Shown here: in pieces, positions 1 to 64,000 of the stretch
Layout: every line of letters starts with the position of its first letter
How positions within the stretch are numbered: position 1 is the stretch's first letter
Virus record (IMG/VR): IMGVR_UViG_3300035520_000529
Span: 44,210 to 108,209 of that record
Source: a virus
Taxonomy: Duplodnaviria; Caudoviricetes
DNA length: 64,000 bases
Reading direction: 5' to 3' (one strand)
Notes under the pieces: generated by a model
The model's database searches: none
The model's input: the letters and a program-made list of their open reading frames with translations, nothing else
What the model was told of the DNA's origin: nothing
Program-made: the position numbers and the translations under genes

Positions 1-854
1 CTGCAGAGTACGGCGTGCCACAAGCACGAGAACGAGTTGTTATTATCGGTAATAGGATTGGAGTGGAGAACCCATACCCTAAGCCAACACACTACGTTGT
101 AGGCACATCCAGCAACACTAGTGGACTAATACAAGCAATAACTACAGAGCAAGCTATAGGCTTTTTGGCTAACAAGAAACTAACTAAGAACGTCATACAT
201 ATAAGCAAGGCGGAAATAAATGAACACATCCAAAAGACTGGATTACAAGACGTTGAGGGACTATATTCCATATTGGGGGTAACTCTTGACTGTGAAGAGA
301 TTCTTATAACTAACCACGTAGCATCCGAAAACGTTGCTGATACTTTTTGGGGACGTAAGTATGCAGTTAACCAATCTGACATTTGCGACTATCTGCGATA
401 TTGGAGGGATAAGAGTGGTTGGACTACTAAGGCAGTTGACGAACATTTCGGATACTCTTACACTGCGGGGCATTGGTTTAGAAAGGATAACAAGTCGGGT
501 AGTATCCCCAAGCCTGAAGATTGGTGGGAGCTAAAGAAGATATTCGGCTTTGATGATACGTACGATAAAGCAGTTACTACGTTAGTTGAAAAAGAGATTC
601 AGTTTGAACAGTCATTACGCATTACCAACTGGGACAGACCTAGCGACACCATCACTGCTACAAGTCCTGAAATACACGTTAACAAAATGCGTAGACTAAG
701 TGCGAGAGAATGTGCTATCCTACAGACTTTCCCTCTTAGTTATGAGTTTACTGGTAGCTTGAACAAGATGTACACCCAAATTGGAAACGCAGTCCCAGTT
801 AAACTCGCTACCAAGATAGCTGAGGGAATATATAATGTAATTAAGAAAGGATGA
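1..854 (+). CDS. C5 cytosine DNA methyltransferase, 5'-truncated by the window; variable region contains an HTH-like insert
   Basis: Motif VIII (EYGVPQARERV) at the window start, motif IX (RRLSARECAILQTFP) and motif X (YTQIGNAVP). Confidence 0.9.
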   Translation, partial: AEYGVPQARERVVIIGNRIGVENPYPKPTHYVVGTSSNTSGLIQAITTEQAIGFLANKKLTKNVIHISKAEINEHIQKTGLQDVEGLYSILGVTLDCEEILITNHVASENVADTFWGRKYAVNQSDICDYLRYWRDKSGWTTKAVDEHFGYSYTAGHWFRKDNKSGSIPKPEDWWELKKIFGFDDTYDKAVTTLVEKEIQFEQSLRITNWDRPSDTITATSPEIHVNKMRRLSARECAILQTFPLSYEFTGSLNKMYTQIGNAVPVKLATKIAEGIYNVIKKG

Positions 855-860
855 TATTTT

Positions 861-1397
861 TTGAACTATCATGATATTAAAGTAGACGATTTAAACAATG
901 GAAGTGGTGTAAGAGTTACACTGTTTGTTAGTGGTTGTGAGCATAACTGTCTTGAATGTCACAACCCACAAACTCATGATGCTAATAGTGGACGATTGTT
1001 TGATGAGAATGCAAAGAACTATATTTTTGAGTATTTAGCTAAAGATTACATAGACGGCATTACATTAAGTGGTGGTGACCCTCTCTATCCTACAAATGTT
1101 GAGGATATTTTTGAACTAGTTAGTGAAATAAAAGATAAGTTTCATAACAAGACCATTTGGTTATATACTGGCTATACTTTAGACATTCCGAATATATTTA
1201 CTAGTAACAAGCCTAATTTATTAGAAAAACAGAGATATAATATTATTAGGTTATGTGATGTTGTAGTGGATGGTAACTTTGTTAAATCTTTAGCAGATAT
1301 TAATTATCCGTATGCAGGTAGCACTAACCAAAGAGTTATTGATATTCAAAAGAGTTTCTTTAACCAAAAACTAACTCTCTTTGATAATACTCTATAA
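861..1397 (+). CDS. nrdG: Anaerobic ribonucleotide reductase activating enzyme (radical SAM)
   Basis: NGSGVRVTLFVSGCEHNCLECHN (CxxxCxxC), GITLSGGDPL, GSTNQRVID. Confidence 0.93.
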   Translation: MNYHDIKVDDLNNGSGVRVTLFVSGCEHNCLECHNPQTHDANSGRLFDENAKNYIFEYLAKDYIDGITLSGGDPLYPTNVEDIFELVSEIKDKFHNKTIWLYTGYTLDIPNIFTSNKPNLLEKQRYNIIRLCDVVVDGNFVKSLADINYPYAGSTNQRVIDIQKSFFNQKLTLFDNTL

Positions 1398-1407
1398 AAG
1401 GAAAAAC

Positions 1408-1438
1408 TTAACCTGTACCCAAGTTGGGTACAGGTTAA
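1408..1438. promoter_or_regulatory. Perfect 31-bp palindrome: candidate parS/operator, or nrdG terminator
   Basis: TTAACCTGTACCCAA-G-TTGGGTACAGGTTAA directly upstream of the parA promoter. Confidence 0.55.
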
Positions 1439-1455
1439 AAAGTTTAAAATAATTC

Positions 1456-1484
1456 TTGACAATCTGATAAAGCAATGCTATAAT
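1456..1484 (+). promoter_or_regulatory. Consensus sigmaA promoter for parA-parB-hipA-like operon
   Basis: TTGACA-17 nt-TATAAT with extended -10 TG. Confidence 0.85.
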
Positions 1485-1518
1485 TAAATCATAAAAATTA
1501 ATTTTGGAGGTGCTTTTT

Positions 1519-2337
1519 ATGATAATTACAATATGTAATTTTAAAGGCGGTGTTGGAAAGACTACAACTTGTCATGCACTAGCAACAGCAAAAGCATTGC
1601 AAGGCAACAAAGTCTTAGTGTTGGACTTAGACGGACAACACTCCTTAACCACATCTTGTGGTGTGGATGTTAAAAAGTTTGGCAATAGTACAGTCACCAT
1701 TAGTGACCTAATTATGGCAGATATTAAAAACATTGACTATGATGTTGATGATGTTCATGAAGCTATCATTGAGTTGAAGAACATAAACTTAATTCCATCT
1801 ACTAAAGTTCTATCATTCTGTGATAAAGAATTGACAATATCTAAAAAAGCAAACGTACTTGAAAATATTCTAAACAAAGTTAAAGATGAGTACGATTACA
1901 TATTTTTGGATTGCTCACCAACTAGAAATAGTCTTTGTGAGAATGCCCTATACGCTACAGATAGTGTTATTATTCCAGTAGAATCGTATTATTTAGGTTC
2001 TGAGGGATTGTATGACTTTATAGAAATTGTAGATGAGATTAACAATAGGTTTAATAAAAATGTCTATATTGAGGGTATTATTTTAACTATGTTCCAAAAT
2101 GCAAACCTTTGCAAGACTGTTAAGTCCTATATTTTAGATGCAATTAAAGGCAAAAATGTGAAGAACGCTATTAAAAGCTCTAAAGGAAACGAAATAAAAG
2201 TGTTTGAGCAGACTATTCCACGTTCCGTAAAGGTTTCCGAAGCTGGGTTATATGGTAAATCTATTATTGAGTATATGCCAAACAATCCAGTATCTAAGCA
2301 GTATATGAAGATTGCAGAACAAATTAAGGTGGTGTAA
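1519..2337 (+). CDS. parA: ParA/Soj partition ATPase
   Basis: Deviant Walker A KGGVGKTT, DLDGQ, YDYIFLDCSP, IPRSVKVSEA; GGAGG RBS favours ATG 1519 over the ORF-track start 1504. Confidence 0.93.
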   Translation: MIITICNFKGGVGKTTTCHALATAKALQGNKVLVLDLDGQHSLTTSCGVDVKKFGNSTVTISDLIMADIKNIDYDVDDVHEAIIELKNINLIPSTKVLSFCDKELTISKKANVLENILNKVKDEYDYIFLDCSPTRNSLCENALYATDSVIIPVESYYLGSEGLYDFIEIVDEINNRFNKNVYIEGIILTMFQNANLCKTVKSYILDAIKGKNVKNAIKSSKGNEIKVFEQTIPRSVKVSEAGLYGKSIIEYMPNNPVSKQYMKIAEQIKVV

Positions 2338-2340
2338 ATT

Positions 2341-3258
2341 ATGGGATTGAAAGATAAACTATTAGAAAGCGGAAGTCTAACCGATTATATAGTGCAAACA
2401 AGTGTTGATAATGATGATATAGATATTATACAAATGATAAAGCTAACTAGTCTTGAAATTATCTCTAATCAACCTTTTAAGGAATATGTAAACACATCTA
2501 GATACCAAAGCTTAAAGGAAAGTGTTAAACTTAATGGAATTACCAACCCTTTGATAGTTAGGCTCACTGACGATGGAAAGTATCAAATACTATCGGGCAG
2601 ACATAGGTATTTAGTAGCTAAAGAACTTAATCTTTTAGAAGTACCTTGTATAGTTAAGAAAAATCTTTCTGATGACGATGCAGAGATAATCTTACTAGAC
2701 AGTAACCTATGTCAAAGAGAGGAACTATTACCATCAGAAAAGGCATTTTCATACAAGCAGAAGAACGATATTCTAAAAAGGAAAGGTGTGCGAACTGACC
2801 TATATAATGATAGTAATAAAGGCATAAAGTCGGTTGAAATTATTGCTAGTACTATGGGTAGTAGTAAGAGTGAAGTTATTCGTTACATAAGACTTACTAA
2901 CTTAATCCCTAAATTTTTAGATAGACTAGACAGTAAAACCATGCCAATTAGTGTGGGTTATGCTTTGAGTTTTTTGAGTGAAGATTCGCAAAAAATAGTC
3001 AATGATACTATCGAAAATAACGGTATAATAGTATCGTTAAAGATGGCGAATGCGTTGAAAGAACTATCTAACAATAGTATAAAAGTATCTAAAGAGGATA
3101 TTGAGAGAGTGTTATTAAATAGCAGTCCAGTTTCAACCAAAACATCTCTAAAAAAACTTAGAACTGACTATCTATCAACATACTTTTCGGATGATACCTC
3201 TGATGATGAAATGATTGAAACTATAAAGAAAGCTTTACAGTTGTACTTAAACAAATAG
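2341..3258 (+). CDS. parB: ParB/RepB/Spo0J family partition protein
   Basis: GITNPLIVR...YQILSGRHR (GxxR box), SNLCQRE.LLPSEKAF, HTH; directly after parA. Confidence 0.9.
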   Translation: MGLKDKLLESGSLTDYIVQTSVDNDDIDIIQMIKLTSLEIISNQPFKEYVNTSRYQSLKESVKLNGITNPLIVRLTDDGKYQILSGRHRYLVAKELNLLEVPCIVKKNLSDDDAEIILLDSNLCQREELLPSEKAFSYKQKNDILKRKGVRTDLYNDSNKGIKSVEIIASTMGSSKSEVIRYIRLTNLIPKFLDRLDSKTMPISVGYALSFLSEDSQKIVNDTIENNGIIVSLKMANALKELSNNSIKVSKEDIERVLLNSSPVSTKTSLKKLRTDYLSTYFSDDTSDDEMIETIKKALQLYLNK

Positions 3259-3266
3259 CGTGGAGC

Positions 3267-4424
3267 GTGAAAAATAAAATTATGCTATATACTTTAATGC
3301 ACCAAAATATTGAAGTTTTCGACCTAACTTTAGATGAAGATTCGGGTACGATAGTAGAGGTTGGAAAAGTTCACAATCCCGAACATATTCCTATAGGTGT
3401 GTGCTTTGATGGGCAGAACATACCTAAAAGAGAAGTTATACACTGGTGGAATGGTAGGTCTATACCTGTTAGCCGTTCGGGGTTGAGAAACTTCATGTTG
3501 AAGTTAGACCTTACTGACGTCAACGTGTGGGTAAAAAAGAGCCTAGGTTTGAGTCTATCCGATCAGTATTGGATTAAGCCTAAAGATAGTTCAATACACT
3601 GGGAAGATGTGAACTTTTTCGACAACAACTTTTCGGAAGATATCGGCAAACTGTTAATGGGTTACAAGAGTGATTACGCAGTCTACGATTTTAAATCTCC
3701 TGATAGCACGTCTAATGGTTGGCTAAAAAAACGTTGGACTATCATAGATGGAAAGAGATATTTAATCAAAGGTAGCTCTACACTCTTTCAAGAGCCTTAC
3801 AATGAGGTTATAGCTTCACACATTGCAGAAACTTTAGGCATACGCCATCAACCTTACAGACTAATCTACAACGAAAATAAGCCTTACTGCCAGTGTGAAA
3901 ACTTTGTAACTCGTGATACCGAACTTGTGGATGCTAGTGCTATTGTGCATAGTGTAGAAAGACTTCCTAATGAGAGTAAGTTTGAACACTTTAAACGTAG
4001 TTGTGAACGTTGGAACATCCCAAACTTTAGTGAGCGTATGGACGAAATGTTAGTGCTAGATTACATTATAGCCAACCAAGATAGACACTTCGGAAACTTT
4101 GGGTTTATCCGAGACGTTAACACTTTGGAGTTCCTAGACTTTGCACCTATATTCGATTGCGGAACTTCATTACGTTATGACACACCCACTAAATATATTG
4201 ATATCAGCCTTGACGTTGAGTCACAACCATTCTTAGACACACATTCCCAACAGATAACACTAATCAACGATTGGAGTAAGTTCGACCTATCCAAACTGGG
4301 CAACATCTCCAACTGGATACACAACTTCCTAACCTCGGGAGTAAACTCAATCTTCATAGATGAGGAACGCAGCGAGAAGTTGGCGACACTAGTCGAACGT
4401 AGAATAGACACACTAAAACAGTAG
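3267..4424 (+). CDS. HipA/CtkA-like kinase-domain protein
   Basis: SPDSTSNGWLKKRW, YLIKG, EPYNEVIAS, DYIIANQDRHFGNFG, FAPIFDCG. Confidence 0.8.
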   Translation: MKNKIMLYTLMHQNIEVFDLTLDEDSGTIVEVGKVHNPEHIPIGVCFDGQNIPKREVIHWWNGRSIPVSRSGLRNFMLKLDLTDVNVWVKKSLGLSLSDQYWIKPKDSSIHWEDVNFFDNNFSEDIGKLLMGYKSDYAVYDFKSPDSTSNGWLKKRWTIIDGKRYLIKGSSTLFQEPYNEVIASHIAETLGIRHQPYRLIYNENKPYCQCENFVTRDTELVDASAIVHSVERLPNESKFEHFKRSCERWNIPNFSERMDEMLVLDYIIANQDRHFGNFGFIRDVNTLEFLDFAPIFDCGTSLRYDTPTKYIDISLDVESQPFLDTHSQQITLINDWSKFDLSKLGNISNWIHNFLTSGVNSIFIDEERSEKLATLVERRIDTLKQ

Positions 4425-4440
4425 CTATTTTGCGAAAAAC

Positions 4441-4475
4441 AATCCCCTACCATAATGGTAGGGGATTAATTTTAT
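4441..4475. terminator. Bidirectional intrinsic terminator between convergent hipA-like and endolysin genes
   Basis: AATCCCCTACCAT-A-ATGGTAGGGGATT inverted repeat with A/T-rich flanks. Confidence 0.8.
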
Positions 4476-5704
4476 TATGTAGTGTACTTAGCAACATCAC
4501 TCTTAGATAACCCAAAGTATGTGTAGAAGTCCGTCCACTTAGTGTTGTACTTCCAAATGGACGAGTTACCACGGATTTCATCACCACGATACTTTGAACC
4601 AGTACGCACATCTACATGGGTGGCTTGATACTTACTCGAAATGTTCGCAACACCGCCAAAGCCTAAGTCACTAGCTACACAGCACACAATCTTAGCGGAA
4701 ATGACACCACTAGAGTTTTTGCAAACTATGTCACTAGCCTTGCCTAAAACGTGCTGACCGCTACCCGAACCACCTACAGCCTTATCGTGGACTGATGTTC
4801 TGTAGCCACTATTAACAGTGATTGAAGTGCATTTCAAAGTATCAAACAACTTTTCTAACATTTGCACCAAATCATAGGATATTAGCACGTTATCGGAGTA
4901 GAGGTTACTACCGCTAATACTTGCGAACTCCTTAACTTGGAAATGCTTAGATACGTATGTGTTGCCGTCCTTAGCATAGCTAAACGTCTTAACGCCCTCC
5001 CATGTGGGATAGCTTGTACTTGATGTTGTAGCGGTTACTGTTATGCTAGTAGTATCGCCATAGCCGTTAAGCTTTTTGGACTGTATCAAAGTAGGATAGT
5101 CTACATAGCAATAGTCGAGGTCTACGTTTCCAGTAATGCCACTAACAGAACCCTTTTCGGAATATTGCCAAACGCCATAGCTACCAGTGTATGAACACGC
5201 ATTAGCGTAGTTTGCTACCCATAGGGCATACCTAGATTTTATGGTATCAGTGTAGTAGTTTGTTAGATAGTTAGGGTTTGCGTAGAAACCAGCCCACCAT
5301 CCTTGCGACTCACAGTACTTGCAGAACGCATTCGTCATATCGGAAACTAGTTGCTTAGTGGCTTTGATTCCGTAGGTCTTCTTGATGTATGTACAACTTT
5401 CATCTTCCCAGTCATAGTATACTGGTAGGTCTATCTTGCCACTATACTGGGATATGGTATCTATGCATAGCTTGGCTTCTTTCTGGGCTTGTGCCACAGT
5501 AGAAGCGTATCCAAACCAGTAAATGCCGATATGTAACCCTTGCTCAATAGCACCTTGCATATACTCATGGAGCTTCGTATCCACGTTAGAATTTCCGTAT
5601 CCCGCACGGATAATTACACCTTGTACACCACTATCTTTAACCTTAGCAAAGTCCACAGTGCCGTTGTGGTGCGATAGGTCTATAAGTTTGTATTTAACTT
5701 CCAT
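4475..5704 (-). CDS. Endolysin: GH25 muramidase plus C-terminal peptidase M15-like domain
   Basis: IDLSHHNG, VIIRAGYG, PVYYDWE, WQYSEKGSVSGITGNVDLD; then NSGYRT..H, QHVLGKASD, THVDVR. Confidence 0.9.
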   Translation of the reverse strand: MEVKYKLIDLSHHNGTVDFAKVKDSGVQGVIIRAGYGNSNVDTKLHEYMQGAIEQGLHIGIYWFGYASTVAQAQKEAKLCIDTISQYSGKIDLPVYYDWEDESCTYIKKTYGIKATKQLVSDMTNAFCKYCESQGWWAGFYANPNYLTNYYTDTIKSRYALWVANYANACSYTGSYGVWQYSEKGSVSGITGNVDLDYCYVDYPTLIQSKKLNGYGDTTSITVTATTSSTSYPTWEGVKTFSYAKDGNTYVSKHFQVKEFASISGSNLYSDNVLISYDLVQMLEKLFDTLKCTSITVNSGYRTSVHDKAVGGSGSGQHVLGKASDIVCKNSSGVISAKIVCCVASDLGFGGVANISSKYQATHVDVRTGSKYRGDEIRGNSSIWKYNTKWTDFYTYFGLSKSDVAKYTT

Positions 5705-5718
5705 AATGTCAATCCTTT

Positions 5719-6060
5719 CTATTCCGTATCATTTCGGAACTCTTCCAAAATGCTTTTTAACTTTTTGGGGAGAGGTACTCCCAGTTTGCCTACATTTTCT
5801 GTAATGCTTATTGCCTCGTTGAAGATAGCCCATGTACACACCATCGTGTATAGTACATCCTTGCCAAAATAGATTCTATCAATAGTGGAACACATTACTA
5901 TTATTAGCATGATTAGATACTTTTTGTATAGCCCTTTAGTCATTACAGCACTCTTTAATGTGTGACGTTTGGTGGCTTTTAGTACTCCAGTTAGCACATC
6001 CAAGCAGATAAGCACAAACACTAGGTATATTAGCTTGTTGATAATTAATAAATCGCTCAT
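5719..6060 (-). CDS. Phage holin (toxin secretion/phage lysis holin type)
   Basis: D..TG..KA, hydrophobic segments, NEAISITENVGKLGVPLP; adjacent to endolysin. Confidence 0.88.
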   Translation of the reverse strand: MSDLLIINKLIYLVFVLICLDVLTGVLKATKRHTLKSAVMTKGLYKKYLIMLIIVMCSTIDRIYFGKDVLYTMVCTWAIFNEAISITENVGKLGVPLPKKLKSILEEFRNDTE

Positions 6061-6078
6061 GTAATCATCCTCTTAGTA

Positions 6079-6867
6079 TTAGTATGTGTAGTTATACCTT
6101 ATTGTGGCACTAGTTAGAGGTGTGTTGCCAGTGCTACTAATAGAAATATTACTCCATTGAGCTGATGTACCAGCATAATAAACGTTTTTGAGCGAGGTAG
6201 ATAGATAAAAAGCATAGCTATCAATAACAGAAATAGTGTTAGGTATGTATATACTAGTTAAGCTTGTACACTCTGAAAAAACATTTTTTGAAATAGAAGT
6301 AACACCGCTAGGAATCTTTATAGTAACTAAGCTTGTGCAACCATTAAAAGCACCACTACCAATACTTGTAACACCACTGGGAATAACTACACTAGTTAAG
6401 CTTTCACAACTAGAAAAAGTGTTTTGTTTAATGTATGTGACACCATTTGGGATAATTGCATTAGTTAAGCTTTTGCAACCACTAAAAGCATACTCATCAA
6501 TAGAAGTAACTGTGTTAGGTATGTCTATATTAGTTAATTTTGTGCAAGATGCAAAGGCTCTATTACCAATAGAAGTAACACCATTAGGAATAGTTATACT
6601 AGTTAAACATGCATAATTTAAAAAAGCATAACTTCCAATAGAAGTAACACCATCTGGAATATTAGCTTCTATACTAGCACCCGTTAACGTACCGCTACTA
6701 TCAATAGTGTACTCAAAGCCCCCACTAGCATCTATATTTTGCAACTTACTCACAAGGCTATCGAAACTTTCGCTTTTGGAAGCTTCCACATCAAAGGAAT
6801 TAAGCTTGTCTACAAGATCGCCTTTAATGGCAACCAACTTTTCTAAATATTCAGCAATAGTTTGCAT
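6079..6867 (-). CDS. BspA-type (LRR_5) leucine-rich repeat protein, tail/receptor-binding module
   Basis: Repeats of LTSITIPNGVTSIG..AF..C behind an N-terminal helical anchor; last gene of the fibre cluster. Confidence 0.8.
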   Translation of the reverse strand: MQTIAEYLEKLVAIKGDLVDKLNSFDVEASKSESFDSLVSKLQNIDASGGFEYTIDSSGTLTGASIEANIPDGVTSIGSYAFLNYACLTSITIPNGVTSIGNRAFASCTKLTNIDIPNTVTSIDEYAFSGCKSLTNAIIPNGVTYIKQNTFSSCESLTSVVIPSGVTSIGSGAFNGCTSLVTIKIPSGVTSISKNVFSECTSLTSIYIPNTISVIDSYAFYLSTSLKNVYYAGTSAQWSNISISSTGNTPLTSATIRYNYTY

Positions 6868-6870
6868 TAG

Positions 6871-9075
6871 CTACCCTCCATTCACTATATTATCTAATGC
6901 GGATTGCACATCGCCTAGGGTGGTAGTAATATCATCAATAGCGGACTTTACTACCTTATTCTGCACTGCATTGGTAGACGTGTCGCTAAGTGCGGAATCG
7001 AATCCTAATTCTACAGTATTAGACAACTTATTCATGTGACTTTCAAGATAGTTTAACTCATCTACAACAGTAGCAAAACCATTTACAGATTTCAACACAA
7101 AGTTAGTAATAATGTTTTCCTCATCATCTGTAGTTTGATATGCTACATCATAAGTAGTAGATGGATTCAACGTATAGAGGTAACCCTCAATCTTACCAGA
7201 AGACACTGTTAGTAGCTCATCGTTTATGGTTATGGTGTAGTTATCGTCACTAGCAGTAAAAGAGTATTTAACTAGTTTAGTATCCGCATTAGTAATAAAA
7301 GTAGTGTTTTCAGTTTGAGATAGTTTATCTTGAGATAGTAGCACTATGTTCTCATCCTCGGAAACTTCAAAGTCTCCCAAAGTAGATAAGTCAACTTTAG
7401 TTTCCAAAGCAGAATAAACTCCACCACTAGTTACTAAATTTTCACTAAGCCTAGTAGGAGTTTTGTCAATTTCTTTGTCAAACTTGTAATTTAGAAGTTC
7501 CCAACCATTTTCGTTATGGATATAGTACTGAGTAGAACTTTCTGCACCAGTAACTACATAGATAACACCATCAATTATGTCTTTTTTAGGTAGTTCATCC
7601 ACTGCAATCCTTTTTACATAGTCCAAATTGTCTAAAGCTAAGCAATCTATAGTACCCTCAACTGATAGATTACCCATAATGAATGTGTTACCATTCCAGT
7701 CTATGGTTAAAGCGTTTGAACGTGTAATTGTATTCTCATTAGTATCTTCATTAGTTTCTTTAGTGCCATTACCAATAATGAATGCATATTGGTTATTTTC
7801 ATCCGATAGATTATAACGTCCTATAGTGGTTTGTGCTTCACCATTTGCTATAGTTCCAATACCACTACTATGAGAATAGTGTGAAATTGCTTGTGTATTA
7901 TAGCCCTCAGCGTGTGATGATAGACCATTTGCAATACAACCAGTACCCTCAGCATGAGAACCCTCACCTATAGCTTGTGTATAGATGTCTCCCAAGTTAC
8001 CATTATTCTGTGTAGGAATAAAGTAGCCCTCAGAGTGAGAGCCTAAACCCGAAGCTATTGAAGAATATCCCTCAGCATGAGACTGTGCGTTGGTAGATTG
8101 TGTATAGAAGCCCTCCGCATGGGAGTAGTCTCCTAACGCTTTAGAGCCTATTCCCTCAGAGTGGCTGTTATCACCTATAGCAACAGTATGGTAGCCCTCA
8201 GCGTGAGAATGACTACCTATTGCAACAGAACTATTTCCCTCTGAGTGGGTACACGTACCAATAGCATATGTATTAGCACCCTCACTATGTGCATTTGGAG
8301 CAGAGCCATCATTTATACTAGTAATGTCTTCTAATGTAGTACCCCACGTTGTAAGTAGCTCATCGGATATTGTTAAATCGTCAGAAAATCCAGACACTGT
8401 TTTATAACCCTCTGCGTGTGAGTTACTAGAGTGTGTAGTAGTTGAAGCACCCTCAGTATGTGAGGTGTTACCATAGGCAATAGTGTTACTGCCCTCTGCA
8501 TGAGAGTACTTTCCTAGTGCAACGTTTAAGTTTGAATCTGCGTTGTTGCGTTGAGAAACGTTAAAGACTTCTGCTCCAATATTAGCTGTTTTAGATATAC
8601 CACTTACATTATAACTTTTTCCAGTAATATCTGCACCTGCACCATATATAGTACCATCCTCTTTTTCTAGAATGGTAAAATCATCAATTTTTACACCGCC
8701 AAGTGTAGTACTTGTTGCAATTGGTAGAGTGTAAGTATCTACTAGGTCAGTAACTAGTATATATATGTGTTTGTTGTTGGAATTAGCTATTACCAAATCA
8801 ATATATTTATCTCCAATATTATATCCATCTACTGGAGAATTATCTTCGGTACATTCTTCTACTGAACCACTTTCTACTACTAAATCTTTAGGAATGTTTA
8901 TCTTTTCACCGATAGCAACGTCATTGTTATATAATTGATATGTAGTAGAATATCCATCTTCAGCAGTGTCTTGCTTTTTGATAGTATAGTTTATCGTTTC
9001 TAATGAATCTCTTGCTACAGTGTCTCTAATATCTAACTTTTCACCATTTAGATTAATATGCGAAACCCATGACAT
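6871..9075 (-). CDS. Tail fibre with YadA/Hep-Hag-like head repeats
   Basis: About 14-aa S-H-A-E-G repeats, then IIGNG...RSNALTIDWNGN neck; DSALSDTSTNAVQNKVV motif. Confidence 0.78.
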   Translation of the reverse strand: MSWVSHINLNGEKLDIRDTVARDSLETINYTIKKQDTAEDGYSTTYQLYNNDVAIGEKINIPKDLVVESGSVEECTEDNSPVDGYNIGDKYIDLVIANSNNKHIYILVTDLVDTYTLPIATSTTLGGVKIDDFTILEKEDGTIYGAGADITGKSYNVSGISKTANIGAEVFNVSQRNNADSNLNVALGKYSHAEGSNTIAYGNTSHTEGASTTTHSSNSHAEGYKTVSGFSDDLTISDELLTTWGTTLEDITSINDGSAPNAHSEGANTYAIGTCTHSEGNSSVAIGSHSHAEGYHTVAIGDNSHSEGIGSKALGDYSHAEGFYTQSTNAQSHAEGYSSIASGLGSHSEGYFIPTQNNGNLGDIYTQAIGEGSHAEGTGCIANGLSSHAEGYNTQAISHYSHSSGIGTIANGEAQTTIGRYNLSDENNQYAFIIGNGTKETNEDTNENTITRSNALTIDWNGNTFIMGNLSVEGTIDCLALDNLDYVKRIAVDELPKKDIIDGVIYVVTGAESSTQYYIHNENGWELLNYKFDKEIDKTPTRLSENLVTSGGVYSALETKVDLSTLGDFEVSEDENIVLLSQDKLSQTENTTFITNADTKLVKYSFTASDDNYTITINDELLTVSSGKIEGYLYTLNPSTTYDVAYQTTDDEENIITNFVLKSVNGFATVVDELNYLESHMNKLSNTVELGFDSALSDTSTNAVQNKVVKSAIDDITTTLGDVQSALDNIVNGG

Positions 9076-9092
9076 ATTCTTTCACATCCTTT

Positions 9093-10409
9093 CTAATATA
9101 TTTCTTCATCATCATCAGCAAATATATACAATGTATCCTCATCTACTGTATTGCTTTCAACTAGAGCATTCCACTCATCTTGTGTTATGACTTGATAACA
9201 CTTGAAATGTGTAGTAGTAGAATTACTATTGCTCTCACTATTACCACCATTTGAATTAATGTATAACGTTTCTTCATCTTCTACATACCAAATAGATGGG
9301 AGTAGTTGGTCTACTTCTTCTTTAGTGTAGTAGTTTTGGAAAATTGCTGTGATTTGGTTGATAGTATAGTAGTTTTGCAAAATTTCAGTAATTTGTGTAA
9401 TGGTATAGTAGTTATTAGTTAAGATATTATTAATTTCCTCGTTAGTGTAATAATTTTCCAAAATATTAGTTATTTCTTCTTTGTTGTAGCAATTTTCAAA
9501 GAATTGGTCTATTTCTACTTTGGTGTAGTAATCATTGATTATTTCGATTAGCTTTTCAGTAGTAACATACTTTTCTAGTATCTTTTCAATTTCTTCTTTA
9601 GAATAGTAGTTAGATAGTAGTTCAATAATTTCTTCTTTTGTATAGTACTTTTCAATAAGTTTGAGTAGTTCTTCAGTAGTAGTATACTTTTCAAATAGTT
9701 TATCTATTTCTTCTTTAGTATAATATTTAGACAATAATTCTGTAATTTCTACCTTAGTATAGTAATCCTTGAGAATTTCAATTAACTCCTCTTTGGTGGT
9801 GTATTTTTCTAGGAGTTTATCTATTTCCTCTTTAGTATAATACTTAGACAATAACTCTGTTATTTCCACCTTAGTGTAGTAATCCTTAAGGATTTCAATT
9901 AGTTCTTCGGTAGTAGTATACTTTTCTAATAGTTTGTCAATCTCTTCTTTAGTATAGTAGTTGCTTAAAAGTTCGATGATTTCCACTTTTGTATAATACT
10001 CTTTAAGGATTTCGATAAGTTCTTCTTTAGTTTGATACTTTTCCAAAAGCTTGTCTATTTCCTCTTTAGTATAATATTTAGATAGTAGTTCGATAATTTG
10101 CACTTTGGTGTAGTACTCATTAAGAATCTCAATTAACTCTTCTTTGGTTTCATATTTTTCTAAAATTTTGATAATTTCATCCTTAGTATAATAATTGGAT
10201 AAGTCTATATCTATACCAGAACCTCCACCAGTGCCACCAGTACCACCTAATTGAATATACTTGTTATCGTTCCAAATGTAGATAATCTTAGTACTCAAAT
10301 CCACATATATTAGCGAAGAGTTTCCCTCTGTAGGAAACTCCTCACTAGTTGCATATTTTTTAATAGCACATTTGCACTTAAGCAATGCGTATAATATTAA
10401 ATTGCTCAT
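9093..10409 (-). CDS. Fibre-like repeat protein (YYTKEEI/YTTKEEL helical repeats)
   Basis: More than 20 tandem ~13-aa repeats of the YYTKxEIxxLL type. Confidence 0.65.
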   Translation of the reverse strand: MSNLILYALLKCKCAIKKYATSEEFPTEGNSSLIYVDLSTKIIYIWNDNKYIQLGGTGGTGGGSGIDIDLSNYYTKDEIIKILEKYETKEELIEILNEYYTKVQIIELLSKYYTKEEIDKLLEKYQTKEELIEILKEYYTKVEIIELLSNYYTKEEIDKLLEKYTTTEELIEILKDYYTKVEITELLSKYYTKEEIDKLLEKYTTKEELIEILKDYYTKVEITELLSKYYTKEEIDKLFEKYTTTEELLKLIEKYYTKEEIIELLSNYYSKEEIEKILEKYVTTEKLIEIINDYYTKVEIDQFFENCYNKEEITNILENYYTNEEINNILTNNYYTITQITEILQNYYTINQITAIFQNYYTKEEVDQLLPSIWYVEDEETLYINSNGGNSESNSNSTTTHFKCYQVITQDEWNALVESNTVDEDTLYIFADDDEEIY

Positions 10410-10420
10410 AAAATATCACC

Positions 10421-10690
10421 TCAAGTTGTAGTGGTAGAATTATTACAGCAACAATCACAACCTAATTCAACCCATCCATCCTTGGTCAATATAAACACTT
10501 GTGATGTTTTCATTATTAGACACACAGAACCTAATGATGGAATATGTCCTTTACACTCATCCGTTTTACCTTTAACCAGTACACCATTTTTACGAGTAGG
10601 CAAAAGTTCTAAATCAGAGAGACTGTCTACGCAATATTCATACGCATTAGTAGACGTTCTGTGTCCCATTACTATTAAACTACCAGCCAT
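10421..10690 (-). CDS. Small tail-cluster hypothetical protein
   Basis: RBS (AAAGGA) and position in operon. Confidence 0.55.
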   Translation of the reverse strand: MAGSLIVMGHRTSTNAYEYCVDSLSDLELLPTRKNGVLVKGKTDECKGHIPSLGSVCLIMKTSQVFILTKDGWVELGCDCCCNNSTTTT

Positions 10691-10723
10691 TGGTTAATCA
10701 AATCCTTTCTAAATACTTAATTA

Positions 10724-13700
10724 TTAATTAGCAGTTTCCCAGTCAAATAAGTCTGTAAACGTAGTTGTTTTATCGTTACAGATTATTTTATTCGCACCAA
10801 TACTTCCTATATTATATCTGCTTGATGTCTTATACGTTCCATCATCAAGATATATATACCATTGCACAGGTGTATTATTTGGTTCACTTGGAACATGAGG
10901 TAAACGTACATCATAACTAGTAACTAATTTAGCACCCAAATCTATACCATAATCCTCAGATATTTTTTCTTCTTTATTTACTAAATACGCGTAAGTTGGT
11001 CTAAAATAGGTTTCATTTATAGGGTAGCTATATATTAATGAATACGTTTGATTTAATGCGTTTTTAATATCATCATAATTGCCTTTATAATGAATAGTGT
11101 CTAGTGCATCCATTAATTCAAACTTTACTTTATATAAATTTTCAACGTCTATTTCAAAATTTTCTTTAAATCTTGAAGAAGCACTTATAGTTAAATCTAA
11201 CTTGTAATCTTGAATAATATGCTTATCACTGTTAACACTCTCGTCTATTCTATAGAATAAACTTTCACCAATTTTAAAGTTACGCATTATAAATGGTATG
11301 GCTAGTCCTTTAATTGCAGTTTCATTCGTACCATAAGGTTCTGTTACTATAATTTGTCTAGTGGGTCTATAATAATTAGAATTATGAGTTGCTGTTAAGG
11401 ACTCTGCCAATATGGCACCATCATATACATTTATATTATCTGGAAACGTATAAGTTTGCGTAACTTCATCATATGTATAGCGATAGACATTATCAGCATT
11501 TTCTAATAATTTTGATTGAGAAGTAAAATTGATTAAACTACTGAACCATTGTGAATTATGACGGATACTCGCAATTTCACTGCTCGTCAAATGTGGGAAC
11601 ATTTCAGTTATATAGTTTGAACCAGAAGTAGTGGTTCTTGGTAAATATCCTCCACTTCTACTCGTTCCAATACTTAATGTTAATACGTCATCTTCATCAA
11701 TTGAGGTGTTTTTACAACCACACGCAGTTATGATAATATCATAATCACCACCAGTCTCATATGTGTGTGATTTACTTATCATGGTTGAATCTTCATAATC
11801 ATTTACTAGTTGTGTACCATTAAAACTTCTGCCATGAATTAGTGTGGCATTGTTATTACTACCATAAATTTGTGAATAAAAATTTCCCGAACTTGTACTG
11901 TATGAACTTAACAAATCGTATCTAATTACTTTCATGGTATCATTGAATGAGTAGATGTCAAAAGTTCCGTCTCCCCAATACACATAACCTATTGTGCTTA
12001 CGCTTTCTTCTCTTATGTACCTATCGCCCTCAAAAGATGAATATTCGCCATATGGAGTATTTTTTTGGTACTTATCATCATCAACACTTTTACTAAAAAT
12101 ATTATCTAATATTACAGTAGTGTTGTTATTATATGATATTTCAGAGTTAACGTTTCCATTGGAATCAGTATATGTACATTCAGAGAGATATTCTAGAAAA
12201 TCATCTTGAGATTCAAAGAAATCAGCCGATACTAATCTGCCATCACTACAAGCTGAAAGTGAATACGTTCCACCATTTGGGTCTTCAACACTCTTGTATA
12301 CAGTTGTAGTTTCAATTACGGGGTTTAAGCAAGGCACTCCACGATATGTAAAGTAATGATAATGACCAGAACCCTCAATTACATCTTTTTCTGTTATAAG
12401 TTCAGTGTTAAACATATCAGTAGAACTTGTCCAATCAAAAGCCTCTAATGGTACACTTACAATATAGCTACCATAGTACTGATTTTCATAACCACTATCT
12501 TCAACAGTAACACCTAAAGTAAGTGGAGAAATATCTTTTCTAATAATTCCATCTTCTACTAATGAATTTCTCTCATCATAGTATGGTCTAATATTAACGA
12601 TTATTTCTTCGTCCCAATTCTTTCCTGCATTAGAGGTATATGTTAATTGAACAGTTTGACCTTCACCAAACTTATACCTAGCGTTTGAGACATTAGGAAA
12701 TTCATATTTTGTAGTTGTAATAAGTAAATTTTGTTCTTGTTTATCTTGAACTAATTCCTTATTATTGTTATAACACTGATAATGTAACGTTGCAGTTGGA
12801 AAAACCGCTTCACAATTGACATATTGAATCTCTGCCCACAAATATCTAAATGGATACCAATCGAGTTCAGATTCGTTCATTGTCATACTAATTTCTTCTA
12901 AATAATATATAGGATATTCTATTTTTAAAATATTTCCACTATCGGGAGAAGTATATGTTATCTTCATGGTGTGTTCACCATATCCACTATTACAAGGTGT
13001 ATTATAATATTGTACTTTGTTAAATAAAGAATATGATTCAAGTGTATCACATTCCCATGAATTTAATTTATCTACGGATAAACTTGTTCCTACCATTTCA
13101 CCATCGACTTCATGAAACCAATATACACTAGTTGTAATTTTTTGAGCGAAGTACGTTTCTAAGAATTTTTCTCCTATGCAGTTGTCGGCAACCTTTAAAT
13201 ATTCATTAAATTCTTTAGGTTTGTTTAAATTCCAAATAATTTTACTACCTAAAGCCATTTTCCAAATAACATTACTATCCCTGCTTATGTTTAGATATTT
13301 AAAACTAGGCATATGTGAGCCTATTCTCATACTTCTAATTTCTTCACTAGCATCATACCCACCAAATAATACTTTGGCACAAGATGATGAGTCTATGTGA
13401 AAATATGAAGAATTAGTAGTGCCTATTAAAGAATCGTCATCAATATAATAATTTATTTTTTTTAAATTTGAACATCCTACAAACGCACTTGATGATTGTT
13501 CTTCAAGTGACACTACTGATGGTTTGGTTTTAGAACCAAAATTAACAATTTCTAATCCACTGTTAGAACATGAACTATTTTCTACTATTGCCATATATGG
13601 AACGTTCAATTTTTTAAGATTAGTAGCACCATAAAAAGTACCCGAACTAATACGTTTAAGATTATCATCTAACTCACAGTTTATTAAGTATGAGTTATTT

Positions 13701-13924
13701 GCACAAAAACCATATCCAATTTGTTCAAAATCAGTAGTGGTAAATGTAACAGTATATGTGCCACCACTTGCATAACTATGTGAACTAGAACCATATACAT
13801 AGTCACTAGTTGTATCATCACCCCAATCTATAGTACCTGTAATTGAATTGCTTGTGGATATAGGTGATAAACTAAGACTAAATGCATCAGTTGAACTAAA
13901 TGTAAATTTATTAATCATGCTCAT
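10724..13924 (-). CDS. Large tail-associated protein with PKD-like (IDWGD...SHSY..GGTYTV) and short LRR segments
   Basis: Two WGDG/WGDD PKD-like motifs; LRR-like ISSGTFYGATNLKKL. Confidence 0.6.
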   Translation of the reverse strand: MSMINKFTFSSTDAFSLSLSPISTSNSITGTIDWGDDTTSDYVYGSSSHSYASGGTYTVTFTTTDFEQIGYGFCANNSYLINCELDDNLKRISSGTFYGATNLKKLNVPYMAIVENSSCSNSGLEIVNFGSKTKPSVVSLEEQSSSAFVGCSNLKKINYYIDDDSLIGTTNSSYFHIDSSSCAKVLFGGYDASEEIRSMRIGSHMPSFKYLNISRDSNVIWKMALGSKIIWNLNKPKEFNEYLKVADNCIGEKFLETYFAQKITTSVYWFHEVDGEMVGTSLSVDKLNSWECDTLESYSLFNKVQYYNTPCNSGYGEHTMKITYTSPDSGNILKIEYPIYYLEEISMTMNESELDWYPFRYLWAEIQYVNCEAVFPTATLHYQCYNNNKELVQDKQEQNLLITTTKYEFPNVSNARYKFGEGQTVQLTYTSNAGKNWDEEIIVNIRPYYDERNSLVEDGIIRKDISPLTLGVTVEDSGYENQYYGSYIVSVPLEAFDWTSSTDMFNTELITEKDVIEGSGHYHYFTYRGVPCLNPVIETTTVYKSVEDPNGGTYSLSACSDGRLVSADFFESQDDFLEYLSECTYTDSNGNVNSEISYNNNTTVILDNIFSKSVDDDKYQKNTPYGEYSSFEGDRYIREESVSTIGYVYWGDGTFDIYSFNDTMKVIRYDLLSSYSTSSGNFYSQIYGSNNNATLIHGRSFNGTQLVNDYEDSTMISKSHTYETGGDYDIIITACGCKNTSIDEDDVLTLSIGTSRSGGYLPRTTTSGSNYITEMFPHLTSSEIASIRHNSQWFSSLINFTSQSKLLENADNVYRYTYDEVTQTYTFPDNINVYDGAILAESLTATHNSNYYRPTRQIIVTEPYGTNETAIKGLAIPFIMRNFKIGESLFYRIDESVNSDKHIIQDYKLDLTISASSRFKENFEIDVENLYKVKFELMDALDTIHYKGNYDDIKNALNQTYSLIYSYPINETYFRPTYAYLVNKEEKISEDYGIDLGAKLVTSYDVRLPHVPSEPNNTPVQWYIYLDDGTYKTSSRYNIGSIGANKIICNDKTTTFTDLFDWETAN

Positions 13925-13945
13925 ATTTTATAAACACACCCTTTC

Positions 13946-14500
13946 TTAATACATTTCTTCGTCATCATCTAAAAAGACATAAATCATATTTTCGTCTACA
14001 TTTCCATTACTCACAAGTGTACTCCATTCACTTTCGGCAATTAATGTAAAACATTTAGTTACATTACTATCACTATTGTTATTATTATTTCCACCTTTAG
14101 GTTTAGCTTTACCATTTCGCATAGAAATCCAACCATTTGTAGGCGTTTTCCTATACTCTAAATAACCATATTCACCGCTGGAAATTATTTCACCGCTTTT
14201 ATTTAGTGCTTTGAATGGTTCATCGACTTCGCCTAGCAGTGTAGTGACCTGCACATATCCATCATCACCCTCATCGGATAAGAACTTTATGGGTATTCTA
14301 TGAACTATTTTAAACTCGTCTAGACATTTGCTTATCATAGTTTTAACAAATTTTTTCAATGTGAGTACAAACAAAACACACTTATATTTGATTTCGGCTT
14401 GTTCATAGCTACCATTTGTTGTAGAACCACTACTTATATTTACAGTCTTATTTTTAAATGCATTGGGGTTTTCACTAGGTAATTGTGATAAAATTGCCAT
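13946..14500 (-). CDS. Tail-tip hypothetical protein
   Basis: Operon position, RBS; C-terminal motif shared with 9093..10409. Confidence 0.55.
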   Translation of the reverse strand: MAILSQLPSENPNAFKNKTVNISSGSTTNGSYEQAEIKYKCVLFVLTLKKFVKTMISKCLDEFKIVHRIPIKFLSDEGDDGYVQVTTLLGEVDEPFKALNKSGEIISSGEYGYLEYRKTPTNGWISMRNGKAKPKGGNNNNNSDSNVTKCFTLIAESEWSTLVSNGNVDENMIYVFLDDDEEMY

Positions 14501-14516
14501 AAATAATCACCACCTA

Positions 14517-15698
14517 TTATAAGTTATCGCTTTCAGCGTATGCAGGAAGATATTTGATATTGCATACTGATACTGACATATCGTCTAAGCCTATTGGAAT
14601 GGTTAATGACGTTATTAAGCAGTTTTCTTGTGTCCAATCTAAATATGCTGACGTTACAGAAACTATTCTATTAACGTCTAAGTGTGGTATTAGTGGGCAA
14701 CTAAAACTAGTACTCATAGTTACTGCTGACTTTTGATTTAGTTGATAGTATGCATAATCGTGACAGTGTTTGTCATCGTAACACATATCACTTTCCTCAA
14801 CTTTTTCGCATTTTTCACCAATTAGCGAAATTCTAGTAGGTGAAGCTGGATTTGTATTTTTAGCAGTGTAACTGTGTATTAGACCATCTACGTCAGTACC
14901 ATATACTTTACAAACATTTATTATAGCACCTAAATCATAGTTTGCACTTAGGTTAGAAATTTCTGGCTTGGAAGTATCAAAGAACCAACTAGGTGCTTCT
15001 CTTATATATGTATCTATCTTTGATTCTGTGAAGTTTAAACAACCATATATATCGTAAAACACATCAGCATTTAGCGATGTTCCTAATTCCGTTAAAATAT
15101 CTCCTAAGTAACTATCTGCATCTTTTGTAATATCGTAAGGTAATAGAGTCTTACACATTGACATATCCACTAATGGTTCTATAGGGTCTATAGGAACTCC
15201 ATGCCCCATATCTAATGCTAAAGTTCCAGTGATAGCAGAATATGCGTTAGTATTGTATGGTATTTGATATGTTCCTTGTAAACAATGTTGATTCAAGTCT
15301 TCGGTAAAAAATCCAAATTTATCTACTCCCTCTATTTGAACCTCATGTGGAGTGACGTTTAAACTTTTAATTACAAACACTCCTTGACTCCACCAATAAG
15401 TGTTTTCGCTACTTTTAACACCTAGCCATATCTTAAACTTTTGATTTATCCAAATTAAAGAACTTTCATTTGGTAAAAATTCGTTGTCTAGATTTCGTAA
15501 AGTTAAACTACACGTTCTTCTAACTCCTTGTTGGTACGTTACACTAATAGAGCCTTTAGTATCCGTTGAAACTTCTTTAGAAATCTCCTTTAACGTTTCC
15601 TCAAAATGGTCTAGTAGTTCTAGTTTAAGATACAAGTTATACGTTGATGATTTTAACGTGTTTTCGTATCCAGTATTGTATATATTAAAATATTCCAT
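14517..15698 (-). CDS. Tail/baseplate hub-like protein (DUF5048-like)
   Basis: RRTCSLTL, GVFVI, VFYDIYGCL, IPHLDVNRIV pattern; two genes after tape measure. Confidence 0.6.
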   Translation of the reverse strand: MEYFNIYNTGYENTLKSSTYNLYLKLELLDHFEETLKEISKEVSTDTKGSISVTYQQGVRRTCSLTLRNLDNEFLPNESSLIWINQKFKIWLGVKSSENTYWWSQGVFVIKSLNVTPHEVQIEGVDKFGFFTEDLNQHCLQGTYQIPYNTNAYSAITGTLALDMGHGVPIDPIEPLVDMSMCKTLLPYDITKDADSYLGDILTELGTSLNADVFYDIYGCLNFTESKIDTYIREAPSWFFDTSKPEISNLSANYDLGAIINVCKVYGTDVDGLIHSYTAKNTNPASPTRISLIGEKCEKVEESDMCYDDKHCHDYAYYQLNQKSAVTMSTSFSCPLIPHLDVNRIVSVTSAYLDWTQENCLITSLTIPIGLDDMSVSVCNIKYLPAYAESDNL

Positions 15699-15731
15699 AA
15701 TATGCCTCTTAATTATTGATAAATAATACCA

Positions 15732-18485
15732 TCAATTCTTTTTTACATAAATGTTATGTATATCGTTTATTTGTGTATATGAGAACGATATTGTTGTGTA
15801 TAGACTCAACTCTTCGTCATAGTTGGTAGTAGGGTTATCCGATATGCTTACTTGCCAAACATCACCTTTTTGTGAACGTAGTATATAAGAATCATACTTA
15901 ATTATAAAGTCTCTCCATTCAGATACTTTTTGAAAATCGTCTACAAAATTATCAGTATCACAATCTATAGTGCCTAGCATTGCTGATAAGCTACCACTAA
16001 TATAGTTGTTGCCTAGTTTACCTACTTTAGGATAATTACTATATGATTGGTGTACTTGTGTATTAATATTTTGTACAATGTCTGCTGATTCTAATTGAGA
16101 ATATAGTCTCCACGTATCTTGAATGTAGTATACGTCTTTACCACATTCGGTAGCAGAAGTCTTTTCTAAGCCAGTAATAGTCCAACTACCATTATCGTTA
16201 CAGTACCAGGGTGTTACATACTTATAATATTTGTAACTTACTTCTCCATTAATATCACCAGTGGCTTTAACTTGCAATAGTATAACATATCTATAACTTA
16301 CATTATTTCCAACACAATAGTCGGTACAGTTTAAGATTTTAGACATATTCTCATATACCATACTACTATGTATTAAGTCTATTTGGTTTCTATTTTCTTC
16401 TTCTCGATATACACAAACAGATTGTGTATTGGTAATATAAGTACTTTTAAACAGCCAATTGAAGCTAAAACTACCATCCTCAGAATTGAAATATGTTTTA
16501 ATCTTTGTGTATTTATTAGTGATTTCGTTTTCTACCTCTTCTTCTTCATCAAGAACGATTATATTATTATTATCATCTAGGTATTGTAAAATGTCTAAGG
16601 CGTTGCCGTTTTCATCTTTTTCAGATTTAGGAAAAGTTATAGTTTTACTTAGAGTAAACGTTGAATCGTTTTCTGTCCTAATGTTTATTGTGCCTTTTAA
16701 TACTTTATCTATTGCTAAATATGAGTTTCTATAAAACGTATTCATTTTATAAAAATCTTCTGTTTCGATTAGAGTTGAAGCGTTATCCTCAAAAATGTGA
16801 TAAGTTGCTGATTCACTAGGATACTTTGAATATCCGCTAGATAGCGTAATAACACCAGTGTTGGAATCATATCCAATGATATTTCTAGAAGAAATGTCGA
16901 ATGAAGTATCACCAACATAAAACTTTTTACCAATTACGTTGGATAATCCTTTATCTATGTATAGCGTTTGTGAGTTATAAGTAACACTCGATGAATATTC
17001 GTCATCATCTTCTATTGATATGGTTTCTTTCATTTTCCAAATAATATTCAACTCTTGTTCAGCACCTAGACAGTAATATCTATCATATGCAAATCCTTTA
17101 AAAGTTTGTCCTTGAATGATTATAGTTAATTCCTTATCTAAAGTACTTTGTGGAATATCAGACATTTTAACAATGCTCATATTAGTTTCTTTAGCAGAAG
17201 AGCTTCTATTGTTTTGACTAATGCTAAATTCATAGCAACCACCACTTTTTATTTTAGAACTAGACAGTTTACATTCACCTAACAAAGTTCCCAAGGTATC
17301 GTAATATCCTACAATTATATCTTGTGTAGAAGAATCGCTATCAGTAACGCCAGTAGTAAAACCACTTACATAACAGATAGAATCTGTTGTGCCTGAGTCA
17401 TTGTATACCATAAAATTTGCTTTAGTTAGTTTGATAACATCATCTGAGCCATAGGTATGCTCTTTTGTACCATATACGTATACATAGTTATAATCATCGT
17501 TAGGTAAAGTGTTTGTATTGTCTACAATATCACTCCAACACACTCTTAAATACACATTATTTCCATCCAGTTCTTCTTCAACAACGTTATTATAATCATT
17601 TATTAAATACCTCATATTTGCTTTTGTGGTTAGCGTTTGGGTTTCGGAAACTTCCTTAGTTATAGTAGAAGATTCAGTAGTTGGTCGAAGTATATTACCA
17701 CTGTATAATTCACTTTTCATATTTGTGTAATCTTCTATTTTCCACTTATAACTTTTGATTAAAATACCATCCTCTTGGCTATAGTTACAGTACCATGCAC
17801 TACCTCCATTAGATAAATATTGATTATCTAATGTGACTATTTCAGTAGTGGGATTCTTTCTAGTTTTGAATACGTATTCTGGTGACTTTACATAGTTACT
17901 ATACACTCTATATTGTGTACCTATAGATAGGCTTTGAGTAAAAGGTTTATCAAAAACAAGGCAATAATTAGAACCATCATAATTATATGAATTGACTATT
18001 TGTCTTCTTTCGTTTCCAATATCTACAGCTAAATAATAACCAAACGTCATAAATTCATTAGAATATTCCCTAGGAGAATGCAATAAACTGTTGGCTGTTA
18101 CTAACAAAGAACCATTACCTAAAATACCTGTAATACCACCTTGAAATAAAAATTGATTAATTTTGCTTTGTGAAATCATTAGATAGTACTTATACTTTCT
18201 GCCATTTTCTAAATAATATGACTTAGTACCTAATTGTCCAAAATTTATTGAAGTGCGTTGCATATTTAATACAGTAGTACTAGCCTCTTCTACAGACAAA
18301 GCACTAGAATTTCTACCAAAACTATATCCCATACAAATACACTCATTAGTTATAGCATCGAATAAATATATTTCCGTTCCAGTCATATCATCGCCGTAAA
18401 AATCGAATGAATAACATTGTTGAATGTCCGCATCGACAGTAGTCATATGTGGAGATACATTTATTGGATATTTCAAAATTATCAC
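15732..18485 (-). CDS. Tail protein following the tape measure (distal-tail-like C-terminus)
   Basis: Position; C-terminal NYISGSLSA...WRDFI...LRSQKGDVWQV...ISFSYTQ. Confidence 0.55.
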   Translation of the reverse strand: MIILKYPINVSPHMTTVDADIQQCYSFDFYGDDMTGTEIYLFDAITNECICMGYSFGRNSSALSVEEASTTVLNMQRTSINFGQLGTKSYYLENGRKYKYYLMISQSKINQFLFQGGITGILGNGSLLVTANSLLHSPREYSNEFMTFGYYLAVDIGNERRQIVNSYNYDGSNYCLVFDKPFTQSLSIGTQYRVYSNYVKSPEYVFKTRKNPTTEIVTLDNQYLSNGGSAWYCNYSQEDGILIKSYKWKIEDYTNMKSELYSGNILRPTTESSTITKEVSETQTLTTKANMRYLINDYNNVVEEELDGNNVYLRVCWSDIVDNTNTLPNDDYNYVYVYGTKEHTYGSDDVIKLTKANFMVYNDSGTTDSICYVSGFTTGVTDSDSSTQDIIVGYYDTLGTLLGECKLSSSKIKSGGCYEFSISQNNRSSSAKETNMSIVKMSDIPQSTLDKELTIIIQGQTFKGFAYDRYYCLGAEQELNIIWKMKETISIEDDDEYSSSVTYNSQTLYIDKGLSNVIGKKFYVGDTSFDISSRNIIGYDSNTGVITLSSGYSKYPSESATYHIFEDNASTLIETEDFYKMNTFYRNSYLAIDKVLKGTINIRTENDSTFTLSKTITFPKSEKDENGNALDILQYLDDNNNIIVLDEEEEVENEITNKYTKIKTYFNSEDGSFSFNWLFKSTYITNTQSVCVYREEENRNQIDLIHSSMVYENMSKILNCTDYCVGNNVSYRYVILLQVKATGDINGEVSYKYYKYVTPWYCNDNGSWTITGLEKTSATECGKDVYYIQDTWRLYSQLESADIVQNINTQVHQSYSNYPKVGKLGNNYISGSLSAMLGTIDCDTDNFVDDFQKVSEWRDFIIKYDSYILRSQKGDVWQVSISDNPTTNYDEELSLYTTISFSYTQINDIHNIYVKKN

Positions 18486-18514
18486 TTCTTTCTATGTATC
18501 ATTGCTATATATAG

Positions 18515-18538
18515 CATCCCCACCTACTAGGTGGGGAT
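18515..18538. terminator. Hairpin after tape measure gene
   Basis: ATCCCCACCTA-C-TAGGTGGGGAT inverted repeat; no clear U-tract on the minus strand. Confidence 0.45.
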
Positions 18539-18548
18539 AGTTTGTAAT

Positions 18549-21500
18549 CTATAAGTTTTCTTTAAGTAAGGTTGTTAATTGGTCTATGAATTGTGTAGGA
18601 TTGTCAGTGGCTACTTTGTCTATATTTATAGTTAAAGTTTGTGCTACTTGTGTGGATGATTTTAACAAACCATTACTTAATGCAGACGAGTTTTTTAAAT
18701 CCGTTAATGCTTCGTTAGTAACGTCTACAGAGTTCTTTAAGTTATTAACTGGTTCGGCAACAGTTGTGGTCAAACTAGTATTAAAATCTTCGGGTAGTCC
18801 TAAAATTTTATTAATGCTTTCTTGAGTTAGCTTAGTAAACTCATTAACGCTATTTGTAAGACCAGTAAGTTCATCAGTGTGAGTAGAGTTCATTTGTTCT
18901 TCTAACGCACTGATTTGCTTATCCAAAGCTTCTTCTTGTTTGTCAATAGCATCTATTTCTTTATCTATAGCATCTTGTTGGTCTTTAAGAACGTCTATTT
19001 GATCATCTAAGCCATCAATAATATCATTTATGCCGTCTATTTGGTCATCTAAAGCATCAATTTGGTCATCAAGAGCATCAATTTGCTTTTCAAGTTGAGC
19101 AATTTCTTCTTCTTGTAAAAGTTCATCGAGTTCTTGTTGAGCCTCCTTGATTTCATCTTTATCCGTTTCCCATTGCCAACCAAGTTCCTCAGTAAACACT
19201 CTAATAGTTTTTTGATTGAGTGCATTTTGTAATCTGATTTGTGCTTCTTGGATTTTTAAAGCACGTTCTTCCTCTTCATTCTTTTCTTCTAATAAATCTA
19301 TTTGGTCTTGGATAGCATCCTTTTGCTTTTCGATAGCTTCCTTTTGGTCTTCGATTAAGTCTATTTGGTCATTCCAATAGTCTTTCTGGTTTTCGATAGC
19401 ATCAATTTCATCATCTAGGGCATCTTTTTGAGCATTCCAATATTCTTTAGTTTCTTCTAAAGCTTCTTTTTGACTTTCCAGCAGTTCCTTTTGAGCATCT
19501 AATAGACCTTTATAAACTTCTTCTTCATATTTACGATAGTCATCAAGATACTCTATCTTATTGGCATAATATTCTTGATTTAGTTCATTGAGGTACTTAT
19601 AATAGTTCGCATCGTCTATAACGTTCATGTTGTGTAGATGTTCAAGGTATGCAAATTGTTCTTCAGCTTCTGCTTTGTAATAGTCAGTATCACTGCCGTA
19701 ATTACCCGTAGTAACCATAGCTAAATTATTTTTCAATAATTGTAAAGCTTGAATTTGAGCATAAATTTGTTCTGTAGCTTGTCCTCTACTAACTATCGAT
19801 TGTAAATTAACTAATTGCTCATCAATTTCTGCTTCAGCTAATTGCTTATAACTATTAGCATTTAGAGTTAGTTTACCAGTAGTCTTATCCAGTTGAATAC
19901 ATTGTGCATAACCACTATCTATTAACGATGTCATGGTACTTAATGATAAATAACCATTATCTTTAACTTCTTTAAAGGCATTACTCATGGTTGAAGCACT
20001 AGATTCAATGTTTTTAGTAGCTGATAAAATATCGCTAAAACTACCATTTGCAACTGAACCTACTCTACTAGACAAATCTTCCCACATAGACAATATATAC
20101 TCATTATCTTCTAATGATTGACTATTTTCGTCCAAAGCTTTAGATAATTCTTGTACTTGTTGACTAGCATAGGATTTATCAGCGGTTGAGACTGTTGAGT
20201 CACTAAGTTTTTGCTTGTATTCATTAATAGTACTAATTAATTGTGTTTGCTCTTCTTTTAAAGAGTTTATTGCGTTTTGACTATCAACTTTATAAGCTTC
20301 AATCTTAGCTTGTGCTAATTCCTCATACTTTTCAGTATTGATAGTTACTAAACCACTTTCTTTGTCTAGTTCAAGAATATCATCGAAATCGCTTTCTATT
20401 AGTTTAGTAATGTCCTCACTAGATAGACTTCCGCCTTTTCTAATGGTTTCCATCATCGTAGAGATTTCGCTAAATTCACTAGACAACGATGTTATCATAT
20501 CTGAACCTATTTTAGTTGGACTGATTTCATCTTCAAATGATTTGTATTCTTGTTCAAGAGCATAAAGGTCAGTATTTATTTCATTAAGTGCTTCATCGTA
20601 GCCAAGGTTGTCAAACTTAACTTGTAACATTGCTTGAATAGTTGGGTTGCTTTGACTAGCAATATCTTTCAAATCACTTTCTTTAGCACGTTCCAATTCA
20701 GCCTTTTGAGTAAGTAGTGTTGCTTTTTGGTCATTGTACTTCGCTTGAATTAGTTTTTCTAAAGCTTCTCTATCTAAATTGTATACATCAGCGTTAGAAT
20801 TATAATTTAAAGCTTCACTGTAACCATTGCTAATTAAAGATAGTATGGTTTCAGAAGTGAGTTTTCCTTGCTCTGACATTTCTGAATACGCATCAGTTAT
20901 TAAGTCTAAATTATCGGCTAGGGTTTCAAGCTCATCAGAACTACCACCCAATGCTTCTATTAATTCAGTAGTGGTTTGACTAATATTTTCAATTGCACTA
21001 GATACATTGAATGTATGTTCAGACGTATCCTCACTAATATATCCAAATTCTTCTAAATATTCGATTAGATTTTCAAAAGATATTCCACAATCATCGGCAA
21101 CGCTTTGCATATATTCAAATATATTAGCGTAACTTTGAGCCTTGTTTTTGTAGTCACCAGTTTGGAAGTCTAAAACAATTTCCGATGCTGTAGCAGTGCC
21201 TATTAACTTATTAAGGTCAATCTTAGAGAAAATATTTTCAATCTTAGTCTTGATAACATCTTCGTTAAAGTTAGTTAAAAATCCATCAAACCACGATTCT
21301 ACTGTATCAGAAAGACCTTTAGTTTCAATACCTGTAATAGTATCTTTTAAGCTATTTAGTACATCTGACTTAGACATCAGCATATTATAAAGGCTTTCAA
21401 TTTCTTCATAAGTAGATGTTGCCTTTTCAGTTTCACCATTGGCTATATAATCATTGTATTCACTAATTAAACTTTCAACACTACTTTTCCATTCGGAAAG

Positions 21501-23352
21501 AGTTTTACCATCTATATCATCGGTTGAGTAGTCTACAAAACTATCCAAGAATGATGAAATTGTAGTTTCATAATCGTCATATGTGTCCGAGGAATATTTG
21601 GAAATTTTCTTCTGTATAGTAGTTAAAACTTTACTAACGTCTTCACCAGTTTGAGTACCATATGCCTTAACATCATCGTAGGCTTTTTGTAAGTCCTTTT
21701 TATATTGATATATAGAACCATCATTGGTAATACCATATGTATACGTCATGCTTAAATCATTAAGAGATTCTGCTTTAAACCCATTGTTTTTCAAGATATT
21801 ACTAACTTCAGTAGAGAAATTATTTCTACGGAGTGAGATTGATGTGGAACTAAAAATTTTAGATGGGTCATACATCTTTTGGTAAGCAGTTTGAATATCC
21901 TTAGAATTTTCTTGCACAAACTTTGAACTTTCTAGAGCAGATATTTCTTGAAGTTTTTCCAATTGCTCATCAAGTTTACCATTAACTAAGTCTACACCAT
22001 CTGCTTGTGTTCCGTAAGTATCTATTAAAGTTTGTTGTAATTCTAATAATTGCTTATTTGTATCGACTAAGTTTTCAGTGTCTCCACTATTAGCATAGTC
22101 TTCTTGTGCTTCTTTTAATTCTTTCAAGTTGGAAATATTTTCTTCAAGTTCGTCATTAAAAGTTTTAAGATTACTACTAGCTTCAATAGTTTCATCGCTG
22201 ACCTTACCCAATCCCTTAGCCCAACTAACCAAAGTTGATACTATATGTGAAATAGCATATGAAAACAATCCGCCAACCACAGCATTTAATATACCCGATA
22301 CTACACTTAATGCAACTGTTCCTAATTTTGCAACAGCAAGTTTAGTTGCATAGCCTACTAAACCAACTTGTGCTTTATTTAAACTTTGTAGCTGTTCTGC
22401 TAATTTAGGATTTGATAATGCCAAAGTATTTAAAAATTCTTTCTGCGTATCATTTGCAACGTTAAGTTTCAAAGAATTTTCGTCAGCCAGTTTATTGTAT
22501 TCACTTAATGCAGTTAACGTACCAGATAGCCCTTTGCCATAATTAGATGTCTGTAGAAATTCCATGTAAGTTTGGTTGGTTGCTTGAGCATTTATTTTGG
22601 CTCTTGTTGCAAGATAATTTTCTAAGACAGTATTGGCGTTAGAAACCTCTTTTATGTACTTTGACATATCTCCATTGTTTTTAAGCGTATTATTATAGTT
22701 AGTAATGGCTTGTTTATAATCCTTAGTATTAATAATCGATGCACTATCCATTGAACTTGACAAATTAGAACTAATAAATTTACTTGACGTTAAAGATTTA
22801 CTTACAAGCGTGTCAAATTTTTTGAACAATGTACTTAGTGCGTTACCTATATTTTTGATAAAGGATGTGTTTAAAGTTTTGGTTATTATCTCCACAGAAC
22901 TAGTAACATTTTTTAGAGAAACGTTATTTATGTTATTAAAGCCATTTTGAATTTGGCTAATCTTGTCGCTATAATTATTCAAAGGTGTTGAACTTTTCTT
23001 AATGTTCTTAAAAAACTCATCAGTAAATCCTAAAGTACCAAATTTTTTATTCATTAGTCCATAAGCACTACCTATACTAGCAATTAGTACTGGAATTGCT
23101 CCAAATAAATCTACAAGTCGGTTAGCTTTGTTGATGAGTTGGTTTATGCCGTCTAAAAAGTCTTTTATAAACTCTGTATCGAATGTTGTAGTGGATATTT
23201 CTTGTGCAGATGCTTTAATAACATTTACTTTACCCTCAATGCTATCTACATATTTTTGGTTTTCTGTTTCAGCAGAACCCTCAGCATTGTTTGCAACTTC
23301 CAATGCTTTTTCAACTTGTGACCAGTTTGAGAGTAATGCTGATACTTGGTTT
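18549..23352 (-). CDS. Tape measure protein, exon 3
   Basis: Frame is open upstream of the ORF-track start: (A)NQVSALLSNWSQVEKALEVANNAEGSA...; long coiled-coil sequence; continues exon 2 ...AGKNRA. Confidence 0.85.
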
Positions 23353-23437
23353 CATTTATATTTAGCGAGTTCGTTAGGCTCACTTGATTTTAGTTAATAA
23401 TAGTGAGAGTTGAAGCCTTACAACTCTCGCTTGTGTT

Positions 23438-25975
23438 TTAGTCTAAATATGTAACTTTCTTGCAACCATCGAAAGCATCTTTTACGATTGTTTTAACTGT
23501 TTTAGGTACTTCTATTTCTAGATTTGTGCATCCTTTAAAAGAACCGCTTTGTATTGATTGTACACTATTGGGAATTGTTAGTTTTTGTAACGATTTACAA
23601 TTATGAAATGCATATTTACCGATAAGTTTCACATTTTCTCCGATGGTGACTTTTTCTAGGTTAGTACAGTCTTCAAAAGTACTTATACCAATGCGAGTTA
23701 CTTTATTTGGAATTTCTATTTCCGTTAAACTTTTACAAGCCCTAAATGCTTCGCTGTATATTTCTTTAATGTTTTTTGGTAAATTTACTTTTTCTAAGCT
23801 AATGCAATCTTTAAAAGCATGTGCACTAATACGAGTTACAGAATTAGGAATATCTATTTTTTTTAAATTTTTACATTCCGCAAAACATCTGCTACTTATA
23901 CTTTTAATATTTTTTGGTAAAATTATTTCTTCTAAATTACAACAACCACCAAAGGCAACATATCCAATACTTGTTACAGAATTAGGAATATTTATTTCTT
24001 TTAAATTTTTACAACCATAAAACATTGCTCTGTTTATATTTTTAAGGTTTTGTGGCAGAGTTATTTTTTCTAAATTAGTACAGCCACTGAACGTTACTCT
24101 GTTTATATTTTTTATGTTTTTTGGTAGAGTTATTTCTTTCAAATTAGTACAATTGCTAAAACTCCAATCACTAATGCAAGTTACAGTACTAGGAATCTCT
24201 ATTTCTTTTAAACTTTCACAACCACTAAAGGCTTCACTGTGTATTGCTTTGATACTTTTTGGCAAATTTATTTTTTCTAAGTTACTACATCCACTGAAAG
24301 CTTTTTCTCCAATCGTGGTTACTGTATTAGGAATCTCTATTTTCTTTAAAGTTTCACAATAACAAAATGCTTCATTGCATATTTTTTTAAGGTTTTGTGG
24401 TAGAGTTATTTCTTCTAAATTAGTACAACCATAAAAAACACTTTCTTCAATACTGCTTACAGCATTAGGAATGTTTATTTTCTTTAAACTTTTACAGTTA
24501 GAAAAAGCTTTGGTATATATACTTTTAAGGTTCTGTGGTAAAGTAATTTCTTTTAAGTTACTACATCCACTAAAAACACTTTCTCCAATTGTGGTTACTG
24601 TGTTTGGAATTTCTACTTCCTCTAAAGTTTCACAATTTCTAAAAAGTCCATTGTTAAAGATTTTGATGTTTTTCGGTAAAGTGATTTCTTCTAAATTAGC
24701 ACAACCATCAAAAGCATATTTGCCAACACTTTTAACACTATCTAGAAGTACCATCTTTATTATATTAATACAATTTCTAAAAGCATTATCTCCTATACAC
24801 TTTATATCCTTTGAAACTATTATTCCCTCTAAATCTACTTTTTGAGGACACTTTATGATAGTACTGTCACATTTATTAATTAACGCTCCTTGCGAATCAT
24901 AATACTTTTTATTGTTTTTATCCACAGATATTGTTTTTAAATTATCGCAATCATTGAAAGCATTTGAATCAATATGCATTACACTGCTAGGTATAGTTAT
25001 TTTTTCTAGACTAGTACATTCTTTAAAATCGGATGCGTCGATAGAAACTACACCATGTGGAATAGTTAACTTGATTAGACTTGAACACCCACTGAAACTA
25101 ATCTTTTCAGTATTTACTAACGATTTAGGAAATATTATTTCTTTTATAGTGGAACAGTCTACAAAAGCGTTAGGGTGTATATTACATATATTGTTTGGTA
25201 TTGTTAATATACTTTCACACCCTTTATATTTGTAAAGAACATTGCCTAGCACAATTAAATCATTTGGATAATCTCTTATGAATGGTGTATTTTCAAAGGC
25301 ATTATATCCAATAAAAATAACAGTATTTGGAATAATTATGTTGCTTAAACTTGTACAATTCTTAAAAGCATCTTCTTCAATAAATTTAACACCATTAGGA
25401 ATTGTTATGCTCTCTAAGTTTATACAATTGCTAAAAGCACCCTTATCGATGGAGACAACGCTACTTGGAATAGTTATGCTTTTTAAAGCTGTACATCTAC
25501 CAAAAACACCATCTCCTATAGAGGTAACATTATTAGGAATACTTATATTAGTTAAATTTGTGCACTCGTGAAAAACATATTTACCTATAAAGGCAACACT
25601 ATTAGGAATAGTTACACTAGTTAAATTTATGCAACCATCAAAAACATTATCTCCAATGGTGATAACTCCATTTGGAATAGTTACATTAGTTAAGTTTGTA
25701 CAACCTTTAAAAGCACACTCTCCAATAGATGTAACACTATTAGGAATAGTTATATTGGTTAAGCATGTGTAATTTTTAAAAGCACTACTTCCAATAGACT
25801 TAACACCATTAGGAATAAATATACTACGAATTTTTTGATTTCTCCATGAGAAGTCAGAACCACAAAATGCATAATCTCCAATAGATGTAACCCCATCGGG
25901 TATTACAACGTTGACTTCAGTTCCATTGTAATGTTCTAAAATACCATCTACAATTACAAAATCTTCACTTGCCAT
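23438..25975 (-). CDS. 845-aa BspA-type (LRR_5) leucine-rich repeat protein encoded inside the intron
   Basis: About 30 repeats of 23 aa (L..I.IPN.V..IG..AF..C); no signal peptide visible; own RBS. Confidence 0.92.
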   Translation of the reverse strand: MASEDFVIVDGILEHYNGTEVNVVIPDGVTSIGDYAFCGSDFSWRNQKIRSIFIPNGVKSIGSSAFKNYTCLTNITIPNSVTSIGECAFKGCTNLTNVTIPNGVITIGDNVFDGCINLTSVTIPNSVAFIGKYVFHECTNLTNISIPNNVTSIGDGVFGRCTALKSITIPSSVVSIDKGAFSNCINLESITIPNGVKFIEEDAFKNCTSLSNIIIPNTVIFIGYNAFENTPFIRDYPNDLIVLGNVLYKYKGCESILTIPNNICNIHPNAFVDCSTIKEIIFPKSLVNTEKISFSGCSSLIKLTIPHGVVSIDASDFKECTSLEKITIPSSVMHIDSNAFNDCDNLKTISVDKNNKKYYDSQGALINKCDSTIIKCPQKVDLEGIIVSKDIKCIGDNAFRNCINIIKMVLLDSVKSVGKYAFDGCANLEEITLPKNIKIFNNGLFRNCETLEEVEIPNTVTTIGESVFSGCSNLKEITLPQNLKSIYTKAFSNCKSLKKINIPNAVSSIEESVFYGCTNLEEITLPQNLKKICNEAFCYCETLKKIEIPNTVTTIGEKAFSGCSNLEKINLPKSIKAIHSEAFSGCESLKEIEIPSTVTCISDWSFSNCTNLKEITLPKNIKNINRVTFSGCTNLEKITLPQNLKNINRAMFYGCKNLKEINIPNSVTSIGYVAFGGCCNLEEIILPKNIKSISSRCFAECKNLKKIDIPNSVTRISAHAFKDCISLEKVNLPKNIKEIYSEAFRACKSLTEIEIPNKVTRIGISTFEDCTNLEKVTIGENVKLIGKYAFHNCKSLQKLTIPNSVQSIQSGSFKGCTNLEIEVPKTVKTIVKDAFDGCKKVTYLD

Positions 25976-26011
25976 AACATCAAGACCTTTCTACAATAAT
26001 TTGTTAGGTAT

Positions 26012-26040
26012 ATTATAGCAAATGTTTTGTGAAAAGTCAA
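26012..26040 (-). promoter_or_regulatory. Intron-internal sigmaA promoter for the LRR gene
   Basis: TTGACT-17 nt-TATAAT with extended TG, about 36 nt upstream of ATG 25975. Confidence 0.85.
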
Positions 26041-26451
26041 TATAAATCGTTTGCTTTTATTCGATATTTTAACTAAAATCACTCATGCTTTCACATGAGA
26101 TTAGACTATTTCTTCACCCTCACCATTATGTGTTAGGGGCATACCTTTTCCGTTTAAGAGGTTTTCACTCACTCACTTGAGCCGTACTCCTATTGACACA
26201 ATTCTGTCTATTGTGTCCTATGGGATAGCCGTTGAAGTTTCTCCGTGCCTTTCGGTTTAGGAGCTTACCTGCATGAACAACCATTGTTATCGGTTATTTA
26301 GGATTTAACCATGTAACCATCCTTACGTTGTTTCTACTTTCGTACCATCGTAGCGTGATTTCTCCGCTACTGTGGTGTAAGGCTTTAGGTATTACCTGCA
26401 ATTAGATATGTATGTTATGCACATTTCTGTACATAAGGGTAAATTAAGTTT

Positions 26452-27225
26452 GCCCTATTCTTACCTGCAATTTTTTCAAGTAATCCAGCTTGATTTATGT
26501 CGGATAAATCATCCCAAACGTTAGCAATTTCTCGCATAATTTCATAGGTTGATTTATATGTGTTACTATCTTTCATGATGTCTATACCCGACAAAGCTTT
26601 AATATCTTCTCTCATTTTGGAAGTGGTTTCAGCCATACCCTCAGTATCTTCGCCCATTTCCTCAACTTCTACCTTGCTAGAGCGTAACCTCATGGATAGC
26701 GTTTTTAATGCGTTACCCATACTGTTGGCATCTTGGGTTATTTCAGTACCACCAGTTATCATTGCTATAGATTCGTTTAAACTATTTCCTGCTACCGCTA
26801 AAGCACTAGCACTTTGTGTTAAACCCTCGCCAATATCAGAGGAACTTAACGCAAACTTATTACCTACATCGTTGAACGCATCCACGATACTAATGCTATC
26901 CTCAGCTTCAACGTTAAAAGCTTTCATAGCAGTTACAAGGTCACTAGTAGCAGTATCAATGTCAATGAAGCCTACATTAGAATACATAGTTGCAATATTA
27001 CCTAATGTTGTAGCTTCGTCTAGAGTGTAACCTAGTCTACTAAATGACGATACTGCATCAATAACGTCTGTAACAGTACTAGCTAACTCTTTAGCACTAC
27101 TAGTAGCAGTAGTTAAAAACTTATCATAAGTATCACTGGTTTCGGAAGTAACACGTTTTAAGGTTACCATCGAAGTATCGACTTCTTCAACAGTAGTTAA
27201 CATTTCTTTGAAATAACTTATTACT
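26452..27225 (-). CDS. Tape measure protein, exon 2 (conserved TMP core)
   Basis: VDTSMVTLKRVT, FSRLGY, VGNKFALSSSDIGEGL..SASAL, MGNALKTLSMRLR, LLEKIAGKNRA. Confidence 0.88.
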
Positions 27226-27400
27226 CTGATATATAAACTTTATAATTATTTATAAACACTCAAAAAATTATAAGATTATTTCCTTATTCAACGTGTCCGC
27301 TTTGGATTGTATTTCTACAATCTACTCACGCTTGTATGACACTCCAAAGGCGTAAATTCGGCGTTATCAACACCTACATATTAGCATAATCTTGATATTG
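27226..27400 (-). ncRNA. TnpB omegaRNA scaffold / IS607 right end
   Basis: Downstream of tnpB; shares TTCCTTATTCAACGTGTCCGCTTTG and GACACTCCAAAGGC.TAAATTC blocks with 47430-47515, weaker similarity to 55620-55710. Confidence 0.8.
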
Positions 27401-27403
27401 ACT

Positions 27404-28552
27404 CTATGCTAATTGATAGTTTGCTAAATTAATACTAGCGTTCTTATCTCTATCCAAAGTGAAACCACACACATCACAGTGGTATGTTCTATCCTTGAGT
27501 TTCAAATCTTTCTTGACGTTTCCACATTGAGAACACCTTTTGCTTGATGGATAGAACCTATCAGCTTGAATAAATCTAATTCCGTACTTTTCGGACTTGT
27601 ACTTCATAAGGCTAATAAACTGATAGAACCCCTGTTCTGCTATGGCTTTTGAAAGATGTTTGTTTTTCAACATACCTGTGACGTTTAAGTCTTCCATAAC
27701 TATTCTCGATGGCTTGGTTTTCGCAATCGCATTAGTTACTTGGTGGTTGTGATTTAGACGGATGTTCTTTAACTTTTCGTGGATAAGCTTGATTATTCGC
27801 TCTAGTTTCAAGATGTTTTGAGTCTTAACATACCTCTTGCCTTGGCGGTTCTTCTCATATTTCCTCGAAACTTGACGTTGCAATCTTCTAAGTCTCTTTT
27901 TCAACTTTCTAATCTTTTGAGTTTTGTTGATATTTCTAAAAGGACTATCGAAATTACTAACAGTCGCGAGTTCCTTGATGCCTAAGTCAATGCCTACAGA
28001 TAAGTTCTCATCCAGTTCTAAAGGTTGGTTTTCACACTCAATACCTAAAGACAAGTACCAGTATCGTCCATTGAATTTTATTCTTGGATTGCATACTGAT
28101 ATTTTATCTTTCTTGTAATTGCCTTGAGGTAGCCTATTTTCGTCATTCATCTTGACTACACCAATCTTTTCAAGCTGTATTTGACTATCCGTAACTTTAA
28201 ATTTAGTTGGTAAGTGATAGAAAGATATAGTGCTTCTCTTCTTGGACTTATGTCTAGGATACTTGGCAACTTTCTTAAAGAACTTACTTCTAGCATCGTC
28301 AAAGTCTTTAATGGCTTGTTGAGGTATCTCCGAGGAGACTTCTTTAAGCCATGGGTACTTGTTAGAGTTCCTAATCTTAGTGAAGTGCTTTCGCATAGTA
28401 CCAACGCTTACAGATTTTCCGTATAGTTTGTAATAGGTTTCGAAAAATCCTAACGCCCAGTTGTACGCAAATCGCATAACACCTGCTGATTTCCACATTA
28501 AAGTCTCTTGCTCTTTCGTTGGATAGAGTTTGACTTTTATGCCTTTAATCAT
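27404..28552 (-). CDS. tnpB: TnpB RNA-guided nuclease (IS607 type)
   Basis: RuvC D/E/D intact (GIDLG, VMEDL, DRDKNAS); Zn finger CSQCG...CDVCG. Confidence 0.95.
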   Translation of the reverse strand: MIKGIKVKLYPTKEQETLMWKSAGVMRFAYNWALGFFETYYKLYGKSVSVGTMRKHFTKIRNSNKYPWLKEVSSEIPQQAIKDFDDARSKFFKKVAKYPRHKSKKRSTISFYHLPTKFKVTDSQIQLEKIGVVKMNDENRLPQGNYKKDKISVCNPRIKFNGRYWYLSLGIECENQPLELDENLSVGIDLGIKELATVSNFDSPFRNINKTQKIRKLKKRLRRLQRQVSRKYEKNRQGKRYVKTQNILKLERIIKLIHEKLKNIRLNHNHQVTNAIAKTKPSRIVMEDLNVTGMLKNKHLSKAIAEQGFYQFISLMKYKSEKYGIRFIQADRFYPSSKRCSQCGNVKKDLKLKDRTYHCDVCGFTLDRDKNASINLANYQLA

Positions 28553-29156
28553 CTTCAGACAACTCCTTAATTATCTTTTTGGTTTTATTGGCTCTTTTCC
28601 CTTGTAATCTACAACTGAACACAGTTATTATTTGGATTAAATCTTCGACAATTTCTTCTTCGTCACTTCTTTCGGTATTGTCGATTATTTCAATTTCAAC
28701 ACCCTTAGAAATACAAATATTTTCTATTAGTTCGTATCCAAACCTAACCAATCTATCCTTATATAGAATTACGATTTTAGAAACTTCCTCATTTAAAACC
28801 ATACTCATAAGCTTGTTCAAGCCTTTATTTTGATAATTAATTCCGCTACCTATATCCGAGATTATTGAAAACTGATAGCCTTTAGCATACATATACATCT
28901 TGACGTTTTCAATTTGTCTATCTAAAGCTTCTTTTTGCTTTTGACTAGACACTCTACAGTAGCCTATTGTCTGCTTAGATTTTACCTTTTCACCATTATA
29001 AATTTTAAGTTGTTCATCGGTATAATAGCGATAACCTGTCACCTCATCCACATATGCAGGTTTTAGTTTACCACTTTTATCCCAATTTCTTAAAGTTTGT
29101 TCTGTACGATTTATTAATTTAGCAAATTGTCCTATGGAATATTTTCTAATTTCCAT
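28545..29156 (-). CDS. tnpA: IS607 serine recombinase/transposase
   Basis: MerR-like HTH (TLRNWD..GKL, GYRYY) plus catalytic GYCRVSS, DIGSG, DRLVRFG. Confidence 0.95.
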   Translation of the reverse strand: MEIRKYSIGQFAKLINRTEQTLRNWDKSGKLKPAYVDEVTGYRYYTDEQLKIYNGEKVKSKQTIGYCRVSSQKQKEALDRQIENVKMYMYAKGYQFSIISDIGSGINYQNKGLNKLMSMVLNEEVSKIVILYKDRLVRFGYELIENICISKGVEIEIIDNTERSDEEEIVEDLIQIITVFSCRLQGKRANKTKKIIKELSEDD

Positions 29157-29177
29157 GTTTTATCACCTCTTGTACTA

Positions 29178-29206
29178 ATTATAACATAAACATTATAATA
29201 TGTCAA
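29178..29206 (-). promoter_or_regulatory. Intron-internal sigmaA promoter for tnpA-tnpB
   Basis: TTGACA-17 nt-TATAAT with extended TG. Confidence 0.85.
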
Positions 29207-29402
29207 GAGTTATTTTGAGTATTTATAAATAATTATAAAGTTTATACCTTTTGCTATAGAACGCAACTTCTATAACGCTATTTCGCTCACGCTAATAGCC
29301 ACTCTCTTTCGAGACGTGCAAAGACTATTTCTTCACCCTCACCATTACGTGTTAGGGGCAAACCGCTTCCACTACCATACGCTTGTAGTGTACTCCATCT
29401 CT

Positions 29403-29583
29403 GGATAGCCGTTGAAGTTTCTCCGTGCCTTTCGGTTTAGGAGCTTACCTGCATGAACAACCATTGTTATCGGTTATTTAGGATTTAACCATGTAACCAT
29501 CCTTACGTTGTTTCTACTTTCGTACCATCGTAGCGTGATTTCTCCACTACTGTGGTGTAAGGCTTTAGGTATTACCTGCAATT
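29403..29583. repeat. 181-bp direct repeat of 26223..26403 (shared intron core)
   Basis: Identical by eye except one position (CTCCACTAC vs CTCCGCTAC); 29322-29360 also matches 26103-26141. Confidence 0.92.
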
Positions 29584-29675
29584 CAATTTGTGTGCTACGC
29601 TCGTTTCCGAACGTACCCAGCTGAAAACTCTATAATTTTATATTTTTATTATAGTTAATTATAAAGTTTTCGTTA

Positions 29676-32600
29676 CTGTAAATCATAGTGCCTAAAACTG
29701 CTTTTAAACCTATCTTTGAGAATAAGTTATCTAATTCTTGACCAACACTTTTACCAGTTTTGCCAAGTTTAGTAACTTCTGTTTTAATGCTTTCAAACCT
29801 ACTTTGTAAACCTAGTAGATTTTCTTTAGTCCTATCTATGCTATTTGCTTCACTAATAATACTATCTAACTGAGACTTAAATGAATAAGTCGAACTCATT
29901 GCTTTTCCGTTTTTTGCTTGAAATTGTGTAACATCAGCTATAAGTTTAGAGTATGCACTATCTATTTTATTTTGAGAAGTTGTAAAACTTACGCCACTTA
30001 ACGCACTAGCAGATTCACTCTTTAATTTTTCAAAGTTTTCAGTACAGATTATTATATTATTGGATAAGCTTTGTAGTTGTGCACTTTGAGATTCAAAAGT
30101 ATTTTCTCCATTTTTGATACCATTTAAAATAGTTGTAAATTCTACTGTATTTTTGTTTAGTTCTTGTTGCTCTTTATTTAAAGCTTCAATATAAGTTTTT
30201 CCAACGTAATTTTTATCACTGATGGTGGTGGTATCTTTAATAGTAGCATTTTTAGTATTCTCATTAATGCTTAATTTGTTAATTAAATTTGTAATAGTAT
30301 TGTTTGTTACTGTTGCACTATTAAGTTGTGATTCATATTTTTGTAAGGTTTTAAGTTGTGAATTTATTGACTCAAATTCTTTATTTAGTTCTTCATATCT
30401 AGTAATAGCTTTTTTGGGATTGGACTTGTCTATGTTATTTAAATTAGTTTGAATTTCTTTTAGATTATTTAATAATTGAAACTTTTCTAACGCACTAGAT
30501 TTTGTGCCTAATTTGGTAGTAATTTGATTATTTAATTCACTAATTTTATCCTCAATTTTAGGTATAGCATTACTTTTAGTGCTTAATTCAGTAACACTTT
30601 TTGATACATTATCTATATTAGATTTAAAGATAGCTAGATTTTCTGTATTAATATTAGTAGGATCGTTTACTAAAGTAGCATACGTTTCTTTTAAAGATTC
30701 AAGAGAAGTTTTTATCGTATTGATATTATTAGTTAATTCAGTACCTAAACCATTTCCACCCAAATTGTTAAATTTTTCTTCAATTGTGGTAAGATTGCCA
30801 CTTACCTTGTCTAATTCTTTTTTATATTTTTCAAGTTGGGTGATGTTTTGATTAATAGTATTATCGGTTATCTTGCCATAGTTTCTAGTATAATTTTCAT
30901 ATCCTTTTTGATAAGCCTTTTCTAACTTAGCAATGGTTTCATCACTAAAACCATACGTTTCAGCTATGTTAGTAGTCTTTTGACTATCATTCTGTAGTTT
31001 TGCTTGAATGTATTCTAGATATTTTTTACCAGTTTCATCGAGTAAAGCTGTTTGTTCTCTAATAATAGTATTTTCGGAATTTAATTCATTTTCAACAATC
31101 TTACTTGTAGCGGATGATTGAAGTTCTAATTTTGTTTTATTTGCAAGAGCAGTGGTGATTTTTGTTATAATGTTTAGTTGCTCTTTTAACACATTATTAT
31201 TATAATTATTATTATTATAACTATTAAGTGTTTTAGTGTTTTGATTAGCGTTGCTATCAATAGCATTGCCATAATTCCTTATAGAGGGTATGTTATAATA
31301 TTGTTGATACATTGAATTTAATTTGGCAATAGTTTTTTCGCTAAGTCCATACTTGTCAGCTATATTAGAACCATTTTCGCCATTCATTAAAGTTTTAATA
31401 TATTCTAAGTATATTTTACCATTTTTATTGAGCAAAGCAGTTTGTTCATCAATGACCTTATTTTCAGAAGCTAACCTTTCCTCAAATGTTTTGTCTGTGG
31501 TAGTCGATTGAAGAAGTTGCTTATTTCTATTAGAATAAGCTTTAGTGATTTCTTTAATATAACCTAATTGTGATTTAAGGTTCTCGCTATTGTTAAGTGA
31601 TTCTTTACTTTGCTTTGATTGAGCGATTTGTGTTGTTTTGATATTAACAGTTAAGCCTACTTTTTTTAAAGCTTCTTCAATTGCAGTTTTAAGGTTTTCA
31701 ATAGCACCTGTGGCTTCAAACGCACCTATTTTTATAGTTAAAGGATTGCTTTTATCGTTTAACTTGCCAACAACATTCTCGTTAATCTCTTTCTTAGTTA
31801 GAGGTTTGATTTGAACTGGTATCTTTAAATCAGAAACCTTTTTTTTAACTTCGTTAATTGCTTTAGTAGCACTAATAGACTTTAGATTAAGAGTAATTTT
31901 ATTGTTTAGTTTTTCGCTTATAAGAGTTTTTAATTCTTTAATGTTTTGGCTATTAACTTTCAAGTTTACTTCTAATGGTACATTAGTGCTTTTTAATTTT
32001 TCACGGAGTTCCTTTAAGGCTGAACCATACGTAAACTTGCTAACTCCAACTGAAACATTAACCTTATTTAGTTTAGTTTTTAATTTATCGTTTATGCTTG
32101 ATATACTATTAGATTTATTATCATATCCAAAACTTAAATTTACCTTTTGAGAATCAACGTATTTTTGTACTTGATTTAATGTATTTTGTAGCGTTTCTTC
32201 ATTAAACCCATTAAACTTTAGTTGAAAATCTAACTTGTTAAGTTCATCAACAATTTTAGAATAATCTATTGTAGCATTTATATTAGAACCATTTAAATTA
32301 ATATTAATCGGATTGCTTTGTATGTTTTCTCTAATTCTAGTTAGAGCTTCAGTGATTTGGGTCTCTATGTTTTGAACGTTAGTAGTAAGTTCGATTTTTG
32401 GAACAGCATTCTTAATAGTTTCAAGTTGTTTATTAAATGTTTCTGATGAGGAAAAATTATTTTCCAAAGATATTTTTATTTTTGTATTTTCTTGAATAGA
32501 TTTTAGTGCTTCATTTAATTCTTTAATTTGGTTTATAACAGTGTCATTTTCTATAGTAGTTTCACTTGTGGTTGTTTTGCCAACTTCCTCATTAACTTCA

Positions 32601-33721
32601 TTAATCTTTTTTTTTACATTTTTAATGTCATCGGAAATATTAAGTTTTAAAGTGTATCCCTTAGTATTTTTGCTCCATTTACTTAAGGTTTCATCCGCTT
32701 CCTTAATTACTGTTAAAACATCTTTTAAATCACTAGCATCTACTTCTATCTTATACTTTAGATTACCCTCTTTAATTCTTTTTAAACTTTCACTATATGC
32801 TATGTCTGGGTTAAAATTATTAGTTAAAGAGTTAGATACAGTATCATAGTCTAATTTTACCATTTTAGTTTGTAATTCAGAAACCATTTTGGTATATTGA
32901 GACAATATTTCCTTTTTAAAGTCAGTAAAACTATTACCATACTGATTTTTTGCTTTATTCAAAAAATCATTTATCTCTGCAGAATTGTCAAACATAGTAC
33001 CCATCCACGTTTTAAATCCGCTAAAATTAGATTTAGTACCATTTTGGTATTGGTATTTTTCGATATTTTGTAATATTAGAGCTAACGCATTGGCTCGGTC
33101 TAATATCTCTTCCTGTGAGACGCTTTCCGCATTTTTGACTTCTTCTCCTGCTTTTAGAATTTTCTCACTTATACCATCACCATACAATTGGATAGCTTTT
33201 TCAACACTAGTTTTATCTTGACTAAACTCCTCAACTAGTGCTGATGAACTTAATTTAGTCCTATCTGAAAGAGTTTCTAGAGAGGTAATTAAACCATTTA
33301 TCGAAGAACTGTCGAGACTTAATTCCTTGAGCTTTGTTTTATTCAAATCACTTACATCAAATAATTTTGAGAATTTTTGTTCCTCTTTTTGAGTAAAATA
33401 CATATATTCAAAATTACTTGCTTGTTCTAATAGTTTTAACGCTTCTATCAATTCCAATATTTTTTTAGTAGAAGCATCAGTATCAATTTCTGGAATTTTC
33501 AAACTATCTAAATCATCGTTTACCTTATTTTTTAATTTGTCTATTACACTTTTGAATTTAGCAGTAGCGTTTGCAAGTTCATCAGCGTTCATATTAGGCT
33601 TAAATGTAATATCATATTTTCTTTTTGTTATGTTTATGGCATTTTCAACAATTTGATTCAAGTCTTCTTGATTAAGACCAGCACCAAATTTAATCATTGC
33701 TCCATTAGTTGATTCTGACAT
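29676..33721 (-). CDS. Tape measure protein, exon 1
   Basis: Long helical protein after the tail chaperone genes; joins exon 2 in frame. Confidence 0.82.
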
Positions 33722-33746
33722 TTACAACAATCACCTCTTAATAATA

Positions 33747-34343
33747 TTATTTTATTGTCATTCCACTGAGTTTTTTTATTTCATCAAAACAGAGATTTTG
33801 TAATTGATACCCTAAGGTTAATCTAGTGTCAGATAATTCGTCTTCTATTGTTTGTTTTATACCTTTTTCCTTTTTATTATCCATAAAAGCTCTAGGTTTA
33901 TTCCATGGGTATTGCACTAGACCATATCCGTGTTCAATCATTGAAGACAGAAAAGCAGTTTTATAAAACCCATTGTGTTCTGTATCCTTAAAAGGATTCA
34001 TAAATGGTAAGTACTTAATAGGATTAGGTCTAGTAATGTTATGAAACTGTAATATGCAATTTACAGTAAAATTTTGATGGTTAAGCTCATAAGTAGGAGT
34101 ATCAAAAGTAATATTTTTAGGGTCGCTCAATCCACCATTATTTTTTCGCCTAATATAAAACATAGGATTATATTTGCGATATACTAATCGATTTACAGTT
34201 TTTGTATTTACTTGCTTCAATCTTTTTTTTACAAGACGAACAGTTTTTTTTACACCTTTTTGTATACTTCGAGTAATTTCTTTTTCAGCGTTACTTACTT
34301 GTCTTTCTATGCTTTCGGGCATATAATCACTTCTCTTTAACAA
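33747..34343 (-). CDS. Tail completion/HK97 gp10-like protein
   Basis: VYRKYNPMFYIRR...GGLSD and KPRAFM motifs; position. Confidence 0.5.
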   Translation of the reverse strand: MLKRSDYMPESIERQVSNAEKEITRSIQKGVKKTVRLVKKRLKQVNTKTVNRLVYRKYNPMFYIRRKNNGGLSDPKNITFDTPTYELNHQNFTVNCILQFHNITRPNPIKYLPFMNPFKDTEHNGFYKTAFLSSMIEHGYGLVQYPWNKPRAFMDNKKEKGIKQTIEDELSDTRLTLGYQLQNLCFDEIKKLSGMTIK

Positions 34344-34845
34344 TGTTATCGACTTGGTCTTGAGGGGTTTCTTCTTTATAAGTATTTAATAGTTCACTAG
34401 CCACATTTTTAATATCATTTGCGTTCTCAGAGATGTAAGATATTAATTCTTCTATAATGTCATTTAACTTATTCTTATGGTTAATTCTGTCTTGTTCATA
34501 TTTAATACAATCTTCTAAGTTTTGTAAAATAAAGTATAATTTATTATCATTTTGCTCGTTTAGAAGTTCTAAAACTTCTTCCAAATTACTATATAAACAC
34601 ATTAAATATAGTTCATCTTCTGTAAACTCCTCTGTTGGAAAGTTACTACAATGCTTTAATAATGTCATATATGGACTAATATCCACCATATAAGGTATTA
34701 TCTTTTCGCCATCGAAACATCTATTAATAGTTTCTTCGCACATGATTTTAAAATCTTCAACTGAAACAGCATCAGTAAAAGAAACTTGCCTAAAGTCATA
34801 AATATATTCTACAAATTGGTTTTGAGTATTCTTTTCGTTTTCCAT
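34327..34845 (-). CDS. Hypothetical protein (possible tail assembly chaperone)
   Basis: Acidic helical ORF with RBS in the tail cluster. Confidence 0.45.
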   Translation of the reverse strand: MENEKNTQNQFVEYIYDFRQVSFTDAVSVEDFKIMCEETINRCFDGEKIIPYMVDISPYMTLLKHCSNFPTEEFTEDELYLMCLYSNLEEVLELLNEQNDNKLYFILQNLEDCIKYEQDRINHKNKLNDIIEELISYISENANDIKNVASELLNTYKEETPQDQVDNIVKEK

Positions 34846-34900
34846 ATTTTTTCTCCTATCATTGTATTATAGTTACATATTTTAGAAAGAATCACTAACA

Positions 34901-35341
34901 TTATTTTACTTTCTTTCTAAGTTGTCTAAGCTTTTTAAGAGTTTCGTATTCTATCCAACCACCATCACACTTTGAATAGGTTATCCAAACGTAATCAATA
35001 TCGGGATATTTATACCAAAAGAGTTTCCTTTTAAGTTTAGCTACGTTATCGGGCATGCCTTTGATGTCAATAACTTTTGATGTACCATCGCTATATTCAA
35101 CGTAAAAGTCGGCTATATAGGTAATAGCTTTAACAGTTTTGTTGTTCTTGTGAAATTTTGGTTGCAGTTCATAAGACTTTTGCAATTCATAGTGTGTAAT
35201 GTCACCATTTTCTACACTAGGTAAAATCACATCACGATAGTATTTCATTTCTAAAACACTATCAAACACAATTCCATTGTAACTCCTTTTGGATTTGTCT
35301 TTATCCACATTGAACTTACTTCTATTAATACGAGTTTTCAT
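34901..35341 (-). CDS. DUF1064-family PD-(D/E)xK-like protein
   Basis: GIVFDSVLE..YY, LQ..YELQP, YIADF, VIDIKG, KLKRKLF. Confidence 0.8.
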   Translation of the reverse strand: MKTRINRSKFNVDKDKSKRSYNGIVFDSVLEMKYYRDVILPSVENGDITHYELQKSYELQPKFHKNNKTVKAITYIADFYVEYSDGTSKVIDIKGMPDNVAKLKRKLFWYKYPDIDYVWITYSKCDGGWIEYETLKKLRQLRKKVK

Positions 35342-35354
35342 AACAATACCACCT

Positions 35355-35397
35355 TAAAAAATAGTTAAGCCACACAAAAATTATGTATGGCTTAACC
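35355..35397 (-). terminator. Intrinsic terminator
   Basis: GTTAAGCCATACA...TGTGTGGCTTAAC hairpin followed by TATTTTTT on the minus strand. Confidence 0.7.
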
Positions 35398-35408
35398 CAT
35401 TAAAGCTT

Positions 35409-35786
35409 CTATTTAGACTTTTTTCTTGAGGATTTCTTTGTGGTTGTAATATCTTCATTAACTGCATCGACTATTTCACTAAGTGTTTTGTCGGGATTTT
35501 CCTCAATATAGTCTTTTAAATCTTCTTTAGTTTGTTCTAACGCTTCTTCTGGTGTCATGGATTGAATCTCTTGGATTTCCGCTTGACTTAAAAGAGTCTT
35601 AGCTTTTTCTTTTTGTTCAATCTCTCTAAGGTCTAGTATTTCTTTAGTATACTTAATATGACATTCCTCAGAACAACAAAAACTTCTCCATGTTTGAGTT
35701 CTTAGACAGTATTTACAAGCATAATACTTTTTGCCACAGCACCTACAGATGACGTTAGGTTTCTTTACTATTGCCATACGCAACAA
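35409..35786 (-). CDS. Cys-rich (Zn-finger-like) hypothetical protein
   Basis: CRCCG..YYAC..C...WRSFCCSEEC. Confidence 0.6.
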   Translation of the reverse strand: MLRMAIVKKPNVICRCCGKKYYACKYCLRTQTWRSFCCSEECHIKYTKEILDLREIEQKEKAKTLLSQAEIQEIQSMTPEEALEQTKEDLKDYIEENPDKTLSEIVDAVNEDITTTKKSSRKKSK

Positions 35787-35807
35787 CCTGCTTTCTCAAA
35801 GTTAATA

Positions 35808-36653
35808 TTAGTCCTCACATACAATGAAATCCCACAACTTGTTTGAAGCGGTAGTGCTACAAGTATCTATTAGGTTATTAATAGTAAAGTCTTGCATTAC
35901 TTGGTCACCAGATACGTCTATATCGAAACTACCAGAGAATTGACCTCTTGGCATATGTATATAACACTTGTAAACCTTATCGCAAGTATCAGTAGCAGTT
36001 AATTCAATCCATACATCTAGAGTCTTACCAAATATGTCAGCATAGTTAGTAATAGTAGTTGCATTAGTTTCATAATCATAAGATACTACTACAATAGTTC
36101 CATCCTCAACAGAGTACAATGCATCATCTTCGTTGCCATAAGTACTCTTAGATGGTAATGTTATCGTGTTATCAGTTTTATTATAATAGAATGTTGGTGA
36201 ACCACCACTAGGAGTTGATTCACTAGATTGAGTATACTTCTGTTGAGAAACTATGTCACCATTAGCACTTCTAACGAATATTGTACCAATTTCGTTACCT
36301 GTTGTACCTACTGGAGTATGTGTCAATTTACCAACACCACTAGTAATTTCAATAACATCTAGATGACGAACGATAGTAGTGGCACTACTAACTGGATCAG
36401 AACCTACTTGTGCAGATAATAAAGAACCAGACCATACTGCGTTATCACCAGTAACTTCTACTGCTTTATTTTTCTTAATTTTCTTTAAAATTGCTCCATC
36501 TTTACCAGTTACATCAGTTTCATCCTCAGTGTTGGATATGTTTATGTTATCTAATTGGTCTAGATATACTGATAAGTCACCACTGCTTCTATCATATGCA
36601 TAAATACATTCAGCAGAGGTGATTATCATATTATTAATTGAAATATTTTCCAT
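35808..36653 (-). CDS. Major tail (tube) protein
   Basis: Size, beta-rich composition, DVTGKDG motif, position after neck genes. Confidence 0.65.
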   Translation of the reverse strand: MENISINNMIITSAECIYAYDRSSGDLSVYLDQLDNINISNTEDETDVTGKDGAILKKIKKNKAVEVTGDNAVWSGSLLSAQVGSDPVSSATTIVRHLDVIEITSGVGKLTHTPVGTTGNEIGTIFVRSANGDIVSQQKYTQSSESTPSGGSPTFYYNKTDNTITLPSKSTYGNEDDALYSVEDGTIVVVSYDYETNATTITNYADIFGKTLDVWIELTATDTCDKVYKCYIHMPRGQFSGSFDIDVSGDQVMQDFTINNLIDTCSTTASNKLWDFIVCED

Positions 36654-36677
36654 TAAGAAATCTTCCTTTCATATTTC

Positions 36678-37484
36678 TTACTTTTTAATTTGTTGTTTTC
36701 GTGCAACTGTAGAGTAGTCTATAGTAAACCAATCTAAGTTGCGTTCTTTTATTTTAGAACTATCCACACAACCACTATATATGCCATGATATAAGTTATC
36801 CACTTGATACTTCTTCACAATTTGTCTAACACTGGCATTAAAATCATATATGGTTAAATCGTAGACAGTTTCAAAATCGTATTTAAAGTTTGAGTTGTTA
36901 ACCATTGCTAAGATTAAGCTATCTAGATGAGATGTGCTTTTCTTCTTTTTGTTAAACTTTGCTTTTGTTAATGCTCTTTCTATAATGTAATTTTTAGCAG
37001 TTTCATTACCTGGAATGATACGTCTCTTTTTTGTGTACATATGCATAGTACAAAATACACTAGAAAGCCACTTGTATTTAAACTCGTCTATGACTACATC
37101 GTCAATAGAGTTGTATAATACTATTTGACCATTGTTCTTATTTTCTGATATTTCAAAATCTGCAAAGTTAAAAGTTTTAAACATTAATGGAGAAACTTTC
37201 CTAATGATTTCCTTGTCTGTGATACTATACAGCAAAAGAAACAGTTGATAGTCAGTATATGTAGTAAAGTCTATGTTCATTTCATGTAGGGGTGCTATAC
37301 AGTCACTAGGAGTAGTAAAGAATAACTGTAGTACACTATAATACTCATTTTCATCATTATCTTTACCCGTTTCAAAATCAGTTCCTCTAATCTCTCGCAA
37401 TGTAGGTATTACCACAGTTATCTTCTCATCCAATTGATATTGTCTCTTGTTTAATAGACTAATTTCCATATTTGTATTCTCCAA
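36678..37484 (-). CDS. Tail assembly-associated protein
   Basis: Position; YDLTIYDFN...YHGIYSG C-terminal pattern. Confidence 0.5.
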   Translation of the reverse strand: MENTNMEISLLNKRQYQLDEKITVVIPTLREIRGTDFETGKDNDENEYYSVLQLFFTTPSDCIAPLHEMNIDFTTYTDYQLFLLLYSITDKEIIRKVSPLMFKTFNFADFEISENKNNGQIVLYNSIDDVVIDEFKYKWLSSVFCTMHMYTKKRRIIPGNETAKNYIIERALTKAKFNKKKKSTSHLDSLILAMVNNSNFKYDFETVYDLTIYDFNASVRQIVKKYQVDNLYHGIYSGCVDSSKIKERNLDWFTIDYSTVARKQQIKK

Positions 37485-37534
37485 ATACTTTTACGCAAAA
37501 TTGAGTAAAAGTGCAAACTACTCTTTAAGGTAAT

Positions 37535-38017
37535 CTATGTCTTTGTTTCATAGCACTCTACAGCTAAATCTTCTGCATAGAACGTCATTACTCGACAAGC
37601 GTTTTTGTCATTTACGTTACCTGCAACATTGCTAATGAGTTCTAATTTTTTTAGTCCTACTATTCTTTTATTGTTAAACATATCATCTATTAGAGCAGAA
37701 ATTAAGTCGATTCTAGTACCGCCACGATGAGTTCTCATTAAGTTTACATGAGATATTATGTATATGGTTATTACCAACTTACCATAAACGTTATTTTGTT
37801 CGCTATAGATTTCGGGAATATCTACTTCTAAACAGATATAGTTCTTTTCATCCTCTGGAGAGTCTGGAACTCGAATAAAGTTAAAAAAATTATCATACAT
37901 ATAATCATCGGGATGGTTTATCTTATCTTTATCTACCAACGCTAATATTTGCTTATTGGCTATGATTTTAGCCATTAACTTTTCTTTATACTCTGCTATT
38001 GCCCTTGATTTACTCAT
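37535..38017 (-). CDS. Tail terminator-like protein
   Basis: RIDLISALIDDMFN motif, position. Confidence 0.5.
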   Translation of the reverse strand: MSKSRAIAEYKEKLMAKIIANKQILALVDKDKINHPDDYMYDNFFNFIRVPDSPEDEKNYICLEVDIPEIYSEQNNVYGKLVITIYIISHVNLMRTHRGGTRIDLISALIDDMFNNKRIVGLKKLELISNVAGNVNDKNACRVMTFYAEDLAVECYETKT

Positions 38018-39062
38018 ATAGACTCACCACCTTAACGTATAGTTCTGACTTGTATTCACCAAACTCATTAGTTAATACTAGTTTGAATTGCGTACCTATA
38101 AGACTTTCATTAAACTCTACTCTAATTTTGATAGTGTTGCCGTCTATAGCATAATCGAAATATTTTTCTTCACTCTCTAATGTTATTAAGTTCCATTGAA
38201 CAGATTGATTTAATTCGTTATTGTTTTCGTCAACAATTTTACCAGTAAACTCTTTATATGAGCCACCACACTTTAAAATAGGTTTTCCCTCACAATTTAT
38301 TTCACTGTGTATCTCATTACTAGAATAGAATGGGTTATCCTTACCTAAGTTTTCATCATAATCAGCAATCATCAAATCGAAGTTATCTCTATCATCGTTT
38401 CGCTGAGTTTGTGTAAACATGAATATTATTAGGTGGTCTTTAGTATTAAGTTCTCCATCTTCATCAACGTCTTTGGTGTTAAAGTTGTAATTCATTACAT
38501 TTCTGTTAGTTACTATATATGCATCGGGATTGAAGCTATCTATATCGATTAAAAATCGCCTATCTCTGCGAATTTTAATAGTCTCGCTATCTAATGGAAA
38601 GTATCCCTTGTAACGCTGTTCTAGTTGATACATAACATCTCCAGATGTTTTTAGACCTACCGCTTGTTTAGTGCTATCCGATAAGTAACCATATCTACCT
38701 ATGATTTCGCCTTTTTCATTTTGCCATTTTAGGTATACGTTACATCGATACATCATTCCACGTTGGTATATAACGTCCTCACAATCATTGTCATAGACTA
38801 TCCAATGCTCATCGTTCCACTCTACTATAGACCCTATATTAATAGACTCATTAGGCATTGAAGTTATCTTTTTGGTATCTAATTCTGTGGATGAGGATAT
38901 TATTGCCACAAACTGAGGTTTTCCGTCTACCAAAACCTTTTTGTAGGCTGGTGAATGTTGTACCATTTTGGATATGTCTCTCTTAGTTCTCTTAATAGTT
39001 CTATCTCTTTGAGTCTCTCCATCGCAATGCAGTAGACTCGAATATATGTCCCATTGAACCAT
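38010..39062 (-). CDS. Head closure/neck protein
   Basis: IGSIVEW...WIV...MYRCN..LKW pattern, position. Confidence 0.55.
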   Translation of the reverse strand: MVQWDIYSSLLHCDGETQRDRTIKRTKRDISKMVQHSPAYKKVLVDGKPQFVAIISSSTELDTKKITSMPNESINIGSIVEWNDEHWIVYDNDCEDVIYQRGMMYRCNVYLKWQNEKGEIIGRYGYLSDSTKQAVGLKTSGDVMYQLEQRYKGYFPLDSETIKIRRDRRFLIDIDSFNPDAYIVTNRNVMNYNFNTKDVDEDGELNTKDHLIIFMFTQTQRNDDRDNFDLMIADYDENLGKDNPFYSSNEIHSEINCEGKPILKCGGSYKEFTGKIVDENNNELNQSVQWNLITLESEEKYFDYAIDGNTIKIRVEFNESLIGTQFKLVLTNEFGEYKSELYVKVVSLYE

Positions 39063-39517
39063 TATAGATACACCACCTTATGTCCTTTAGTCTTTTCGGA
39101 TAGGTTAGTATACTTAAAGGTGTATTCGTTAACTCGTAAGCGAATGTTTTTCCTAGCAGTATCGTATACTGCTTGAATCTTTTCTATTAAATTAGCGGTT
39201 GAGTACTCGGTAAAGTCTCTAGTATTAAGTCTATTCTGTAATAACTCATCATCATGTATGATAGGGTTTAGCCACTCTACCACCATAGCTTCTGCTAAGA
39301 GGTCTATCTCAATACTTCCTAAAGTATCCTTGAAAGATTGATTTTCCTCATCTACATCAGTGACATCTACTTTTAGCTCGGTTTGGTATTCAGCACAAGC
39401 AGAGTCTAGATAGTTTCTAAGGATATAATCTCTATTGTCTTCGGGAATTTCCATTATTTTATAAGTGGATACCTTAAACAAAAACTTATTATATACACTA
39501 GAAAAAGGAGTTGACAT
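39062..39517 (-). CDS. Head-tail adaptor protein
   Basis: TPFSSVYNKFL, LAEAMVVEWL; position. Confidence 0.55.
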   Translation of the reverse strand: MSTPFSSVYNKFLFKVSTYKIMEIPEDNRDYILRNYLDSACAEYQTELKVDVTDVDEENQSFKDTLGSIEIDLLAEAMVVEWLNPIIHDDELLQNRLNTRDFTEYSTANLIEKIQAVYDTARKNIRLRVNEYTFKYTNLSEKTKGHKVVYL

Positions 39518-39532
39518 ATTATCAACTCCTTT

Positions 39533-40090
39533 CTAATTTTCAATAAGTTCGTAACCTAGAACTTCCTCTAACGCCTTAATCTTTTTAACTGAGTCTAGTG
39601 TACCATCTTCAATTAACTTAATGGCTCTTATGCCTACAGATTGCTTCATAGAACGTGATAACTTACTTACCTTGTCTTTTAGCTCTTGCTCATCTAGTTC
39701 AAAGATAGAGTCAAACTCATCAACGGGTATAAAGTCTTTATAAAACTTTTCTACTCCTAAGGCTCTTTGCACGATAGGGTTTACTTCTATCCAATTTTCA
39801 GAGAATACTTTAGGATACCTCTTTTTAATCTTTATGAGGTCTCCCATCTCCATTTCAATAGTATCTCCAAAGTTTTCTAACTCATTAGCATAACCATCAT
39901 TATCTACTAAGACTAATAAACCTTGCGTTGCATTGGTAACTTTTACTAGTTCATCTGTTGGAATTTTAGTTCTAGTCCTAACCTTTGCAGACTCCTCTTG
40001 TACAGAAACTTCCGAAGTTGTTTTAGTAACAACCTCGGAAACTGTAGTAGTATTGTCAGTAGTGTTAGAAGTTTTCTTCTTTACAGCCAT
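39533..40090 (-). CDS. Head-associated hypothetical protein
   Basis: Follows capsid gene; GGAGGTG RBS precedes internal Met (MAVKKK). Confidence 0.55.
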   Translation of the reverse strand: MAVKKKTSNTTDNTTTVSEVVTKTTSEVSVQEESAKVRTRTKIPTDELVKVTNATQGLLVLVDNDGYANELENFGDTIEMEMGDLIKIKKRYPKVFSENWIEVNPIVQRALGVEKFYKDFIPVDEFDSIFELDEQELKDKVSKLSRSMKQSVGIRAIKLIEDGTLDSVKKIKALEEVLGYELIEN

Positions 40091-40107
40091 AATTTTCACC
40101 TCCAACA

Positions 40108-41136
40108 CTAAGCAATCTTATAAACACCATTCTTCTTACCAGCTAGTACTACACCACAACCAAACTTTTCCAAAGTGATAAAGTCTTGTGATAAGTCCGC
40201 ATTCTTATTTAATTCGGAGGTAAATACGTATGGATTGCCCTCAGTTACAAACTTAACGGGCTTCTCACCAGAGGTGCTTATTACATAGATAGTATCATCT
40301 GGAAGATAGAAATCCACGTTATTCCTTTGTAGTGCGTTTGGTATATAGATACAATTATATCCAAAGAACTTTCCGTAGTAACCCATTTCATATAGGTCTT
40401 CTTTAGCCTTTTCTGCAAGTAGAGTAGTATCTATCTTGATATTTCTTAAAGCTTTCTTAGTACCTAGAATGGTTGGTGCAGTGAAGTTCTTAGCTTCAAC
40501 TCTCATACATAGGTCTAGTAGAGTCTCCTCAGAATAACCAGTTGATGATACTTCAAAGATATTGGTAGGATTGGAAGCAGTAATTCCTAAAAATGATGTT
40601 AATACTAACTCAATCTTCTTTCTAGCAAATGACTTACTAGTCTTATTGATAAATTCATCTATATTAGTTCTACCAGATAGTACTCTAATTAGTTCATCGT
40701 AAAACTTAACTTCATAGGTGTTGGTTTGAACCTCAAAATTCTTACCACCAGATAATCTTTGTCTAATAGCACCAGCAGTACCATCAGCTATTCTGCTAAC
40801 GTAGAAGTCGGAATCGTCTGGAATGTAGAAAGAGTTCTTGTCGCCTAAAGCAATGTTTTTGTACTCTACTATCTCGTTCCATAGTGGTAAGTCTAGTAGG
40901 TGGTCATCTTCTGTAATGGAAATGATGTCCTCAATGATTGAAAATAAACCATTGCACTTATTATCACGAATGTCTCGTAAATCAAAACTAGTTTTACCAT
41001 TGTTTGCTTCTATTAAAGCCTTGTGTAATGCAGTTAGAGTCTCATCCTTGGAATAGGTTGTTGAAACAACGTTGTTTCTTGAAACGTCTACCGCCATGGA
41101 TACTAAAGCGTTTCTGTCATTAAATTCTAAACTCAT
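40108..41136 (-). CDS. Major capsid protein
   Basis: 342 aa, in portal-protease-decoration-capsid order; ILGTKKAL, GYYGKFFG motifs. Confidence 0.78.
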   Translation of the reverse strand: MSLEFNDRNALVSMAVDVSRNNVVSTTYSKDETLTALHKALIEANNGKTSFDLRDIRDNKCNGLFSIIEDIISITEDDHLLDLPLWNEIVEYKNIALGDKNSFYIPDDSDFYVSRIADGTAGAIRQRLSGGKNFEVQTNTYEVKFYDELIRVLSGRTNIDEFINKTSKSFARKKIELVLTSFLGITASNPTNIFEVSSTGYSEETLLDLCMRVEAKNFTAPTILGTKKALRNIKIDTTLLAEKAKEDLYEMGYYGKFFGYNCIYIPNALQRNNVDFYLPDDTIYVISTSGEKPVKFVTEGNPYVFTSELNKNADLSQDFITLEKFGCGVVLAGKKNGVYKIA

Positions 41137-41157
41137 ATTAAATCACTTCCTTATAAA

Positions 41158-41712
41158 TTAGTATATTCTCACAATATAGTAAGTCTCAAAGTCATATTGG
41201 AGTACGTTTTCAATAAAGGCAAAAGTTGGAGCAGTAGTAGTATCTTCTGAACCTACTGTTAACTTACCATCGTTTGAAAGAGTTACTTGCTTGTTTATAC
41301 CTAAATCATCGGGATTTGTAAAGCATTCCGCTGAAAGACCAAAGCAAGATCTTTCTGTTAATGCGTAGGCTCTAACTACTAACCCAGCTTCGTTGTAGTA
41401 CTCGTCTAGTGCGTGATGTGTACACTCATCATAGATTAGTTCGGGAGTTGCTACGATTGCTAATGTTGACTTATCTGCGGAAGCGTTAGTATTTATTTGT
41501 GCAGAATATACTTCTAAGTTTGGTTCATTTAGTAAGGTTGTTAAAGTCTTAACTGCTCCTAAATCGATAATAGTACCATTATCACATTCGATAGGAGTAT
41601 CATTTTTGGTAACTAGTGCAGAATATACGTCTGTGGAATTTTCTGTACCACTAGCACGAGCGACATTAACAACGCCATGCTTTTTGGACTTATCGTATGC
41701 CATGTTAATCAT
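41158..41712 (-). CDS. Capsid decoration/structural protein
   Basis: DNG...YNEAGLVVRAYAL pattern; between protease and capsid. Confidence 0.55.
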   Translation of the reverse strand: MINMAYDKSKKHGVVNVARASGTENSTDVYSALVTKNDTPIECDNGTIIDLGAVKTLTTLLNEPNLEVYSAQINTNASADKSTLAIVATPELIYDECTHHALDEYYNEAGLVVRAYALTERSCFGLSAECFTNPDDLGINKQVTLSNDGKLTVGSEDTTTAPTFAFIENVLQYDFETYYIVRIY

Positions 41713-41721
41713 TTCCTTTCG

Positions 41722-42807
41722 TTATGCATTTAAATATTTCTTAATTAGTAAATCTTTTTCGGATTCTACTTTAGACACGTTATTTTGGTTTCCAAATGAA
41801 AAGTTTACAACGTTTGTAGTATCAGTGTGCTTAGTATTCTTAGTAGCAATTGCTTGTGCTTGTACATCCGCAAAGATACACTTGCACTTTACTTCTAAGT
41901 CTTCAACAGAATATGTATCCATAGAGTCTTTTACTTTAGTAAATTCGTCATTGTCTTCTAAGTATGCACTCCATTTAGAGATTACTTCTAAACATTCGTT
42001 ATGCTTTTGTTCTTGTAGAACATTAGCTTTAAATTGACTTAATTCCTCAATTTGCTTGGATAGATTCTCAATCTCTTGCTTTTGTAATTCATAAGACTTC
42101 TTTAAGGTTTCAAAATACTCTTTGTCTTCATCAGCTTCACTTTGAGAATTATTTTCCTCTTCAATGATAGAATCTAGTTCTTTACGCATTTCCTCAATAA
42201 CCTCAGAAACGTCTCTATCTAAACTAAAGTTAATTAGTTTAGCACAAGCACCCTCCATAGCAGGTTGAATATCGTTACTTAATAGAGTAACGCCCATATA
42301 TGTAAAGTCTGTAACATCAAGGATAGTTTGTTCATCACAAATAGTTTCTTGATAATCGTTTACAGCAATCTCCATAGATAGATTAATAGTTTCGTCACGT
42401 TCAATAATATCTTGTGCATAGTTAGAATATTCTTTCCAAACGTATCCGTCTACTAACACATGATTTCTACCATCAGTCTGTTCTACAGCATAGTTACACT
42501 CTTTAGGAACGAAACCTATTGGAACTTCCTTGTAAATCATTTTGGTTTGACTTTCGTCAAAAGCATTAGTTTCTAGAACCATATCGTGTCCCGAAAATTG
42601 ATACTCTCCATTTTCGTCTTGAACAACCCTAGCTAATATTGGAATTAATTGTATTGAATCCTTAGCTTTTTGGATAGTATCAATGGAAAAATTGATAGCA
42701 TTCTTATTAACACCATCATGACAAACATTTAGTCTAAGCTTTAGAAATTTGTCAGAATTAAAAGAATCGTCTAAAGAACAAGTTACTTTAATATTTTCTT
42801 TGCTCAT
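41722..42807 (-). CDS. Prohead protease with scaffold-like C-terminus
   Basis: CHDGVNKN, FSGHD, GYVWKEY, LSMEI, PAMEGA; coiled-coil tail. Confidence 0.75.
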   Translation of the reverse strand: MSKENIKVTCSLDDSFNSDKFLKLRLNVCHDGVNKNAINFSIDTIQKAKDSIQLIPILARVVQDENGEYQFSGHDMVLETNAFDESQTKMIYKEVPIGFVPKECNYAVEQTDGRNHVLVDGYVWKEYSNYAQDIIERDETINLSMEIAVNDYQETICDEQTILDVTDFTYMGVTLLSNDIQPAMEGACAKLINFSLDRDVSEVIEEMRKELDSIIEEENNSQSEADEDKEYFETLKKSYELQKQEIENLSKQIEELSQFKANVLQEQKHNECLEVISKWSAYLEDNDEFTKVKDSMDTYSVEDLEVKCKCIFADVQAQAIATKNTKHTDTTNVVNFSFGNQNNVSKVESEKDLLIKKYLNA

Positions 42808-42810
42808 AAT

Positions 42811-43056
42811 TTACTCACCTACCTTAAAAAATAGTTTATTGGTAAACGTTAGTTTACTCTTATCTAAACCCAACGGTCTATCTTGAAAAAGTTGGGTAGA
42901 TTCGACATTGTTTTTAAATATAAAATTGCCATTCAATGAATTTAGCATTGAATAGCCTAAGTCTAGTAATATATTTTTAGTCTCCTCATCATTGGTGACT
43001 ATGAACTTCTTCATATTAGACATCATTAACATCTCTTTCTTTTGTGGATTCGCCAC
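42811..43056 (-). CDS. Small hypothetical protein (true start probably internal)
   Basis: MKKFIVTND...FIFKN...FTNKLFF; between portal and protease. Confidence 0.5.
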   Translation of the reverse strand: MANPQKKEMLMMSNMKKFIVTNDEETKNILLDLGYSMLNSLNGNFIFKNNVESTQLFQDRPLGLDKSKLTFTNKLFFKVGE

Positions 43057-44572
43057 TATCAGTTAAATCGTTTCCAGACTCCTCACTAGTAGGTCTACCA
43101 TTGTTTTCAGAGGAATCCGCACTACTTGTAGTGTATGACGATTGCAAAGGCTTAAACTCATCAACAAGATTAAGAAAATCGTTCTCAGTAAAGCACATAC
43201 CCTCTAAAATGGATTGGTCGAAACCTAGGCTGGAAACTATAGCACTCTTAGTTGGAATGCCATATTGAGCATCTTTTAGGTATAAATCGTGCATATCTTT
43301 TTGATGGTAGTATGAAACGTCTAAAATATTTATTTGGAATTTAATAGTACCACTTAAACCTTTTAGAAGTCTATTAACCACTCTCTCAATCTGCCTATTT
43401 AATGAAAATGCTAAAGCTTCATCTGCCATTAAACTAATTTTCAAAGAAGTTGAACTTTGACTATCTCCACCAAATAATAGACTGCTTACACCTACATCAT
43501 TAAAATAATCCGCAACAGCTTCACTTACAGAGTTTGAGGAGTTGTCTCGCTCAAAAGTAATCTCTTGTAAGTCAGTAGGAGTCATATACAAGCCTACATT
43601 TTCGGGGAGTATGTTTAGTATCATTTCATAAAAGTTATCCATTTCATTGTGAGACATTAAAGGTTGTCCATCGCTACCAATAGGAACTTTTAAACCTAAC
43701 GCTTTATAGTTTTCAATCTCTGATGATGACAACTTAATGTCTTTATAGTCCTCAATATCATATAAGGCAGGTAAACATCCTAAAAATGGTATTACTGGTT
43801 TTAAACTATCCTCATTAACTTTTATGCAAAATTCGTTCTTATGGTCTAATTCTTGCCAACGATAATTATTCCTATCCTTTGCATAGTTTTGATACTTTAA
43901 AACAAATTCTTCTCCATATTGCTTTAATTCTCTCTCTAAATCGTTTCCGAACCTATCGAAATAGCTAAAATCGAACGAATATACATAACAACCATCACAG
44001 ATACCGCTGATGGCACAATAGTCTGGATTTAACGTCCTTATGTACACAGAATCTTTGTTTTTGTATATGTATCCATAAAAAACATCTTCTCTCCATGCTA
44101 TGATTTTAGCCTTTATCATTTCATGTTTTAAATTGAGAATTTCCAAAAAGTCACACGCTCTTTTATAGCACGTTTTGAAAGTCTTACCATTATCCTTTTG
44201 GTATTTTTCTTTATCGAATTTAAAAGGGCGAATGGTGTAATTTAGCGGTGTCATATTAGCAAAATATTGTATGGTTCTCTTATACTGCGGTGATACGTTG
44301 TACAAGTGCCTAGATAGGTCTCTTAAAACCTTTTCATTAGCTTCTGGATTGCTCATGAGGTTCAAGAGTTCGTCTTTACTTATGCCAAAATGATGATGCT
44401 TCATCTCGGAAACCTTACCATCTTTTAGACAATAACCATGGTATCCGTATATTCTTGCACGATTATCAGTAGGCTTTCTAGGATTTTTTAAATCCACCAA
44501 AGGAACTTCTAAAGAACTAAAATAGTTTTTCCAACTAACCTTATTTGAATCTTTATCGGCATTGTTTTCCAA
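43016..44572 (-). CDS. Portal protein
   Basis: 518 aa directly after the large terminase; acidic tail with GRP motif. Confidence 0.8.
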   Translation of the reverse strand: MENNADKDSNKVSWKNYFSSLEVPLVDLKNPRKPTDNRARIYGYHGYCLKDGKVSEMKHHHFGISKDELLNLMSNPEANEKVLRDLSRHLYNVSPQYKRTIQYFANMTPLNYTIRPFKFDKEKYQKDNGKTFKTCYKRACDFLEILNLKHEMIKAKIIAWREDVFYGYIYKNKDSVYIRTLNPDYCAISGICDGCYVYSFDFSYFDRFGNDLERELKQYGEEFVLKYQNYAKDRNNYRWQELDHKNEFCIKVNEDSLKPVIPFLGCLPALYDIEDYKDIKLSSSEIENYKALGLKVPIGSDGQPLMSHNEMDNFYEMILNILPENVGLYMTPTDLQEITFERDNSSNSVSEAVADYFNDVGVSSLLFGGDSQSSTSLKISLMADEALAFSLNRQIERVVNRLLKGLSGTIKFQINILDVSYYHQKDMHDLYLKDAQYGIPTKSAIVSSLGFDQSILEGMCFTENDFLNLVDEFKPLQSSYTTSSADSSENNGRPTSEESGNDLTDSGESTKERDVNDV

Positions 44573-44580
44573 AAAATCAC

Positions 44581-46368
44581 CTACTTTCTTTTTAGCATTT
44601 TAGGAGGTCGCATTTTGTATTTAAAGTTAGACAATGTATCATTAGGTTTTTTGAGTTTCAATTCTAACTCATTAGCAATTTGGTTTCCATAAGACAACGC
44701 AGAATAGCGGTCTTTACGTCTATCCGATTGCTCTTTTATTTTAATATCATTGCCTTGTGCAATGTATTCTAGGTTTACTAATTCGTTGATTAGTAATGAA
44801 GTTTGAATATATGGCAACTTAACTTCTAAGCGTTGCTCAGAAGACAAGTCTTTGTAATACTTATTAGTACTCATTCGGTTTTCAAATTCCGCTTCGCTTT
44901 CAAGGAGTCGCATTTTACCTCTACTTAGGCAATCTCTCAAAGAGTACGCACACGCACTATTAAACGAAGCACTTGCTTTAATGCTATATATTACTTTCCT
45001 TGGAAATGAATCTTTTCCCTTATAACGTTCTGCCATTTCTTTGCTATTACAACATTGCAACGCTGGAAATATTTTTCCAGTTCCATCATCGACTAAATCG
45101 TCCACAAGGTTGTCAAATACAGTCATGCCTACTCCGTTGGTGTCAAGAACGATGTAATCACACTCTAAATCATCGAAAATGTTCCTAATTTGTAAAGCTT
45201 GTGACTTACCATGTCCACCCTCAAATACTTCTAAATACACAACATTTCGGATATATTGCCCATTATCCGTGGGGAGAAGCTGTAACACAAATATCGCAGT
45301 TGCATCGTTTTTATTCTTTTTAGAACTCATTACAGCAATATCCACACAGACTAAACGCAATTCGCCTTTAATCTTATGTGTGTATTTTATGACTTTATCA
45401 CTAACGCTTGAATACACATTGTTTACATACAATGGCAATTGCAATCTCCTAGATTTGATTAAATCGTCATATTTGAAGAATGCGTTTTCACTTTCGCCGA
45501 AGAACAAGCAACCCATCTCCATCATGAAAGAAACTTCATTAAAAGTGCTTTCTGACATCTCATCCTCAACTCTTTGTCTTGAAAGCAAACCCTCCTTAAT
45601 AGCCAATTGATATGGAAACCCACAAACAAAATAGCTACGTTTATCGTCAATCATATTAACACAATAATCTTTAACGTGTTGCCATGACCAGTGGTTTTTT
45701 AGCCAACATGACGATAAATAGACTGTTTGCTCACGTTCCTCAAGATTTGCATACTCTGGTTTGTCTTTGTAGTTTGGTCTTCTTTGAATTAAAAATTTTC
45801 TAATGACAGTATCTACTACACTTTTGTCTATTTGTCGATATTCGTCTATTATTAATACTGTGGCACGATTACCTCTTGCATTATCATTGGCAGTAGCTAC
45901 CTTTATATATGAGCCATTCTTAAAGACTATTTGTGCTTTTTGACCAGTGATTACAGTTAGCTTTTGAATGATTTCATTCGCTAACAACGCAGAATTGGGA
46001 ATTAACTCTTTCTCAATCTTTTCTAAGACTTGATTTGCTTGTCCCCTAGTTTTAGAAACTACCACTATTTTACTTTCGGGATAGAGTATGGCTTTTGCAA
46101 CCGCAAATACTGCTGACATAAACGTCTTACCAATTCCCCTCGAAGCTAAATTGGTAAAGTTAGCATTGTTAAACATCATCACAAGGAGAATTTGTTGAAA
46201 CTTTTTTAGGTGTAGATTAAGGTAATCTTTTGCGAACCTATGTGGATTTGCTCTGTAATATCCGCACCAAACGTCCACTCCTTTGAGGATTCTTTCAGCT
46301 TTGCTATTAGGATTTTCAAAAATTTTTTCCATGTTCATATCCTCAAATTTGACCAAACACATCTTCAA
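44581..46368 (-). CDS. Terminase large subunit
   Basis: Walker A ASRGIGKT, Walker B LIIDE, nuclease VDIA...ND, LDTNGVG, KDRYSA. Confidence 0.92.
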   Translation of the reverse strand: MKMCLVKFEDMNMEKIFENPNSKAERILKGVDVWCGYYRANPHRFAKDYLNLHLKKFQQILLVMMFNNANFTNLASRGIGKTFMSAVFAVAKAILYPESKIVVVSKTRGQANQVLEKIEKELIPNSALLANEIIQKLTVITGQKAQIVFKNGSYIKVATANDNARGNRATVLIIDEYRQIDKSVVDTVIRKFLIQRRPNYKDKPEYANLEEREQTVYLSSCWLKNHWSWQHVKDYCVNMIDDKRSYFVCGFPYQLAIKEGLLSRQRVEDEMSESTFNEVSFMMEMGCLFFGESENAFFKYDDLIKSRRLQLPLYVNNVYSSVSDKVIKYTHKIKGELRLVCVDIAVMSSKKNKNDATAIFVLQLLPTDNGQYIRNVVYLEVFEGGHGKSQALQIRNIFDDLECDYIVLDTNGVGMTVFDNLVDDLVDDGTGKIFPALQCCNSKEMAERYKGKDSFPRKVIYSIKASASFNSACAYSLRDCLSRGKMRLLESEAEFENRMSTNKYYKDLSSEQRLEVKLPYIQTSLLINELVNLEYIAQGNDIKIKEQSDRRKDRYSALSYGNQIANELELKLKKPNDTLSNFKYKMRPPKMLKRK

Positions 46369-47353
46369 AGTTTGGTGGTTCTACATCATCGTCATAGGTT
46401 GGAGGGTTTACAGTATACTTTTCCATTTCATTAAGATACTGTTGCGAATACTCATTTTTAATACCAATCATCTCACATAAATGTCCCAAAAAGAACACTT
46501 CAATATACTTTTTAATTCCATCTATATCTTGCCACTCATTAGAGGGTTGTGAAATTGGTCTCTCATTTTCCACCTTTTTTATGAACGTTCCAAAAGTATT
46601 ACTGTCTGCTAAAATAGCATCATTCTGTTGGTTTGGCTTGATGTTTGCAGACGTTAGATAGTCATTATATTGCTTTAACAAATCTGCGTACTTTTCACCG
46701 CTCTGCATATTTTTCAATATTTGCAAGTCCATTAACGATAGCTTTTTAAAGATTTCTTCTTGTGCCATAGTTTTGCATTCATGACGATTTATCCATGAGT
46801 TGTATTTTTCATTTAAGAATATGTAATCGGTTTCTTCAAAACCAAATCCCCACTTTTTTACATCGTCTTGCGTAGTGGTAACTTTTTCATTTAGAACGTC
46901 ATTAATAGAAGTTATCTTCGATTCTTCGACTTTTTCTTCTTCAATAGTATCTAGATAAGATTTATTAGAATGCTCTCCTACACTCACTTTATTAATGTAC
47001 TGAGTAACCCTATTTTGAGGTTTCGAACTCTTTAAAACTTGCTCTACTACTTCTTTATTATAGTAAATATCGAATGCCATACAAACATATCTATACGATG
47101 TAAATTCATCGTAGATACGTGCGTACTCAAGATATTGCCAGTTAATACAATCGTTACATATTGGCAAATAATTACCATTTCCAACATAATATTTACTGCA
47201 TGATATTGGAAAATATTTTGCTTGTTCTTCATACACTTTTCCGCACTTGCAACATCTATGGTTAATGTCTAAAGAGAACGTTTTATCCACTTTATTTTCC
47301 AATATTTTTTTAGATTGTGAACCGTTTTTTCGACCTAAATTTTGTTTAGCCAT
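46343..47353 (-). CDS. Putative terminase small subunit (Zn-finger N-terminus)
   Basis: CCKCG...LPICNDC; overlaps the start of the large terminase. Confidence 0.6.
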   Translation of the reverse strand: MAKQNLGRKNGSQSKKILENKVDKTFSLDINHRCCKCGKVYEEQAKYFPISCSKYYVGNGNYLPICNDCINWQYLEYARIYDEFTSYRYVCMAFDIYYNKEVVEQVLKSSKPQNRVTQYINKVSVGEHSNKSYLDTIEEEKVEESKITSINDVLNEKVTTTQDDVKKWGFGFEETDYIFLNEKYNSWINRHECKTMAQEEIFKKLSLMDLQILKNMQSGEKYADLLKQYNDYLTSANIKPNQQNDAILADSNTFGTFIKKVENERPISQPSNEWQDIDGIKKYIEVFFLGHLCEMIGIKNEYSQQYLNEMEKYTVNPPTYDDDVEPPNFEDVFGQI

Positions 47354-47359
47354 TAAAAC

Positions 47360-47550
47360 CCGTTACTGAAAACTTATAAAAAGTTATAACAACTCTTGAT
47401 TAAGTTACAAAATTTATAACTTTTAGGTTTCATTCCTTATTCAACGTGTCCGCTTTGAGTTTTGTTTCCAAAACCTACTCACACTTGTGTGACACTCCAA
47501 AGGCTTAAATTCCCGACTAACGTATCGGTACATTCGTGTAACACTTGTGT
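47360..47550 (-). ncRNA. TnpB omegaRNA scaffold
   Basis: Conserved blocks shared with 27280-27360. Confidence 0.75.
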
Positions 47551-47553
47551 TAG

Positions 47554-48720
47554 CTATGCTACACGATAGTCTGTACAGTTTTTCAAATTCACACTAGCTT
47601 GGAAGTCTCTATCTATGGTGTTTCCACAGACTTCACAATGATAAATTCTATCTTTAAGCTTTAGGTCTTTCTTGATGTTTCCACAACAAGAACATATTTT
47701 ACTTGATGGATAGAACCTATCAGCAACCCTTAATTCTATGTGCTTCTCTTGGCACTTATACTCTAACTGTCTATGGAACTCATAGAAGCATTGTTCTTGG
47801 ACTGCCTTAGCTAGGTGCTTATTCTTCAGCATACCCTTAACGTTCAAATCTTCCAACACTATGAACTTTGGTTCTCGGTTCACAATCTCGGTAGTGGTTT
47901 GATTCAAGTAGTTATGTCGAATGTTCGTTAATCGGTGACTTAATTTTAAAAGTTGTCTTTGACTTTTTACAACGTTACGTGTTTTACAGTAACGTTCTCC
48001 TTTCTTATTCATTAGGTATTTTCTAGATGCCTTGCGTTGTAACCTACGCTTTTTCTTGTTTAACTTACGTACTTTCATACTTTTGTTGATGTTCTTATAA
48101 GTGTTAGCGTCTGAGCAGATAGCCAAATCTTTGACACCTAGGTCTATGCCGATTCCATCATTTTTTGGTGTAACGTAACGCTCATCACACTCAATGCCTA
48201 CAGATAACCACCAGTTAAGACCGTCGAAAGTAACTCTAGGATTAGAGTACTTTGCATTTTCGGGGATTCTGTTAGGCTCTGCGAGTCGAACCCAGTTGAA
48301 AAGTTGCTTGTTAACTTTTCTACTAGTGGTCAACTTTTCGAGTTTGACTTTACCATCTTTAAATTTAATCTTAGCGGTATCTACATAGAAACTAGGCTTT
48401 GAATGGTGTCTGCTCTTAAACTTTGGATGCTTAGCTAAACCTTTAAAGAACTTCTCAAACGCTCCACAACAGTCAATGATAGCCTGTTTAGTAACGTTGT
48501 TGCTGTAGTCATTAATCCATTGATACTCATCTTGAGTTTTGAGTTGTGTGAAAAGTTTTCTTAAATAATAATGACTGATAAACTTTCCACCGTTCTTGTA
48601 ATTTTTATTTTGGTAATCTAATGCCCAATTGTACGCAAATCTCGCAACACTTGCACTTTGAAAGAGTTTAGTCTGTTGCTTATTATTAGGACAAAGTTGA
48701 ACTTTAATAGTCTTAATCAT
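47554..48720 (-). CDS. tnpB: TnpB RNA-guided nuclease (IS607 type)
   Basis: GIDLG, VLEDL, DRDFQAS, Zn finger. Confidence 0.95.
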   Translation of the reverse strand: MIKTIKVQLCPNNKQQTKLFQSASVARFAYNWALDYQNKNYKNGGKFISHYYLRKLFTQLKTQDEYQWINDYSNNVTKQAIIDCCGAFEKFFKGLAKHPKFKSRHHSKPSFYVDTAKIKFKDGKVKLEKLTTSRKVNKQLFNWVRLAEPNRIPENAKYSNPRVTFDGLNWWLSVGIECDERYVTPKNDGIGIDLGVKDLAICSDANTYKNINKSMKVRKLNKKKRRLQRKASRKYLMNKKGERYCKTRNVVKSQRQLLKLSHRLTNIRHNYLNQTTTEIVNREPKFIVLEDLNVKGMLKNKHLAKAVQEQCFYEFHRQLEYKCQEKHIELRVADRFYPSSKICSCCGNIKKDLKLKDRIYHCEVCGNTIDRDFQASVNLKNCTDYRVA

Positions 48721-49318
48721 CTTCCGTTAACTCCTTTATCATCTTCTTAGCTTTATTTGCTCGTTTACCTTGCAATTTACAGCTAAAAACGGTCACAATT
48801 TGAATTAAGTCCTCAACTAGTTCTTCTTGTTCGGTTTTTTCGGTATTATCTATCACTTCGATTTCACAGTCATACAGTTCTGCAATATATTCAATTAATT
48901 CAAATCCAAAACGTGTAAGTCTATCCTTGTACAGAACAACAACCTTTGATATACTGTGGTTTATTATACATTTTATTAAATCTTGTAATCCTTTTCTTTT
49001 GTAGTTAATACCTGAACCTATATCGAATATTATTTCAAATGGTTTACCCTGTGCAATAAGATAGGTTTGCATATTTTCTATTTGTCTTTGCAAATCATCT
49101 TTTTGTTTAATAGAACTAACTCTACAATAACCTACAGTCTTTTCAACTTTTTTGACTGGTTTGTTTAACAATTGGTTTAAATCATCTTCGGAGTAGTAAC
49201 GATAACCATTAGGACTTTTATGATGTGGTTTTAATTTCCCACTTCTATCCCAATTTCTCAACGTTTGTGCAGATACTCCTAATATTTTCGTCATTTCATG
49301 TATAGTGTAATATTTCAC
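48713..49318 (-). CDS. tnpA: IS607 serine recombinase
   Basis: HTH plus GYCRVSS, DIGSG, DRLTRFG. Confidence 0.95.
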   Translation of the reverse strand: MKYYTIHEMTKILGVSAQTLRNWDRSGKLKPHHKSPNGYRYYSEDDLNQLLNKPVKKVEKTVGYCRVSSIKQKDDLQRQIENMQTYLIAQGKPFEIIFDIGSGINYKRKGLQDLIKCIINHSISKVVVLYKDRLTRFGFELIEYIAELYDCEIEVIDNTEKTEQEELVEDLIQIVTVFSCKLQGKRANKAKKMIKELTEDD

Positions 49319-49490
49319 TCAAATCACCTCTATACATAGAATAACATAATTATTTATAAAAGTCAATATACATTTATAAGTTTTTATAAGTTTTCTCTAA
49401 CTGTTAAAAGCCTCCTATCCTTAGTTACATCCACCTTGGACTTTTGCAAGTATATAGTATTAGCTCAGCGACATACTCTCTTCGCCTACA

Positions 49491-49922
49491 TTACGTTAGG
49501 GATAAAAAATTGTTAATATTAGTTAAATATATTCTAATAAGTTCTTTTTTCGCTTCAACCATATTTTCATATTCTCTTACCATCGGAATAGTAAATTTAT
49601 ACTCGTTAGAAAAATATTTGATATATTCATTAATGTTGAAATGCGGAATATCACTTAAAAGAGTTGAATTATAAATACCTTTTATATCATCAGATATAAG
49701 ATTTAAAACAGTTTTCACTGTATTAATATCTAATTCATCATCAAATGATTTTAATTTACTATTAAAAATTTTTCCCTCAACATAAACAAATTCAGTAAAG
49801 TTATCGTCTATGCAGTGTATAAGAATACCTAAATTTATCCTTTCACCTGCTATAATTGAGGGAGAGCATTGCAATATAGAATATTCAAATTTTTTCGTAA
49901 AAATCCCCTCCCTATAGTCCAA
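49491..49922 (-). CDS. DUF3037-like protein
   Basis: YSILQC.P....ERINLGIL N-terminal motif. Confidence 0.6.
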   Translation of the reverse strand: MDYREGIFTKKFEYSILQCSPSIIAGERINLGILIHCIDDNFTEFVYVEGKIFNSKLKSFDDELDINTVKTVLNLISDDIKGIYNSTLLSDIPHFNINEYIKYFSNEYKFTIPMVREYENMVEAKKELIRIYLTNINNFLSLT

Positions 49923-50913
49923 ATTTATCTTTGTTACTAGAAATAGCTTTTTTATCCGCTTTTATGTAGAATTTATTAGTAACATCCGTAGATTTGTGGT
50001 TTAATAGGATAGAAATATCTTCGAGAGCCATTCCTCTATTTTTTAAGAGAGTTGCACCAGTATGCCTAAAATCGTGTGGATGTAGTTCTGGAATATCTAT
50101 TAATTTTCCGATACGTTTACACCATCTCCAAAGGGTGGTAGAATCCACTTTGTGGTATATATTATCATCCTTAGAATTGGAATTTTTGGTAATGAAAAGA
50201 TACCCATTATCGTCAATATCGTTATCGTAACGATATTGTTGCAACCTCAAAAGAACCTCCTTAACCTCTTGCGAAAAGTACAGTGTTACGAGGTATCCCT
50301 CTTTTTCAATAACGTTGTTAATGGTTCTAGTTTCGTAATCTATCATTTTCCATTCAATGTTGCTAATTGCACTAACCCTCGCCATCGTGGATAGCGACAA
50401 CAACGCATAGCACTGATACTGCAACGCTAAATGAGTTTTATCTTTAAACGAGTACTCTCTAATCAAGTCTATTAATTGCTCTTTTAAAAGACTAATCTGC
50501 TCATCGGTTAGAAAAGTTTGCGTAGCTACGTCAGTATCTTTTTTAGGGCGGTCTATAAATTCCATGGGATTTTCGGGTATAATTTTCTTTTTCCTTAGAA
50601 ACTTATAGAATGCTCCTATGCTAGACATTCTGCGTTTCATCCTGCGAGAATTATTTCCATTGGACTTACAATAGTATAAAAATTCCACTATGTCATCGGA
50701 ATCAAGTTCGGTAATACATACGTTTCCTTGATTTTCTAATATGTAAATCCACCACGCTGATAAATCATAGTAATATTGATTTATAGTTTGTTCAGATAGT
50801 TCTCGCAAGGACATATCTATTTGGTATTTATTCCATAATTTTAGAGTAGTAGGGTTGATTTTTTCTAATTTATCAGAATTAAAAAGTTTAACACGTTTGT
50901 GTTTATTAGACAT
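49912..50913 (-). CDS. Tyrosine recombinase (Xer/integrase family)
   Basis: R (TMARVSA), HPHDFRH, LLNHKS..VT..FY. Confidence 0.9.
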   Translation of the reverse strand: MSNKHKRVKLFNSDKLEKINPTTLKLWNKYQIDMSLRELSEQTINQYYYDLSAWWIYILENQGNVCITELDSDDIVEFLYYCKSNGNNSRRMKRRMSSIGAFYKFLRKKKIIPENPMEFIDRPKKDTDVATQTFLTDEQISLLKEQLIDLIREYSFKDKTHLALQYQCYALLSLSTMARVSAISNIEWKMIDYETRTINNVIEKEGYLVTLYFSQEVKEVLLRLQQYRYDNDIDDNGYLFITKNSNSKDDNIYHKVDSTTLWRWCKRIGKLIDIPELHPHDFRHTGATLLKNRGMALEDISILLNHKSTDVTNKFYIKADKKAISSNKDKFGL

Positions 50914-50945
50914 CTTAAATCAATCCTTTCTAATATTTTTTGATA

Positions 50946-51016
50946 TTGCGGTGACTGGACTCGAACCAGTGTTTATAGCGTATGAGACTACTGAGATTCC
51001 ACTTCTCTACACCGCT
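50946..51016 (-). tRNA. tRNA with CAT anticodon (fMet-like; Met/Ile2 not excluded)
   Basis: Cloverleaf: GCGGTG/CACCGC acceptor, GAGA/TCTC D stem, CTCATAC anticodon loop, ACTGG-TTCGAGT-CCAGT T arm; no encoded CCA. Confidence 0.85.
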
Positions 51017-51128
51017 AAATATACGTACCCATGTGGGTTAGCGTAGAGTTTTACCACGTTCAACGCTATTGGTGAAAGTAAAGGAGGTGTTATGAATGAA
51101 TATATTATCATGTAAAATTTAGTAATTT

Positions 51129-51953
51129 TTACTCTTGTAAATCTTCTTTGTCATGTTCTAATTGTCTAAAAGAGATGGCTTTCTTTTTCTCTCTTTGATA
51201 GGCTTTGGACTTTATTAAGTATCCGTGAAAAGACTTTCTTTCGCCGTTTAAGACTCTTAAAATGTTCTTTCTTATGGTGTAATCATTTTCACAACTTTCA
51301 AAGTTCTTCTTAAAATAGTTAGTTAATTCATACAAATCTTTAAACTTTATTTGGTTATTAGGATTCTTTTTGCTAACTATCGTAATAGGTAAATTTGCAT
51401 AACCCACGTACTTCTTTTGAAGTTTAGGTTTTTTAGTTTTTATCTTTTTAATAGCCTTTAAATGAAATCGATATTTTTTTATCCATGATTTAAGAGTACT
51501 TTTACAAATACCATACTCTTTGGCAATTTCACCCATAGATTGACGTTTTAACTTATACAACAATTCTTCTCTCGTTGGAATAATGTCTATTCTTAAATAC
51601 TCTGCGTGACATTCGTTACAGCAGAATATCGCATCTTTATTTTGACTTTTAAAGTCTTTCCCACAGTTTTTACACACAAAGTGGTAGTACACTGGTGGAC
51701 TAGTAAATGTATTGTCTCCCATGTCGACAAGCACTCCAGTTGCATGAAACCTATTATGGTCTCCAAAGGTTCTAAACACTAAGAGATTTTCTGGGTCATT
51801 GTTCTTTTTGTTGCCGTCGATGTGATGGACAACTTCGGTAGAAAGTAACTTCCTACCCAGCCTTTTTTCCATCACATCTCTATGGACTTCTTTATAGACT
51901 CTATTGCCATCTAAGTCTATGCACCAATGTTTTTCGTAGTCTGAATAAGCCAT
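51129..51953 (-). CDS. HNH endonuclease with Zn-finger and HTH (free-standing homing type)
   Basis: HRDVME..LGR.L...EVVHHIDGNKKNNDPENL; CKNCGK...FCCNEC. Confidence 0.85.
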   Translation of the reverse strand: MAYSDYEKHWCIDLDGNRVYKEVHRDVMEKRLGRKLLSTEVVHHIDGNKKNNDPENLLVFRTFGDHNRFHATGVLVDMGDNTFTSPPVYYHFVCKNCGKDFKSQNKDAIFCCNECHAEYLRIDIIPTREELLYKLKRQSMGEIAKEYGICKSTLKSWIKKYRFHLKAIKKIKTKKPKLQKKYVGYANLPITIVSKKNPNNQIKFKDLYELTNYFKKNFESCENDYTIRKNILRVLNGERKSFHGYLIKSKAYQREKKKAISFRQLEHDKEDLQE

Positions 51954-51955
51954 AA

Positions 51956-52300
51956 CTAGTCTACGTCAACATCTTTAATCTTTTGCTTGTAATTAGAGAA
52001 GAACCTAAACTTTACAGAGTATGTAGGCGGAACTTCCTTAGTTATTAGATTGCCTTGCTCATCTCTAAGTAGGTTACCATTATCGTCTTTTTGACTTAAA
52101 TCTATGCAAGTCTTAGCAGGTCTGACCTTTGGTTCAAACTTACCTACACCATTAATTGTAACTATGTTGCCATTTAAAATCTGCTCAGATATTACCTCAA
52201 AAACAGCATTTACCGCTTGTAAAGAATTATCAAGAGTCCATTCATTCTTCTTAGCTACTTCTCTAACAAATTCATTCTTATTTAAAGTTGTAATTTCCAT
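51956..52300 (-). CDS. HU/IHF-like DNA-binding protein
   Basis: NKNEFVREVA, VTINGVGKFEPKVRPA, VKF. Confidence 0.82.
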   Translation of the reverse strand: MEITTLNKNEFVREVAKKNEWTLDNSLQAVNAVFEVISEQILNGNIVTINGVGKFEPKVRPAKTCIDLSQKDDNGNLLRDEQGNLITKEVPPTYSVKFRFFSNYKQKIKDVDVD

Positions 52301-52376
52301 AATCTATATATTCCTTTCTATCTTCTAATGTATGAGACATTCCTCACCTACGTCAATAGGTGAGAAAGTCATTAAT

Positions 52377-53018
52377 CTATAATATTTGTGTTATATCCGT
52401 AACAATTTCATCAGCAATACCTAATTCAATCATCTCGTTTGCTGACATATACCAATCTTGTCTATACTTTTCATCGTATGCTTTTCTGGTAATCTTAGTC
52501 TTAGATATGATGTAATCTTTCAATGTCTCCTCTGACTTTTCAGTAAACTTCGCTCTATCTAAGGCTTTGCCAGTACTGTTAAAGTCACCCATATAACCAT
52601 CGTGTAGTAAAAATATGGTGTTTGGAAAGATAAATCTCTTGTGACCCGATAGCAATAATAGTCCGCCACTGGAGTAGCATTTACCCATACCTATAGTGTA
52701 TATAGGCGTTTTCGATGCGTTAATGACATCTATAAAGTTCATAACAGCAGGGACTTCACCACCATTACTGTTAACGTAAATCTTGATTGGAATCCTCTCC
52801 TCAATAGGAAGATTTAACTTTTCATCTTCTCTATTCCACTGAATGATTTCCAAACATAGGCTCATGAGAAAATCGTTAATTTCAAAGTTTATGTAAATCT
52901 CACGATTCTCCAACCCTCTCCATTCACGAACGCTTTCTGGGTCAGCTAACTTTAAATTATAAATACTCTCCATGTCACCTCTAACCATATCATAACTATC
53001 ACATTTTTTAATATCCAT
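52377..53018 (-). CDS. ClpP-like protease
   Basis: IKIYVNSNGG, GKCYSSG (Ser), LLHDG (His), QDWYMSANEMIELGIADEI. Confidence 0.85.
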   Translation of the reverse strand: MDIKKCDSYDMVRGDMESIYNLKLADPESVREWRGLENREIYINFEINDFLMSLCLEIIQWNREDEKLNLPIEERIPIKIYVNSNGGEVPAVMNFIDVINASKTPIYTIGMGKCYSSGGLLLLSGHKRFIFPNTIFLLHDGYMGDFNSTGKALDRAKFTEKSEETLKDYIISKTKITRKAYDEKYRQDWYMSANEMIELGIADEIVTDITQIL

Positions 53019-53023
53019 TCGTT

Positions 53024-53236
53024 TTAATCGTTCGTAGGTACGAACTTTTCCTTTCTGCTAAAGAGAGACTCTCTAACTGTATTTAGTAGATTAATAGCAC
53101 GATTGCTTTCTTCCATGTAGTACTTACCACGATGTCTTTTAGTTTTTGAAGTTTGTCTAATGCTTACAGAATTATCCAAACTTTTAATTAGCATACTTTC
53201 TGCTTGACTGATTTCAACCATTGTTTTCAACCTCAA
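53024..53236 (-). CDS. Small hypothetical protein
   Basis: ORF at head of the ClpP-HU cluster. Confidence 0.5.
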   Translation of the reverse strand: MRLKTMVEISQAESMLIKSLDNSVSIRQTSKTKRHRGKYYMEESNRAINLLNTVRESLFSRKEKFVPTND

Positions 53237-53382
53237 ATATCTTTTTAGAATACGAAAACTATGTGAATTATATAGCTTTCATATTACTTTTTAGCGGAAA
53301 TTAGTTGTTAAATTACGTAGTTATGTGATTTTGTGAATTGCAATTGATAAAAGATATAATATTTTTAGCGGAAAATGTCTTG

Positions 53383-54027
53383 TTATATAGTTTTCAAAAA
53401 AGCGTTGTACTCTTTAACGATGGTATCAAAGCTGTGTATTTTAAGAGCAACATTTTTGCTTTGAACAGATTCAAGAGCAAACTTCACTTGTATGCTAATA
53501 CTTGAAACCTTTTGACTAAACTTAATTAAGCCTAATTTATATAGTTCATGAATATAATCGCAAATAGTAATGTTTTTCTCTTTAACCATAGACATTACGT
53601 TCAATTGCTGAATGGTTAAGTTAACCCAATAATCATTATTAGGATTGACTTCGTGATTATACTTTGCTACACATAATAACGTAATAGCAATGTTTTTTAG
53701 GTTTTTATTAGGCAATTTACTAATAGTGTCTAACTCTTGTTGGTAGAGGTTTACGCACTCCACATGAGATAGTGTATGGGCGTGGTTGATAGAATAGTAT
53801 TCTATCATTTTGGCATATTTTTTATCTAAGTAATTTTCAACATTGCCCTTAAGGAAATCCATCAGCTTGTTGTAAATCTCAAAGTTACTTAACTTTAATT
53901 CATGTGCATAGTATCTCGATAACAATTCTAAACACTGACTTACATTTCTACAATTTATACCCTCGTTTAAGATTGATTTGCACTCTTTTAATTCGTTCAT
54001 AATCATTTTTTTATTCTTCACAGACAT
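53383..54027 (-). CDS. Hypothetical protein coupled to the RNA polymerase gene
   Basis: Overlaps the RNAP stop. Confidence 0.6.
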   Translation of the reverse strand: MSVKNKKMIMNELKECKSILNEGINCRNVSQCLELLSRYYAHELKLSNFEIYNKLMDFLKGNVENYLDKKYAKMIEYYSINHAHTLSHVECVNLYQQELDTISKLPNKNLKNIAITLLCVAKYNHEVNPNNDYWVNLTIQQLNVMSMVKEKNITICDYIHELYKLGLIKFSQKVSSISIQVKFALESVQSKNVALKIHSFDTIVKEYNAFLKTI

Positions 54028-55552
54028 CCACCATTTTAAACCTTTCCACGAATCTATGTCCGTTATATGTTATGTACTCGCCTTGAAAATCATCGTCAAC
54101 CATTTCTAGATACTTAATCTTTCTATTGTTTTTATCCAGTAAATTTTCTACAAAAACATCTCCACAAATATCCCAAGCAAATTGCTTACTATAGTTATTA
54201 GTGTAACATAAATCTAATACAATGTTCGCTAAAACGTACTTATTATTGCAAATCTCAAACGCTTTAGCTTTAAAACTTTCTTGAAACATCGCTCTGGCAC
54301 TGTATTGGCTATATTTATCCTTAGATTTGCCTTTATGACTAACTTTAAAGCTTTGAGTCTTCTCTTTATATTCGTTGTAAATGGCTTTTATACACTCAAA
54401 ATCGTGCGTTGAATACGCATAATCATTATTTTTTAAGATAGTATAATCGAACTGTGCAGTGTTAAATTTAGCATTGTTAAGTACGTTATTTAGGCTTTTT
54501 TCGACTTTGTGACAGATGAGGTTCATGGTAGAATCGTTGTCAGTGATAGGACTCAAACGTTTATACCAATTGATAAAGTCCATCTCATCTTCGGATAAAG
54601 AGATATTGTTTAACAAACTTTCTATGGGTTTTCCAAACTTCATTAAACACTTTTGAGATGATAGTTTGTAATAGTTGGTATATTCTTTCTTTAATTCGGG
54701 ATAATTGTAAATGAAAAAATACGGCTTTTTATTTGCTACAATGCTCTTATTAAAAGTATCATTACCCTCAATGTCATGTGCGTTGTACCAATATTTAGGC
54801 ATACTTTTACACTCAATCCCTTTGATTTTGTCTATGGCATCTTGCTGAAATTTTTGACCGCACATAATTCTATATTCAAGAGTTTTATATTCATTGGAAT
54901 CCTCATTGAACTGTGCTTTAACGTCAAACATTGCCGTAATCTTGTTAGTTGTAGAGCCTATCTCATCACCAAAACCACGCATATCTGATTGCACTAAGTT
55001 TTGGTTATTAATCAACACTTTTTTGCCTTTCCTTTGATTGCACATTATCGGTAAAGTTTTTCTAGTATTGTTCAGCAAAACTTTATTATTAGTAGTAAAA
55101 ACCATATCGCCATCAAAGTCACTTCCATTAAAACTTGCACAAGTTAAGTCCCATGCGTTTAAAATAGTTACTTCGGACATATATTTGTACCAATAATTCA
55201 CATCATCATTGTTGACTAAATTTAAAGTTCTAATGTTATTATGACAACTCATAGGGGAACGAAAACCTACTACTTGTGTGGTTTTTCTATCGTTCCAATA
55301 CTTAGAGTAGAACTCATTCTTTTTTAAAAGTCCCGTAGGTTCAATGCCAAAAATAGATTGACATAAAATGAATGGGTCTCCACTCATGAGACTAAAATTT
55401 CCCTCAACTTGCAAAACCCCCATCTTAGAATCGTTAATTTTCTTCGTAAGCATGGACTTTAACTTGCTTTGTACAAATGGATCATTGAGCATATGTTGGT
55501 CAATCATCAACGCTTTAATAAAGTCGGCTCCCAACTTATCAATACTATTCTC
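54011..55552 (-). CDS. YonO-like single-subunit RNA polymerase, exon 2 (catalytic)
   Basis: FRSP, NGSDFDGD metal-binding motif, AIDKIKG; frame is open back to GAG at 55552. Confidence 0.85.
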   Translation of the reverse strand, partial: ENSIDKLGADFIKALMIDQHMLNDPFVQSKLKSMLTKKINDSKMGVLQVEGNFSLMSGDPFILCQSIFGIEPTGLLKKNEFYSKYWNDRKTTQVVGFRSPMSCHNNIRTLNLVNNDDVNYWYKYMSEVTILNAWDLTCASFNGSDFDGDMVFTTNNKVLLNNTRKTLPIMCNQRKGKKVLINNQNLVQSDMRGFGDEIGSTTNKITAMFDVKAQFNEDSNEYKTLEYRIMCGQKFQQDAIDKIKGIECKSMPKYWYNAHDIEGNDTFNKSIVANKKPYFFIYNYPELKKEYTNYYKLSSQKCLMKFGKPIESLLNNISLSEDEMDFINWYKRLSPITDNDSTMNLICHKVEKSLNNVLNNAKFNTAQFDYTILKNNDYAYSTHDFECIKAIYNEYKEKTQSFKVSHKGKSKDKYSQYSARAMFQESFKAKAFEICNNKYVLANIVLDLCYTNNYSKQFAWDICGDVFVENLLDKNNRKIKYLEMVDDDFQGEYITYNGHRFVERFKMVDVCEE

Positions 55553-57567
55553 CCGCTACGATAAATACATACAAACTTAAACAAATCTATAATATTTATA
55601 CTATGACGTTCTCACGAAACGTCTTCCTACTTCAACGAGTCCGATTTTGCTAACACATGAGCGTTAAGCTACTTTCGTTTGGTGTAACTCTCCATAGGCT
55701 TAAATTCCCTAGTAGCGATAGGTACACATTAGCATAATCTTTTAAGTGATTCTATGCTAATTGATAGTTTGCTAAATTAATACTTGCATTGAAATCTCTG
55801 TCGGCAACGTAGCCACAAGCATCACAACGATATACTCTGTCTGATAGTTTCAAATCCTTCTTGACGTTTCCACAACAAGAACACATCTTTGAACTTGGAT
55901 AGAACTTATCAGCTTGGACAAACTTAATGCCAAAAGTTTCGCACTTATACTTCATTTGACGTATAAACTCATAAAACCTCTGTTGAGATATTGCCTTAGA
56001 TAGATGTTTATTCTTCAACATACCTTTGACGTTTAAAGACTCCATAACTATGCGAGATGGCTTGGTTTTCACTATCTCGGTAGTAGTTTGGTGCGTGTAA
56101 TCGTTACGGATATCGGTTAGCCTTTTGTGGATAAGTCTAATCTTAGCGTTCTGCCTTTGGACGTTCTTACAATCCTTTAATGGACGTTTCCATATAGGTC
56201 TACGCTTAATATCGTAGCTTTGCGTGTTGTTAATAAGCATCCTTGAGAGCTTTCTCTGCTCTCTTTTCAAACGCTTTTCCAAACTTCTAACACGCTTAGT
56301 CTTATTGATGTTCTTGTAGACCGTTCCATTAGACACAGTCGCTAACTCTTTGACACCTAAGTCTATACCTAAACTTTCACCAGTGAGTTCGTACTCTACC
56401 GCAGAAACCTCATATCCAACAGACAAGTACCAGTACTTTCCGTCATAAGATATTCTAGAATTAGAGTAGCGTTCACCATTCTTTAACTTAGGCAATGGCT
56501 TAGTAGTCTTGACTACACCTAACTTTTCGCCTTGAAAACCATTTTGAACTCTTTTCAAACTCTCATAGTTGACGTAAAAGCTAGGTTTACTCCTATGTTT
56601 AGACTTATATTTTGGCTTTCCTGATATGCCTTTGAAAAACCTTTTAAGAGCGTTATCTGCATCTTTGATAGCTTGTTTCATAACGTTACTACTAACTTCT
56701 TTCAACCATGTGTGGGTAGTAGGCTTTAACTCATTATTAATGTGTTTTCTGACTGCTCCCTCACTAATTGACTTGCTACCAGTTTCACCATTCACAAGGT
56801 ATTCATGATACACTCTTTCGTTCTCCGAAAGGTAGTAGTTGTATGCCCATCGTGAAGTTCCTGCACTTTTCCAAAACAGAGTTTCTTGCTCTTTGGTAGG
56901 TTTTAACCTAATCTTAATTGCTCTTAGCATTATCTCACCTCACTTATTTGATACTTACATTATACCACAAAAGTGACGTAATTACAAGGTTTTTTAGCAA
57001 ACTATTTGTACCTTATTGATACCAAATTTATAGATTCTTTAGTTATATATTTATCTCATTCACATTAGAACGCAACTTCTAATGCAGTCTTTCTGTTACC
57101 AGTAGACCTCTAACGCTTTCACGTTAGCGTAGACTATATCTTCATCTATGATTGAACCATAGAGCCACATTTTTCTTCCGCCATTAGCTTGCGGTTTTAC
57201 TCTCCCTCAAGGAGATAGTCTTTGGAGGTCTTCCATGCCTTTCGGTTTAGGACTTTCCCTGCTAAACACCCATTGTTATGACACTTAGGACTAACGTTTC
57301 CAGTGTGTCACGCATCGCCTTTCACTGGCACTGATTAGTTTTTATTTCACCTTATGCTATCCATACTATTTTTTTGCTTTCGCACCATTCAGCTTATCGT
57401 TTCCAATTACTGTTTAGGTTGTATGACTTTAGGGGTTCAAAGCATTTAACGTGGAGTTTCCACCAGTCGCCCGATGGAAAGGGCTTTCTGTTATATATTT
57501 TCCTTAAAAATATACACAAGTACATATTTGTTTATGCTTGTCTATATTTTTAGTAACAGTTTTGTTA
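55553..57567 (-). mobile_element. Non-autonomous IS607-type IStron (group I intron + tnpB + omegaRNA, no tnpA), 2015 nt
   Basis: CCAAAGACUAU and GAAGAUAUAGUCU core motifs at about 57130-57225, P9 CUAACGU-GAAA-GCGUUAG; GG core (GTTGGG|TAAC, TAGCGG|GAG); removal gives in-frame FLKGYFVG-ENSIDKLGADFIKALM. Confidence 0.88.
55752..56930 (-). CDS. tnpB: TnpB RNA-guided nuclease (IS607 type)
   Basis: GIDLG, VMESL, DRDFNAS, Zn finger; own promoter TTGTAA-17-TATAAT at 56959-56987. Confidence 0.95.
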   Translation of the reverse strand: MLRAIKIRLKPTKEQETLFWKSAGTSRWAYNYYLSENERVYHEYLVNGETGSKSISEGAVRKHINNELKPTTHTWLKEVSSNVMKQAIKDADNALKRFFKGISGKPKYKSKHRSKPSFYVNYESLKRVQNGFQGEKLGVVKTTKPLPKLKNGERYSNSRISYDGKYWYLSVGYEVSAVEYELTGESLGIDLGVKELATVSNGTVYKNINKTKRVRSLEKRLKREQRKLSRMLINNTQSYDIKRRPIWKRPLKDCKNVQRQNAKIRLIHKRLTDIRNDYTHQTTTEIVKTKPSRIVMESLNVKGMLKNKHLSKAISQQRFYEFIRQMKYKCETFGIKFVQADKFYPSSKMCSCCGNVKKDLKLSDRVYRCDACGYVADRDFNASINLANYQLA

Positions 57568-58800
57568 CCCAACAAAATATCCTTTTAAGAATAGGATGGT
57601 CTTGTTAATATCGTTAGTAAGAACATCATTGATATTATTAATTGTAGGTTTAATTAACGCATCTATGTCATTTTCAGTTAACTTATAACTTTGTAGATAT
57701 TGATAGTTTAAGTTTCTAATGTTGTCTAAAGATTTTGGGGTAACCTTAGTAACACTGAATGTAAACCCATTAACATTACACTTATTAACATAATCTTCAT
57801 AACTAGAATAACTACTCCAAAGTTTTAACATACTTTCTGTAATGATTACATCAACCTTTGTGATGTCTCTTTCATTGCCCCAAACGTCAGTAACTATGTG
57901 GTTTTTAGCAAATTTATCTGCAAACGCATGAAAATCGAAACAGAAAAGCATACCTTTTAGAAACGCATTCCTAATGCAACACCCACTAAACCTATAGTCC
58001 AATTTTAGCTCTTCAGACCATTTTTCTGCAAAACTAGGAGATATTAGTCCAAAGCCATCATTAGCATTATTCTCAATAGTATCAGTTTTAATCTCCAAAA
58101 TAGGCTCGTTTGAGGTATCACTGTCACTAACAGATATGTAAGTATCTTGAAAGTTAGTTAGGCAATCTTTTACAACTATAAAATTAGGAGTGCTAACTGG
58201 AGTCGAAGAACTACACGCTAATGACAAATATGCGTTATATTTGCTAGGAATAAACTTATCATTTGGGTTTCTACCATTCTCCAAACGATTGAGTAACTCA
58301 TCATGAATGCGTTCGCTAACAAACACAACTGTGGACTTTTTAAGCTGTCCTGCAGTGCCTAACAATCTAATAAACTTAGTGCCGTTAATATAAAATCCTT
58401 TCACTGCTCTTTTATAATCGGTTTTGTTATTAGCTACTAAACACAAGTAGTCTTTTCTAAACGATAACTCGTTAATTTTAGAGTATATTTCTTTAATTTC
58501 ATTCCTGGAATTGTAGTTATTTTTGTCTTTTTTAATGACTTTCAATCTACTTCTAAGAGTCTGTAGCAACGTATCTTGAGCGATTTTATCTACTCCGTTA
58601 ATATCGTCTATAAACCTTAAAGTTGTACTATCTGCTAAAGCGATAATTTCATCATTTTGCAAAGCTTCTTCAAAGGTTATAGATAAGTTCCAATCACAAG
58701 ATTTCAAGCGGTTGGTGTCTATTTTAAGCACATATTTCTGTGCGGATTGATGTTTAGCCATATAAAAAATCATCCTTTTGTAATTAATATTTATTACCAT
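57568..58800 (-). CDS. YonO-like RNA polymerase, exon 1
   Basis: SKYNAY.SL..S, NDGFGLISP, IRNAFLKGM, LNYQYLQS motifs of cellular-RdRP-like phage polymerases. Confidence 0.82.
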
Positions 58801-58916
58801 ATTCCCCGTCTATGCTAAAAGATGGAGATTTTTAGTGAAAACGATTATACGTGTATGAAATTTAGAAAAATTGTTTTTAAATACATATTCTTTTGTAAGC
58901 ATTTTCATCACTCTCT

Positions 58917-59423
58917 TTACTTAATTCTTAATACGTCTGCACGTTCACCAAGATGTCCGTAGGTAGTATCACCAGTGACTTCTATATACTTCCTAATGGC
59001 TTCATTATTTGGAGTAGTTGACACTTTAACTAACTCTATTGGTAGGTCTGTAACATCGCAAGTTAGTTGTAAAGGTGCAAGTCCACCACTCTTTGAGATA
59101 CTAAAATTGTGTAAAGGAGTTTGGAATTTTGTCTTTCCTGTGAGTTTCATGGCATCCATTAAGCTATTTTTCATGAAAGAAACTCTATTTTCAAAGTGTT
59201 TTTTTCTAGCAGATAGTCTTTTTTCTTCTTCTTTTATATCAAAAATATAGCCTTGTAAACACTGAATTATGGTGTAATAGTTCTCAGCTTTAACCTCAAA
59301 TTCGCCATCAACAGCTTCTAAGGTGTCAATAAGGCATTGTATTGTGTCTGTATTAATGTCCTCATCTTCTAATAGATGCAATAATTCTTGGTAATTTTCA
59401 CTCAATTCTCTTAAAGTACTCAT
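58917..59423 (-). CDS. Siphovirus Gp157-family protein
   Basis: MSTLRELS..Y..L, DTLEAV.GEFEVKAENY, EEKRL..RKK..EN. Confidence 0.8.
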   Translation of the reverse strand: MSTLRELSENYQELLHLLEDEDINTDTIQCLIDTLEAVDGEFEVKAENYYTIIQCLQGYIFDIKEEEKRLSARKKHFENRVSFMKNSLMDAMKLTGKTKFQTPLHNFSISKSGGLAPLQLTCDVTDLPIELVKVSTTPNNEAIRKYIEVTGDTTYGHLGERADVLRIK

Positions 59424-59528
59424 TAAAAAACCTCCTCTATTTGATTAGTTTATCGTTATTTAATGCTCTATGGGTTAGGTAGCCTATTAAAAACCCACCC
59501 AAAAATATAGATAGTTCATACATTACAC

Positions 59529-60206
59529 TCACACTCTTTTCTCAAAAAGTTCAAATTTAACACGAGGTGAATATGTTTGCACGTCAATTTTGTTTAGTTG
59601 ATGTTTAATGTCTTGAAAATTCACACCCTCTTTAAAAGTAGATATGATTAAATTTATCTTAGAAATCTCGTCTTTTACTAATCTACGTTGTATTCTTGAG
59701 TCATGAAACATCTTATAAGCTTGATAACCCTCAGAAGCAGAAAGTTTGTTAAACTCAATATAGTGTTCAAAATCCACTTGCTCTTTAGATAGAATATCCA
59801 ATTTATAGTTCAAATCTAGTAACCTTTCGTTCAATTTATTAAAGTAAGATTCTAAGCTTTGAATGAACTCAAGGTATTCTTTGTCATTTGGTTGAATGTC
59901 TTTTTCATAATGATTGATATGTTTAACGGCAGTAGGCTCATCAGCCTTGGATTGAATGCTCTTTTCTTTCTTTGCAATCTCTAATTTACCATTTTTGTTT
60001 AAGACTTCACTAGGAGTCCAACCTCTGTTAATCTTCATGGTTTTGGGAAGATTAACTATGAAACTGTTGGCTTTAGTATAGTTTTCAAACACTTTAGCTT
60101 GTTGAAGATACTTAACAATGCTTGGCTTGTTTGTTTGAAATGACTTACCTATGTACTCTATTTGGTTGCACCTAACCGAATAGACTATATACTTCTTTGA
60201 ACTCAC
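59529..60206 (-). CDS. Hypothetical protein (coiled-coil C-terminus)
   Basis: D.EHYIEF...R..RR.VKDE...YSPR pattern; first gene behind the 60249-60277 promoter. Confidence 0.6.
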   Translation of the reverse strand: MSSKKYIVYSVRCNQIEYIGKSFQTNKPSIVKYLQQAKVFENYTKANSFIVNLPKTMKINRGWTPSEVLNKNGKLEIAKKEKSIQSKADEPTAVKHINHYEKDIQPNDKEYLEFIQSLESYFNKLNERLLDLNYKLDILSKEQVDFEHYIEFNKLSASEGYQAYKMFHDSRIQRRLVKDEISKINLIISTFKEGVNFQDIKHQLNKIDVQTYSPRVKFELFEKRV

Positions 60207-60248
60207 AATATAACCCGACCTTTCTAAGATGGTTTTTAATTTATACTT

Positions 60249-60277
60249 ATTATACCATAAATTATATCAGTTGTCAA
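60249..60277 (-). promoter_or_regulatory. Consensus sigmaA promoter, leftward
   Basis: TTGACA-17 nt-TATAAT with extended TG. Confidence 0.85.
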
Positions 60278-61172
60278 TAGTATTTTAAATAAATATTGAT
60301 AAAATAAAAATTTACTATGTTGAATATTTAAGACCTATATCAAATGTTAGTTGGAGAAGATTTACATTAATGTAGTGTATTGAAGTATTAAAATTTAGAC
60401 TTTCAAAGTTTTTCAGATTAAATTTTAATATTTTAAGATATAAACATTAGTTTTAAGCATAGTTTTATTAAATATTTTAATATCTCGTATAGTATTGAAA
60501 ATTGTCAAATATTAACGTTTGATTTAGACAATTTTGAAAGTTAAAGAGGCTTAACTTTCATTTTTATATGGGATATTTTAGAAAATTATAAGGCTATAAG
60601 TAAAAAGATACTATGGAGATGTTAAAGAGTGTAAGCCCAACATATTTAAAAGCATGAAATACGTGTTAAAAAATAGCAATATGTAGTGGCGTAAATAATA
60701 TCTTATTAGTATTATATTGACATGGCATTTCTTGATATCAGTTAAAAATCACGATTGTATGTGATTTTTTAATAGGTTAAAAAGTATATTAAAAATTGAG
60801 AGGTTAGTAAAGGGATGGGTGTGGATTGGTAGTAGATGGGGGAGTTAGTAAGGGGGTTGTATTGAGTTGGTAAGGGCTGATATTGAGTGGTAGTGGGTAG
60901 TATTAGTTAGTAGAAGTAGTTGAAGCACTTGAAATATAGTGGGGTGAATGTTTTTGACTAACTCCCGCCAAAAAATAATACCTCTCTTCAGCAGATTTTT
61001 TAACCTATCCCCGCATTTACGTGCATTATAAAAGGTCAAAAGGTTATGCAATACCCTATACAAAAATACAAGAGAATCACGAAGCATCGACATAAAAAAC
61101 TTTTTTTTTGTACCAATAAACCTATTGTTTTAATAAACGTGTATGTTATAGTATAACCATACTAAACGAAAA

Positions 61173-61250
61173 GACATAACACACAACGCCCACGTATGAC
61201 ATAACACATAACACCCACGTATGACATCCACGTAATACAAACGCCCACGT
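61173..61250 (+). repeat. Short direct-repeat cluster
   Basis: CCCACGTATGACAT x2, AACGCCCACGT x2, CCACGT x4, ACATAACAC x3. Confidence 0.8.
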
Positions 61251-61259
61251 TTTAAAAAA

Positions 61260-61720
61260 CTGATTTTTGTTGTTTGACTGTCAGTAATCCAGTGGGTAAC
61301 ACGAGAATAATAGACTGCGTGCTACATGGTCCAGTCTGAATATCGTGGGTAAATAAGCACAAGTTAATACACGGCGAAACGATAGGAAACCACAGCAAGA
61401 CAGATACATTAGGATCGCAAGAGATTGTCATTCTAATGTTACCAAACTGCAACGTATAGCGAAGCCCGGATGCGATCCCTTAGCCCGACGAACAAGGAAT
61501 GACAATACAAGTAACCGGTTATAAGGGCAACGAGAAACGGTGGGTCTATAAAGAACGGACTGACACTACTGTGACGTACTAAAGAGGTAACCAGATGTTA
61601 ACAAATATATACGCAAACAGTCCAAAAGAGGCGGAAAGAGTCAAGTTAGGCGGGTAATAGCTACAAGAACAGCACTCAAATTACACGCCCGAACCCTCTA
61701 ATACTGTTTGCGTGGGTTGT
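61260..61720 (+). ncRNA. Candidate large structured non-coding RNA
   Basis: ORF-free, GC-elevated, multiple long-range helices and several GNRA-like loops (see findings). Confidence 0.6.
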
Positions 61721-61884
61721 ATAATAGTAATGTTTTGCGGTATAGCTCCAAAAAAAGTTACAACACACATTTTGTGTGTTGTATATGCACATAGGTTCTA
61801 ACTGTGTGCATATACAACGCTCTAAAGCGTGATAAGATTATAAACTATAAACGCCCATAATGGGAAAATTTTGGAGGTATTTTT

Positions 61885-62796
61885 ATGTATAACATTAATT
61901 ACTTTATGACTGAGGCTAATGAACAAATCAACGCTATAACTGTACATAGCAGTAAAAGCGAGGTTTTAACTATCACAACACAACTAGTAACACTAGTTGA
62001 TAACATGATAGGCGTATTTGGCCTACAAGCACCAGTAACCACTAAAGAGGAAGCATCCGCCCTAAATAAGGCTATAGCTAACGCCACAGTAGCAACTGTT
62101 GACCCTAAACTATACGAATTCGAAGACGTTCTTGCAAAGACTAAACTATCTAACTATGTTACAAGCTATGTTGAATACATTAACAATGCTATAACCACAC
62201 ACGTACTATCCCTAATCAATGGTGATGTTGTATCACTAATGAAAGGTAAAGTGTTTGATTATCCAGCACTAAACGATAACATACCACAACTAAAAGTCTA
62301 CAAACGTGTAGAGATTGACACTCAATCTGGACTATTCTGTACTATCAATAATCGTCAATACACCCTAACTATGCTATTCCCTAATGACATAACTTGTGCT
62401 GATACTGTTTCTGCTCTATCTTACGAGCTAACCAGCGAACAATTAGCAGAGGCTACCGCTAAAGCTAACGAGACTTGTTCTAACGAATCCAACACTACCA
62501 ACATAAGCGTTACTGCTAAATTCTACAAGAACGCTATAGGTCAAACTTCCAACAAATACTATAAGTCTATCCTTAATGACCTATGTTGTCACGTAGCTAC
62601 TAAGTTAATGGGTGTTACTGACGTTAAGCCTAAACTATTCAACGCTATATGTCTAGAATGGTTAGCAAGTAAAGCTTGCCGTGATACTAAACTAGTAGGC
62701 TTTAAGGCAAGGGCTTCCTTTGATGCTGACTCATACCTATATCAATACGTTAAGACTGCTATGTTTGAACAAGACAACTTTGCTAAAATTCACTAA
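61885..62796 (+). CDS. Hypothetical protein
   Basis: 303-aa ORF with GGAGG RBS. Confidence 0.75.
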   Translation: MYNINYFMTEANEQINAITVHSSKSEVLTITTQLVTLVDNMIGVFGLQAPVTTKEEASALNKAIANATVATVDPKLYEFEDVLAKTKLSNYVTSYVEYINNAITTHVLSLINGDVVSLMKGKVFDYPALNDNIPQLKVYKRVEIDTQSGLFCTINNRQYTLTMLFPNDITCADTVSALSYELTSEQLAEATAKANETCSNESNTTNISVTAKFYKNAIGQTSNKYYKSILNDLCCHVATKLMGVTDVKPKLFNAICLEWLASKACRDTKLVGFKARASFDADSYLYQYVKTAMFEQDNFAKIH

Positions 62797-62832
62797 TAGC
62801 ACTCTATCCCTAACTATACATATGAATAACCA

Positions 62833-62855
62833 TAACCGCCCAGTTAGGGCGGTTA
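62833..62855 (+). terminator. Hairpin, probable terminator
   Basis: TAACCGCCC-AGTTA-GGGCGGTTA. Confidence 0.55.
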
Positions 62856-62924
62856 CTATACGAGCGACCTCTCACAGTCTAACTATCTGACTATGATAGG
62901 TCGATATTTTTTGGAGGTATCTTT

Positions 62925-63299
62925 ATGAACATATTTTTTAATATCCTTGACGTTGTATCTGAATTAACCCTAAGCCGTATTATGGATAATTCTAGACCAT
63001 TTTGCGTGGAAAGTTTTTCTCTATTAGACTCTCTTTTAGACGCTTCAAATGGTTCTGACTATGACTATCTAATGAAACGTTATTTTAACCTTATCACTGT
63101 GCAAACTCCCACAAAAGAGTTAAAGCAGTTACAAGAAAACACAAAACCTTGTGAATTACAACTATATTTCCTAACATGGAATAAAGAGTATGACTATCAC
63201 TATGCTCGTTTAGGCACTACTCATGACGTTGTTAACGAAAACGCTTTTATTGTGTTAGTCCGTCAAAACGGCATTAGAGTACTTACTAGCATATTCTAA
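62925..63299 (+). CDS. Hypothetical protein
   Basis: GGAGG RBS, 124 aa. Confidence 0.65.
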   Translation: MNIFFNILDVVSELTLSRIMDNSRPFCVESFSLLDSLLDASNGSDYDYLMKRYFNLITVQTPTKELKQLQENTKPCELQLYFLTWNKEYDYHYARLGTTHDVVNENAFIVLVRQNGIRVLTSIF

Positions 63300-63316
63300 T
63301 ATTAGGAGGTCATATC

Positions 63317-63958
63317 ATGAAAAAATTATCTGTAATCGAGACTATTTCTGTACCTACAGCTAAGGTATCTACTTCAGTACGCAAACTAGGTAAAATCCCT
63401 TGTATCAATCTACCACCCGACATAACTTGCCGTTCCGACGCACCTTGTACTAAGGGTTGCTATGCTAAAAAGGGTAACTTTGTTCAAACAACTTCTAAGA
63501 ATAGACAATGTGAAAATCTTGAGTGCTTTAACCTAAATCCAGAAGTTTACTTTGGAGTTATAGACTATTTCCTTAGTAACCCAGTGATTATTTACAAGTA
63601 TTTCCGTTACCACTGCTCTGGAGACATTCCTAACATGGACTACCTAGACCATATGTGCAAATTAGCAGAAAAGCACACACTTACTAGGTTTCTTTGCTAT
63701 ACTAAAAAGTACGAACTCTGCAATGAGTACTTCTCTAACCACACTAAACCCGAAAATCTAATCATGGTATTTTCTATGTGGGGAGACTTTGGCACTCAGT
63801 TTGATAACCCAAACCATTTTCCAAAATCATGGGTGGAGTTTAAAAAAGTACATACCTACATTCCTCAAGACTCTAAGTCTTGTGCTGGGCAGTGTGACGA
63901 GTGCCTAAAGTGTTGGTACTTGCAAGAAGACCAAAATGTAGTATTTAAACAACATTAA
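63317..63958 (+). CDS. Gp88-like Cys-rich protein (radical-SAM-related)
   Basis: KLGKI...NLPP..TC....PC..GCYA.KG, FRYHCSGD, YTK, C...C..C..CW. Confidence 0.65.
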   Translation: MKKLSVIETISVPTAKVSTSVRKLGKIPCINLPPDITCRSDAPCTKGCYAKKGNFVQTTSKNRQCENLECFNLNPEVYFGVIDYFLSNPVIIYKYFRYHCSGDIPNMDYLDHMCKLAEKHTLTRFLCYTKKYELCNEYFSNHTKPENLIMVFSMWGDFGTQFDNPNHFPKSWVEFKKVHTYIPQDSKSCAGQCDECLKCWYLQEDQNVVFKQH

Positions 63959-64000
63959 GCTTGTTCCTATAAGTTTATAGTTTTATATACTGTTAAAGCC

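Follow-up and report, generated by a model that had tools for sequence, protein, structure and literature searches.

The td, nrdB and sunY/nrdD introns of phage T4 contain ORFs with promoters of their own, and in sunY the ORF stands between the catalytic core and a short 3' segment whose pairing back to the core is required. Both traits recur in the intron described here, although the T4 intron ORFs are homing endonucleases under phage middle/late promoters, unlike the present cargo. A non-nuclease protein gene within a group I intron is found in fungal mitochondrial rRNA genes, where rps3 resides in mL2449, but this arrangement is organellar, concerns a promoterless host housekeeping gene and does not represent variable accessory cargo. 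Phage morons are promoter-gene-terminator units inserted between phage genes. The cassette considered below is likewise a self-contained unit with a host-type promoter and a non-essential-looking accessory gene that varies among related phages, but it lies inside an intron of an essential gene, whereas morons lie between genes.

With regard to bacteria and phages, the ORFs of group I introns have been described as homing endonucleases or, in IStrons, as transposon genes (PMC3984707, PMC4227781). The IS607-type, group B IStrons (CsISt1-like; Tourasse et al. 2014, PMC4227781) have a ribozyme lineage in common with the present intron and share with it a ribozyme at the 5' end, kilobase cargo in domain 9 within an AU-rich inverted-repeat stem, a 5' exon that does not end in U, and ORF-less derivatives that retain only a stem-loop. 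In vivo, IStrons of comparable size and arrangement do splice (PMC4227781). The endonuclease introns reported in tape-measure genes of Bacillus cereus-group prophages (PMC2504315) and of ICP1 (PMC10448857) occupy the same host gene, and there as here the conserved tape-measure domain is an intron hot spot with variable ORF content and near-constant flanks; splicing of the ICP1 tape-measure transcript was shown by RNA-seq (PMC10448857). Their cargoes are, however, homing-driving nucleases, whereas the one described here is a non-nuclease with its own promoter.

The present locus lies in a window of 64,000 nucleotides, the whole stretch of phage DNA that was analysed. Positions 26451-23353 most probably form one group I intron of the IStron-forming ribozyme lineage, which would splice out together with a moron-like cassette encoding a leucine-rich repeat (LRR) protein. 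In the literature, we did not find a printed report of such a non-nuclease, self-promoted cargo and, judged from its sequence, the LRR intron is a real and new variation on the group I intron/IStron architecture.

The intron and the interrupted tape-measure gene

The intron, its exons, the cassette and the stem elements all lie on the minus strand. The intron (26451-23353, 3099 nt) interrupts a tape-measure gene of about 3207 codons at AGKNRA|NQVS. Exon 1 (29676..33721) is an ORF ending in ...GTMIY(R), a point at which homologs P0005 and P0006 continue uninterrupted as ...GTMIYR(A/V)I(S/G)YFK.M. It is followed by an IS607-type IStron (27226..29675), which has a group I core and ends in CAG, and by exon 2 (26452..27225), which carries a PhageMin_Tail domain (PF10145, E = 4.7e-24) and ends in ...AGKNRA. 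Beyond the LRR intron, exon 3 (18549..23352) starts with NQVSALLSNW. The preliminary description had stated that removing 23353-26451 fuses these two ends in frame. In-silico deletion of this segment indeed gives GGT AAG AAT AGG GC|A AAC CAA GTA, read as AGKNRA|NQVSALLSNW, and the join is identical, residue for residue, to the uninterrupted homologs P0009, P0012, P0053 and P0089 (AGKNRAN(V/Q)(V/L)(A/S)A.L.N...GSAE.E..Y.(D/E)SI.G). The predicted ligated-exon junction is AATAGGGC|AAACCAAGTA.

A group I core had also been proposed, with Infernal models as a means of checking it. The P1-P9 ribozyme (26082..26451), whose 5' splice site follows C26452, is matched by Rfam RF00028 at 26461-26082 across all model positions (1-253) with 53.2 bits (E = 1e-10), above the gathering score of 50 bits, and the covariance model thereby recognises the conserved catalytic core P3-P8 with the G-binding site of P7. 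P9 (CUCAUGUGAAAGCAUGAG) bears the expected GAAA loop. In P1, AGGGCAAA pairs with UUUACCCU, and the splice-site pair is C.A instead of the canonical U.G; in a sister phage, L003, it is C-G, likewise not U.G. The objection that might be raised from this pair is softened, since group B IStrons, whose target does not end in U, still splice (PMC4227781).

On the 3' side of P9, a long-range stem is formed by a 5' arm (UGAUUUUAGUUAA, 26069..26081) and a 3' arm (UUAACUAAAAUCA, 23385..23397), 26081-26069 pairing with 23397-23385. Earlier, a 12-bp stem looping out the cassette had been claimed; the stem itself stands, but its length has to be corrected to 13 bp, perfectly paired and including 11 AU pairs. 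Because perfect inverted repeats of 11-12 bp also arise by chance in the surrounding AT-rich stretch, the weight of this stem comes from its position and its relatives and not from its length: at its base, 7 bp are shared by homology with L003 and include one compensatory pair, while the outer part is different. Next come a P9.2-like hairpin (AGUGAG-CCUAACGAA-CUCGCU, 23364..23384), conserved in L003 and in a further phage, L146, with three compensatory pairs in the former and a U.G to U-A change in the latter, and a 3' tail (AAAUAUAAAUG, 23353..23363), identical in both. The sole G within this tail is G23353, the terminal G foreseen in the preliminary description, so that a terminal G is combined with an in-frame, gene-restoring join, as in group I introns. 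The minimum-energy fold of the cargo-deleted intron recovers the P2, P9, long-stem and P9.2 hairpins.

From this anatomy, we infer that the intron splices. The P1-P9 catalytic core, contained in the first 370 nt, would fold during transcription, and the cargo slot, namely, the domain-9 stem-loop, which ORF-less relatives have only in a short and empty form, here encloses a 2.67-kb cassette. Once RNA polymerase has passed the cassette, the stem arms would pair, the P9.2 hairpin and the terminal G being thereby drawn towards the core, and ligation of the exons by splicing would allow the essential tail protein to be produced. Alternatively, insertion of the cassette may have abolished splicing, in which case the tape-measure protein would consist of separate polypeptides or the phage would be defective. 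The non-canonical 5' splice-site pair, the 2.67-kb insert with its hairpin and internal promoter, and the origin of the contig (a metagenome assembly estimated to be 64% complete) could be read in this way. We nevertheless consider this loss improbable, given that the ribozyme core is intact and that three phages retain the stem, P9.2 and the terminal G, with compensatory changes. Furthermore, neither exon 2 nor exon 3 has a ribosome-binding site and start codon of its own, and a TGA stop at 23354-23352 ends the exon-3 frame exactly at the junction. Exon 3 also displays a dN/dS of 0.10 compared with L146 over 1596 codons, both phages being LRR-intron carriers, a ratio that indicates stringent purifying selection between them. 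On the grounds of the missing start, the abutting stop and this ratio, separately translated tape-measure fragments were rejected.

The LRR gene and its expression cassette

The preliminary description had proposed a complete cassette made of a TTGACT-17-TATAAT promoter, a ribosome-binding site, a BspA-type LRR ORF and a downstream hairpin, and each of these elements could be located. The sigma-70/sigma-A-type promoter (26012..26040) scores 11/12 and has a TG-extended -10, with a predicted transcript start near 26005; it is the second-best site in 23200-29800, the best one being the promoter within the neighbouring IStron. The ribosome-binding site AGAAAGG (25986..25992), read from the sequence, is positioned 10 nt before the ATG of the ORF (23438..25975). 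The hairpin after the ORF (23405..23428) may serve as a weak terminator or 3'-end stabiliser; its U-tract is poor on the minus strand, and it is absent from L146. When compared by cargo, promoter scores are 11/12 for LRR, 12/12 for the NYN gene carried by L003 and 12/12 for the IS607 cassette, whereas those of HNH genes (46 examples) are at most 10/12. Both the sense-strand hairpin and the strong internal promoter precede exon 3 and might interfere with tape-measure expression.

With its host-type promoter, ribosome-binding site, 845-aa all-LRR protein and hairpin, the cassette would be of moron-like build and hence expressible by host RNA polymerase without depending on the late transcription of the phage. 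The LRR protein might also be expressed from the pre-mRNA or from the excised intron. YonO transcribes the late genes of SPbeta, and the present phage carries an SPbeta YonO-like RNA polymerase gene; if late transcription is driven by YonO, a sigma-A-type promoter would separate cargo expression from it. The phage also carries two tyrosine integrases, which make a temperate lifestyle possible.

The 845-aa product matches PF13306 (LRR_5) with E = 4.5e-289 in nine stretches. It shows 29 regular motif matches at a 23-residue period, and about 35 BspA-type repeats of 23 residues fill residues 23-845, a tandem arrangement that makes it a member of the BspA-type LRR proteins; no signal peptide was found. 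That the passenger is not a nuclease had been put forward earlier, a hidden nuclease domain being the way in which this could fail. Searches of Pfam, PHROGs, PADLOC and PDB returned LRR families and LRR structures only and no nuclease domain, and the ORF does not belong to the homing endonucleases (HNH, GIY-YIG, LAGLIDADG and similar). Intron-encoded proteins are usually dedicated to their intron, and one could imagine that the beneficiary of the LRR protein is the intron and not the phage, the protein being a splicing cofactor or mobility factor. Such a role is highly improbable: in addition to the lack of a nuclease domain, no maturase-like or nucleic-acid-binding domain was found in the protein, L003, whose ribozyme is the same, has an unrelated NYN gene in place of the LRR gene, and the empty relatives presumably splice without any LRR protein.

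Compared with the ortholog fragment in L146 (62% identity), the LRR ORF has a dN/dS of 0.29, a ratio indicating that the gene is under purifying selection. The gene probably encodes a functional accessory protein. The tail-fibre and lysis region of the same phage contains two LRR paralogs, at 6079-6867 and 10724-13924, and the phage LRR paralogs are 53% identical. Because the phage has these BspA-LRR proteins in its tail-fibre region in addition to the cargo, our best guess is that the cargo protein would be involved in host interaction or be tail-associated. A homolog search did not find a close relative, the best matches being bacterial surface proteins with 37-42% identity. This distance and the metagenomic origin of the assembly might suggest a chimera, in which a bacterial LRR gene was misplaced into a phage intron. 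Yet L146, an independent assembly from another sample, contains a diverged LRR ORF followed contiguously by the intron tail and exon 3. In G+C content, the cargo (28-31%) matches the phage, which moreover possesses the LRR paralogs, and the two arms of the stem can pair with each other across the insert. An assembly artefact was rejected on this basis, a chimera appearing extremely improbable. The present assembly is the only one to show the 5' cassette junction (P9, stem, promoter and ORF start), which counts against the preferred reading.

Alleles at the site and relation to IStrons

A comparison of the tape-measure site in related phages had been suggested as a further check, and it revealed alternative alleles. 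Besides the diverged LRR gene of L146, L003 carries the same intron at the identical site with a self-promoted NYN (HEC-09-like) gene as cargo. Its ribozyme is 86-89% identical to that of the LRR intron, with compensatory changes in P9, and this intron scores under the Rfam gathering threshold; the cargo is enclosed by a 16-bp perfect stem that is non-homologous to the LRR-intron stem. About 100 sister introns occur in gut-phage tape-measure genes, at the same or neighbouring sites, and are either empty or equipped with promoter-less HNH homing endonucleases, the ORFs of which begin directly after P9. In ORF-less relatives, P9 is followed by a short AT-rich hairpin, a P9.2-like hairpin, an A-rich tail and G.

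Other matches were less informative. Two contigs (L008 and P0004) end within the intron, and no cargo is readable from either; an exon-3 relative with 34% identity (L147) has a different intron at a different site. Small variable ORFs downstream of GSAE-site introns (L066, L076, L090 and L117) were rejected as cargo, for they lie past the resumed exon. In the phage collection, megablast of the region retrieved nothing but a 59-nt match to Pseudomonas phage PhiPA3, and exon 2 had two distant relatives in viral contigs and none in genome contigs. Exact-pattern scans for the 3' junction in viral and metagenome collections found none, and scans with the P9.2 segment produced one unrelated chance match (L148) and nothing further.

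The IStron that precedes exon 2 is built differently on the inside. Its 34-bp AU-rich stem (29247-29214 with 27265-27232, minus strand) is accompanied, on the same strand, by a promoter scoring 12/12 (29206-29178), tnpA (29156-28545), tnpB (28552-27404) and a RAGATH-18 guide-RNA scaffold (27350-27280). It is conceivable that the LRR cassette is an IS607 remnant or was mobilised in an IS607-like manner, the LRR gene having replaced tnpA, tnpB and the guide RNA by a swap via the AU-rich arms, e.g. with TnpA recombinases from other loci of the same genome acting in trans. Over 205 nt, the ribozyme cores of the LRR intron and of the IStron, which lies 0.8 kb upstream in the same gene, are 95.6% identical, and the window harbours three IS607 copies. 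As in group B IStrons, an AU-rich inverted-repeat stem encloses the domain-9 cargo (PMC4227781), the 16-bp stem of L003 being its analog; the three cassette types are alike in the promoter that each has directly within the stem, and TTAA is found at both cargo borders.

An IS607 origin of the cassette is nonetheless unlikely. IStrons are recognised by tnpA/tnpB of the IS200/IS605 or IS607 family in their 3' part, whereas the LRR intron has a non-transposon cargo; within 26451-23353, no tnpA, tnpB or RAGATH-18 was detected, the LRR gene being the only ORF. By BLAST, the flanks of the LRR cassette show no similarity to the three IS607 copies in the window or to their ends. The order of 3' domains also differs, since the LRR-intron stem lies between P9 and the P9.2-like hairpin, whereas the IS of IStrons comes after P9.2 (PMC4227781), and the intron ends in AUG instead of the CGG or CAG of IStrons. 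That other relatives are empty or bear HNH genes points to an ordinary intron lineage, and occupation of the same site in related phages is homing-like, whereas CdISt1 and BcISt1 have variable, transposon-like locations (PMC4227781). A group I intron that would splice out with a moron-like LRR cassette remains the preferred reading, and the earlier proposal of a ribozyme acting as a cargo vehicle is supported in every part that can be tested on the sequence (core, join, slot, promoter and alternative alleles).

Significance for intron and phage biology

The cargo of homing-endonuclease introns and IStrons serves the intron, whereas the LRR cargo is a large, selectively maintained, non-mobility gene with a host-type promoter, and the sister phage L003 keeps another accessory gene at the identical spot. 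The role of the intron would thereby shift from that of a purely selfish element to that of a place where accessory genes are stored and exchanged in a dense phage genome, the essential gene being left unbroken. With one gene, an Rfam-passing ribozyme and clean stems, the LRR intron may represent a compact and convenient model of ribozyme tolerance to kilobases of sequence separating the core from the 3' splice site, and of the interplay between cargo expression and splicing.

More tentatively, the domain-9 stem-loop might serve quite generally as a slot into which exchangeable, self-promoted cassettes dock, the tape-measure introns of SPbeta-like gut phages functioning as safe harbours in which cassettes are swapped through the stem arms, possibly with the help of IS607 TnpA. 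If this were true, IS607 elements, a defence-like NYN nuclease gene and a fast-evolving LRR host-interaction gene would all be occupants of the slot, and the accessory genes sheltered there would be read by host RNA polymerase, apart from YonO-type late transcription.

Ribozyme core and exon junction

All features of the LRR intron and of the tape-measure gene that it interrupts lie on the minus strand. The preliminary description had assigned a group I core to this intron (26451-23353), and a full-length match to the Rfam group I model at 26461-26082, scoring 53.2 bits where the gathering score is 50, bears this out. The PhageMin_Tail domain occupies an ORF at 27203-26415 and reaches its last exon residues, the ORF ending just within the Rfam match, while the large downstream tape-measure ORF is open only from 23351 because of an in-frame TGA at 23354-23352. 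Excision of 26451-23353 fuses ...AGKNRA to NQVSALLSNWSQVEKALEVANNAEGSAETENQKYVDSIEGK, the in-frame junction claimed earlier. At this site, the uninterrupted tape-measure homologs P0009 and P0012 read AGKNRANVVAGMLENW...GSAEAELDKYKESIAG and AGKNRANVLAAILQS...GSAERELKTYLDSIEGR, respectively, and P0053 and P0089 carry similar sequence across it; therefore, excision rebuilds a conserved motif with zero gap. The nearest homologs, P0004, P0005 and P0006, terminate at ...AGK(T/N)RAN(L/I)NC.YVQKCA*, an ending produced by read-through into the same intron.

The first four bases of the intron, AAAC, are also the first four of exon 3, the tape-measure exon that follows it, so that the cut can be drawn at five positions; since G23353 is the sole candidate terminal G, the 5' cut was placed after C26452. 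The P1 pair at the splice site is C.A in the window (26452/26451) and C-G in the related phage locus L003 (14184/14185), neither being the usual U.G. Group B IStron targets likewise lack a terminal U, and splicing of BcISt1 in vivo has been demonstrated by Tourasse et al. (PMC4227781).

Cassette layout and sister introns

P9, which carries a GAAA loop and ends at 26082, is directly followed by the 5' arm (26081-26069) of a long-range stem enclosing a predicted promoter with an extended -10 (TTGACT-17-TATAAT, 26040-26012), AGAAAGG and then ATG, the 845-aa ORF of BspA-type leucine-rich repeats (25975-23438), and a hairpin (23428-23405). After the 3' arm (23397-23385) come a further hairpin, AGUGAG-CCUAACGAA-CUCGCU, and the intron tail AAAUAUAAAUG. 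The stem described earlier is thus present and perfectly paired around the cassette, but measures 13 bp rather than 12. The predicted fold of a cargo-deleted construct contains the hairpins of P2 and P9, the long stem and the final hairpin. Perfect inverted repeats of 11-12 bp are also found by chance in the same AT-rich region, and the weight of the 13-bp stem therefore rests on comparisons with relatives. TTAA borders the cargo on both sides, just inside the stem.

The same intron occurs in the same codon of L003 (14185-15670), a 119-kb SPbeta-like contig. Its core is 86-89% identical to that of the LRR intron, the tail TAACGAACUyGyUAAAUAUAAAUG|AAA is conserved, and both P9 and P9.2, as well as the 7 bp at the base of the long stem, have compensatory changes. 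The cargo differs, being a 209-aa NYN protein (PF01936; PADLOC HEC-09, E = 4.5e-15) whose gene has its own predicted promoter (TTGACA-17-TATAAT, 12/12, at 14628-14656) and is enclosed by a perfect 16-bp stem, the outer part of which is unrelated in sequence to the window stem. Within the NYN leader (~300 nt), a 38-nt sequence is directly repeated, at about 14742-14779 and 14859-14897. In L146, from another sample, exon 3 is 89% identical to that of the window. Ahead of it lies the end of an LRR ORF (C-terminal 204 aa), which has 62% identity to the window cargo, terminates in the same ...CKKVTYLD* and is directly continuous with the P9.2 hairpin, the tail and the exon found in the window. The tape-measure site accordingly has the different-cargo alleles looked for from the outset, NYN in L003 and a diverged LRR in L146. 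Between the window and L146, non-synonymous change is about four times higher in the cargo (dN 0.25) than in exon 3 (0.058), and the dN/dS values (0.29 in the LRR segment, 0.10 in exon 3) point to purifying selection on both.

Within 23386-23445 (minus strand), the sequence TTAGACTAAAAC at the LRR stop codon recurs as TTAACTAAAATC, which is the 3' stem arm, and L146 has one copy of this repeat (605-627) and lacks the hairpin between copies, as if a deletion or duplication mediated by the repeat had turned one form into the other. The cassette may have originated in an IS607-like recombination, taken the place of an endonuclease gene or inserted into the palindromic hairpin.

IStrons and the wider intron family

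Upstream in the same tape-measure gene is a complete IS607 IStron (29675-27226, minus strand). Besides its group I core, it has an AU-rich stem of 34 bp, an internal promoter scoring 12/12, both tnpA and tnpB, and RAGATH-18, the guide-RNA scaffold of IS607 TnpB (PMC11061315). Like CsISt1, it is placed after AG and has CAG at its end. Its excision yields ...GTMIY|RVISYFKEM, matching P0005 and P0006. The three tape-measure exons total 9621 nt, or 3207 codons. The IStron core shares 95.6% identity over 205 nt with that of the LRR intron, whose ribozyme belongs to the IStron lineage.

At 57488-55624 (minus strand), a further group I core, the third, scores 32.5 bits; together with tnpB (56930-55752) and RAGATH-18, it interrupts a gene whose upstream part (58800-57565) matches PF05183, the family of the YonO RNA polymerase of SPbeta. 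In SPbeta, this polymerase transcribes the late genes. The element looks like an IStron within the phage's own RNA polymerase gene and, if that gene is YonO-like and late-transcribing here, the sigma-A-type promoters of the introns and their host gene would be read by different polymerases. A third IS607 copy (tnpA, tnpB and RAGATH-18; 47433-49318, minus strand) adjoins a tyrosine integrase gene (49912-50913); a BLAST search upstream of this copy gave no group I core. With regard to lifestyle, the window encodes two tyrosine integrases.

The P2 motif TGTACAGAAATGTGCAT was found in more than 114 IMG/VR gut-virome loci (L015-L127), mostly in tape-measure genes, where the introns occupy a dozen or more codons of a conserved domain, sometimes two or three per gene. 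Many are ORF-less, of ~450 nt, and run from P9 through two hairpins, the first short and AT-rich, the second P9.2-like, and an A-rich tail to the G. The usual cargo is an HNH homing endonuclease (phrog_559, phrog_9084, phrog_7140) starting within tens of bases of P9; near-consensus promoters are missing, the highest score among 46 examples being 10/12. A few introns carry IS607 tnpA and tnpB, and none of those sampled holds an LRR or NYN gene. In four loci (L066, L076, L090 and L117), a 74-aa resumed tape-measure exon (...FISSIG) downstream of a GSAE-site intron is followed by a variable gene block, with small genes on both strands; in L090 it includes a MazE-like ORF whose promoter scores 11/12. 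This block may be another cargo-bearing interruption.

Nature of the cargo

The cargo protein consists of ~35 repeats of 23 residues across residues 23-845, the parts outside the LRRs being too short for a nuclease, and it has no signal peptide. Sequence searches of Pfam, PHROGs, PADLOC and PDB returned LRR matches only, so that no hidden nuclease domain, one of the findings that would have refuted the earlier proposal, was detected. Its G+C content is like that of the rest of the phage. Taking together the anatomy, motif restoration, covariation, a second independent assembly and selection on exon 3, the best reading is that the LRR intron probably splices as a group I intron and that its cargo is not a nuclease gene and has a promoter of its own. 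It differs from IStrons, with which it shares the ribozyme lineage, in lacking the defining insertion sequence, and from homing-endonuclease introns in lacking the endonuclease. Tape-measure group I introns with variable endonuclease content (PMC2504315, PMC10448857) and IStrons of comparable layout (PMC4227781) are already published, a review of bacterial group I introns gives only endonucleases and IStrons as cargo (PMC3984707), and our literature searches found no published account of an accessory, non-mobility cargo.

Two further LRR genes lie in the tail-fibre/lysis region (both minus strand), one for a 262-aa LRR_5 protein (6079-6867) just upstream of the holin and endolysin genes and 53% identical to the N-terminal repeats of the cargo, the other for a 1066-aa protein with a PKD domain and BspA-type LRRs (10724-13924). 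Their location suggests that the LRR proteins are part of the host-interaction apparatus of the phage.

Follow-up and report, generated by a model that had tools for sequence, protein, structure and literature searches.

Probable transfer of a ribozyme domain from an IStron to a neighboring group I intron in a phage tape-measure gene

The tape-measure gene and its two introns

The stretch of DNA analyzed here, referred to as the window, comprises 64,000 nucleotides (positions 44,210 to 108,209) of IMG/VR record IMGVR_UViG_3300035520_000529 and includes one giant phage tape-measure protein (TMP) gene, encoded on the minus strand and interrupted by two group I introns. Its exons, in coding order, are as follows.

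29676-33721, minus: TMP exon 1, 4,046 nt, ending ...ATGATTTACAG (from the ORF list)
26452-27225, minus: TMP exon 2, 774 nt (258 codons), with the PhageMin_Tail core domain (Pfam PF10145, E = 5.6e-24)
18549-23352, minus: TMP exon 3, 4,804 nt, starting AAACCAAG (..NQVSALLSNW)

Joining of these exons in silico (33721..29676, 27225..26452, and 23352..18549) gives 3,207 codons with a sole stop at the terminus. The exon 1/exon 2 junction aligns without gaps with the TMPs of MT837120, phage Sundance, and a related contig, L011, and the protein sequence across it, GTMIY|RVISYFKEM, corresponds to GGMTFRIIAYFKQM in a TMP that is uninterrupted at that site; at the exon 2/exon 3 junction, AGKNRA|NQV is a gapless match to AGKNRANV in the L011 TMP, which is uninterrupted at that site. 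Both junctions are gapless relative to L011, MT837120, and Sundance. The ligated junctions expected in the TMP mRNA are ...TTTACAG|AGTAATAAG... and ...AATAGGGC|AAACCAAG..., and the target site of the upstream element, free of its intron, reads ACAG|AGTAATAAGTTATTTC. Each element has a terminal G (G27226 upstream, G23353 downstream). An in-frame TAG (29632-29630) that ends an apparent 1363-aa ORF is situated in P1 of the upstream element, a point not made in the original prediction; recoding of TAG was ruled out, as 13 of the 41 long ORFs end in this codon. The locus is a 3,207-aa TMP gene split by two group I introns predicted from sequence to be self-splicing, so that a large phage relies on two predicted splicing events for an essential structural gene. 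A search of IMG/VR for close relatives of this TMP returned none.

The upstream element is an IS607-type IStron of group B, with the following parts.

27226-29675, minus: the IStron, 2,450 nt; first base U after exon ...ACAG, last bases ...AUAUCAG
29616-29680, minus: P1, with exon CAG and intron U opposite GCUG, an internal loop, and a long AU stem (from the fold); includes the left-end repeat AAACTTTATAATTA (motif coordinates, inverted repeat I6)
29403-29583, minus: IStron copy of the shared block (J3/4, P4, P5/P5abc, P6, J6/7, and the 5' strand of P7)
29322-29370, minus: the second match (92%), with the P3' strand (CGGTTTG), P8, and P7 3' strand
29213-29246, minus: 5' arm of the AU-rich stem (34 bp) around the IS607 genes (inverted repeat I1, fold)
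29178-29206, minus: promoter-like site of tnpA, TTGACA-17-TATAAT (12/12, TG-extended)
28545-29156, minus: tnpA, serine recombinase with MerR-type HTH, 203 aa (Pfam Resolvase, MerR)
27404-28552, minus: tnpB, RNA-guided nuclease, 382 aa (Pfam OrfB_IS605 and Cas12f1-like_TNB)
27280-27350, minus: RAGATH-18 motif, part of the TnpB ω-RNA scaffold (Rfam RF03064, 68.4 bits versus gathering 44.9)
27232-27265, minus: 3' arm of the 34-bp stem and right-end repeat; UAUAUCAG and the 3' splice site come next

The order of a 5' intron, a serine-recombinase tnpA, and tnpB is that of group B, and the two 34-nt arms (29246-29213 and 27265-27232) are 97% complementary and give a stem within the group B range of 15-34 bp. 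TnpB is a full-length match to the solved TnpB 8iaz (E = 4e-65), with candidate RuvC motifs, picked by eye, at GIDLG, EDLN, and DRDKNAS. Another phage contig, L010, has a second copy inside a DnaE-like gene, 95.4% identical over 2,446 nt; the similarity ends exactly at both IStron termini, which sets the boundaries of the element, and the DnaE-like frame is likewise restored on its removal (LLCVNT|GQFKSDNDRMKY). The L011 IStron (75.6% identity) is likewise inserted in a TMP gene, about 65 codons further upstream than in the window, so that a common insertion site was ruled out. In all three the ends are ACAG|U...AUCAG| with no target duplication, the L010 and L011 copies occupy differing contexts as befits movement as a single unit, and the presence of a copy in a different gene (L010) indicates that the IStron is mobile. 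Placement of the 5' splice site at 29616, with TGGG as the target, was rejected because the TAG would stay in the mRNA and the L010 copy starts 59 nt further upstream. Comparison with L010 yields pN/pS values of 0.10 for tnpA and 0.14 for tnpB, and both genes are under purifying selection. By analogy with the CboIStron model, the guide of the ω-RNA would be the first bases of exon 2; in one gut metatranscriptome run (6% of words shared) only relatives of the phage were present, and ω-RNA-like contigs were abundant. The IStron core alone (29675..29300) was not reported by the Rfam model, either at its gathering score or with a cutoff of E ≤ 0.1, nor were the IStron cores at relaxed thresholds. 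The helices of its block were assigned through the Rfam alignment of the twin copy in the downstream intron; the IStron P4-P7 region is 99.4% identical to that Rfam-scoring copy, and P3, P5a, P6, and P8 are backed by covariation in a family alignment.

The downstream element, intron 1, is an ordinary intron of IA2 type, and the original prediction that an IStron lies beside an ordinary intron is supported.

23353-26451, minus: intron 1, 3,099 nt, with LRR cargo
26436-26456, minus: P1, exon AGGGC and intron AAA opposite UUUACCCU (Rfam alignment, fold)
26223-26403, minus: intron 1 copy of the shared block, the putative converted tract (from repeat and trees)
26103-26222, minus: long P7.1/7.2, P3' strand AGGTATG (26146-26140), P8, and P7 3' strand (family alignment)
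26069-26099, minus: P9 with a GAAA loop (26099-26082) and the 5' arm (26080-26069) of the 12-bp P9.1 stem
26012-26040, minus: promoter-like site of the LRR gene, TTGACT-17-TATAAT (11/12, TG-extended)
23438-25975, minus: cargo ORF for an 845-aa BspA-type LRR protein (Pfam LRR_5, E = 4.5e-289)
23353-23428, minus: 3' end with a terminator-like hairpin (23428-23405), the P9.1 3' arm (23397-23386, from a fold with a tetraloop in place of the cargo), a P9.2 hairpin (23384-23364), and the 3' tail AAAUAUAAAUG with terminal G23353

The core scores 53.2 bits with Rfam RF00028 (gathering 50), covering model positions 1-253 of 253 at 26461..26082. At the 5' splice site the usual U·G wobble is replaced by a C·A pair (C26452 opposite A); C is exceptionally found at this position (Tourasse 2014, PMC4227781). 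The GGGC|A site was chosen because it yields AGKNRAN exactly as in L011 and fits the Rfam alignment of P1, a CAGG|U model having left a 4-aa gap relative to the homologues. The LRR gene and its promoter are housed in the P9.1 loop, and Pfam detects LRR_5 and LRR_8 in the cargo and no nuclease or transposase domain that would mark a homing endonuclease; the loop of a group I intron can thus accommodate an ordinary cargo gene instead of a nuclease. The best homologues of the protein are long LRR proteins of about 30-40% identity, the few named ones being from Clostridia and Kiritimatiellia MAGs, and no close relative of the gene was found in IMG/VR.

Extent of the shared ribozyme block

A repeat search aligned 26223-26435 with 29403-29615 (213 nt at 94%), and inside this repeat the 181 nt at 26223-26403 and at 29403-29583 differ at a single position (26366 C/29546 T), exactly as the original prediction had it. 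The second match that it reported is real and falls at P3'/P8/P7, but is longer than the approximately 39 bp given, spanning 49 nt at 92% (26103-26151 versus 29322-29370); of the four mismatches, one is in the P8 loop and the other three are at the P3' strand or adjacent to it. The two block copies are direct repeats, 3,180 nt apart and both on the minus (coding) strand, and consist of exactly J3/4-P4-P5-P6-J6/7 and the P7 5' strand. The flanks beyond the edges (26403/26404 and 26223/26222) cannot be aligned, and P1/P2/P3, P7.1-7.2, P9, and the cargo give no alignment between the two elements, in keeping with the claim that P1, P9, and payload are unrelated; the P3 helices differ through compensatory changes.

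Similarity of this order might have been commonplace among such introns, but it is not: neighboring introns inside the related contigs L012, L017, and L019 are only 75-85% alike, and the core of a second IStron in the same phage is 81% identical over 67 nt. The closest foreign relative of the block has 97% identity (L010, of the same IStron lineage) and all others have 90% or less, the family background being 74-90%. A search of phage GenBank DNA returned only a trivial 58-nt match, metagenome scans with two block patterns and a first scan of genome contigs gave no matches, and neither IMG/VR nor the metagenome pattern scans yielded an orthologue of intron 1 whose core is unconverted.

Origin of the mosaic core

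For trees and AU tests, a family alignment of 11 cores was divided into two partitions, the block and the rest. It contains 27 base pairs with compensatory change, five of the seven P3 pairs among them, and reveals two structural classes; the P2, P3, long P7.1/7.2, and P9 of intron 1 are of the ordinary class, whereas its block is of the IStron class. In the block tree intron 1 is nested in the IStron clade (distances of 0.006 to the window IStron, 0.03 to L010, and 0.2 to the L011 IStron), but in the tree of the rest it groups with the ordinary phage introns of L018, L019, L020, and L024. Grouping of intron 1 with the window IStron and L010 is rejected in the rest columns (p = 2.4e-5) and its grouping with ordinary introns is rejected in the block columns (p = 7.6e-5), whereas a pairing of the window IStron with L010 that excludes intron 1 is not significantly rejected in the block columns (p = 0.085); it should be noted that these p values are somewhat optimistic because the tested groups were named after the BLAST patterns had been seen. 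The window, L010, and L011 IStrons are close in both partitions, with the branching order among the three not settled, and intron 1, as the sole sequence shown to change place, is identified as the recombinant. A derived G in the P7 5' strand (ACGGCTA) is present only in intron 1 and the neighboring IStron, L010, L011, L012, and L020 having A at this position.

Phylogenetic conflict between tract and rest, together with sharp boundaries, is the pattern of a gene-conversion mosaic. The best reading of these sequences is a recent ectopic conversion of the ribozyme domain from the IStron to intron 1, which we consider probable; the recent exchange of cores that had been proposed is the explanation favored by the sharp edges of identity, the conflicting trees and AU tests, and the shared derived G. 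The direction, for which few sequences are informative, appears to be from IStron to intron 1. The event would be a non-reciprocal recombination at the DNA level, and we infer that a break in the ordinary intron was probably repaired from the IStron copy 3.2 kb away, so that about 181 nt of intron 1 (J3/4, the P4-P6 domain, J6/7, and the P7 5' strand) would have been replaced by IStron sequence. Selection would then have trimmed the tract to a self-contained RNA domain, the surviving tract sparing every long-range helix. P3/P3' is lineage-specific yet complementary within each intron and the P7 3' strand is alike in both, and for these reasons the donor ribozyme and the chimera are each expected to remain able to fold and splice; both introns are presumably active in splicing. 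The C·A pair at the 5' splice site of intron 1, the failure of the Rfam model to report the IStron core by itself, and the lack of an unconverted orthologue of intron 1 in the searches above count against this reading.

The opposite direction, in which the window IStron obtained its P4-P7 block from the LRR intron, is unlikely. Pairwise near-identity is by itself symmetric, and the block test that separates the window IStron and L010 from intron 1 falls short of significance, but L010, in another phage and another gene, has the block at 97-98% contiguous with IStron-specific flanks, the next relative of the block is the L011 IStron, and the P6 motif CCTAAACCGAAAGGCA also occurs in the second IStron of this phage. 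Moreover, the IStrons stay together in both partitions and it is intron 1 that moves.

Slightly less probable again is an artefact by which similar but distinct cores were homogenized through bubble-merging or consensus polishing in short-read metagenome assembly. The record is indeed a metagenome-derived virus contig, and the sole sequencing run found contains relatives and not this phage. A de Bruijn assembler merges only copies whose similarity has already reached about 95%, whereas the family background is only 74-90%, and an unusually recent exchange would therefore be needed even with merging. In addition, one mismatch persists in the block and four in the second match; across both copies the order of the exons, the two junctions, and the reading frame fit together, and a crossover between the copies would have removed exon 2.

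That intron 1 is a former IStron copy, which moved by transposition inside the TMP gene, shed its IS607 part, gained the LRR gene, and then diverged in its periphery, is very improbable. In its favor, the core block is common to both, each cargo occupies a loop that follows P9, is closed by a stem, and comes shortly after a strong promoter, and ORF-less IStron derivatives exist (L022; Tourasse 2014, PMC4227781). Against it, the P1 of intron 1 is canonical and contains an internal guide hairpin, the insertion site is AGGGC|A rather than ACAG|U, and intron 1 has neither IS607 end repeats nor the long AU-rich stem. By its P2, P3, P7.1/7.2, and P9 it belongs with the ordinary introns (IStron placement rejected, p = 2.4e-5), and ordinary divergence cannot produce 181 nt at 99.4% beside unalignable flanks.

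The suggestion that the locus is a snapshot of the gain or loss of IS parts is not supported, since the tract ends at the P7 5' strand, leaving P9 and the cargo loop untouched, and the class-specific P1, P2, P3, P7.1/7.2, and P9 are kept in both introns. The idea of a core with swappable cargo is valid only in the broad sense in which it is already familiar from group I introns.

Relation to known introns and implications

The window IStron shares with the group B elements CbISt, CsISt1, and BcISt1 (Tourasse et al. 2014, PMC4227781) and CboIStron (Zedaveinyte et al., bioRxiv 10.1101/2023.11.20.567912) the succession of 5' group I intron, serine-recombinase tnpA, tnpB, and 3' ω-RNA, an exon-final G and intron-initial U without target duplication, a 34-bp AU-rich stem (>80% AU) around the ORFs, and copies in differing genes; like CsISt1, it ends in CAG after an AG site. 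It differs in its target, (A/T)ACAG rather than TGGG, in its location in a phage tape-measure gene, and in the apparent copying of its ribozyme domain into a neighboring non-IS intron. Phages of C. botulinum are already known as hosts of group B IStrons (Tourasse 2014, PMC4227781; bioRxiv 10.1101/2023.11.20.567912), but separate copies of the IStron intron component were found in no genome (Tourasse et al. 2014, PMC4227781). The mosaic suggests that intron sequence can escape from an IStron, at least as a domain, which bears on the origin of IStrons. In Turicibacter, too, there is a non-IS group I intron, related to the group B IStrons (Tourasse 2014, PMC4227781), with a core like theirs and ends of its own that are unlike IStron termini, but it is IStron-like throughout and is in a different genome, whereas intron 1 is a mosaic with its putative donor 3.2 kb away.

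Chimeric group I introns with sharp switches in identity are known in yeast mitochondrial ω introns, mosaics formed by gene conversion between cargo-bearing and cargo-less forms (Wu and Hao 2014, PMC4059233). That conversion is allelic, at one insertion site after horizontal transfer (PMC4059233), whereas the exchange proposed here would be ectopic and involve two insertion sites and two structural classes. The TMP gene resembles a known phage gene that has several related group I introns, but it shows no sign of exon skipping and its own two introns have unrelated P1 and 3' ends. Domain shuffling and recombination among the td, nrdB, and sunY introns of T4, in which separate group I introns with homologous cores recombined inside a single phage genome to give chimeras, were reportedly described by Bryk and Belfort in 1990 and Hall and co-workers in 1989. 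Those events are said to have been selected in the laboratory and usually to have deleted the DNA between the introns; the window, in contrast, would represent a natural, non-deleting conversion fixed in the genome, with an IStron as donor.

The finding does not overturn current models. It would provide a natural, fixed exchange of a domain between two different group I introns in which donor and recipient are still adjacent and, because the edges of the tract are those of an RNA domain, a direct in vivo test of P4-P6 modularity. Tentatively, and with considerable doubt, ribozyme domains might be evolutionary units of their own among co-resident introns, the IStron serving as a reservoir of a working P4-P6/P7 module. 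By overwriting the catalytic domain of immobile neighbors, such a module may rescue or homogenize them, and exchange of this type could be a route by which IS607 elements acquired different intron scaffolds. Related introns hold CapR/zinc-ribbon ORFs in their P6 or P9 loops, of a kind that may be homing endonucleases. As the two ribozymes have a core in common and the 774 nt of exon 2 are in frame, occasional skipping of this exon could generate a second tape-measure isoform.

Introns of the tape-measure gene

In this region, which is part of a 108-kb IMG/VR virus record (estimated completeness, 64%), every gene is on the minus strand, and three apparent ORFs are pieces of a single tail tape-measure (TMP) gene split by two group I introns:

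33721..29630, minus: apparent TMP ORF of 1363 aa (ORF list)
29675..27226, minus: IStron (group I intron fused to IS element genes), 2,450 nt, ends set by the L010 copy
27203..26415, minus: apparent TMP ORF of 262 aa with a PhageMin_Tail domain (ORF list, domain search)
26451..23353, minus: intron 1, 3,099 nt, ending in G23353
23303..18549, minus: apparent TMP ORF of 1584 aa (ORF list)

When joined in silico, exons 33721..29676, 27225..26452, and 23352..18549 give 9,624 nt, 3,207 codons, and a terminal stop only. The genetic code is standard, because TAG terminates 13 of 41 long ORFs; the TAG that ends the 1363-aa ORF falls within the IStron. Compared with TMPs uninterrupted at these two sites, both junctions are gap-free: GTMIY/RVISYFKEM upstream, against GGMTFRIIAYFKQM in the related contig L011 and AALHQIQNAMRKIY in MT837120, and AGKNRA/NQVSALL downstream, against AGKNRANVLAAIL (L011) and GGKRNANAVSAIL (MT837120). 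Exon 2 (26452-27225) has 774 nt, or 258 codons, and ligation of exon 1 to exon 3 would therefore keep the frame (..IY/R-NQV..), as expected by chance alone in one case of three.

The boundaries of the IStron follow from its 95.4%-identical copy in L010, a contig of another phage, where the element lies within a DnaE-like gene and the similarity ends exactly at both IStron ends; without the element, the L010 reading is restored (LLCVNT/GQFKSDNDRMKY). From 5' to 3', the IStron contains:

P1 (predicted fold): GCUG pairing with exon CAG plus the intron's first base, U; internal loop; long AU stem
core, preceded by P2 (GAAA loop) and followed by P9-region hairpins
34-bp AU-rich stem (inverted repeat) enclosing promoter, tnpA, tnpB, and RAGATH-18
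promoter-like site inside the stem, 12/12 to consensus
tnpA: serine recombinase with a MerR HTH (domain search)
tnpB, then the RAGATH-18 omega-RNA motif (domain search, Rfam)
3' end: ...AUAUCAG

Both genes are intact, with pN/pS values against the L010 copy of 0.10 (tnpA) and 0.14 (tnpB); TnpB aligns over its full length with a solved TnpB, 8iaz, and candidate RuvC motifs can be read by eye. The copies examined are inserted after TTTACAG, ATACAG, or TAACAG. The element is a fresh example of an already known class, agreeing point by point with the group B, IS607-type IStrons of Tourasse et al. (2014); the closest is CsISt1, with which it has the AG target and CAG end in common, whereas CboIStron has a TGGG target. 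If the element works as CboIStron does, the first bases of exon 2 would serve as the guide, and TnpB would cut a TMP allele lacking the IStron.

Intron 1 matches the Rfam group I model over its full length (26461..26082; 53.2 bits against a gathering score of 50) and is organized as follows:

P1: canonical guide hairpin, exon AGGGC/intron AAA paired with UUUACCCU, with a C.A pair at the model's U.G position
26080-26069 with 23397-23386: 12-bp loop-closing stem, preceded by P9 (GAAA loop)
closed loop: promoter-like site (11/12), 845-aa ORF, and terminator-like hairpin
3' part: short P9.2, then the terminal G23353

In domain searches the 845-aa ORF consists of BspA-type LRR_5/LRR_8 repeats only, and no nuclease or transposase domain was detected in the intron. 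Its best homologues are long LRR proteins of about 30-40% identity, the few named ones being from Clostridia and Kiritimatiellia MAGs. Non-nuclease cargo genes are known in organelle group I introns (PMC3073962); a limited literature search found no example in a phage group I intron.

A chimeric intron core

The repeat linking the two introns is confirmed. A repeat search aligns 26223-26435 with 29403-29615 (213 nt, 94%), and within this the originally predicted match of 26223-26403 to 29403-29583 is correct in coordinates and counts, its single difference being C at 26366 and T at 29546. The predicted second match is also present but is somewhat longer, at 49 nt (26103-26151 and 29322-29370; 92%), than the ~39 bp first given; of the four differences in it, three are in or next to the P3' strand and the other is in the P8 loop. 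This second match, which covers P8 and the 3' strand of P7, is at the background of the family, L011 and L013 also reaching 94% in this region. According to the Rfam alignment, the 181-nt block spans J3/4, P4, P5 and its extension, P6, J6/7, and the P7 5' strand. It begins immediately past the P3 5' strand and ends immediately past that of P7, whose partner strand is identical in both introns; P3 itself differs (CATATCT/AGGTATG in intron 1, CAAATTG/CGGTTTG in the IStron) by compensatory changes. Such near-identity between neighbors is not routine: adjoining introns inside L012, L017, and L019 are 75-85% alike, and the core of a second IStron in the same phage resembles the TMP introns at only 81% across 67 nt.

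Relatives were gathered by scans of IMG/VR and GTDB:

IStrons: L010, L011, L022 (ORF-less, Clostridiaceae MAG), L023
ordinary introns: L012/L016, L013-L015, L017-L021, L024

The majority also sit in TMP genes. Several bear CapR or zinc-ribbon ORFs in which no nuclease domain was detected; ORFs of this kind may be homing endonucleases. In an alignment of 11 sequences, the consensus structure has 27 covarying pairs and two structural classes emerge: in IStrons P7.1/7.2 is short and P9 is of their own type, and ordinary introns combine a long P7.1/7.2 with a P9 of the TCTCATRYGAAAGYATGAG type. Outside the block, intron 1 is of the ordinary class throughout. In the block tree its distances are 0.006 to the window IStron, 0.03 to L010, and 0.2 to the L011 IStron, whereas the tree of the remaining columns groups it with L018/L019/L020/L024. 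AU tests reject an IStron placement for the remaining columns (p = 2.4e-5) and an ordinary placement for the block (p = 7.6e-5), so that the conflict supports the core exchange suggested in the original prediction. The three IStrons are mutually close in both partitions, without resolution of the forks among them, and intron 1 is the sole sequence shown to switch position; it is therefore the recombinant and likely the recipient. At all four block sites where L010 departs from the window IStron, intron 1 matches its neighbor. At one of these, the G in ACGGCTA, L011, L012, and L020 side with L010, and the G is thus derived and common to the two window copies only; the greater closeness of intron 1 than of L010 to the window copy is non-significant (p = 0.085). 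A snapshot of the gain or loss of IS parts is not supported, the exchanged tract stopping at the P7 5' strand.

Proposed gene conversion, and assembly

The exchange probably arose by ectopic gene conversion, the two copies being direct repeats at a distance of 3.2 kb; in the simplest form, a break in intron 1 would have been repaired with the IStron core as template. A reciprocal crossover would remove exon 2, with the essential PhageMin_Tail domain, and would pair the IStron P3 strand with the P3' strand of intron 1, so that survivors are expected to be non-crossover products only. If the tract extended 7 nt further 5', three P3 pairs would be disrupted; selection for splicing would thus account for a tract that is a self-contained domain. 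GAAA loops are retained in L2 and L9 of both introns, and peripheral contacts with the swapped domain therefore plausibly persist.

The one sequencing run found contains relatives only. Homogenization during assembly could exaggerate a recent exchange but should not create one, since de Bruijn assemblers generally merge only paths that are already very similar, whereas the family background is 74-90%. A mis-join is disfavored by the coherent exon order and reading frame.

The mosaic of intron 1 resembles the laboratory domain shuffling between T4 introns reported by Bryk and Belfort (1990). It also resembles the allelic mosaic introns of yeast mitochondria (PMC4059233), but differs in being natural, ectopic, and non-deleting, and in that the donor is an IStron. 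No genome was found by Tourasse et al. to contain IStron intron components as separate copies, whereas in the window phage a single domain has moved out of the IStron.

Related elements

Introns related to these two recur in tape-measure genes at several PhageMin_Tail-region sites (IMG/VR contigs L011, L012, L013, L015, and L020), with two or three side by side in L012 and L019; a recent survey places phage introns mostly in DNA-metabolism genes (PMC11878797). Two further elements lie in the window:

~57487..~55560, minus: second IStron, of a different lineage, with group I core (~57480-57090), promoter, and tnpB only (56930..55752)
55698..55624: its RAGATH-18 motif (78 bits)
~49400..~47360, minus: plain IS607 element without intron core (tnpA 49318..48713, tnpB 48720..47554, RAGATH-18 47503..47433)

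The second IStron is inserted after TATAACAG and has the P6 motif CCTAAACCGAAAGGCA in common with the TMP introns. The plain element is intergenic, following TTAACAG and ending ...AACGG right before the ATG at 47353; a single phage thus harbors IS607 elements of both kinds, paired with an intron and unpaired. Beyond the window, G000:C1:36539-36580 (+) matches the P6/J6-7 part of the block over 42 nt at 83%, in the opposite orientation, and might represent another intron, in the phage early region.

One animal-gut metatranscriptome contains short contigs that resemble the omega-RNA/right-end region (27227-27359) at about 90% and reach a word depth of about 700-1,100, the depth of the tnpA and tnpB parts there being about 5 or less; these contigs are from relatives, not from the window phage. 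L022 (JAVBPD010000113.1, 2248-3109) is an ORF-less derivative of a related IStron, about 860 nt long with ends 74% identical, and L023, another contig from that MAG, has a copy with the tnpB-bearing part; their presence in a Clostridiaceae MAG hints that the host range of the IStron clade includes this family.

Follow-up and report, generated by a model that had tools for sequence, protein, structure and literature searches.

A tnpB-only IS607-type IStron splitting a YonO-like RNA polymerase gene in an SPbeta/c-st-like phage

In this report, we describe a 2015-nt insert in an RNA polymerase (RNAP) gene of a tailed phage, which sequence comparison supports as a group B (IS607-type) IStron without tnpA, placed in phase 0 after the motif TGGG. 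Matches to Rfam and Pfam, alignments of homologues, the ends of family members and published work all agree with this identification. The whole is, with good confidence, best explained by a tnpB-only IStron that lets the RNAP mRNA be restored by splicing, with an alternative omega-RNA/TnpB state and homing. The type of element is already known (Tourasse 2014, PMC4227781; Zedaveinyte 2023 preprint) and does not constitute a new kind of system; new here are the target gene and the plain introns at other sites in related RNAP genes. Coordinates refer to the 64-kb window, the whole stretch of DNA analysed, in which the RNAP gene and the IStron lie on the minus strand.

The interrupted RNA polymerase gene

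The gene and its insert are arranged as follows.

57568..58800, minus strand: exon 1 of the YonO-like RNAP gene, 411 codons (open reading frame list; Pfam RdRP PF05183, E 3.6e-10; phrog_8308 positions 56-405 of 847)
55553..57567, minus strand: whole IStron, 2015 nt (ends match SrISt1, CbISt3 and five IMG/VR copies; precise removal restores the reading frame)
54011..55552, minus strand: exon 2 of the RNAP gene, 513 codons and stop (phrog_8308 positions 418-837; tblastn to uninterrupted homologues)

Exon 1 closes with TTT GTT GGG and runs directly into a TAA (57567-57565) formed by the first three bases of the element; the element ends TAGCGG at 55553, and the frame is then open from 55552 (GAG AAT AGT) to the stop at 54013-54011. 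These junctions are those read in the initial annotation, and exact removal of the insert yields the 924-aa joined frame that it had given as the upper limit, with the catalytic DFDGD in exon 2 (residues 556-560; 55120-55106).

Both exons match successive segments of a single profile, phrog_8308, with the PF05183 match limited to exon 1 and further tblastn matches of exon 1 to annotated yonO genes. The joined protein aligns collinearly with six phage homologues that have no interruption; the junction falls in frame, in one alignment column, with no residue lost or gained, making a split gene a better account than chance. Moreover, the proposed YonO-type identity is borne out by a profile built from relatives (E 2e-59 against YonO) and by blastp (E 1e-30; residues 134-683, 25% identity over 550 residues), whose alignment spans the junction and places DFDGD on the DNDGD region of YonO. 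A PDB sequence search with each half separately returned no match to solved structures. Together, these comparisons support the interrupted gene as a YonO-like single-chain RNAP gene of an SPbeta/c-st-like phage. YonO transcribes the late operon of SPbeta, as the initial annotation had stated (Forrest et al. 2017, PMC5467207), and by analogy we assume a role in late transcription for the 924-aa polymerase.

State of the gene and of the phage

If the insertion were recent and disruptive and the phage defective or decaying, the RNAP gene would be dead and the IStron a mere passenger. The viral contig of the record is incomplete (estimated completeness 64%), so the phage could be defective; the window holds three IS607-type elements and one further intron, and neither an identical second copy of the IStron nor an intron-less allele was found, a search with the 18-nt spliced junction giving no match in viral contigs. 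The same search gave 42 matches in metagenome contigs, which we ascribe to chance because none encodes an RNAP homologue. Nevertheless, a dead gene is quite unlikely: neither exon contains a stop or a frameshift, the catalytic motif is preserved, the IStron lies in sense orientation and in phase with its ribozyme intact, and the tape-measure gene of this phage carries an interruption that is likewise compatible with splicing.

The two tnpA-bearing elements in the window, with tnpA at 29156-28545 and 49318-48713, encode TnpBs 52% and 44% identical to that of the RNAP-gene IStron, and the IStron in the tape-measure gene differs in its left end and in its terminal dinucleotide (AG versus GG). Given this divergence, mobilisation of the RNAP-gene IStron by the two TnpAs is doubtful. 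A scan narrowed to 401 nt still gave no group I match for the third IS607-type element (47.4-49.5 kb), which was rejected as an IStron in favour of a plain IS607 element.

Split two-barrel RNAPs occur in other phages, and inefficient splicing might leave the two halves here as separate polypeptides that assemble into such an enzyme, like beta and beta-prime; the exon 1 product would then end at the IStron TAA, and the exon 2 product would start from a TTG at 55534. The split point does fall between the PF05183 region of exon 1 and the DFDGD barrel of exon 2, and this in-frame TTG is preceded at about 15 nt by a GGGAG, although the spacing is long. What makes separate halves very unlikely is that the ribozyme retains the conserved pairs of its family, that the junction is precise and keeps the phase, that the nearest homologues (6/6) are single chains at the split position, and that the inserts of interrupted relatives are likewise group I introns. 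YonO-like RNAP genes of Clostridia-type SPbeta-like phages attract introns, even within the catalytic DFDGD motif. A candidate IStron inside the YonO region of phage c-st was rejected, since ISCbt4-b lies downstream and the in-gene break is a plain intron of about 320 nt. The pattern matters for annotation, as these RNAP genes enter the databases as two distinct open reading frames, 'N-ter only' and 'C-ter only'.

Boundaries and ribozyme of the IStron

Splicing that restores a single RNAP mRNA would depend on the following predicted RNA elements.

57110..57535, minus strand: group I ribozyme core P2-P9, subgroup IA2 type (Rfam RF00028, 40.3 bits, E 9e-9, full model 1-253)
57481..57484, minus strand: predicted internal guide sequence GCCC, pairing with exon GGG and the first intron base U to form P1 (RNAalifold consensus)
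57020..57058, minus strand: 5' arm of the AU-rich inverted-repeat (IR) stem that closes the cargo loop (duplex prediction)

The IStron starts TAACAAAACTGTTAC and ends TTTATCGTAGCGG. Its boundary, TGGG/TAAC...CGTAGCGG/ (slashes mark the junctions), is also found in seven related elements at unrelated sites, and insertion after TGGG is common to SrISt1, CbISt3 and the five viral-contig copies from IMG/VR. The ribozyme lies in the 5' part of the element; its RF00028 score falls short of the gathering score (50) and was reached in a 721-nt scan but not in 7-kb or 64-kb scans. The core is homologous to the introns of SrISt1 and CbISt3, with 78-83% column identity to known IStron introns, and compensatory changes occur in 52 of 133 consensus pairs across seven sequences. 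The predicted GCCC guide agrees with the group B P1 described in PMC4227781.

The cargo-looping stem proposed in the initial annotation was recovered by RNA duplex prediction as a long-range pairing of 57058-57020 with 55601-55560 (~35 bp, -21.3 kcal/mol), in accordance with the group B description of an IR stem (15-34 bp, >80% AU, enclosing the ORF region). Inspection by eye found no convincing P10 pairing to the 3' exon, which according to published work influences splicing efficiency.

Splicing at canonical group I sites, GTT/GGGTAA...CGTAG/CGGGAG, would also keep the frame, with a U at -1 and an intron-end G available 3 nt upstream, and would put Arg for Gly at residue 411; this residue occupies a variable alignment column, so the protein comparison cannot choose between the two sets of sites. 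We reject the canonical sites as highly improbable on the family boundary consensus (seven members share TGGG/TAAC and ...CGG/), the P1 pairing of exon GGG with CCC in all seven, and the literature, in which group B 5' exons are documented as not U-ending (PMC4227781) and measured junctions coincide with transposon ends (10.1101/2023.11.20.567912; PMC13521648).

Cargo of the IStron

Enclosed by the IR stem and extending to the right end, the element carries a nuclease gene and its candidate RNA.

56959..56987, minus strand: promoter-like site TTGTAA-17-TATAAT with TG, sigma-70-like (29 nt before the tnpB ATG; one such site)
55752..56930, minus strand: tnpB, 392 aa, with intact RuvC and zinc-finger motifs (Pfam HTH_OrfB_IS605, OrfB_IS605, Cas12f1-like_TNB)
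55553..55715, minus strand: omega-RNA scaffold and right end, comprising RAGATH-18 (55698-55624), a hairpin, a terminal hairpin and the terminal CGG (55555-55553)
55533..55552, minus strand: predicted omega-RNA guide, the first ~20 nt of exon 2 (by the published CboIStron architecture)

TnpB matches PDB 8iaz (E 2e-78) and ISDra2 TnpB (E 8e-35). Aligned to solved TnpBs, it shows the RuvC Asp-Glu-Asp residues and the zinc finger of an RNA-guided nuclease (GIDLG188, VMESLN295 and ADRDFN376; the CxxC pair CSCC350 and CDAC369). Neither tnpA nor a remnant of it was detected in the IStron by tblastn with three IS607 TnpAs (best E 0.29), consistent with the absence reported in the initial annotation. 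The IS607 serine-recombinase ORF A, carried by autonomous members of group B, is thus missing; this does not disqualify the element, since group B as catalogued in Tourasse 2014 includes delta-ORF A and ORF-B-only members. The separate tnpB promoter also claimed there has a counterpart in the promoter-like site; in tnpA-bearing relatives, a promoter-like TTGACA...TATAAT stands at the equivalent position ahead of tnpA.

The omega-RNA assignment draws on a RAGATH-18 match (Rfam RF03064, 78.4 bits versus a gathering score of 44.9). When the right end is folded alone, its terminal hairpin uses the 3' IR arm (55601-55560). By analogy with CboIStron, the guide would target TGGG and the start of exon 2 in an intron-less allele. 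The occupied site presents GCGG at the position of the transposon-adjacent motif (TAM), with C at the published most discriminating position, consistent with self-avoidance by TnpB.

Proposed mechanism and significance

In the proposed mechanism, the primary RNAP transcript would contain the IStron. Ribozyme folding would need the AU-rich stem together with P1, and the folded ribozyme would excise 57567-55553 and ligate GTTGGG to GAGAAT, producing the mRNA for the 924-aa polymerase. Translation of unspliced RNA would stop at the IStron TAA and give a 411-aa fragment lacking the aspartate triad. In the alternative state, the right end could fold locally into the omega-RNA, and TnpB expressed from the internal promoter would bind it, holding the RNA in a fold incapable of splicing. 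The two folds would then compete, and TnpB would repress splicing, in the manner published for CboIStron, in which TnpB and omega-RNA antagonise splicing (10.1101/2023.11.20.567912). Furthermore, the omega-RNA could guide TnpB to cut the intron-less allele, and repair would then copy the IStron in, amounting to homing.

The case provides a fully annotated IS607-type IStron, and the phage gene that it interrupts should be required for the entire late programme. Three overlapping codes can be made out at one site: the TnpB TAM, the GG core of IS607 recombination and ribozyme P1 pairing, with TGGG at 57571-57568 serving as both TAM and P1 5' strand. Having no transposase, the element offers a natural test bed for RNA-guided homing, posing the question of whether TnpB and omega-RNA alone are enough to spread an intron between co-infecting phages. 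An unlikely extension is that phage development has co-opted the IStron as a timer, whereby TnpB from the internal promoter would delay RNAP splicing and the ratio of folds would determine when there is enough polymerase for the late operon to fire. The late operon would itself await two further ribozyme splices, both in the tape-measure gene, and the late programme would then run through a chain of RNA-level checkpoints.

Comparison with known systems

YonO of SPbeta is a single-chain two-barrel RNAP (PMC5467207) to which the 924-aa protein can be likened, with aligned aspartate triads; the two are only distant relatives (839 versus 924 aa), and the closer homologues of the 924-aa protein are those of c-st and Enterocloster phages (38-48%).

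Group B IStrons insert into targets ending in GG, leave a 5' exon whose last base is not U, form a long AU-rich stem from their inverted repeats and have often lost ORF A; one IStron, BcISt1, splices in vivo (PMC4227781). Copies without tnpA and copies in Clostridium phage c-st have also been described (PMC4227781; 10.1101/2023.11.20.567912). SrISt1, from Selenomonas ruminantium pSRC1, has the same termini (TAACAAAACTGTTAC ... ATTTATCGTAGCGG) as the RNAP-gene IStron, as does CbISt3 of phage c-st, and both are inserted after TGGG (PMC4227781). These two share with it an IA2 intron (83% column identity), the AU-rich IR stem described for group B (PMC4227781) and RAGATH-18, and their TnpBs are 68% (SrISt1) and 66% (CbISt3) identical to the one here. 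Both carry a full IS607 tnpA, whereas the RNAP-gene IStron has neither the gene nor a remnant, and the host gene of CbISt3 is YomI-like (tape-measure/transglycosylase) rather than an RNAP gene. An RNAP homologue was found beside none of the related IMG/VR IStrons (0/8 loci) in the flanking sequence examined. Three tnpA-less IMG/VR relatives differ in sequence from the IR arm to tnpB, so that tnpA loss looks recurrent. CbISt4 and CsISt1, group B elements with truncated or absent ORF A, are likewise tnpB-only or delta-tnpA; in a comparison of architecture and size, CbISt4 (2053 nt versus 2015 nt) is similar.

CboIStron, the co-resident 'IStron lacking TnpA' of the C. botulinum BKT015925 phage-plasmid and the CseIStrons belong, like the element here, to the IS607 family and use TGGG as TAM (10.1101/2023.11.20.567912; PMC13521648), in agreement with the motif given for the Clostridium botulinum IS607 IStron in the initial annotation. 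They further share the right end CGG, a 3' splice site overlapped by the omega-RNA and residence in a phage or phage-plasmid, and the terminal CGG of IStrons is necessary (PMC13521648). The CboIStron scaffold ends in UCGG (10.1101/2023.11.20.567912) as opposed to GCGG here, where the interrupted gene is a phage RNAP gene; its published model of competition between splicing and omega-RNA fits the two alternative folds predicted for the RNAP-gene IStron.

The interrupted RNA polymerase gene

Within the window, drawn from a 108-kb IMG/VR virus record, a tnpB-only IS607-type (group B) IStron separates two parts of an RNA polymerase (RNAP) gene:

58800-57568, minus strand: exon 1, a 411-codon ORF with last codons ...TTT GTT GGG and TAA directly 3' (57567-57565)
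55552 to 54013-54011 (stop), minus strand: exon 2, where the exon 1 frame resumes open at GAG AAT AGT

Re-reading of the sequence bore out all coordinates and sequence strings of the initial annotation. Joined, the exons encode a 924-aa protein that carries DFDGD at residues 556-560. Exon 1 matches Pfam RdRP PF05183 (E 3.6e-10), and the exons cover consecutive parts of a single phage profile, phrog_8308 (847 positions; exon 1 at 56-405, exon 2 at 418-837). Uninterrupted single-ORF homologues were found by tblastn in Enterocloster phage PMBT24, Bacillus phage BUCT082 and four IMG/VR contigs; when aligned, all six run through residue 411/412 without gap or extra residue. The initially suggested comparison of the spliced protein with YonO gave a match spanning the junction, with residues 134-683 aligned to annotated YonO of phage Goe12 (839 aa; E 1e-30) and YonO DNDGD (residue 535) in the same aligned block as DFDGD; a profile built from relatives reaches YonO at E 2e-59. 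Because of the exon profile matches, the uninterrupted homologues and the YonO alignment, we read the gene as encoding a YonO-like single-chain polymerase. YonO, the SPbeta RNA polymerase, transcribes the late operon (PMC5467207), and by analogy the window polymerase may act in late transcription.

Boundaries and splice junction

The insert is 2015 nt long and ends ...ATTTATCGTAGCGG at 55553. With slashes marking boundaries, SrISt1 (Selenomonas pSRC1) reads ATGGG/TAACAAAACTGTTAC ... ATTTATCGTAGCGG/ and CbISt3 (Clostridium phage c-st) reads TTGGG/AAACTAAACTGTTAT ... TTTTTCGTATCGG/. The same boundaries are read in five more IMG/VR copies, each at an unrelated site, and the ends of the RNAP element match those of the family. 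The initial proposal of TGGG as transposon-adjacent motif (TAM) agrees with the TAM of CboTnpB, the C. botulinum IStron (CboIStron) nuclease; TGGG is also the TnpA target there (10.1101/2023.11.20.567912), and it precedes SrISt1, CbISt3 and the five copies.

An alternative junction with the canonical U at -1, GTT/GGG ... TAG/CGG, is likewise in frame, and the junction residue falls in a variable alignment column, so protein comparison cannot decide. However, the family consensus, published junction data and the P1 model favour the originally annotated GGG/TAA ... CGG/ junction over the canonical-U one. In the predicted P1, the last three exon bases GGG pair with CCC 57483-57481 (kept in 7/7 members), and the first intron base U lies opposite G57484.

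Ribozyme, stem and nuclease

57535-57110, minus strand: group I ribozyme (Rfam RF00028, full model, E 9e-9; 40.3 bits, below the gathering score of 50 and seen only in a 721-nt scan)
57058-57020 with 55601-55560, minus strand: long-range stem (~35 bp, AU-rich, -21.3 kcal/mol)

The group I call holds despite the weak Rfam score, because homology to known IStron introns compensates: the insert's 5' 550 nt show 83% column identity to the SrISt1 and CbISt3 introns, and in an alignment of seven members compensatory changes affect 52 of the 133 consensus pairs. The predicted duplex is consistent with the stem first proposed to loop out the cargo, and corresponds to the 'IR stem' of group B IStrons.

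A single promoter-like site (TTGTAA-17-TATAAT, preceded by TG) is located 29 nt ahead of tnpB; in relatives that carry tnpA, a similar site occupies this position, there in front of tnpA. TnpB (392 aa; HTH, OrfB_IS605 and TNB domains) keeps its RuvC and zinc-finger motifs and aligns with TnpBs of solved structure at E 2e-78 and 8e-35. The omega-RNA scaffold comprises RAGATH-18 (78 bits), a hairpin and a terminal hairpin, the last predicted to combine the 3' IR arm with a direct repeat that immediately precedes it. As this arm is used in both folds, its bases could go into the local omega-RNA hairpin or, alternatively, into the long-range stem of the ribozyme. The insert's 3' terminus is CGG.

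As initially noted, tnpA is missing: neither gene nor remnant was found in the insert. In three tnpA-less IMG/VR relatives the sequence between IR arm and tnpB differs, and tnpA loss therefore looks recurrent. The tnpA-less copy in IMGVR_UViG_3300019477_000078 (L065, ~2040-2070) has an apparent in-frame TAG at the tnpB start (…CCGACAAAATAGCAAGAA…) and may be decaying.

Other mobile elements in the window and in related genes

29675-27226, minus strand: IStron with tnpA and tnpB, inside the large tail tape-measure gene
26082-26461, minus strand: plain group I intron (53 bits), same gene, separate from the IStron
49510-47370, minus strand: third IS607-type element, between two ORFs (tnpA 49318-48713, tnpB 48720-47554, RAGATH-18 47503-47433)

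The ends of the third element carry complementary AT-rich repeats (right end ...CAGTAACGG). It yielded no group I intron in a 401-nt Rfam scan and seems to be a plain IS607 inserted between genes. The window's two IS607 TnpAs, one in the tape-measure IStron and one in the plain IS607, had been suggested to mobilise the RNAP element in trans. Their companion TnpBs are 52% and 44% identical to its TnpB, against 68% and 66% for SrISt1 and CbISt3. The tape-measure IStron shares the start TAACGAAAAC with the RNAP element; its left end otherwise differs, as does its terminal dinucleotide (AG against GG), and its flanks end in AG where those of the RNAP element end in GG. The low TnpB identity and differing ends thus point to three separate invasions and leave cross-mobilisation unsupported.

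Related RNAP genes also carry inserts. Those of c-st and Enterocloster phage CB473P3 are each split within the catalytic DFDGD motif, between residues 558 and 559 (window numbering), and a second site lies near residue 651 in CB473P3 and CB473P1:

c-st (L008) 1761-2079: insert in DFDGD, ~320 nt, full-length group I match, 25 bits
CB473P3 (L015) 1645-2073: insert in DFDGD, ~430 nt, full-length group I match, 39 bits
CB473P3 (L015) 2360-2826: insert near residue 651, ~465 nt, partial group I match, 27 bits
CB473P1 (L016) 1927-3053: insert near residue 651, ~1125 nt, containing a 250-aa ORF
c-st (L060) 1334-3095, = c-st 161633-163394: ISCbt4-b, IS607 (OrfA + OrfB), between the ORF after the YonO homologue and an HU-like gene

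PMBT24 (first exon 99% identical) has neither of the inserts near residue 651, and the c-st annotation gives the RNAP pieces ORFs of their own, 'N-ter only' and 'C-ter only'. Given ISCbt4-b, the RNAP neighbourhood attracts IS607-type elements in c-st too.

Proposed working and comparison with known systems

In IS607 IStrons, the scaffold ends in CGG (10.1101/2023.11.20.567912; PMC13521648), splicing cuts between scaffold and guide, and TnpB lowers splicing (10.1101/2023.11.20.567912); given that cut, splicing and guide maturation are mutually exclusive. By analogy, this model most likely matches the RNAP element part for part. The first ~20 nt of exon 2 would serve as the omega-RNA guide, and translation of unspliced RNA would stop after 411 aa, leaving a fragment that lacks the catalytic triad. 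At the TAM position the occupied site has GCGG, with C at the position that the published work found most discriminating, and with GCGG in place of the TAM, TnpB should avoid self-cutting. The gene directly upstream of the RNAP gene (58917-59423, minus strand) encodes a Mu Gam-like protein for DNA-end protection (phrog_253, E 2e-34), which could bear on the fate of double-strand breaks made by TnpB. Viral and metagenome contigs searched with the spliced junction contained no intron-less allele.

Group B IStrons, tnpA-less forms and their occurrence in C. botulinum phages and phage-plasmids have already been described (PMC4227781; 10.1101/2023.11.20.567912). New here are the YonO-like RNAP gene as an IStron target and the plain group I introns at other sites in related RNAP genes.

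Follow-up and report, generated by a model that had tools for sequence, protein, structure and literature searches.

A putative structured RNA in the predicted long untranslated leader of a distant SPbeta-like phage

Does the gene-free stretch at the start of the rightward arm of this phage hold a structured RNA and, if so, of which kind? The analyzed IMG/VR phage contig comprises 108,209 bp with a GC content of 33%, and its final 64 kb are here referred to as the window. Judged by its terminase and its YonO-type RNA polymerase (RdRP fold) the phage is a distant SPbeta-like phage of Bacillota. A gap of 1,678 bp without genes (60207-61884) encloses the region 61260-61720, which the initial annotation had proposed to be a large ornate non-coding RNA. 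Left of the gap, the leftward arm carries a gene of 225 aa, a Gam/Gp157-like gene and the polymerase gene, followed by the terminase gene and the genes for structural proteins. On its other side, the rightward arm opens with a gene (ATG at 61885) for a 303-aa product without known family. In the most probable reading, the region 61260-61720 folds within a long untranslated leader RNA whose family has not yet been described.

As initially annotated, 61260-61720 contained no credible ORF. The longest stop-to-stop frame (in 61160-61760) had 75 aa, and the whole gap was without genes. A spurious frame of 66 aa gave no match when used as a query against the protein collection. A decayed gene was rejected as an explanation, since a tblastn search with every frame of the relatives found nothing in the region beyond the homologous DNA of L002, the nearest relative. 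A small hydrophobic toxin ORF was rejected as well because the candidate frames lacked a ribosome binding site.

The region was also correctly described as GC-richer than its surroundings (43.6% compared with 33% in the contig); only 0.4% of the 400-nt windows within the 64 kb reach a GC fraction of 0.44. The same applies to the sites GATC and CCGG, which are rare elsewhere yet retained here. Approximately 300 GATC would be expected in the 108-kb contig and 10 were observed; two of these, together with two of the three CCGG of the contig, lie within 61413-61515. The two GATC were counted as one event, since both are arms of one 8-bp inverted repeat (Table 1). Further palindromes were scarce in the 108-kb contig (GGCC 1, GCGC 1, CGCG 2), and the avoidance was seen in all relatives too. 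Avoidance of GATC, CCGG, GGCC, GCGC and CGCG indicates that the phage has been exposed to several restriction systems. In the relatives the leaders are AT-rich (22-36% GC) with zero GATC or CCGG, and therefore GC enrichment and site retention are features of this lineage alone. Both suggest a constraint on the sequence.

Known RNA families were searched with cmscan (Rfam 15), as had been recommended. Neither strand of 61150-61740 matched any family, permissive filters and a limit of E<=10 notwithstanding, and there was no match at gathering threshold to any Rfam 15 model, those for ROOL, GOLLD, group I/II introns, RNase P, tmRNA, 6S and self-cleaving ribozymes included. The leaders of the relatives likewise had zero Rfam matches at gathering score. 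Elsewhere in the window, cmscan found a group I intron, a tRNA and three copies of RAGATH-18. The latter (27280-27350, 47433-47503 and 55624-55698) are each located directly 3' of a TnpB (OrfB_IS605) gene and are consistent with 3' ends of omega-RNAs. One of these TnpB/RAGATH-18 elements splits the YonO-like polymerase gene; yonO of phage Goe11 is likewise annotated as two pieces with an ORF in between. In the relative L039 a Hammerhead type II (43.5 bits) and a Pistol ribozyme (61.7 bits) were found at 5841-5918 and 6849-6932, respectively, between small genes of the rightward arm. The window has neither of them at gathering score.

Relatives were gathered by searching proteins with the flanking genes and then looking up the contigs. 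L002, from sequencing run SRR10148553, showed 87% DNA identity. In L003 (= L029, L030) and L004, here named lineage B, the 303-aa protein was ~42% identical. A third (L039, L040), a fourth (L041) and a fifth lineage (L042, L043) were found by profile search. By blastn there were zero DNA matches to catalogued phages, and no related loci were found in viral contigs when the 303-aa protein was used as query. When contigs from viruses, metagenomes and genomes were scanned for conserved words, only chance matches resulted, as judged by BLAST, context or motif re-scan. MT835973 and phage c-st were dropped because of a different layout around the shared genes.

Every contig spanning the locus, from five lineages, had the divergent layout and a gene-free gap of 1.5-1.7 kb. 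The extended -10 sequence TGtTATAGT given by the initial annotation is present at 61144-61152, where it forms part of the putative promoter P1. Counterparts of P1 were near-consensus and of the sigma-A type, namely TTGACT..TATAAT in L041, TTGCTT..TATAAT in L039, TTGCGT..TGaTATAAT in L003 and TAGACT..TGaTATAAT in L042. From P1 to the first gene an ORF-free stretch of 590-970 nt extended across the five lineages. Since gap, promoter and ORF-free stretch are common to all five, the long untranslated leader would be a conserved feature of this phage group. Additionally, the box GGGGTGAATGT at 60941, followed by ATTTTTTAAcC..CCCC..ACGT..TGCAT (60941-61040), was conserved in the five lineages ~150-190 nt upstream of P1. 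A scan of public collections with a 19-mer of this box gave chance matches only. Another candidate promoter within 61270-61303 was discarded as too weak.

With P1 the region has a predicted promoter of its own upstream, as a free-standing sRNA gene would have. No intrinsic terminator was found on the + strand between 60200 and 61950, and the hairpin at the 3' end of the region is not followed by a U run. The lack of a terminator makes the region look like a domain of a leader of ~725 nt, reaching from P1 into the first rightward gene, and not like a free-standing RNA gene.

The sequence of the leader is not conserved between lineages, and similarity of the window to the other lineages was limited to short anchors. 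The first 360 nt at the 5' side of the element are without close homologue, the contig of L002 beginning only at the position that corresponds to 61625. Where the window has its CCCACGT repeats, near the leader start, L003 and L004 have direct repeats, paired repeats or hairpins of their own, the direct repeats being unrelated. Just after P1, L039 (~4180-4230) has two tandem hairpins with differing stems (GUAAA/UUUAC and GUAG/CUAC) and near-identical loops (GAAUUAG and gGAAUUAGu, respectively).

The anchors include a bipartite motif, 5'-N5-YAA-GNCN ... 170-250 nt ... NGAN-ACUR-N5-3', in which the pentamers (here named H1) and the tetramers (H2) can pair. It was found once per leader at syntenic places in the window, L003, L004, L039/L040 and L041. 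The motif was formulated from sequences already known, and four independent lineages carry it; the leaders of L042/L043 are without it. When 216 kb of the phage's own genome (both strands) were searched with a relaxed form of the pattern, one other match was obtained. The two halves read CACAG-CAA-GACA and UGAC-ACUA-CUGUG in the window, UUUAG-UAA-GUCA and UGAU-ACUA-CUAGA in L003, CUUGG-CAA-GUCU and GGAU-ACUA-CUAGG in L039, and CUUAG-CAA-GUCA and UGAU-ACUA-CUAAG in L041. H1 was paired at five of five positions in all five sequences, and at positions 1-3 both sides change, the set being too small for R-scape. Covariation among homologues, named in the initial annotation as a check, was thus seen at three of five H1 positions in five sequences, and the interior helices have no homologue. 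On the + strand one of 45 cells of H1 and H2 was non-standard, compared with nine of 45 on the - strand. The single case is an A.A mismatch in H2 of the window, where three of four positions are paired.

A third helix, H0, encloses H1 and H2. It is present in the unconstrained minimum-energy fold of the window and lies within the best flank duplex in the window, L003 and L004. Between the window and L003 a G.U pair is replaced by G-C at one end and a G-C pair by C-G after the 1-nt bulge. The spacing of the helices was near-identical in the window and L003 despite an unalignable intervening sequence: 28 nt in both from the start of H0 to H1 on the 5' side, a span of H1 of 183 and 190 nt, 21 nt in both from H1 to H0 on the 3' side, and 324 and 327 nt from the 3' motif to the ATG, respectively. 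In L039 and L041 outer helices of other sequence were found at the same place; these carry little weight, since chance alone should yield 7-bp duplexes between flanks of 60 nt.

When the window was aligned with lineage B by MAFFT, the alignments could not be used for a consensus fold. For lineage B itself the consensus fold of the whole element reached z -4.1 on the + strand versus -1.5 on the - strand (column shuffles). Forcing H1 and H2 in the window costs ~8 kcal/mol compared with the minimum-energy fold. A covariance model of the lineage B domain (R2) did not significantly match the window, L039 or L041, and a model of the 3' hairpin (R1) matched the window itself and no other lineage. As the covariance models fail across lineages, homology rests on the short anchors and their spacing.

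Table 1. Positions of sequence and structure features in and around the region 61260-61720 of the window
Feature	Position	Strand	Description
Promoter P1	61125-61152	+	-35 TTGTTT (61125-61130), 16-nt spacer, extended -10 TGtTATAGT; predicted start ~61160
Direct repeats	61185-61205, 61210-61230, 61240-61260 (within 61173-61260)	+	core CCCACGT, 25-nt period, start of leader
H0, 5' arm	61363-61370	+	GUUAAUAC; within block TAAATAAsCACAAGTTAATA common to lineage B (BLAST against L003)
Bipartite motif, 5' half	61391-61402	+	H1 CACAG, loop CAA, H2 GACA
Competing hairpin	61406-61415 / 61430-61439	+	starts just upstream of 61412
Interior of H1/H2 domain	61412-61506	+	multi-hairpin; no homologue covers the span
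8-bp helix with both GATC	61412-61419 / 61471-61478	+	crosses the 10-bp helix
Perfect 10-bp helix	61424-61433 / 61497-61506	+	interior of H1/H2 domain
CCGG sites	61466 and 61515		second site just outside 61412-61506
Bipartite motif, 3' half	61561-61573	+	H2 UGAC, loop ACUA, H1 CUGUG
H0, 3' arm	61594-61602	+	G-a-UGUUAAC; 7 bp, 1-nt bulge and 1 bp with 61363-61370
3' hairpin domain	61610-61714	+	12-bp closing stem, AGAGG/CCUCU, GGCGgGUAAU/AUUAcaCGCC
Putative promoter P2	61717-61725	+	TTG-TATAAT, directly after the 3' hairpin; found by eye, missed by consensus scan
5' UTR hairpins	61759-61830 (block about 61755-61835)	+	between P2 and ribosome binding site; outside 61260-61720, same predicted transcript

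The folding statistics did not bear out one large ornate fold. The whole region showed no gain in stability over dinucleotide shuffles (+ strand, z -0.66; - strand, z +0.63), and sliding 110-nt windows over 61250-61600 gave nothing notable on either strand (z -2.7 to +1.6). The folding energy of 61350-61730 corresponded to z -1.45. Perfect stems of at least 10 bp were in excess, with two observed and 0.04 expected; none of 300 dinucleotide shuffles reached two. All complementary segments listed by the initial annotation could be read from the sequence at their positions. Of these, TGTCAGT/ACTGACA, CACGA/TCGTG and CCCTTA/TAAGGG are at chance level with comparative support absent, and the TGTCAGT/ACTGACA register was dropped in preference for the conserved register of H1 and H2. 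The proposed pseudoknot and a structured 5' part (61260-61360) found no support either. The 3' hairpin, whose helices had been listed, proved to be the only individually significant element within 61260-61720 (z -3.13). The structured RNA originally proposed is thus supported in part, as a + strand RNA outside Rfam; its support comes from H0 and H1/H2, which had not been listed, and from the 3' hairpin, rather than from most of the listed helices. Among the readings of the region, a structured + strand RNA has the best support.

The 3' hairpin has the same stability on either strand. Compared with L002, two of its pairs were changed on both sides (G-C to A-U and C-G to U-A), one was changed on one side and none was broken; 123 of 500 shuffles reached the observed value, a control which is weak with two sequences. 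This non-coding part is 87% identical to L002, versus a mean of 83% over the shared 2.4 kb, and the 303-aa protein is only 76% identical between the two. For L003 and L004 the identity of the leader was 87% versus 80% in the neighbouring stretch. The site of P2 is conserved as well, reading GTTGTATAAT in L002 and GTTGTATAG in L003/L004.

Downstream of P2, the 5' UTR hairpin block gave z -6.93 on the + strand and -4.79 on the - strand. It can form three mutually exclusive hairpins or one long hairpin. The block is identical to L002 save one difference at each edge (61764 and 61796), and the equivalent hairpin in L003/L004 keeps its pairing with an A-U pair replaced by G-C, plus a U.G pair. This block looks like a regulatory 5' UTR switch.

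Taken together, a structured RNA outside the known families is probably present, consisting of two parts of a leader transcript, the modules 61363-61602 and 61610-61714. We favour a cis-regulatory or processed leader module, with a confidence that is about even. The explanation as a whole, which we give an equal chance of being right or wrong, would be as follows. The region 61260-61720 would be the central part of a structured untranslated leader of ~725 nt. Judged from the promoter, the host RNA polymerase would transcribe rightward from P1 into the first rightward gene (ATG at 61885). Approximately 350 nt of this leader (61363-61714) would fold as two modules. The first is a predicted domain of ~240 nt, in which the nested helices H0, H1 and H2 would join the ends around a multi-hairpin interior that varies between lineages, and the second a predicted extended hairpin of 105 nt that ends at P2. 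The conserved stalk may present the variable interior or let it be excised from the leader; flanking stems serve the excision of other processed RNAs. The module might then influence how the rightward operon is expressed, or act as an RNA of its own. Supporting this explanation, the compared sequences exhibit the non-coding nature of the region, the conservation of promoter and leader architecture, the apparent covariation of H1 and the 3' hairpin and the preference for one strand.

A bolder proposal, which we consider rather improbable, would see here an undescribed family of structured RNAs of 240-350 nt in the early leader of YonO-encoding SPbeta-like phages, within the gap that is syntenic with the packaging-site region of SPbeta. 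Its conserved three-helix stalk with the internal loop YAA/ACUR would display or release a fast-evolving multi-hairpin module that acts in trans, e.g. against host defence or in genome packaging.

Other readings have to be weighed against the leader RNA. Rather unlikely in our view, yet a live rival, is a role of the element as DNA, i.e. as part of a pac region or of a replication or regulatory region in which the repeats are bound by phage proteins and the helices reflect the symmetry of binding sites. In SPbeta, the pac site and the opening point of the genome were mapped to the yonP-yonR gap beside yonO (bioRxiv 10.1101/2021.11.22.469490). The gap studied here is syntenic with it by the YonO polymerase gene, and the gene order of Goe11 agrees. 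Both are divergent gaps beside a YonO-type polymerase gene and upstream of late genes, and both have a C-poor, G-rich block. However, the blocks that resemble the SPbeta gap (the stretch poor in C and rich in G) are located 400-900 nt to the left of the element and upstream of P1, and the SPbeta-like phage Goe11 is without any long leader: its gap is ~960 nt in size, with the promoter directly before the first gene and no leader of 700 nt. The lineage B domain model, the sole covariance model run on the Goe11 gap, had no match there. Direct repeats, the 10-nt palindrome TAACCGGTTA and AT-rich and C-free blocks in our gap fit a DNA role, and so do the retained GATC, since the pac site of phage P1 keeps GATC sites through whose methylation cleavage is controlled. 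The 3' hairpin, with its equal stability on the two strands, would be compatible with DNA symmetry as well, whereas the G.U pairs in H0, H1 and H2 would be mismatches in DNA or on the opposite strand. Together with the strand asymmetry of nine non-standard cells to one, these pairs argue for RNA over DNA symmetry in the three helices. Furthermore, the lineage B fold is strand-specific and a conserved promoter reads into the region.

Unlikely, and somewhat more so, is a non-functional spacer or foreign DNA: a GC-richer fragment that was acquired by the lineage, has not yet lost its restriction sites and forms helices by chance. The GC content and the GATC and CCGG sites, which are unique to this lineage, fit such an origin; they could be a mark of constraint or else of recent import. 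The missing thermodynamic signal across 61260-61600 and the confinement of similarity to short anchors point the same way, but the anchors and their spacing are common to lineage B, and long perfect stems are in excess. In the part shared with L002 the identity of 87% lies above that of the neighbouring stretch and all substitutions preserve the structure, which likewise speaks against a neutral spacer. No trace of a decayed gene was found by tblastn and the genome holds no second copy of the element. Very improbable, finally, is membership in a known large class such as ROOL, GOLLD, group I/II introns, RNase P, tmRNA, 6S or a known ribozyme. The window does carry other structured RNAs, and a relative has Pistol and Hammerhead II ribozymes in the same arm; nevertheless, the Rfam models were negative for the element and for the leaders of the relatives.

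Compared with known phage RNAs, the putative leader RNA shares with ROOL and GOLLD a size of several hundred nt, its non-coding nature, its occurrence in phages of Bacillota and a GC enrichment over an AT-rich genome. ROOL and GOLLD are usually free-standing genes, often adjoining tRNA genes. The element differs from them in having no covariance-model match and in its location in a 5' leader between two promoters and without terminator. The P4 CI RNA, the P1/P7 c4 RNA, HK022 put and lambda nut are likewise structured segments in the untranslated leader of an operon after a host-type promoter. These RNAs have 70-180 nt and known targets or polymerase contacts, whereas no target, processing site or downstream terminator was found for the element. 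By analogy to the leader-derived P4 CI and P1/P7 c4 RNAs, the flanking pairing could permit processing.

To our knowledge, large structured phage RNAs are few and most of them are without known function. If the leader reading is true, a new large structured RNA would be added in the SPbeta-like phages, for which SPbeta in Bacillus subtilis offers a genetically tractable model, even though SPbeta itself seems to be without the element. With its defined internal loop and variable interior, the conserved stalk would be a handle in the search for further members and for a binding partner. That GATC and CCGG survive locally in a purged genome would be an independent and unusual mark of constraint, unless it reflects recent import. 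If instead the DNA reading is true, the region would help to define which signals these phages use for packaging or replication.

Two further features were observed in the gap upstream of P1. A stretch of ~140 nt (60800-60940) is nearly free of C on the + strand, with a GC skew of up to 0.77 and words such as GGG, GTG and TAG; C-poor, G-rich blocks are found at the matching place in L003 and in the yonP-yonR gap of Goe11 (L050, 6620-6830). Additionally, the AT-rich part of the gap contains an inverted repeat (60475-60584) with z -4.8 and -4.6 on the two strands compared with shuffles, which could be an operator or an origin-like element.
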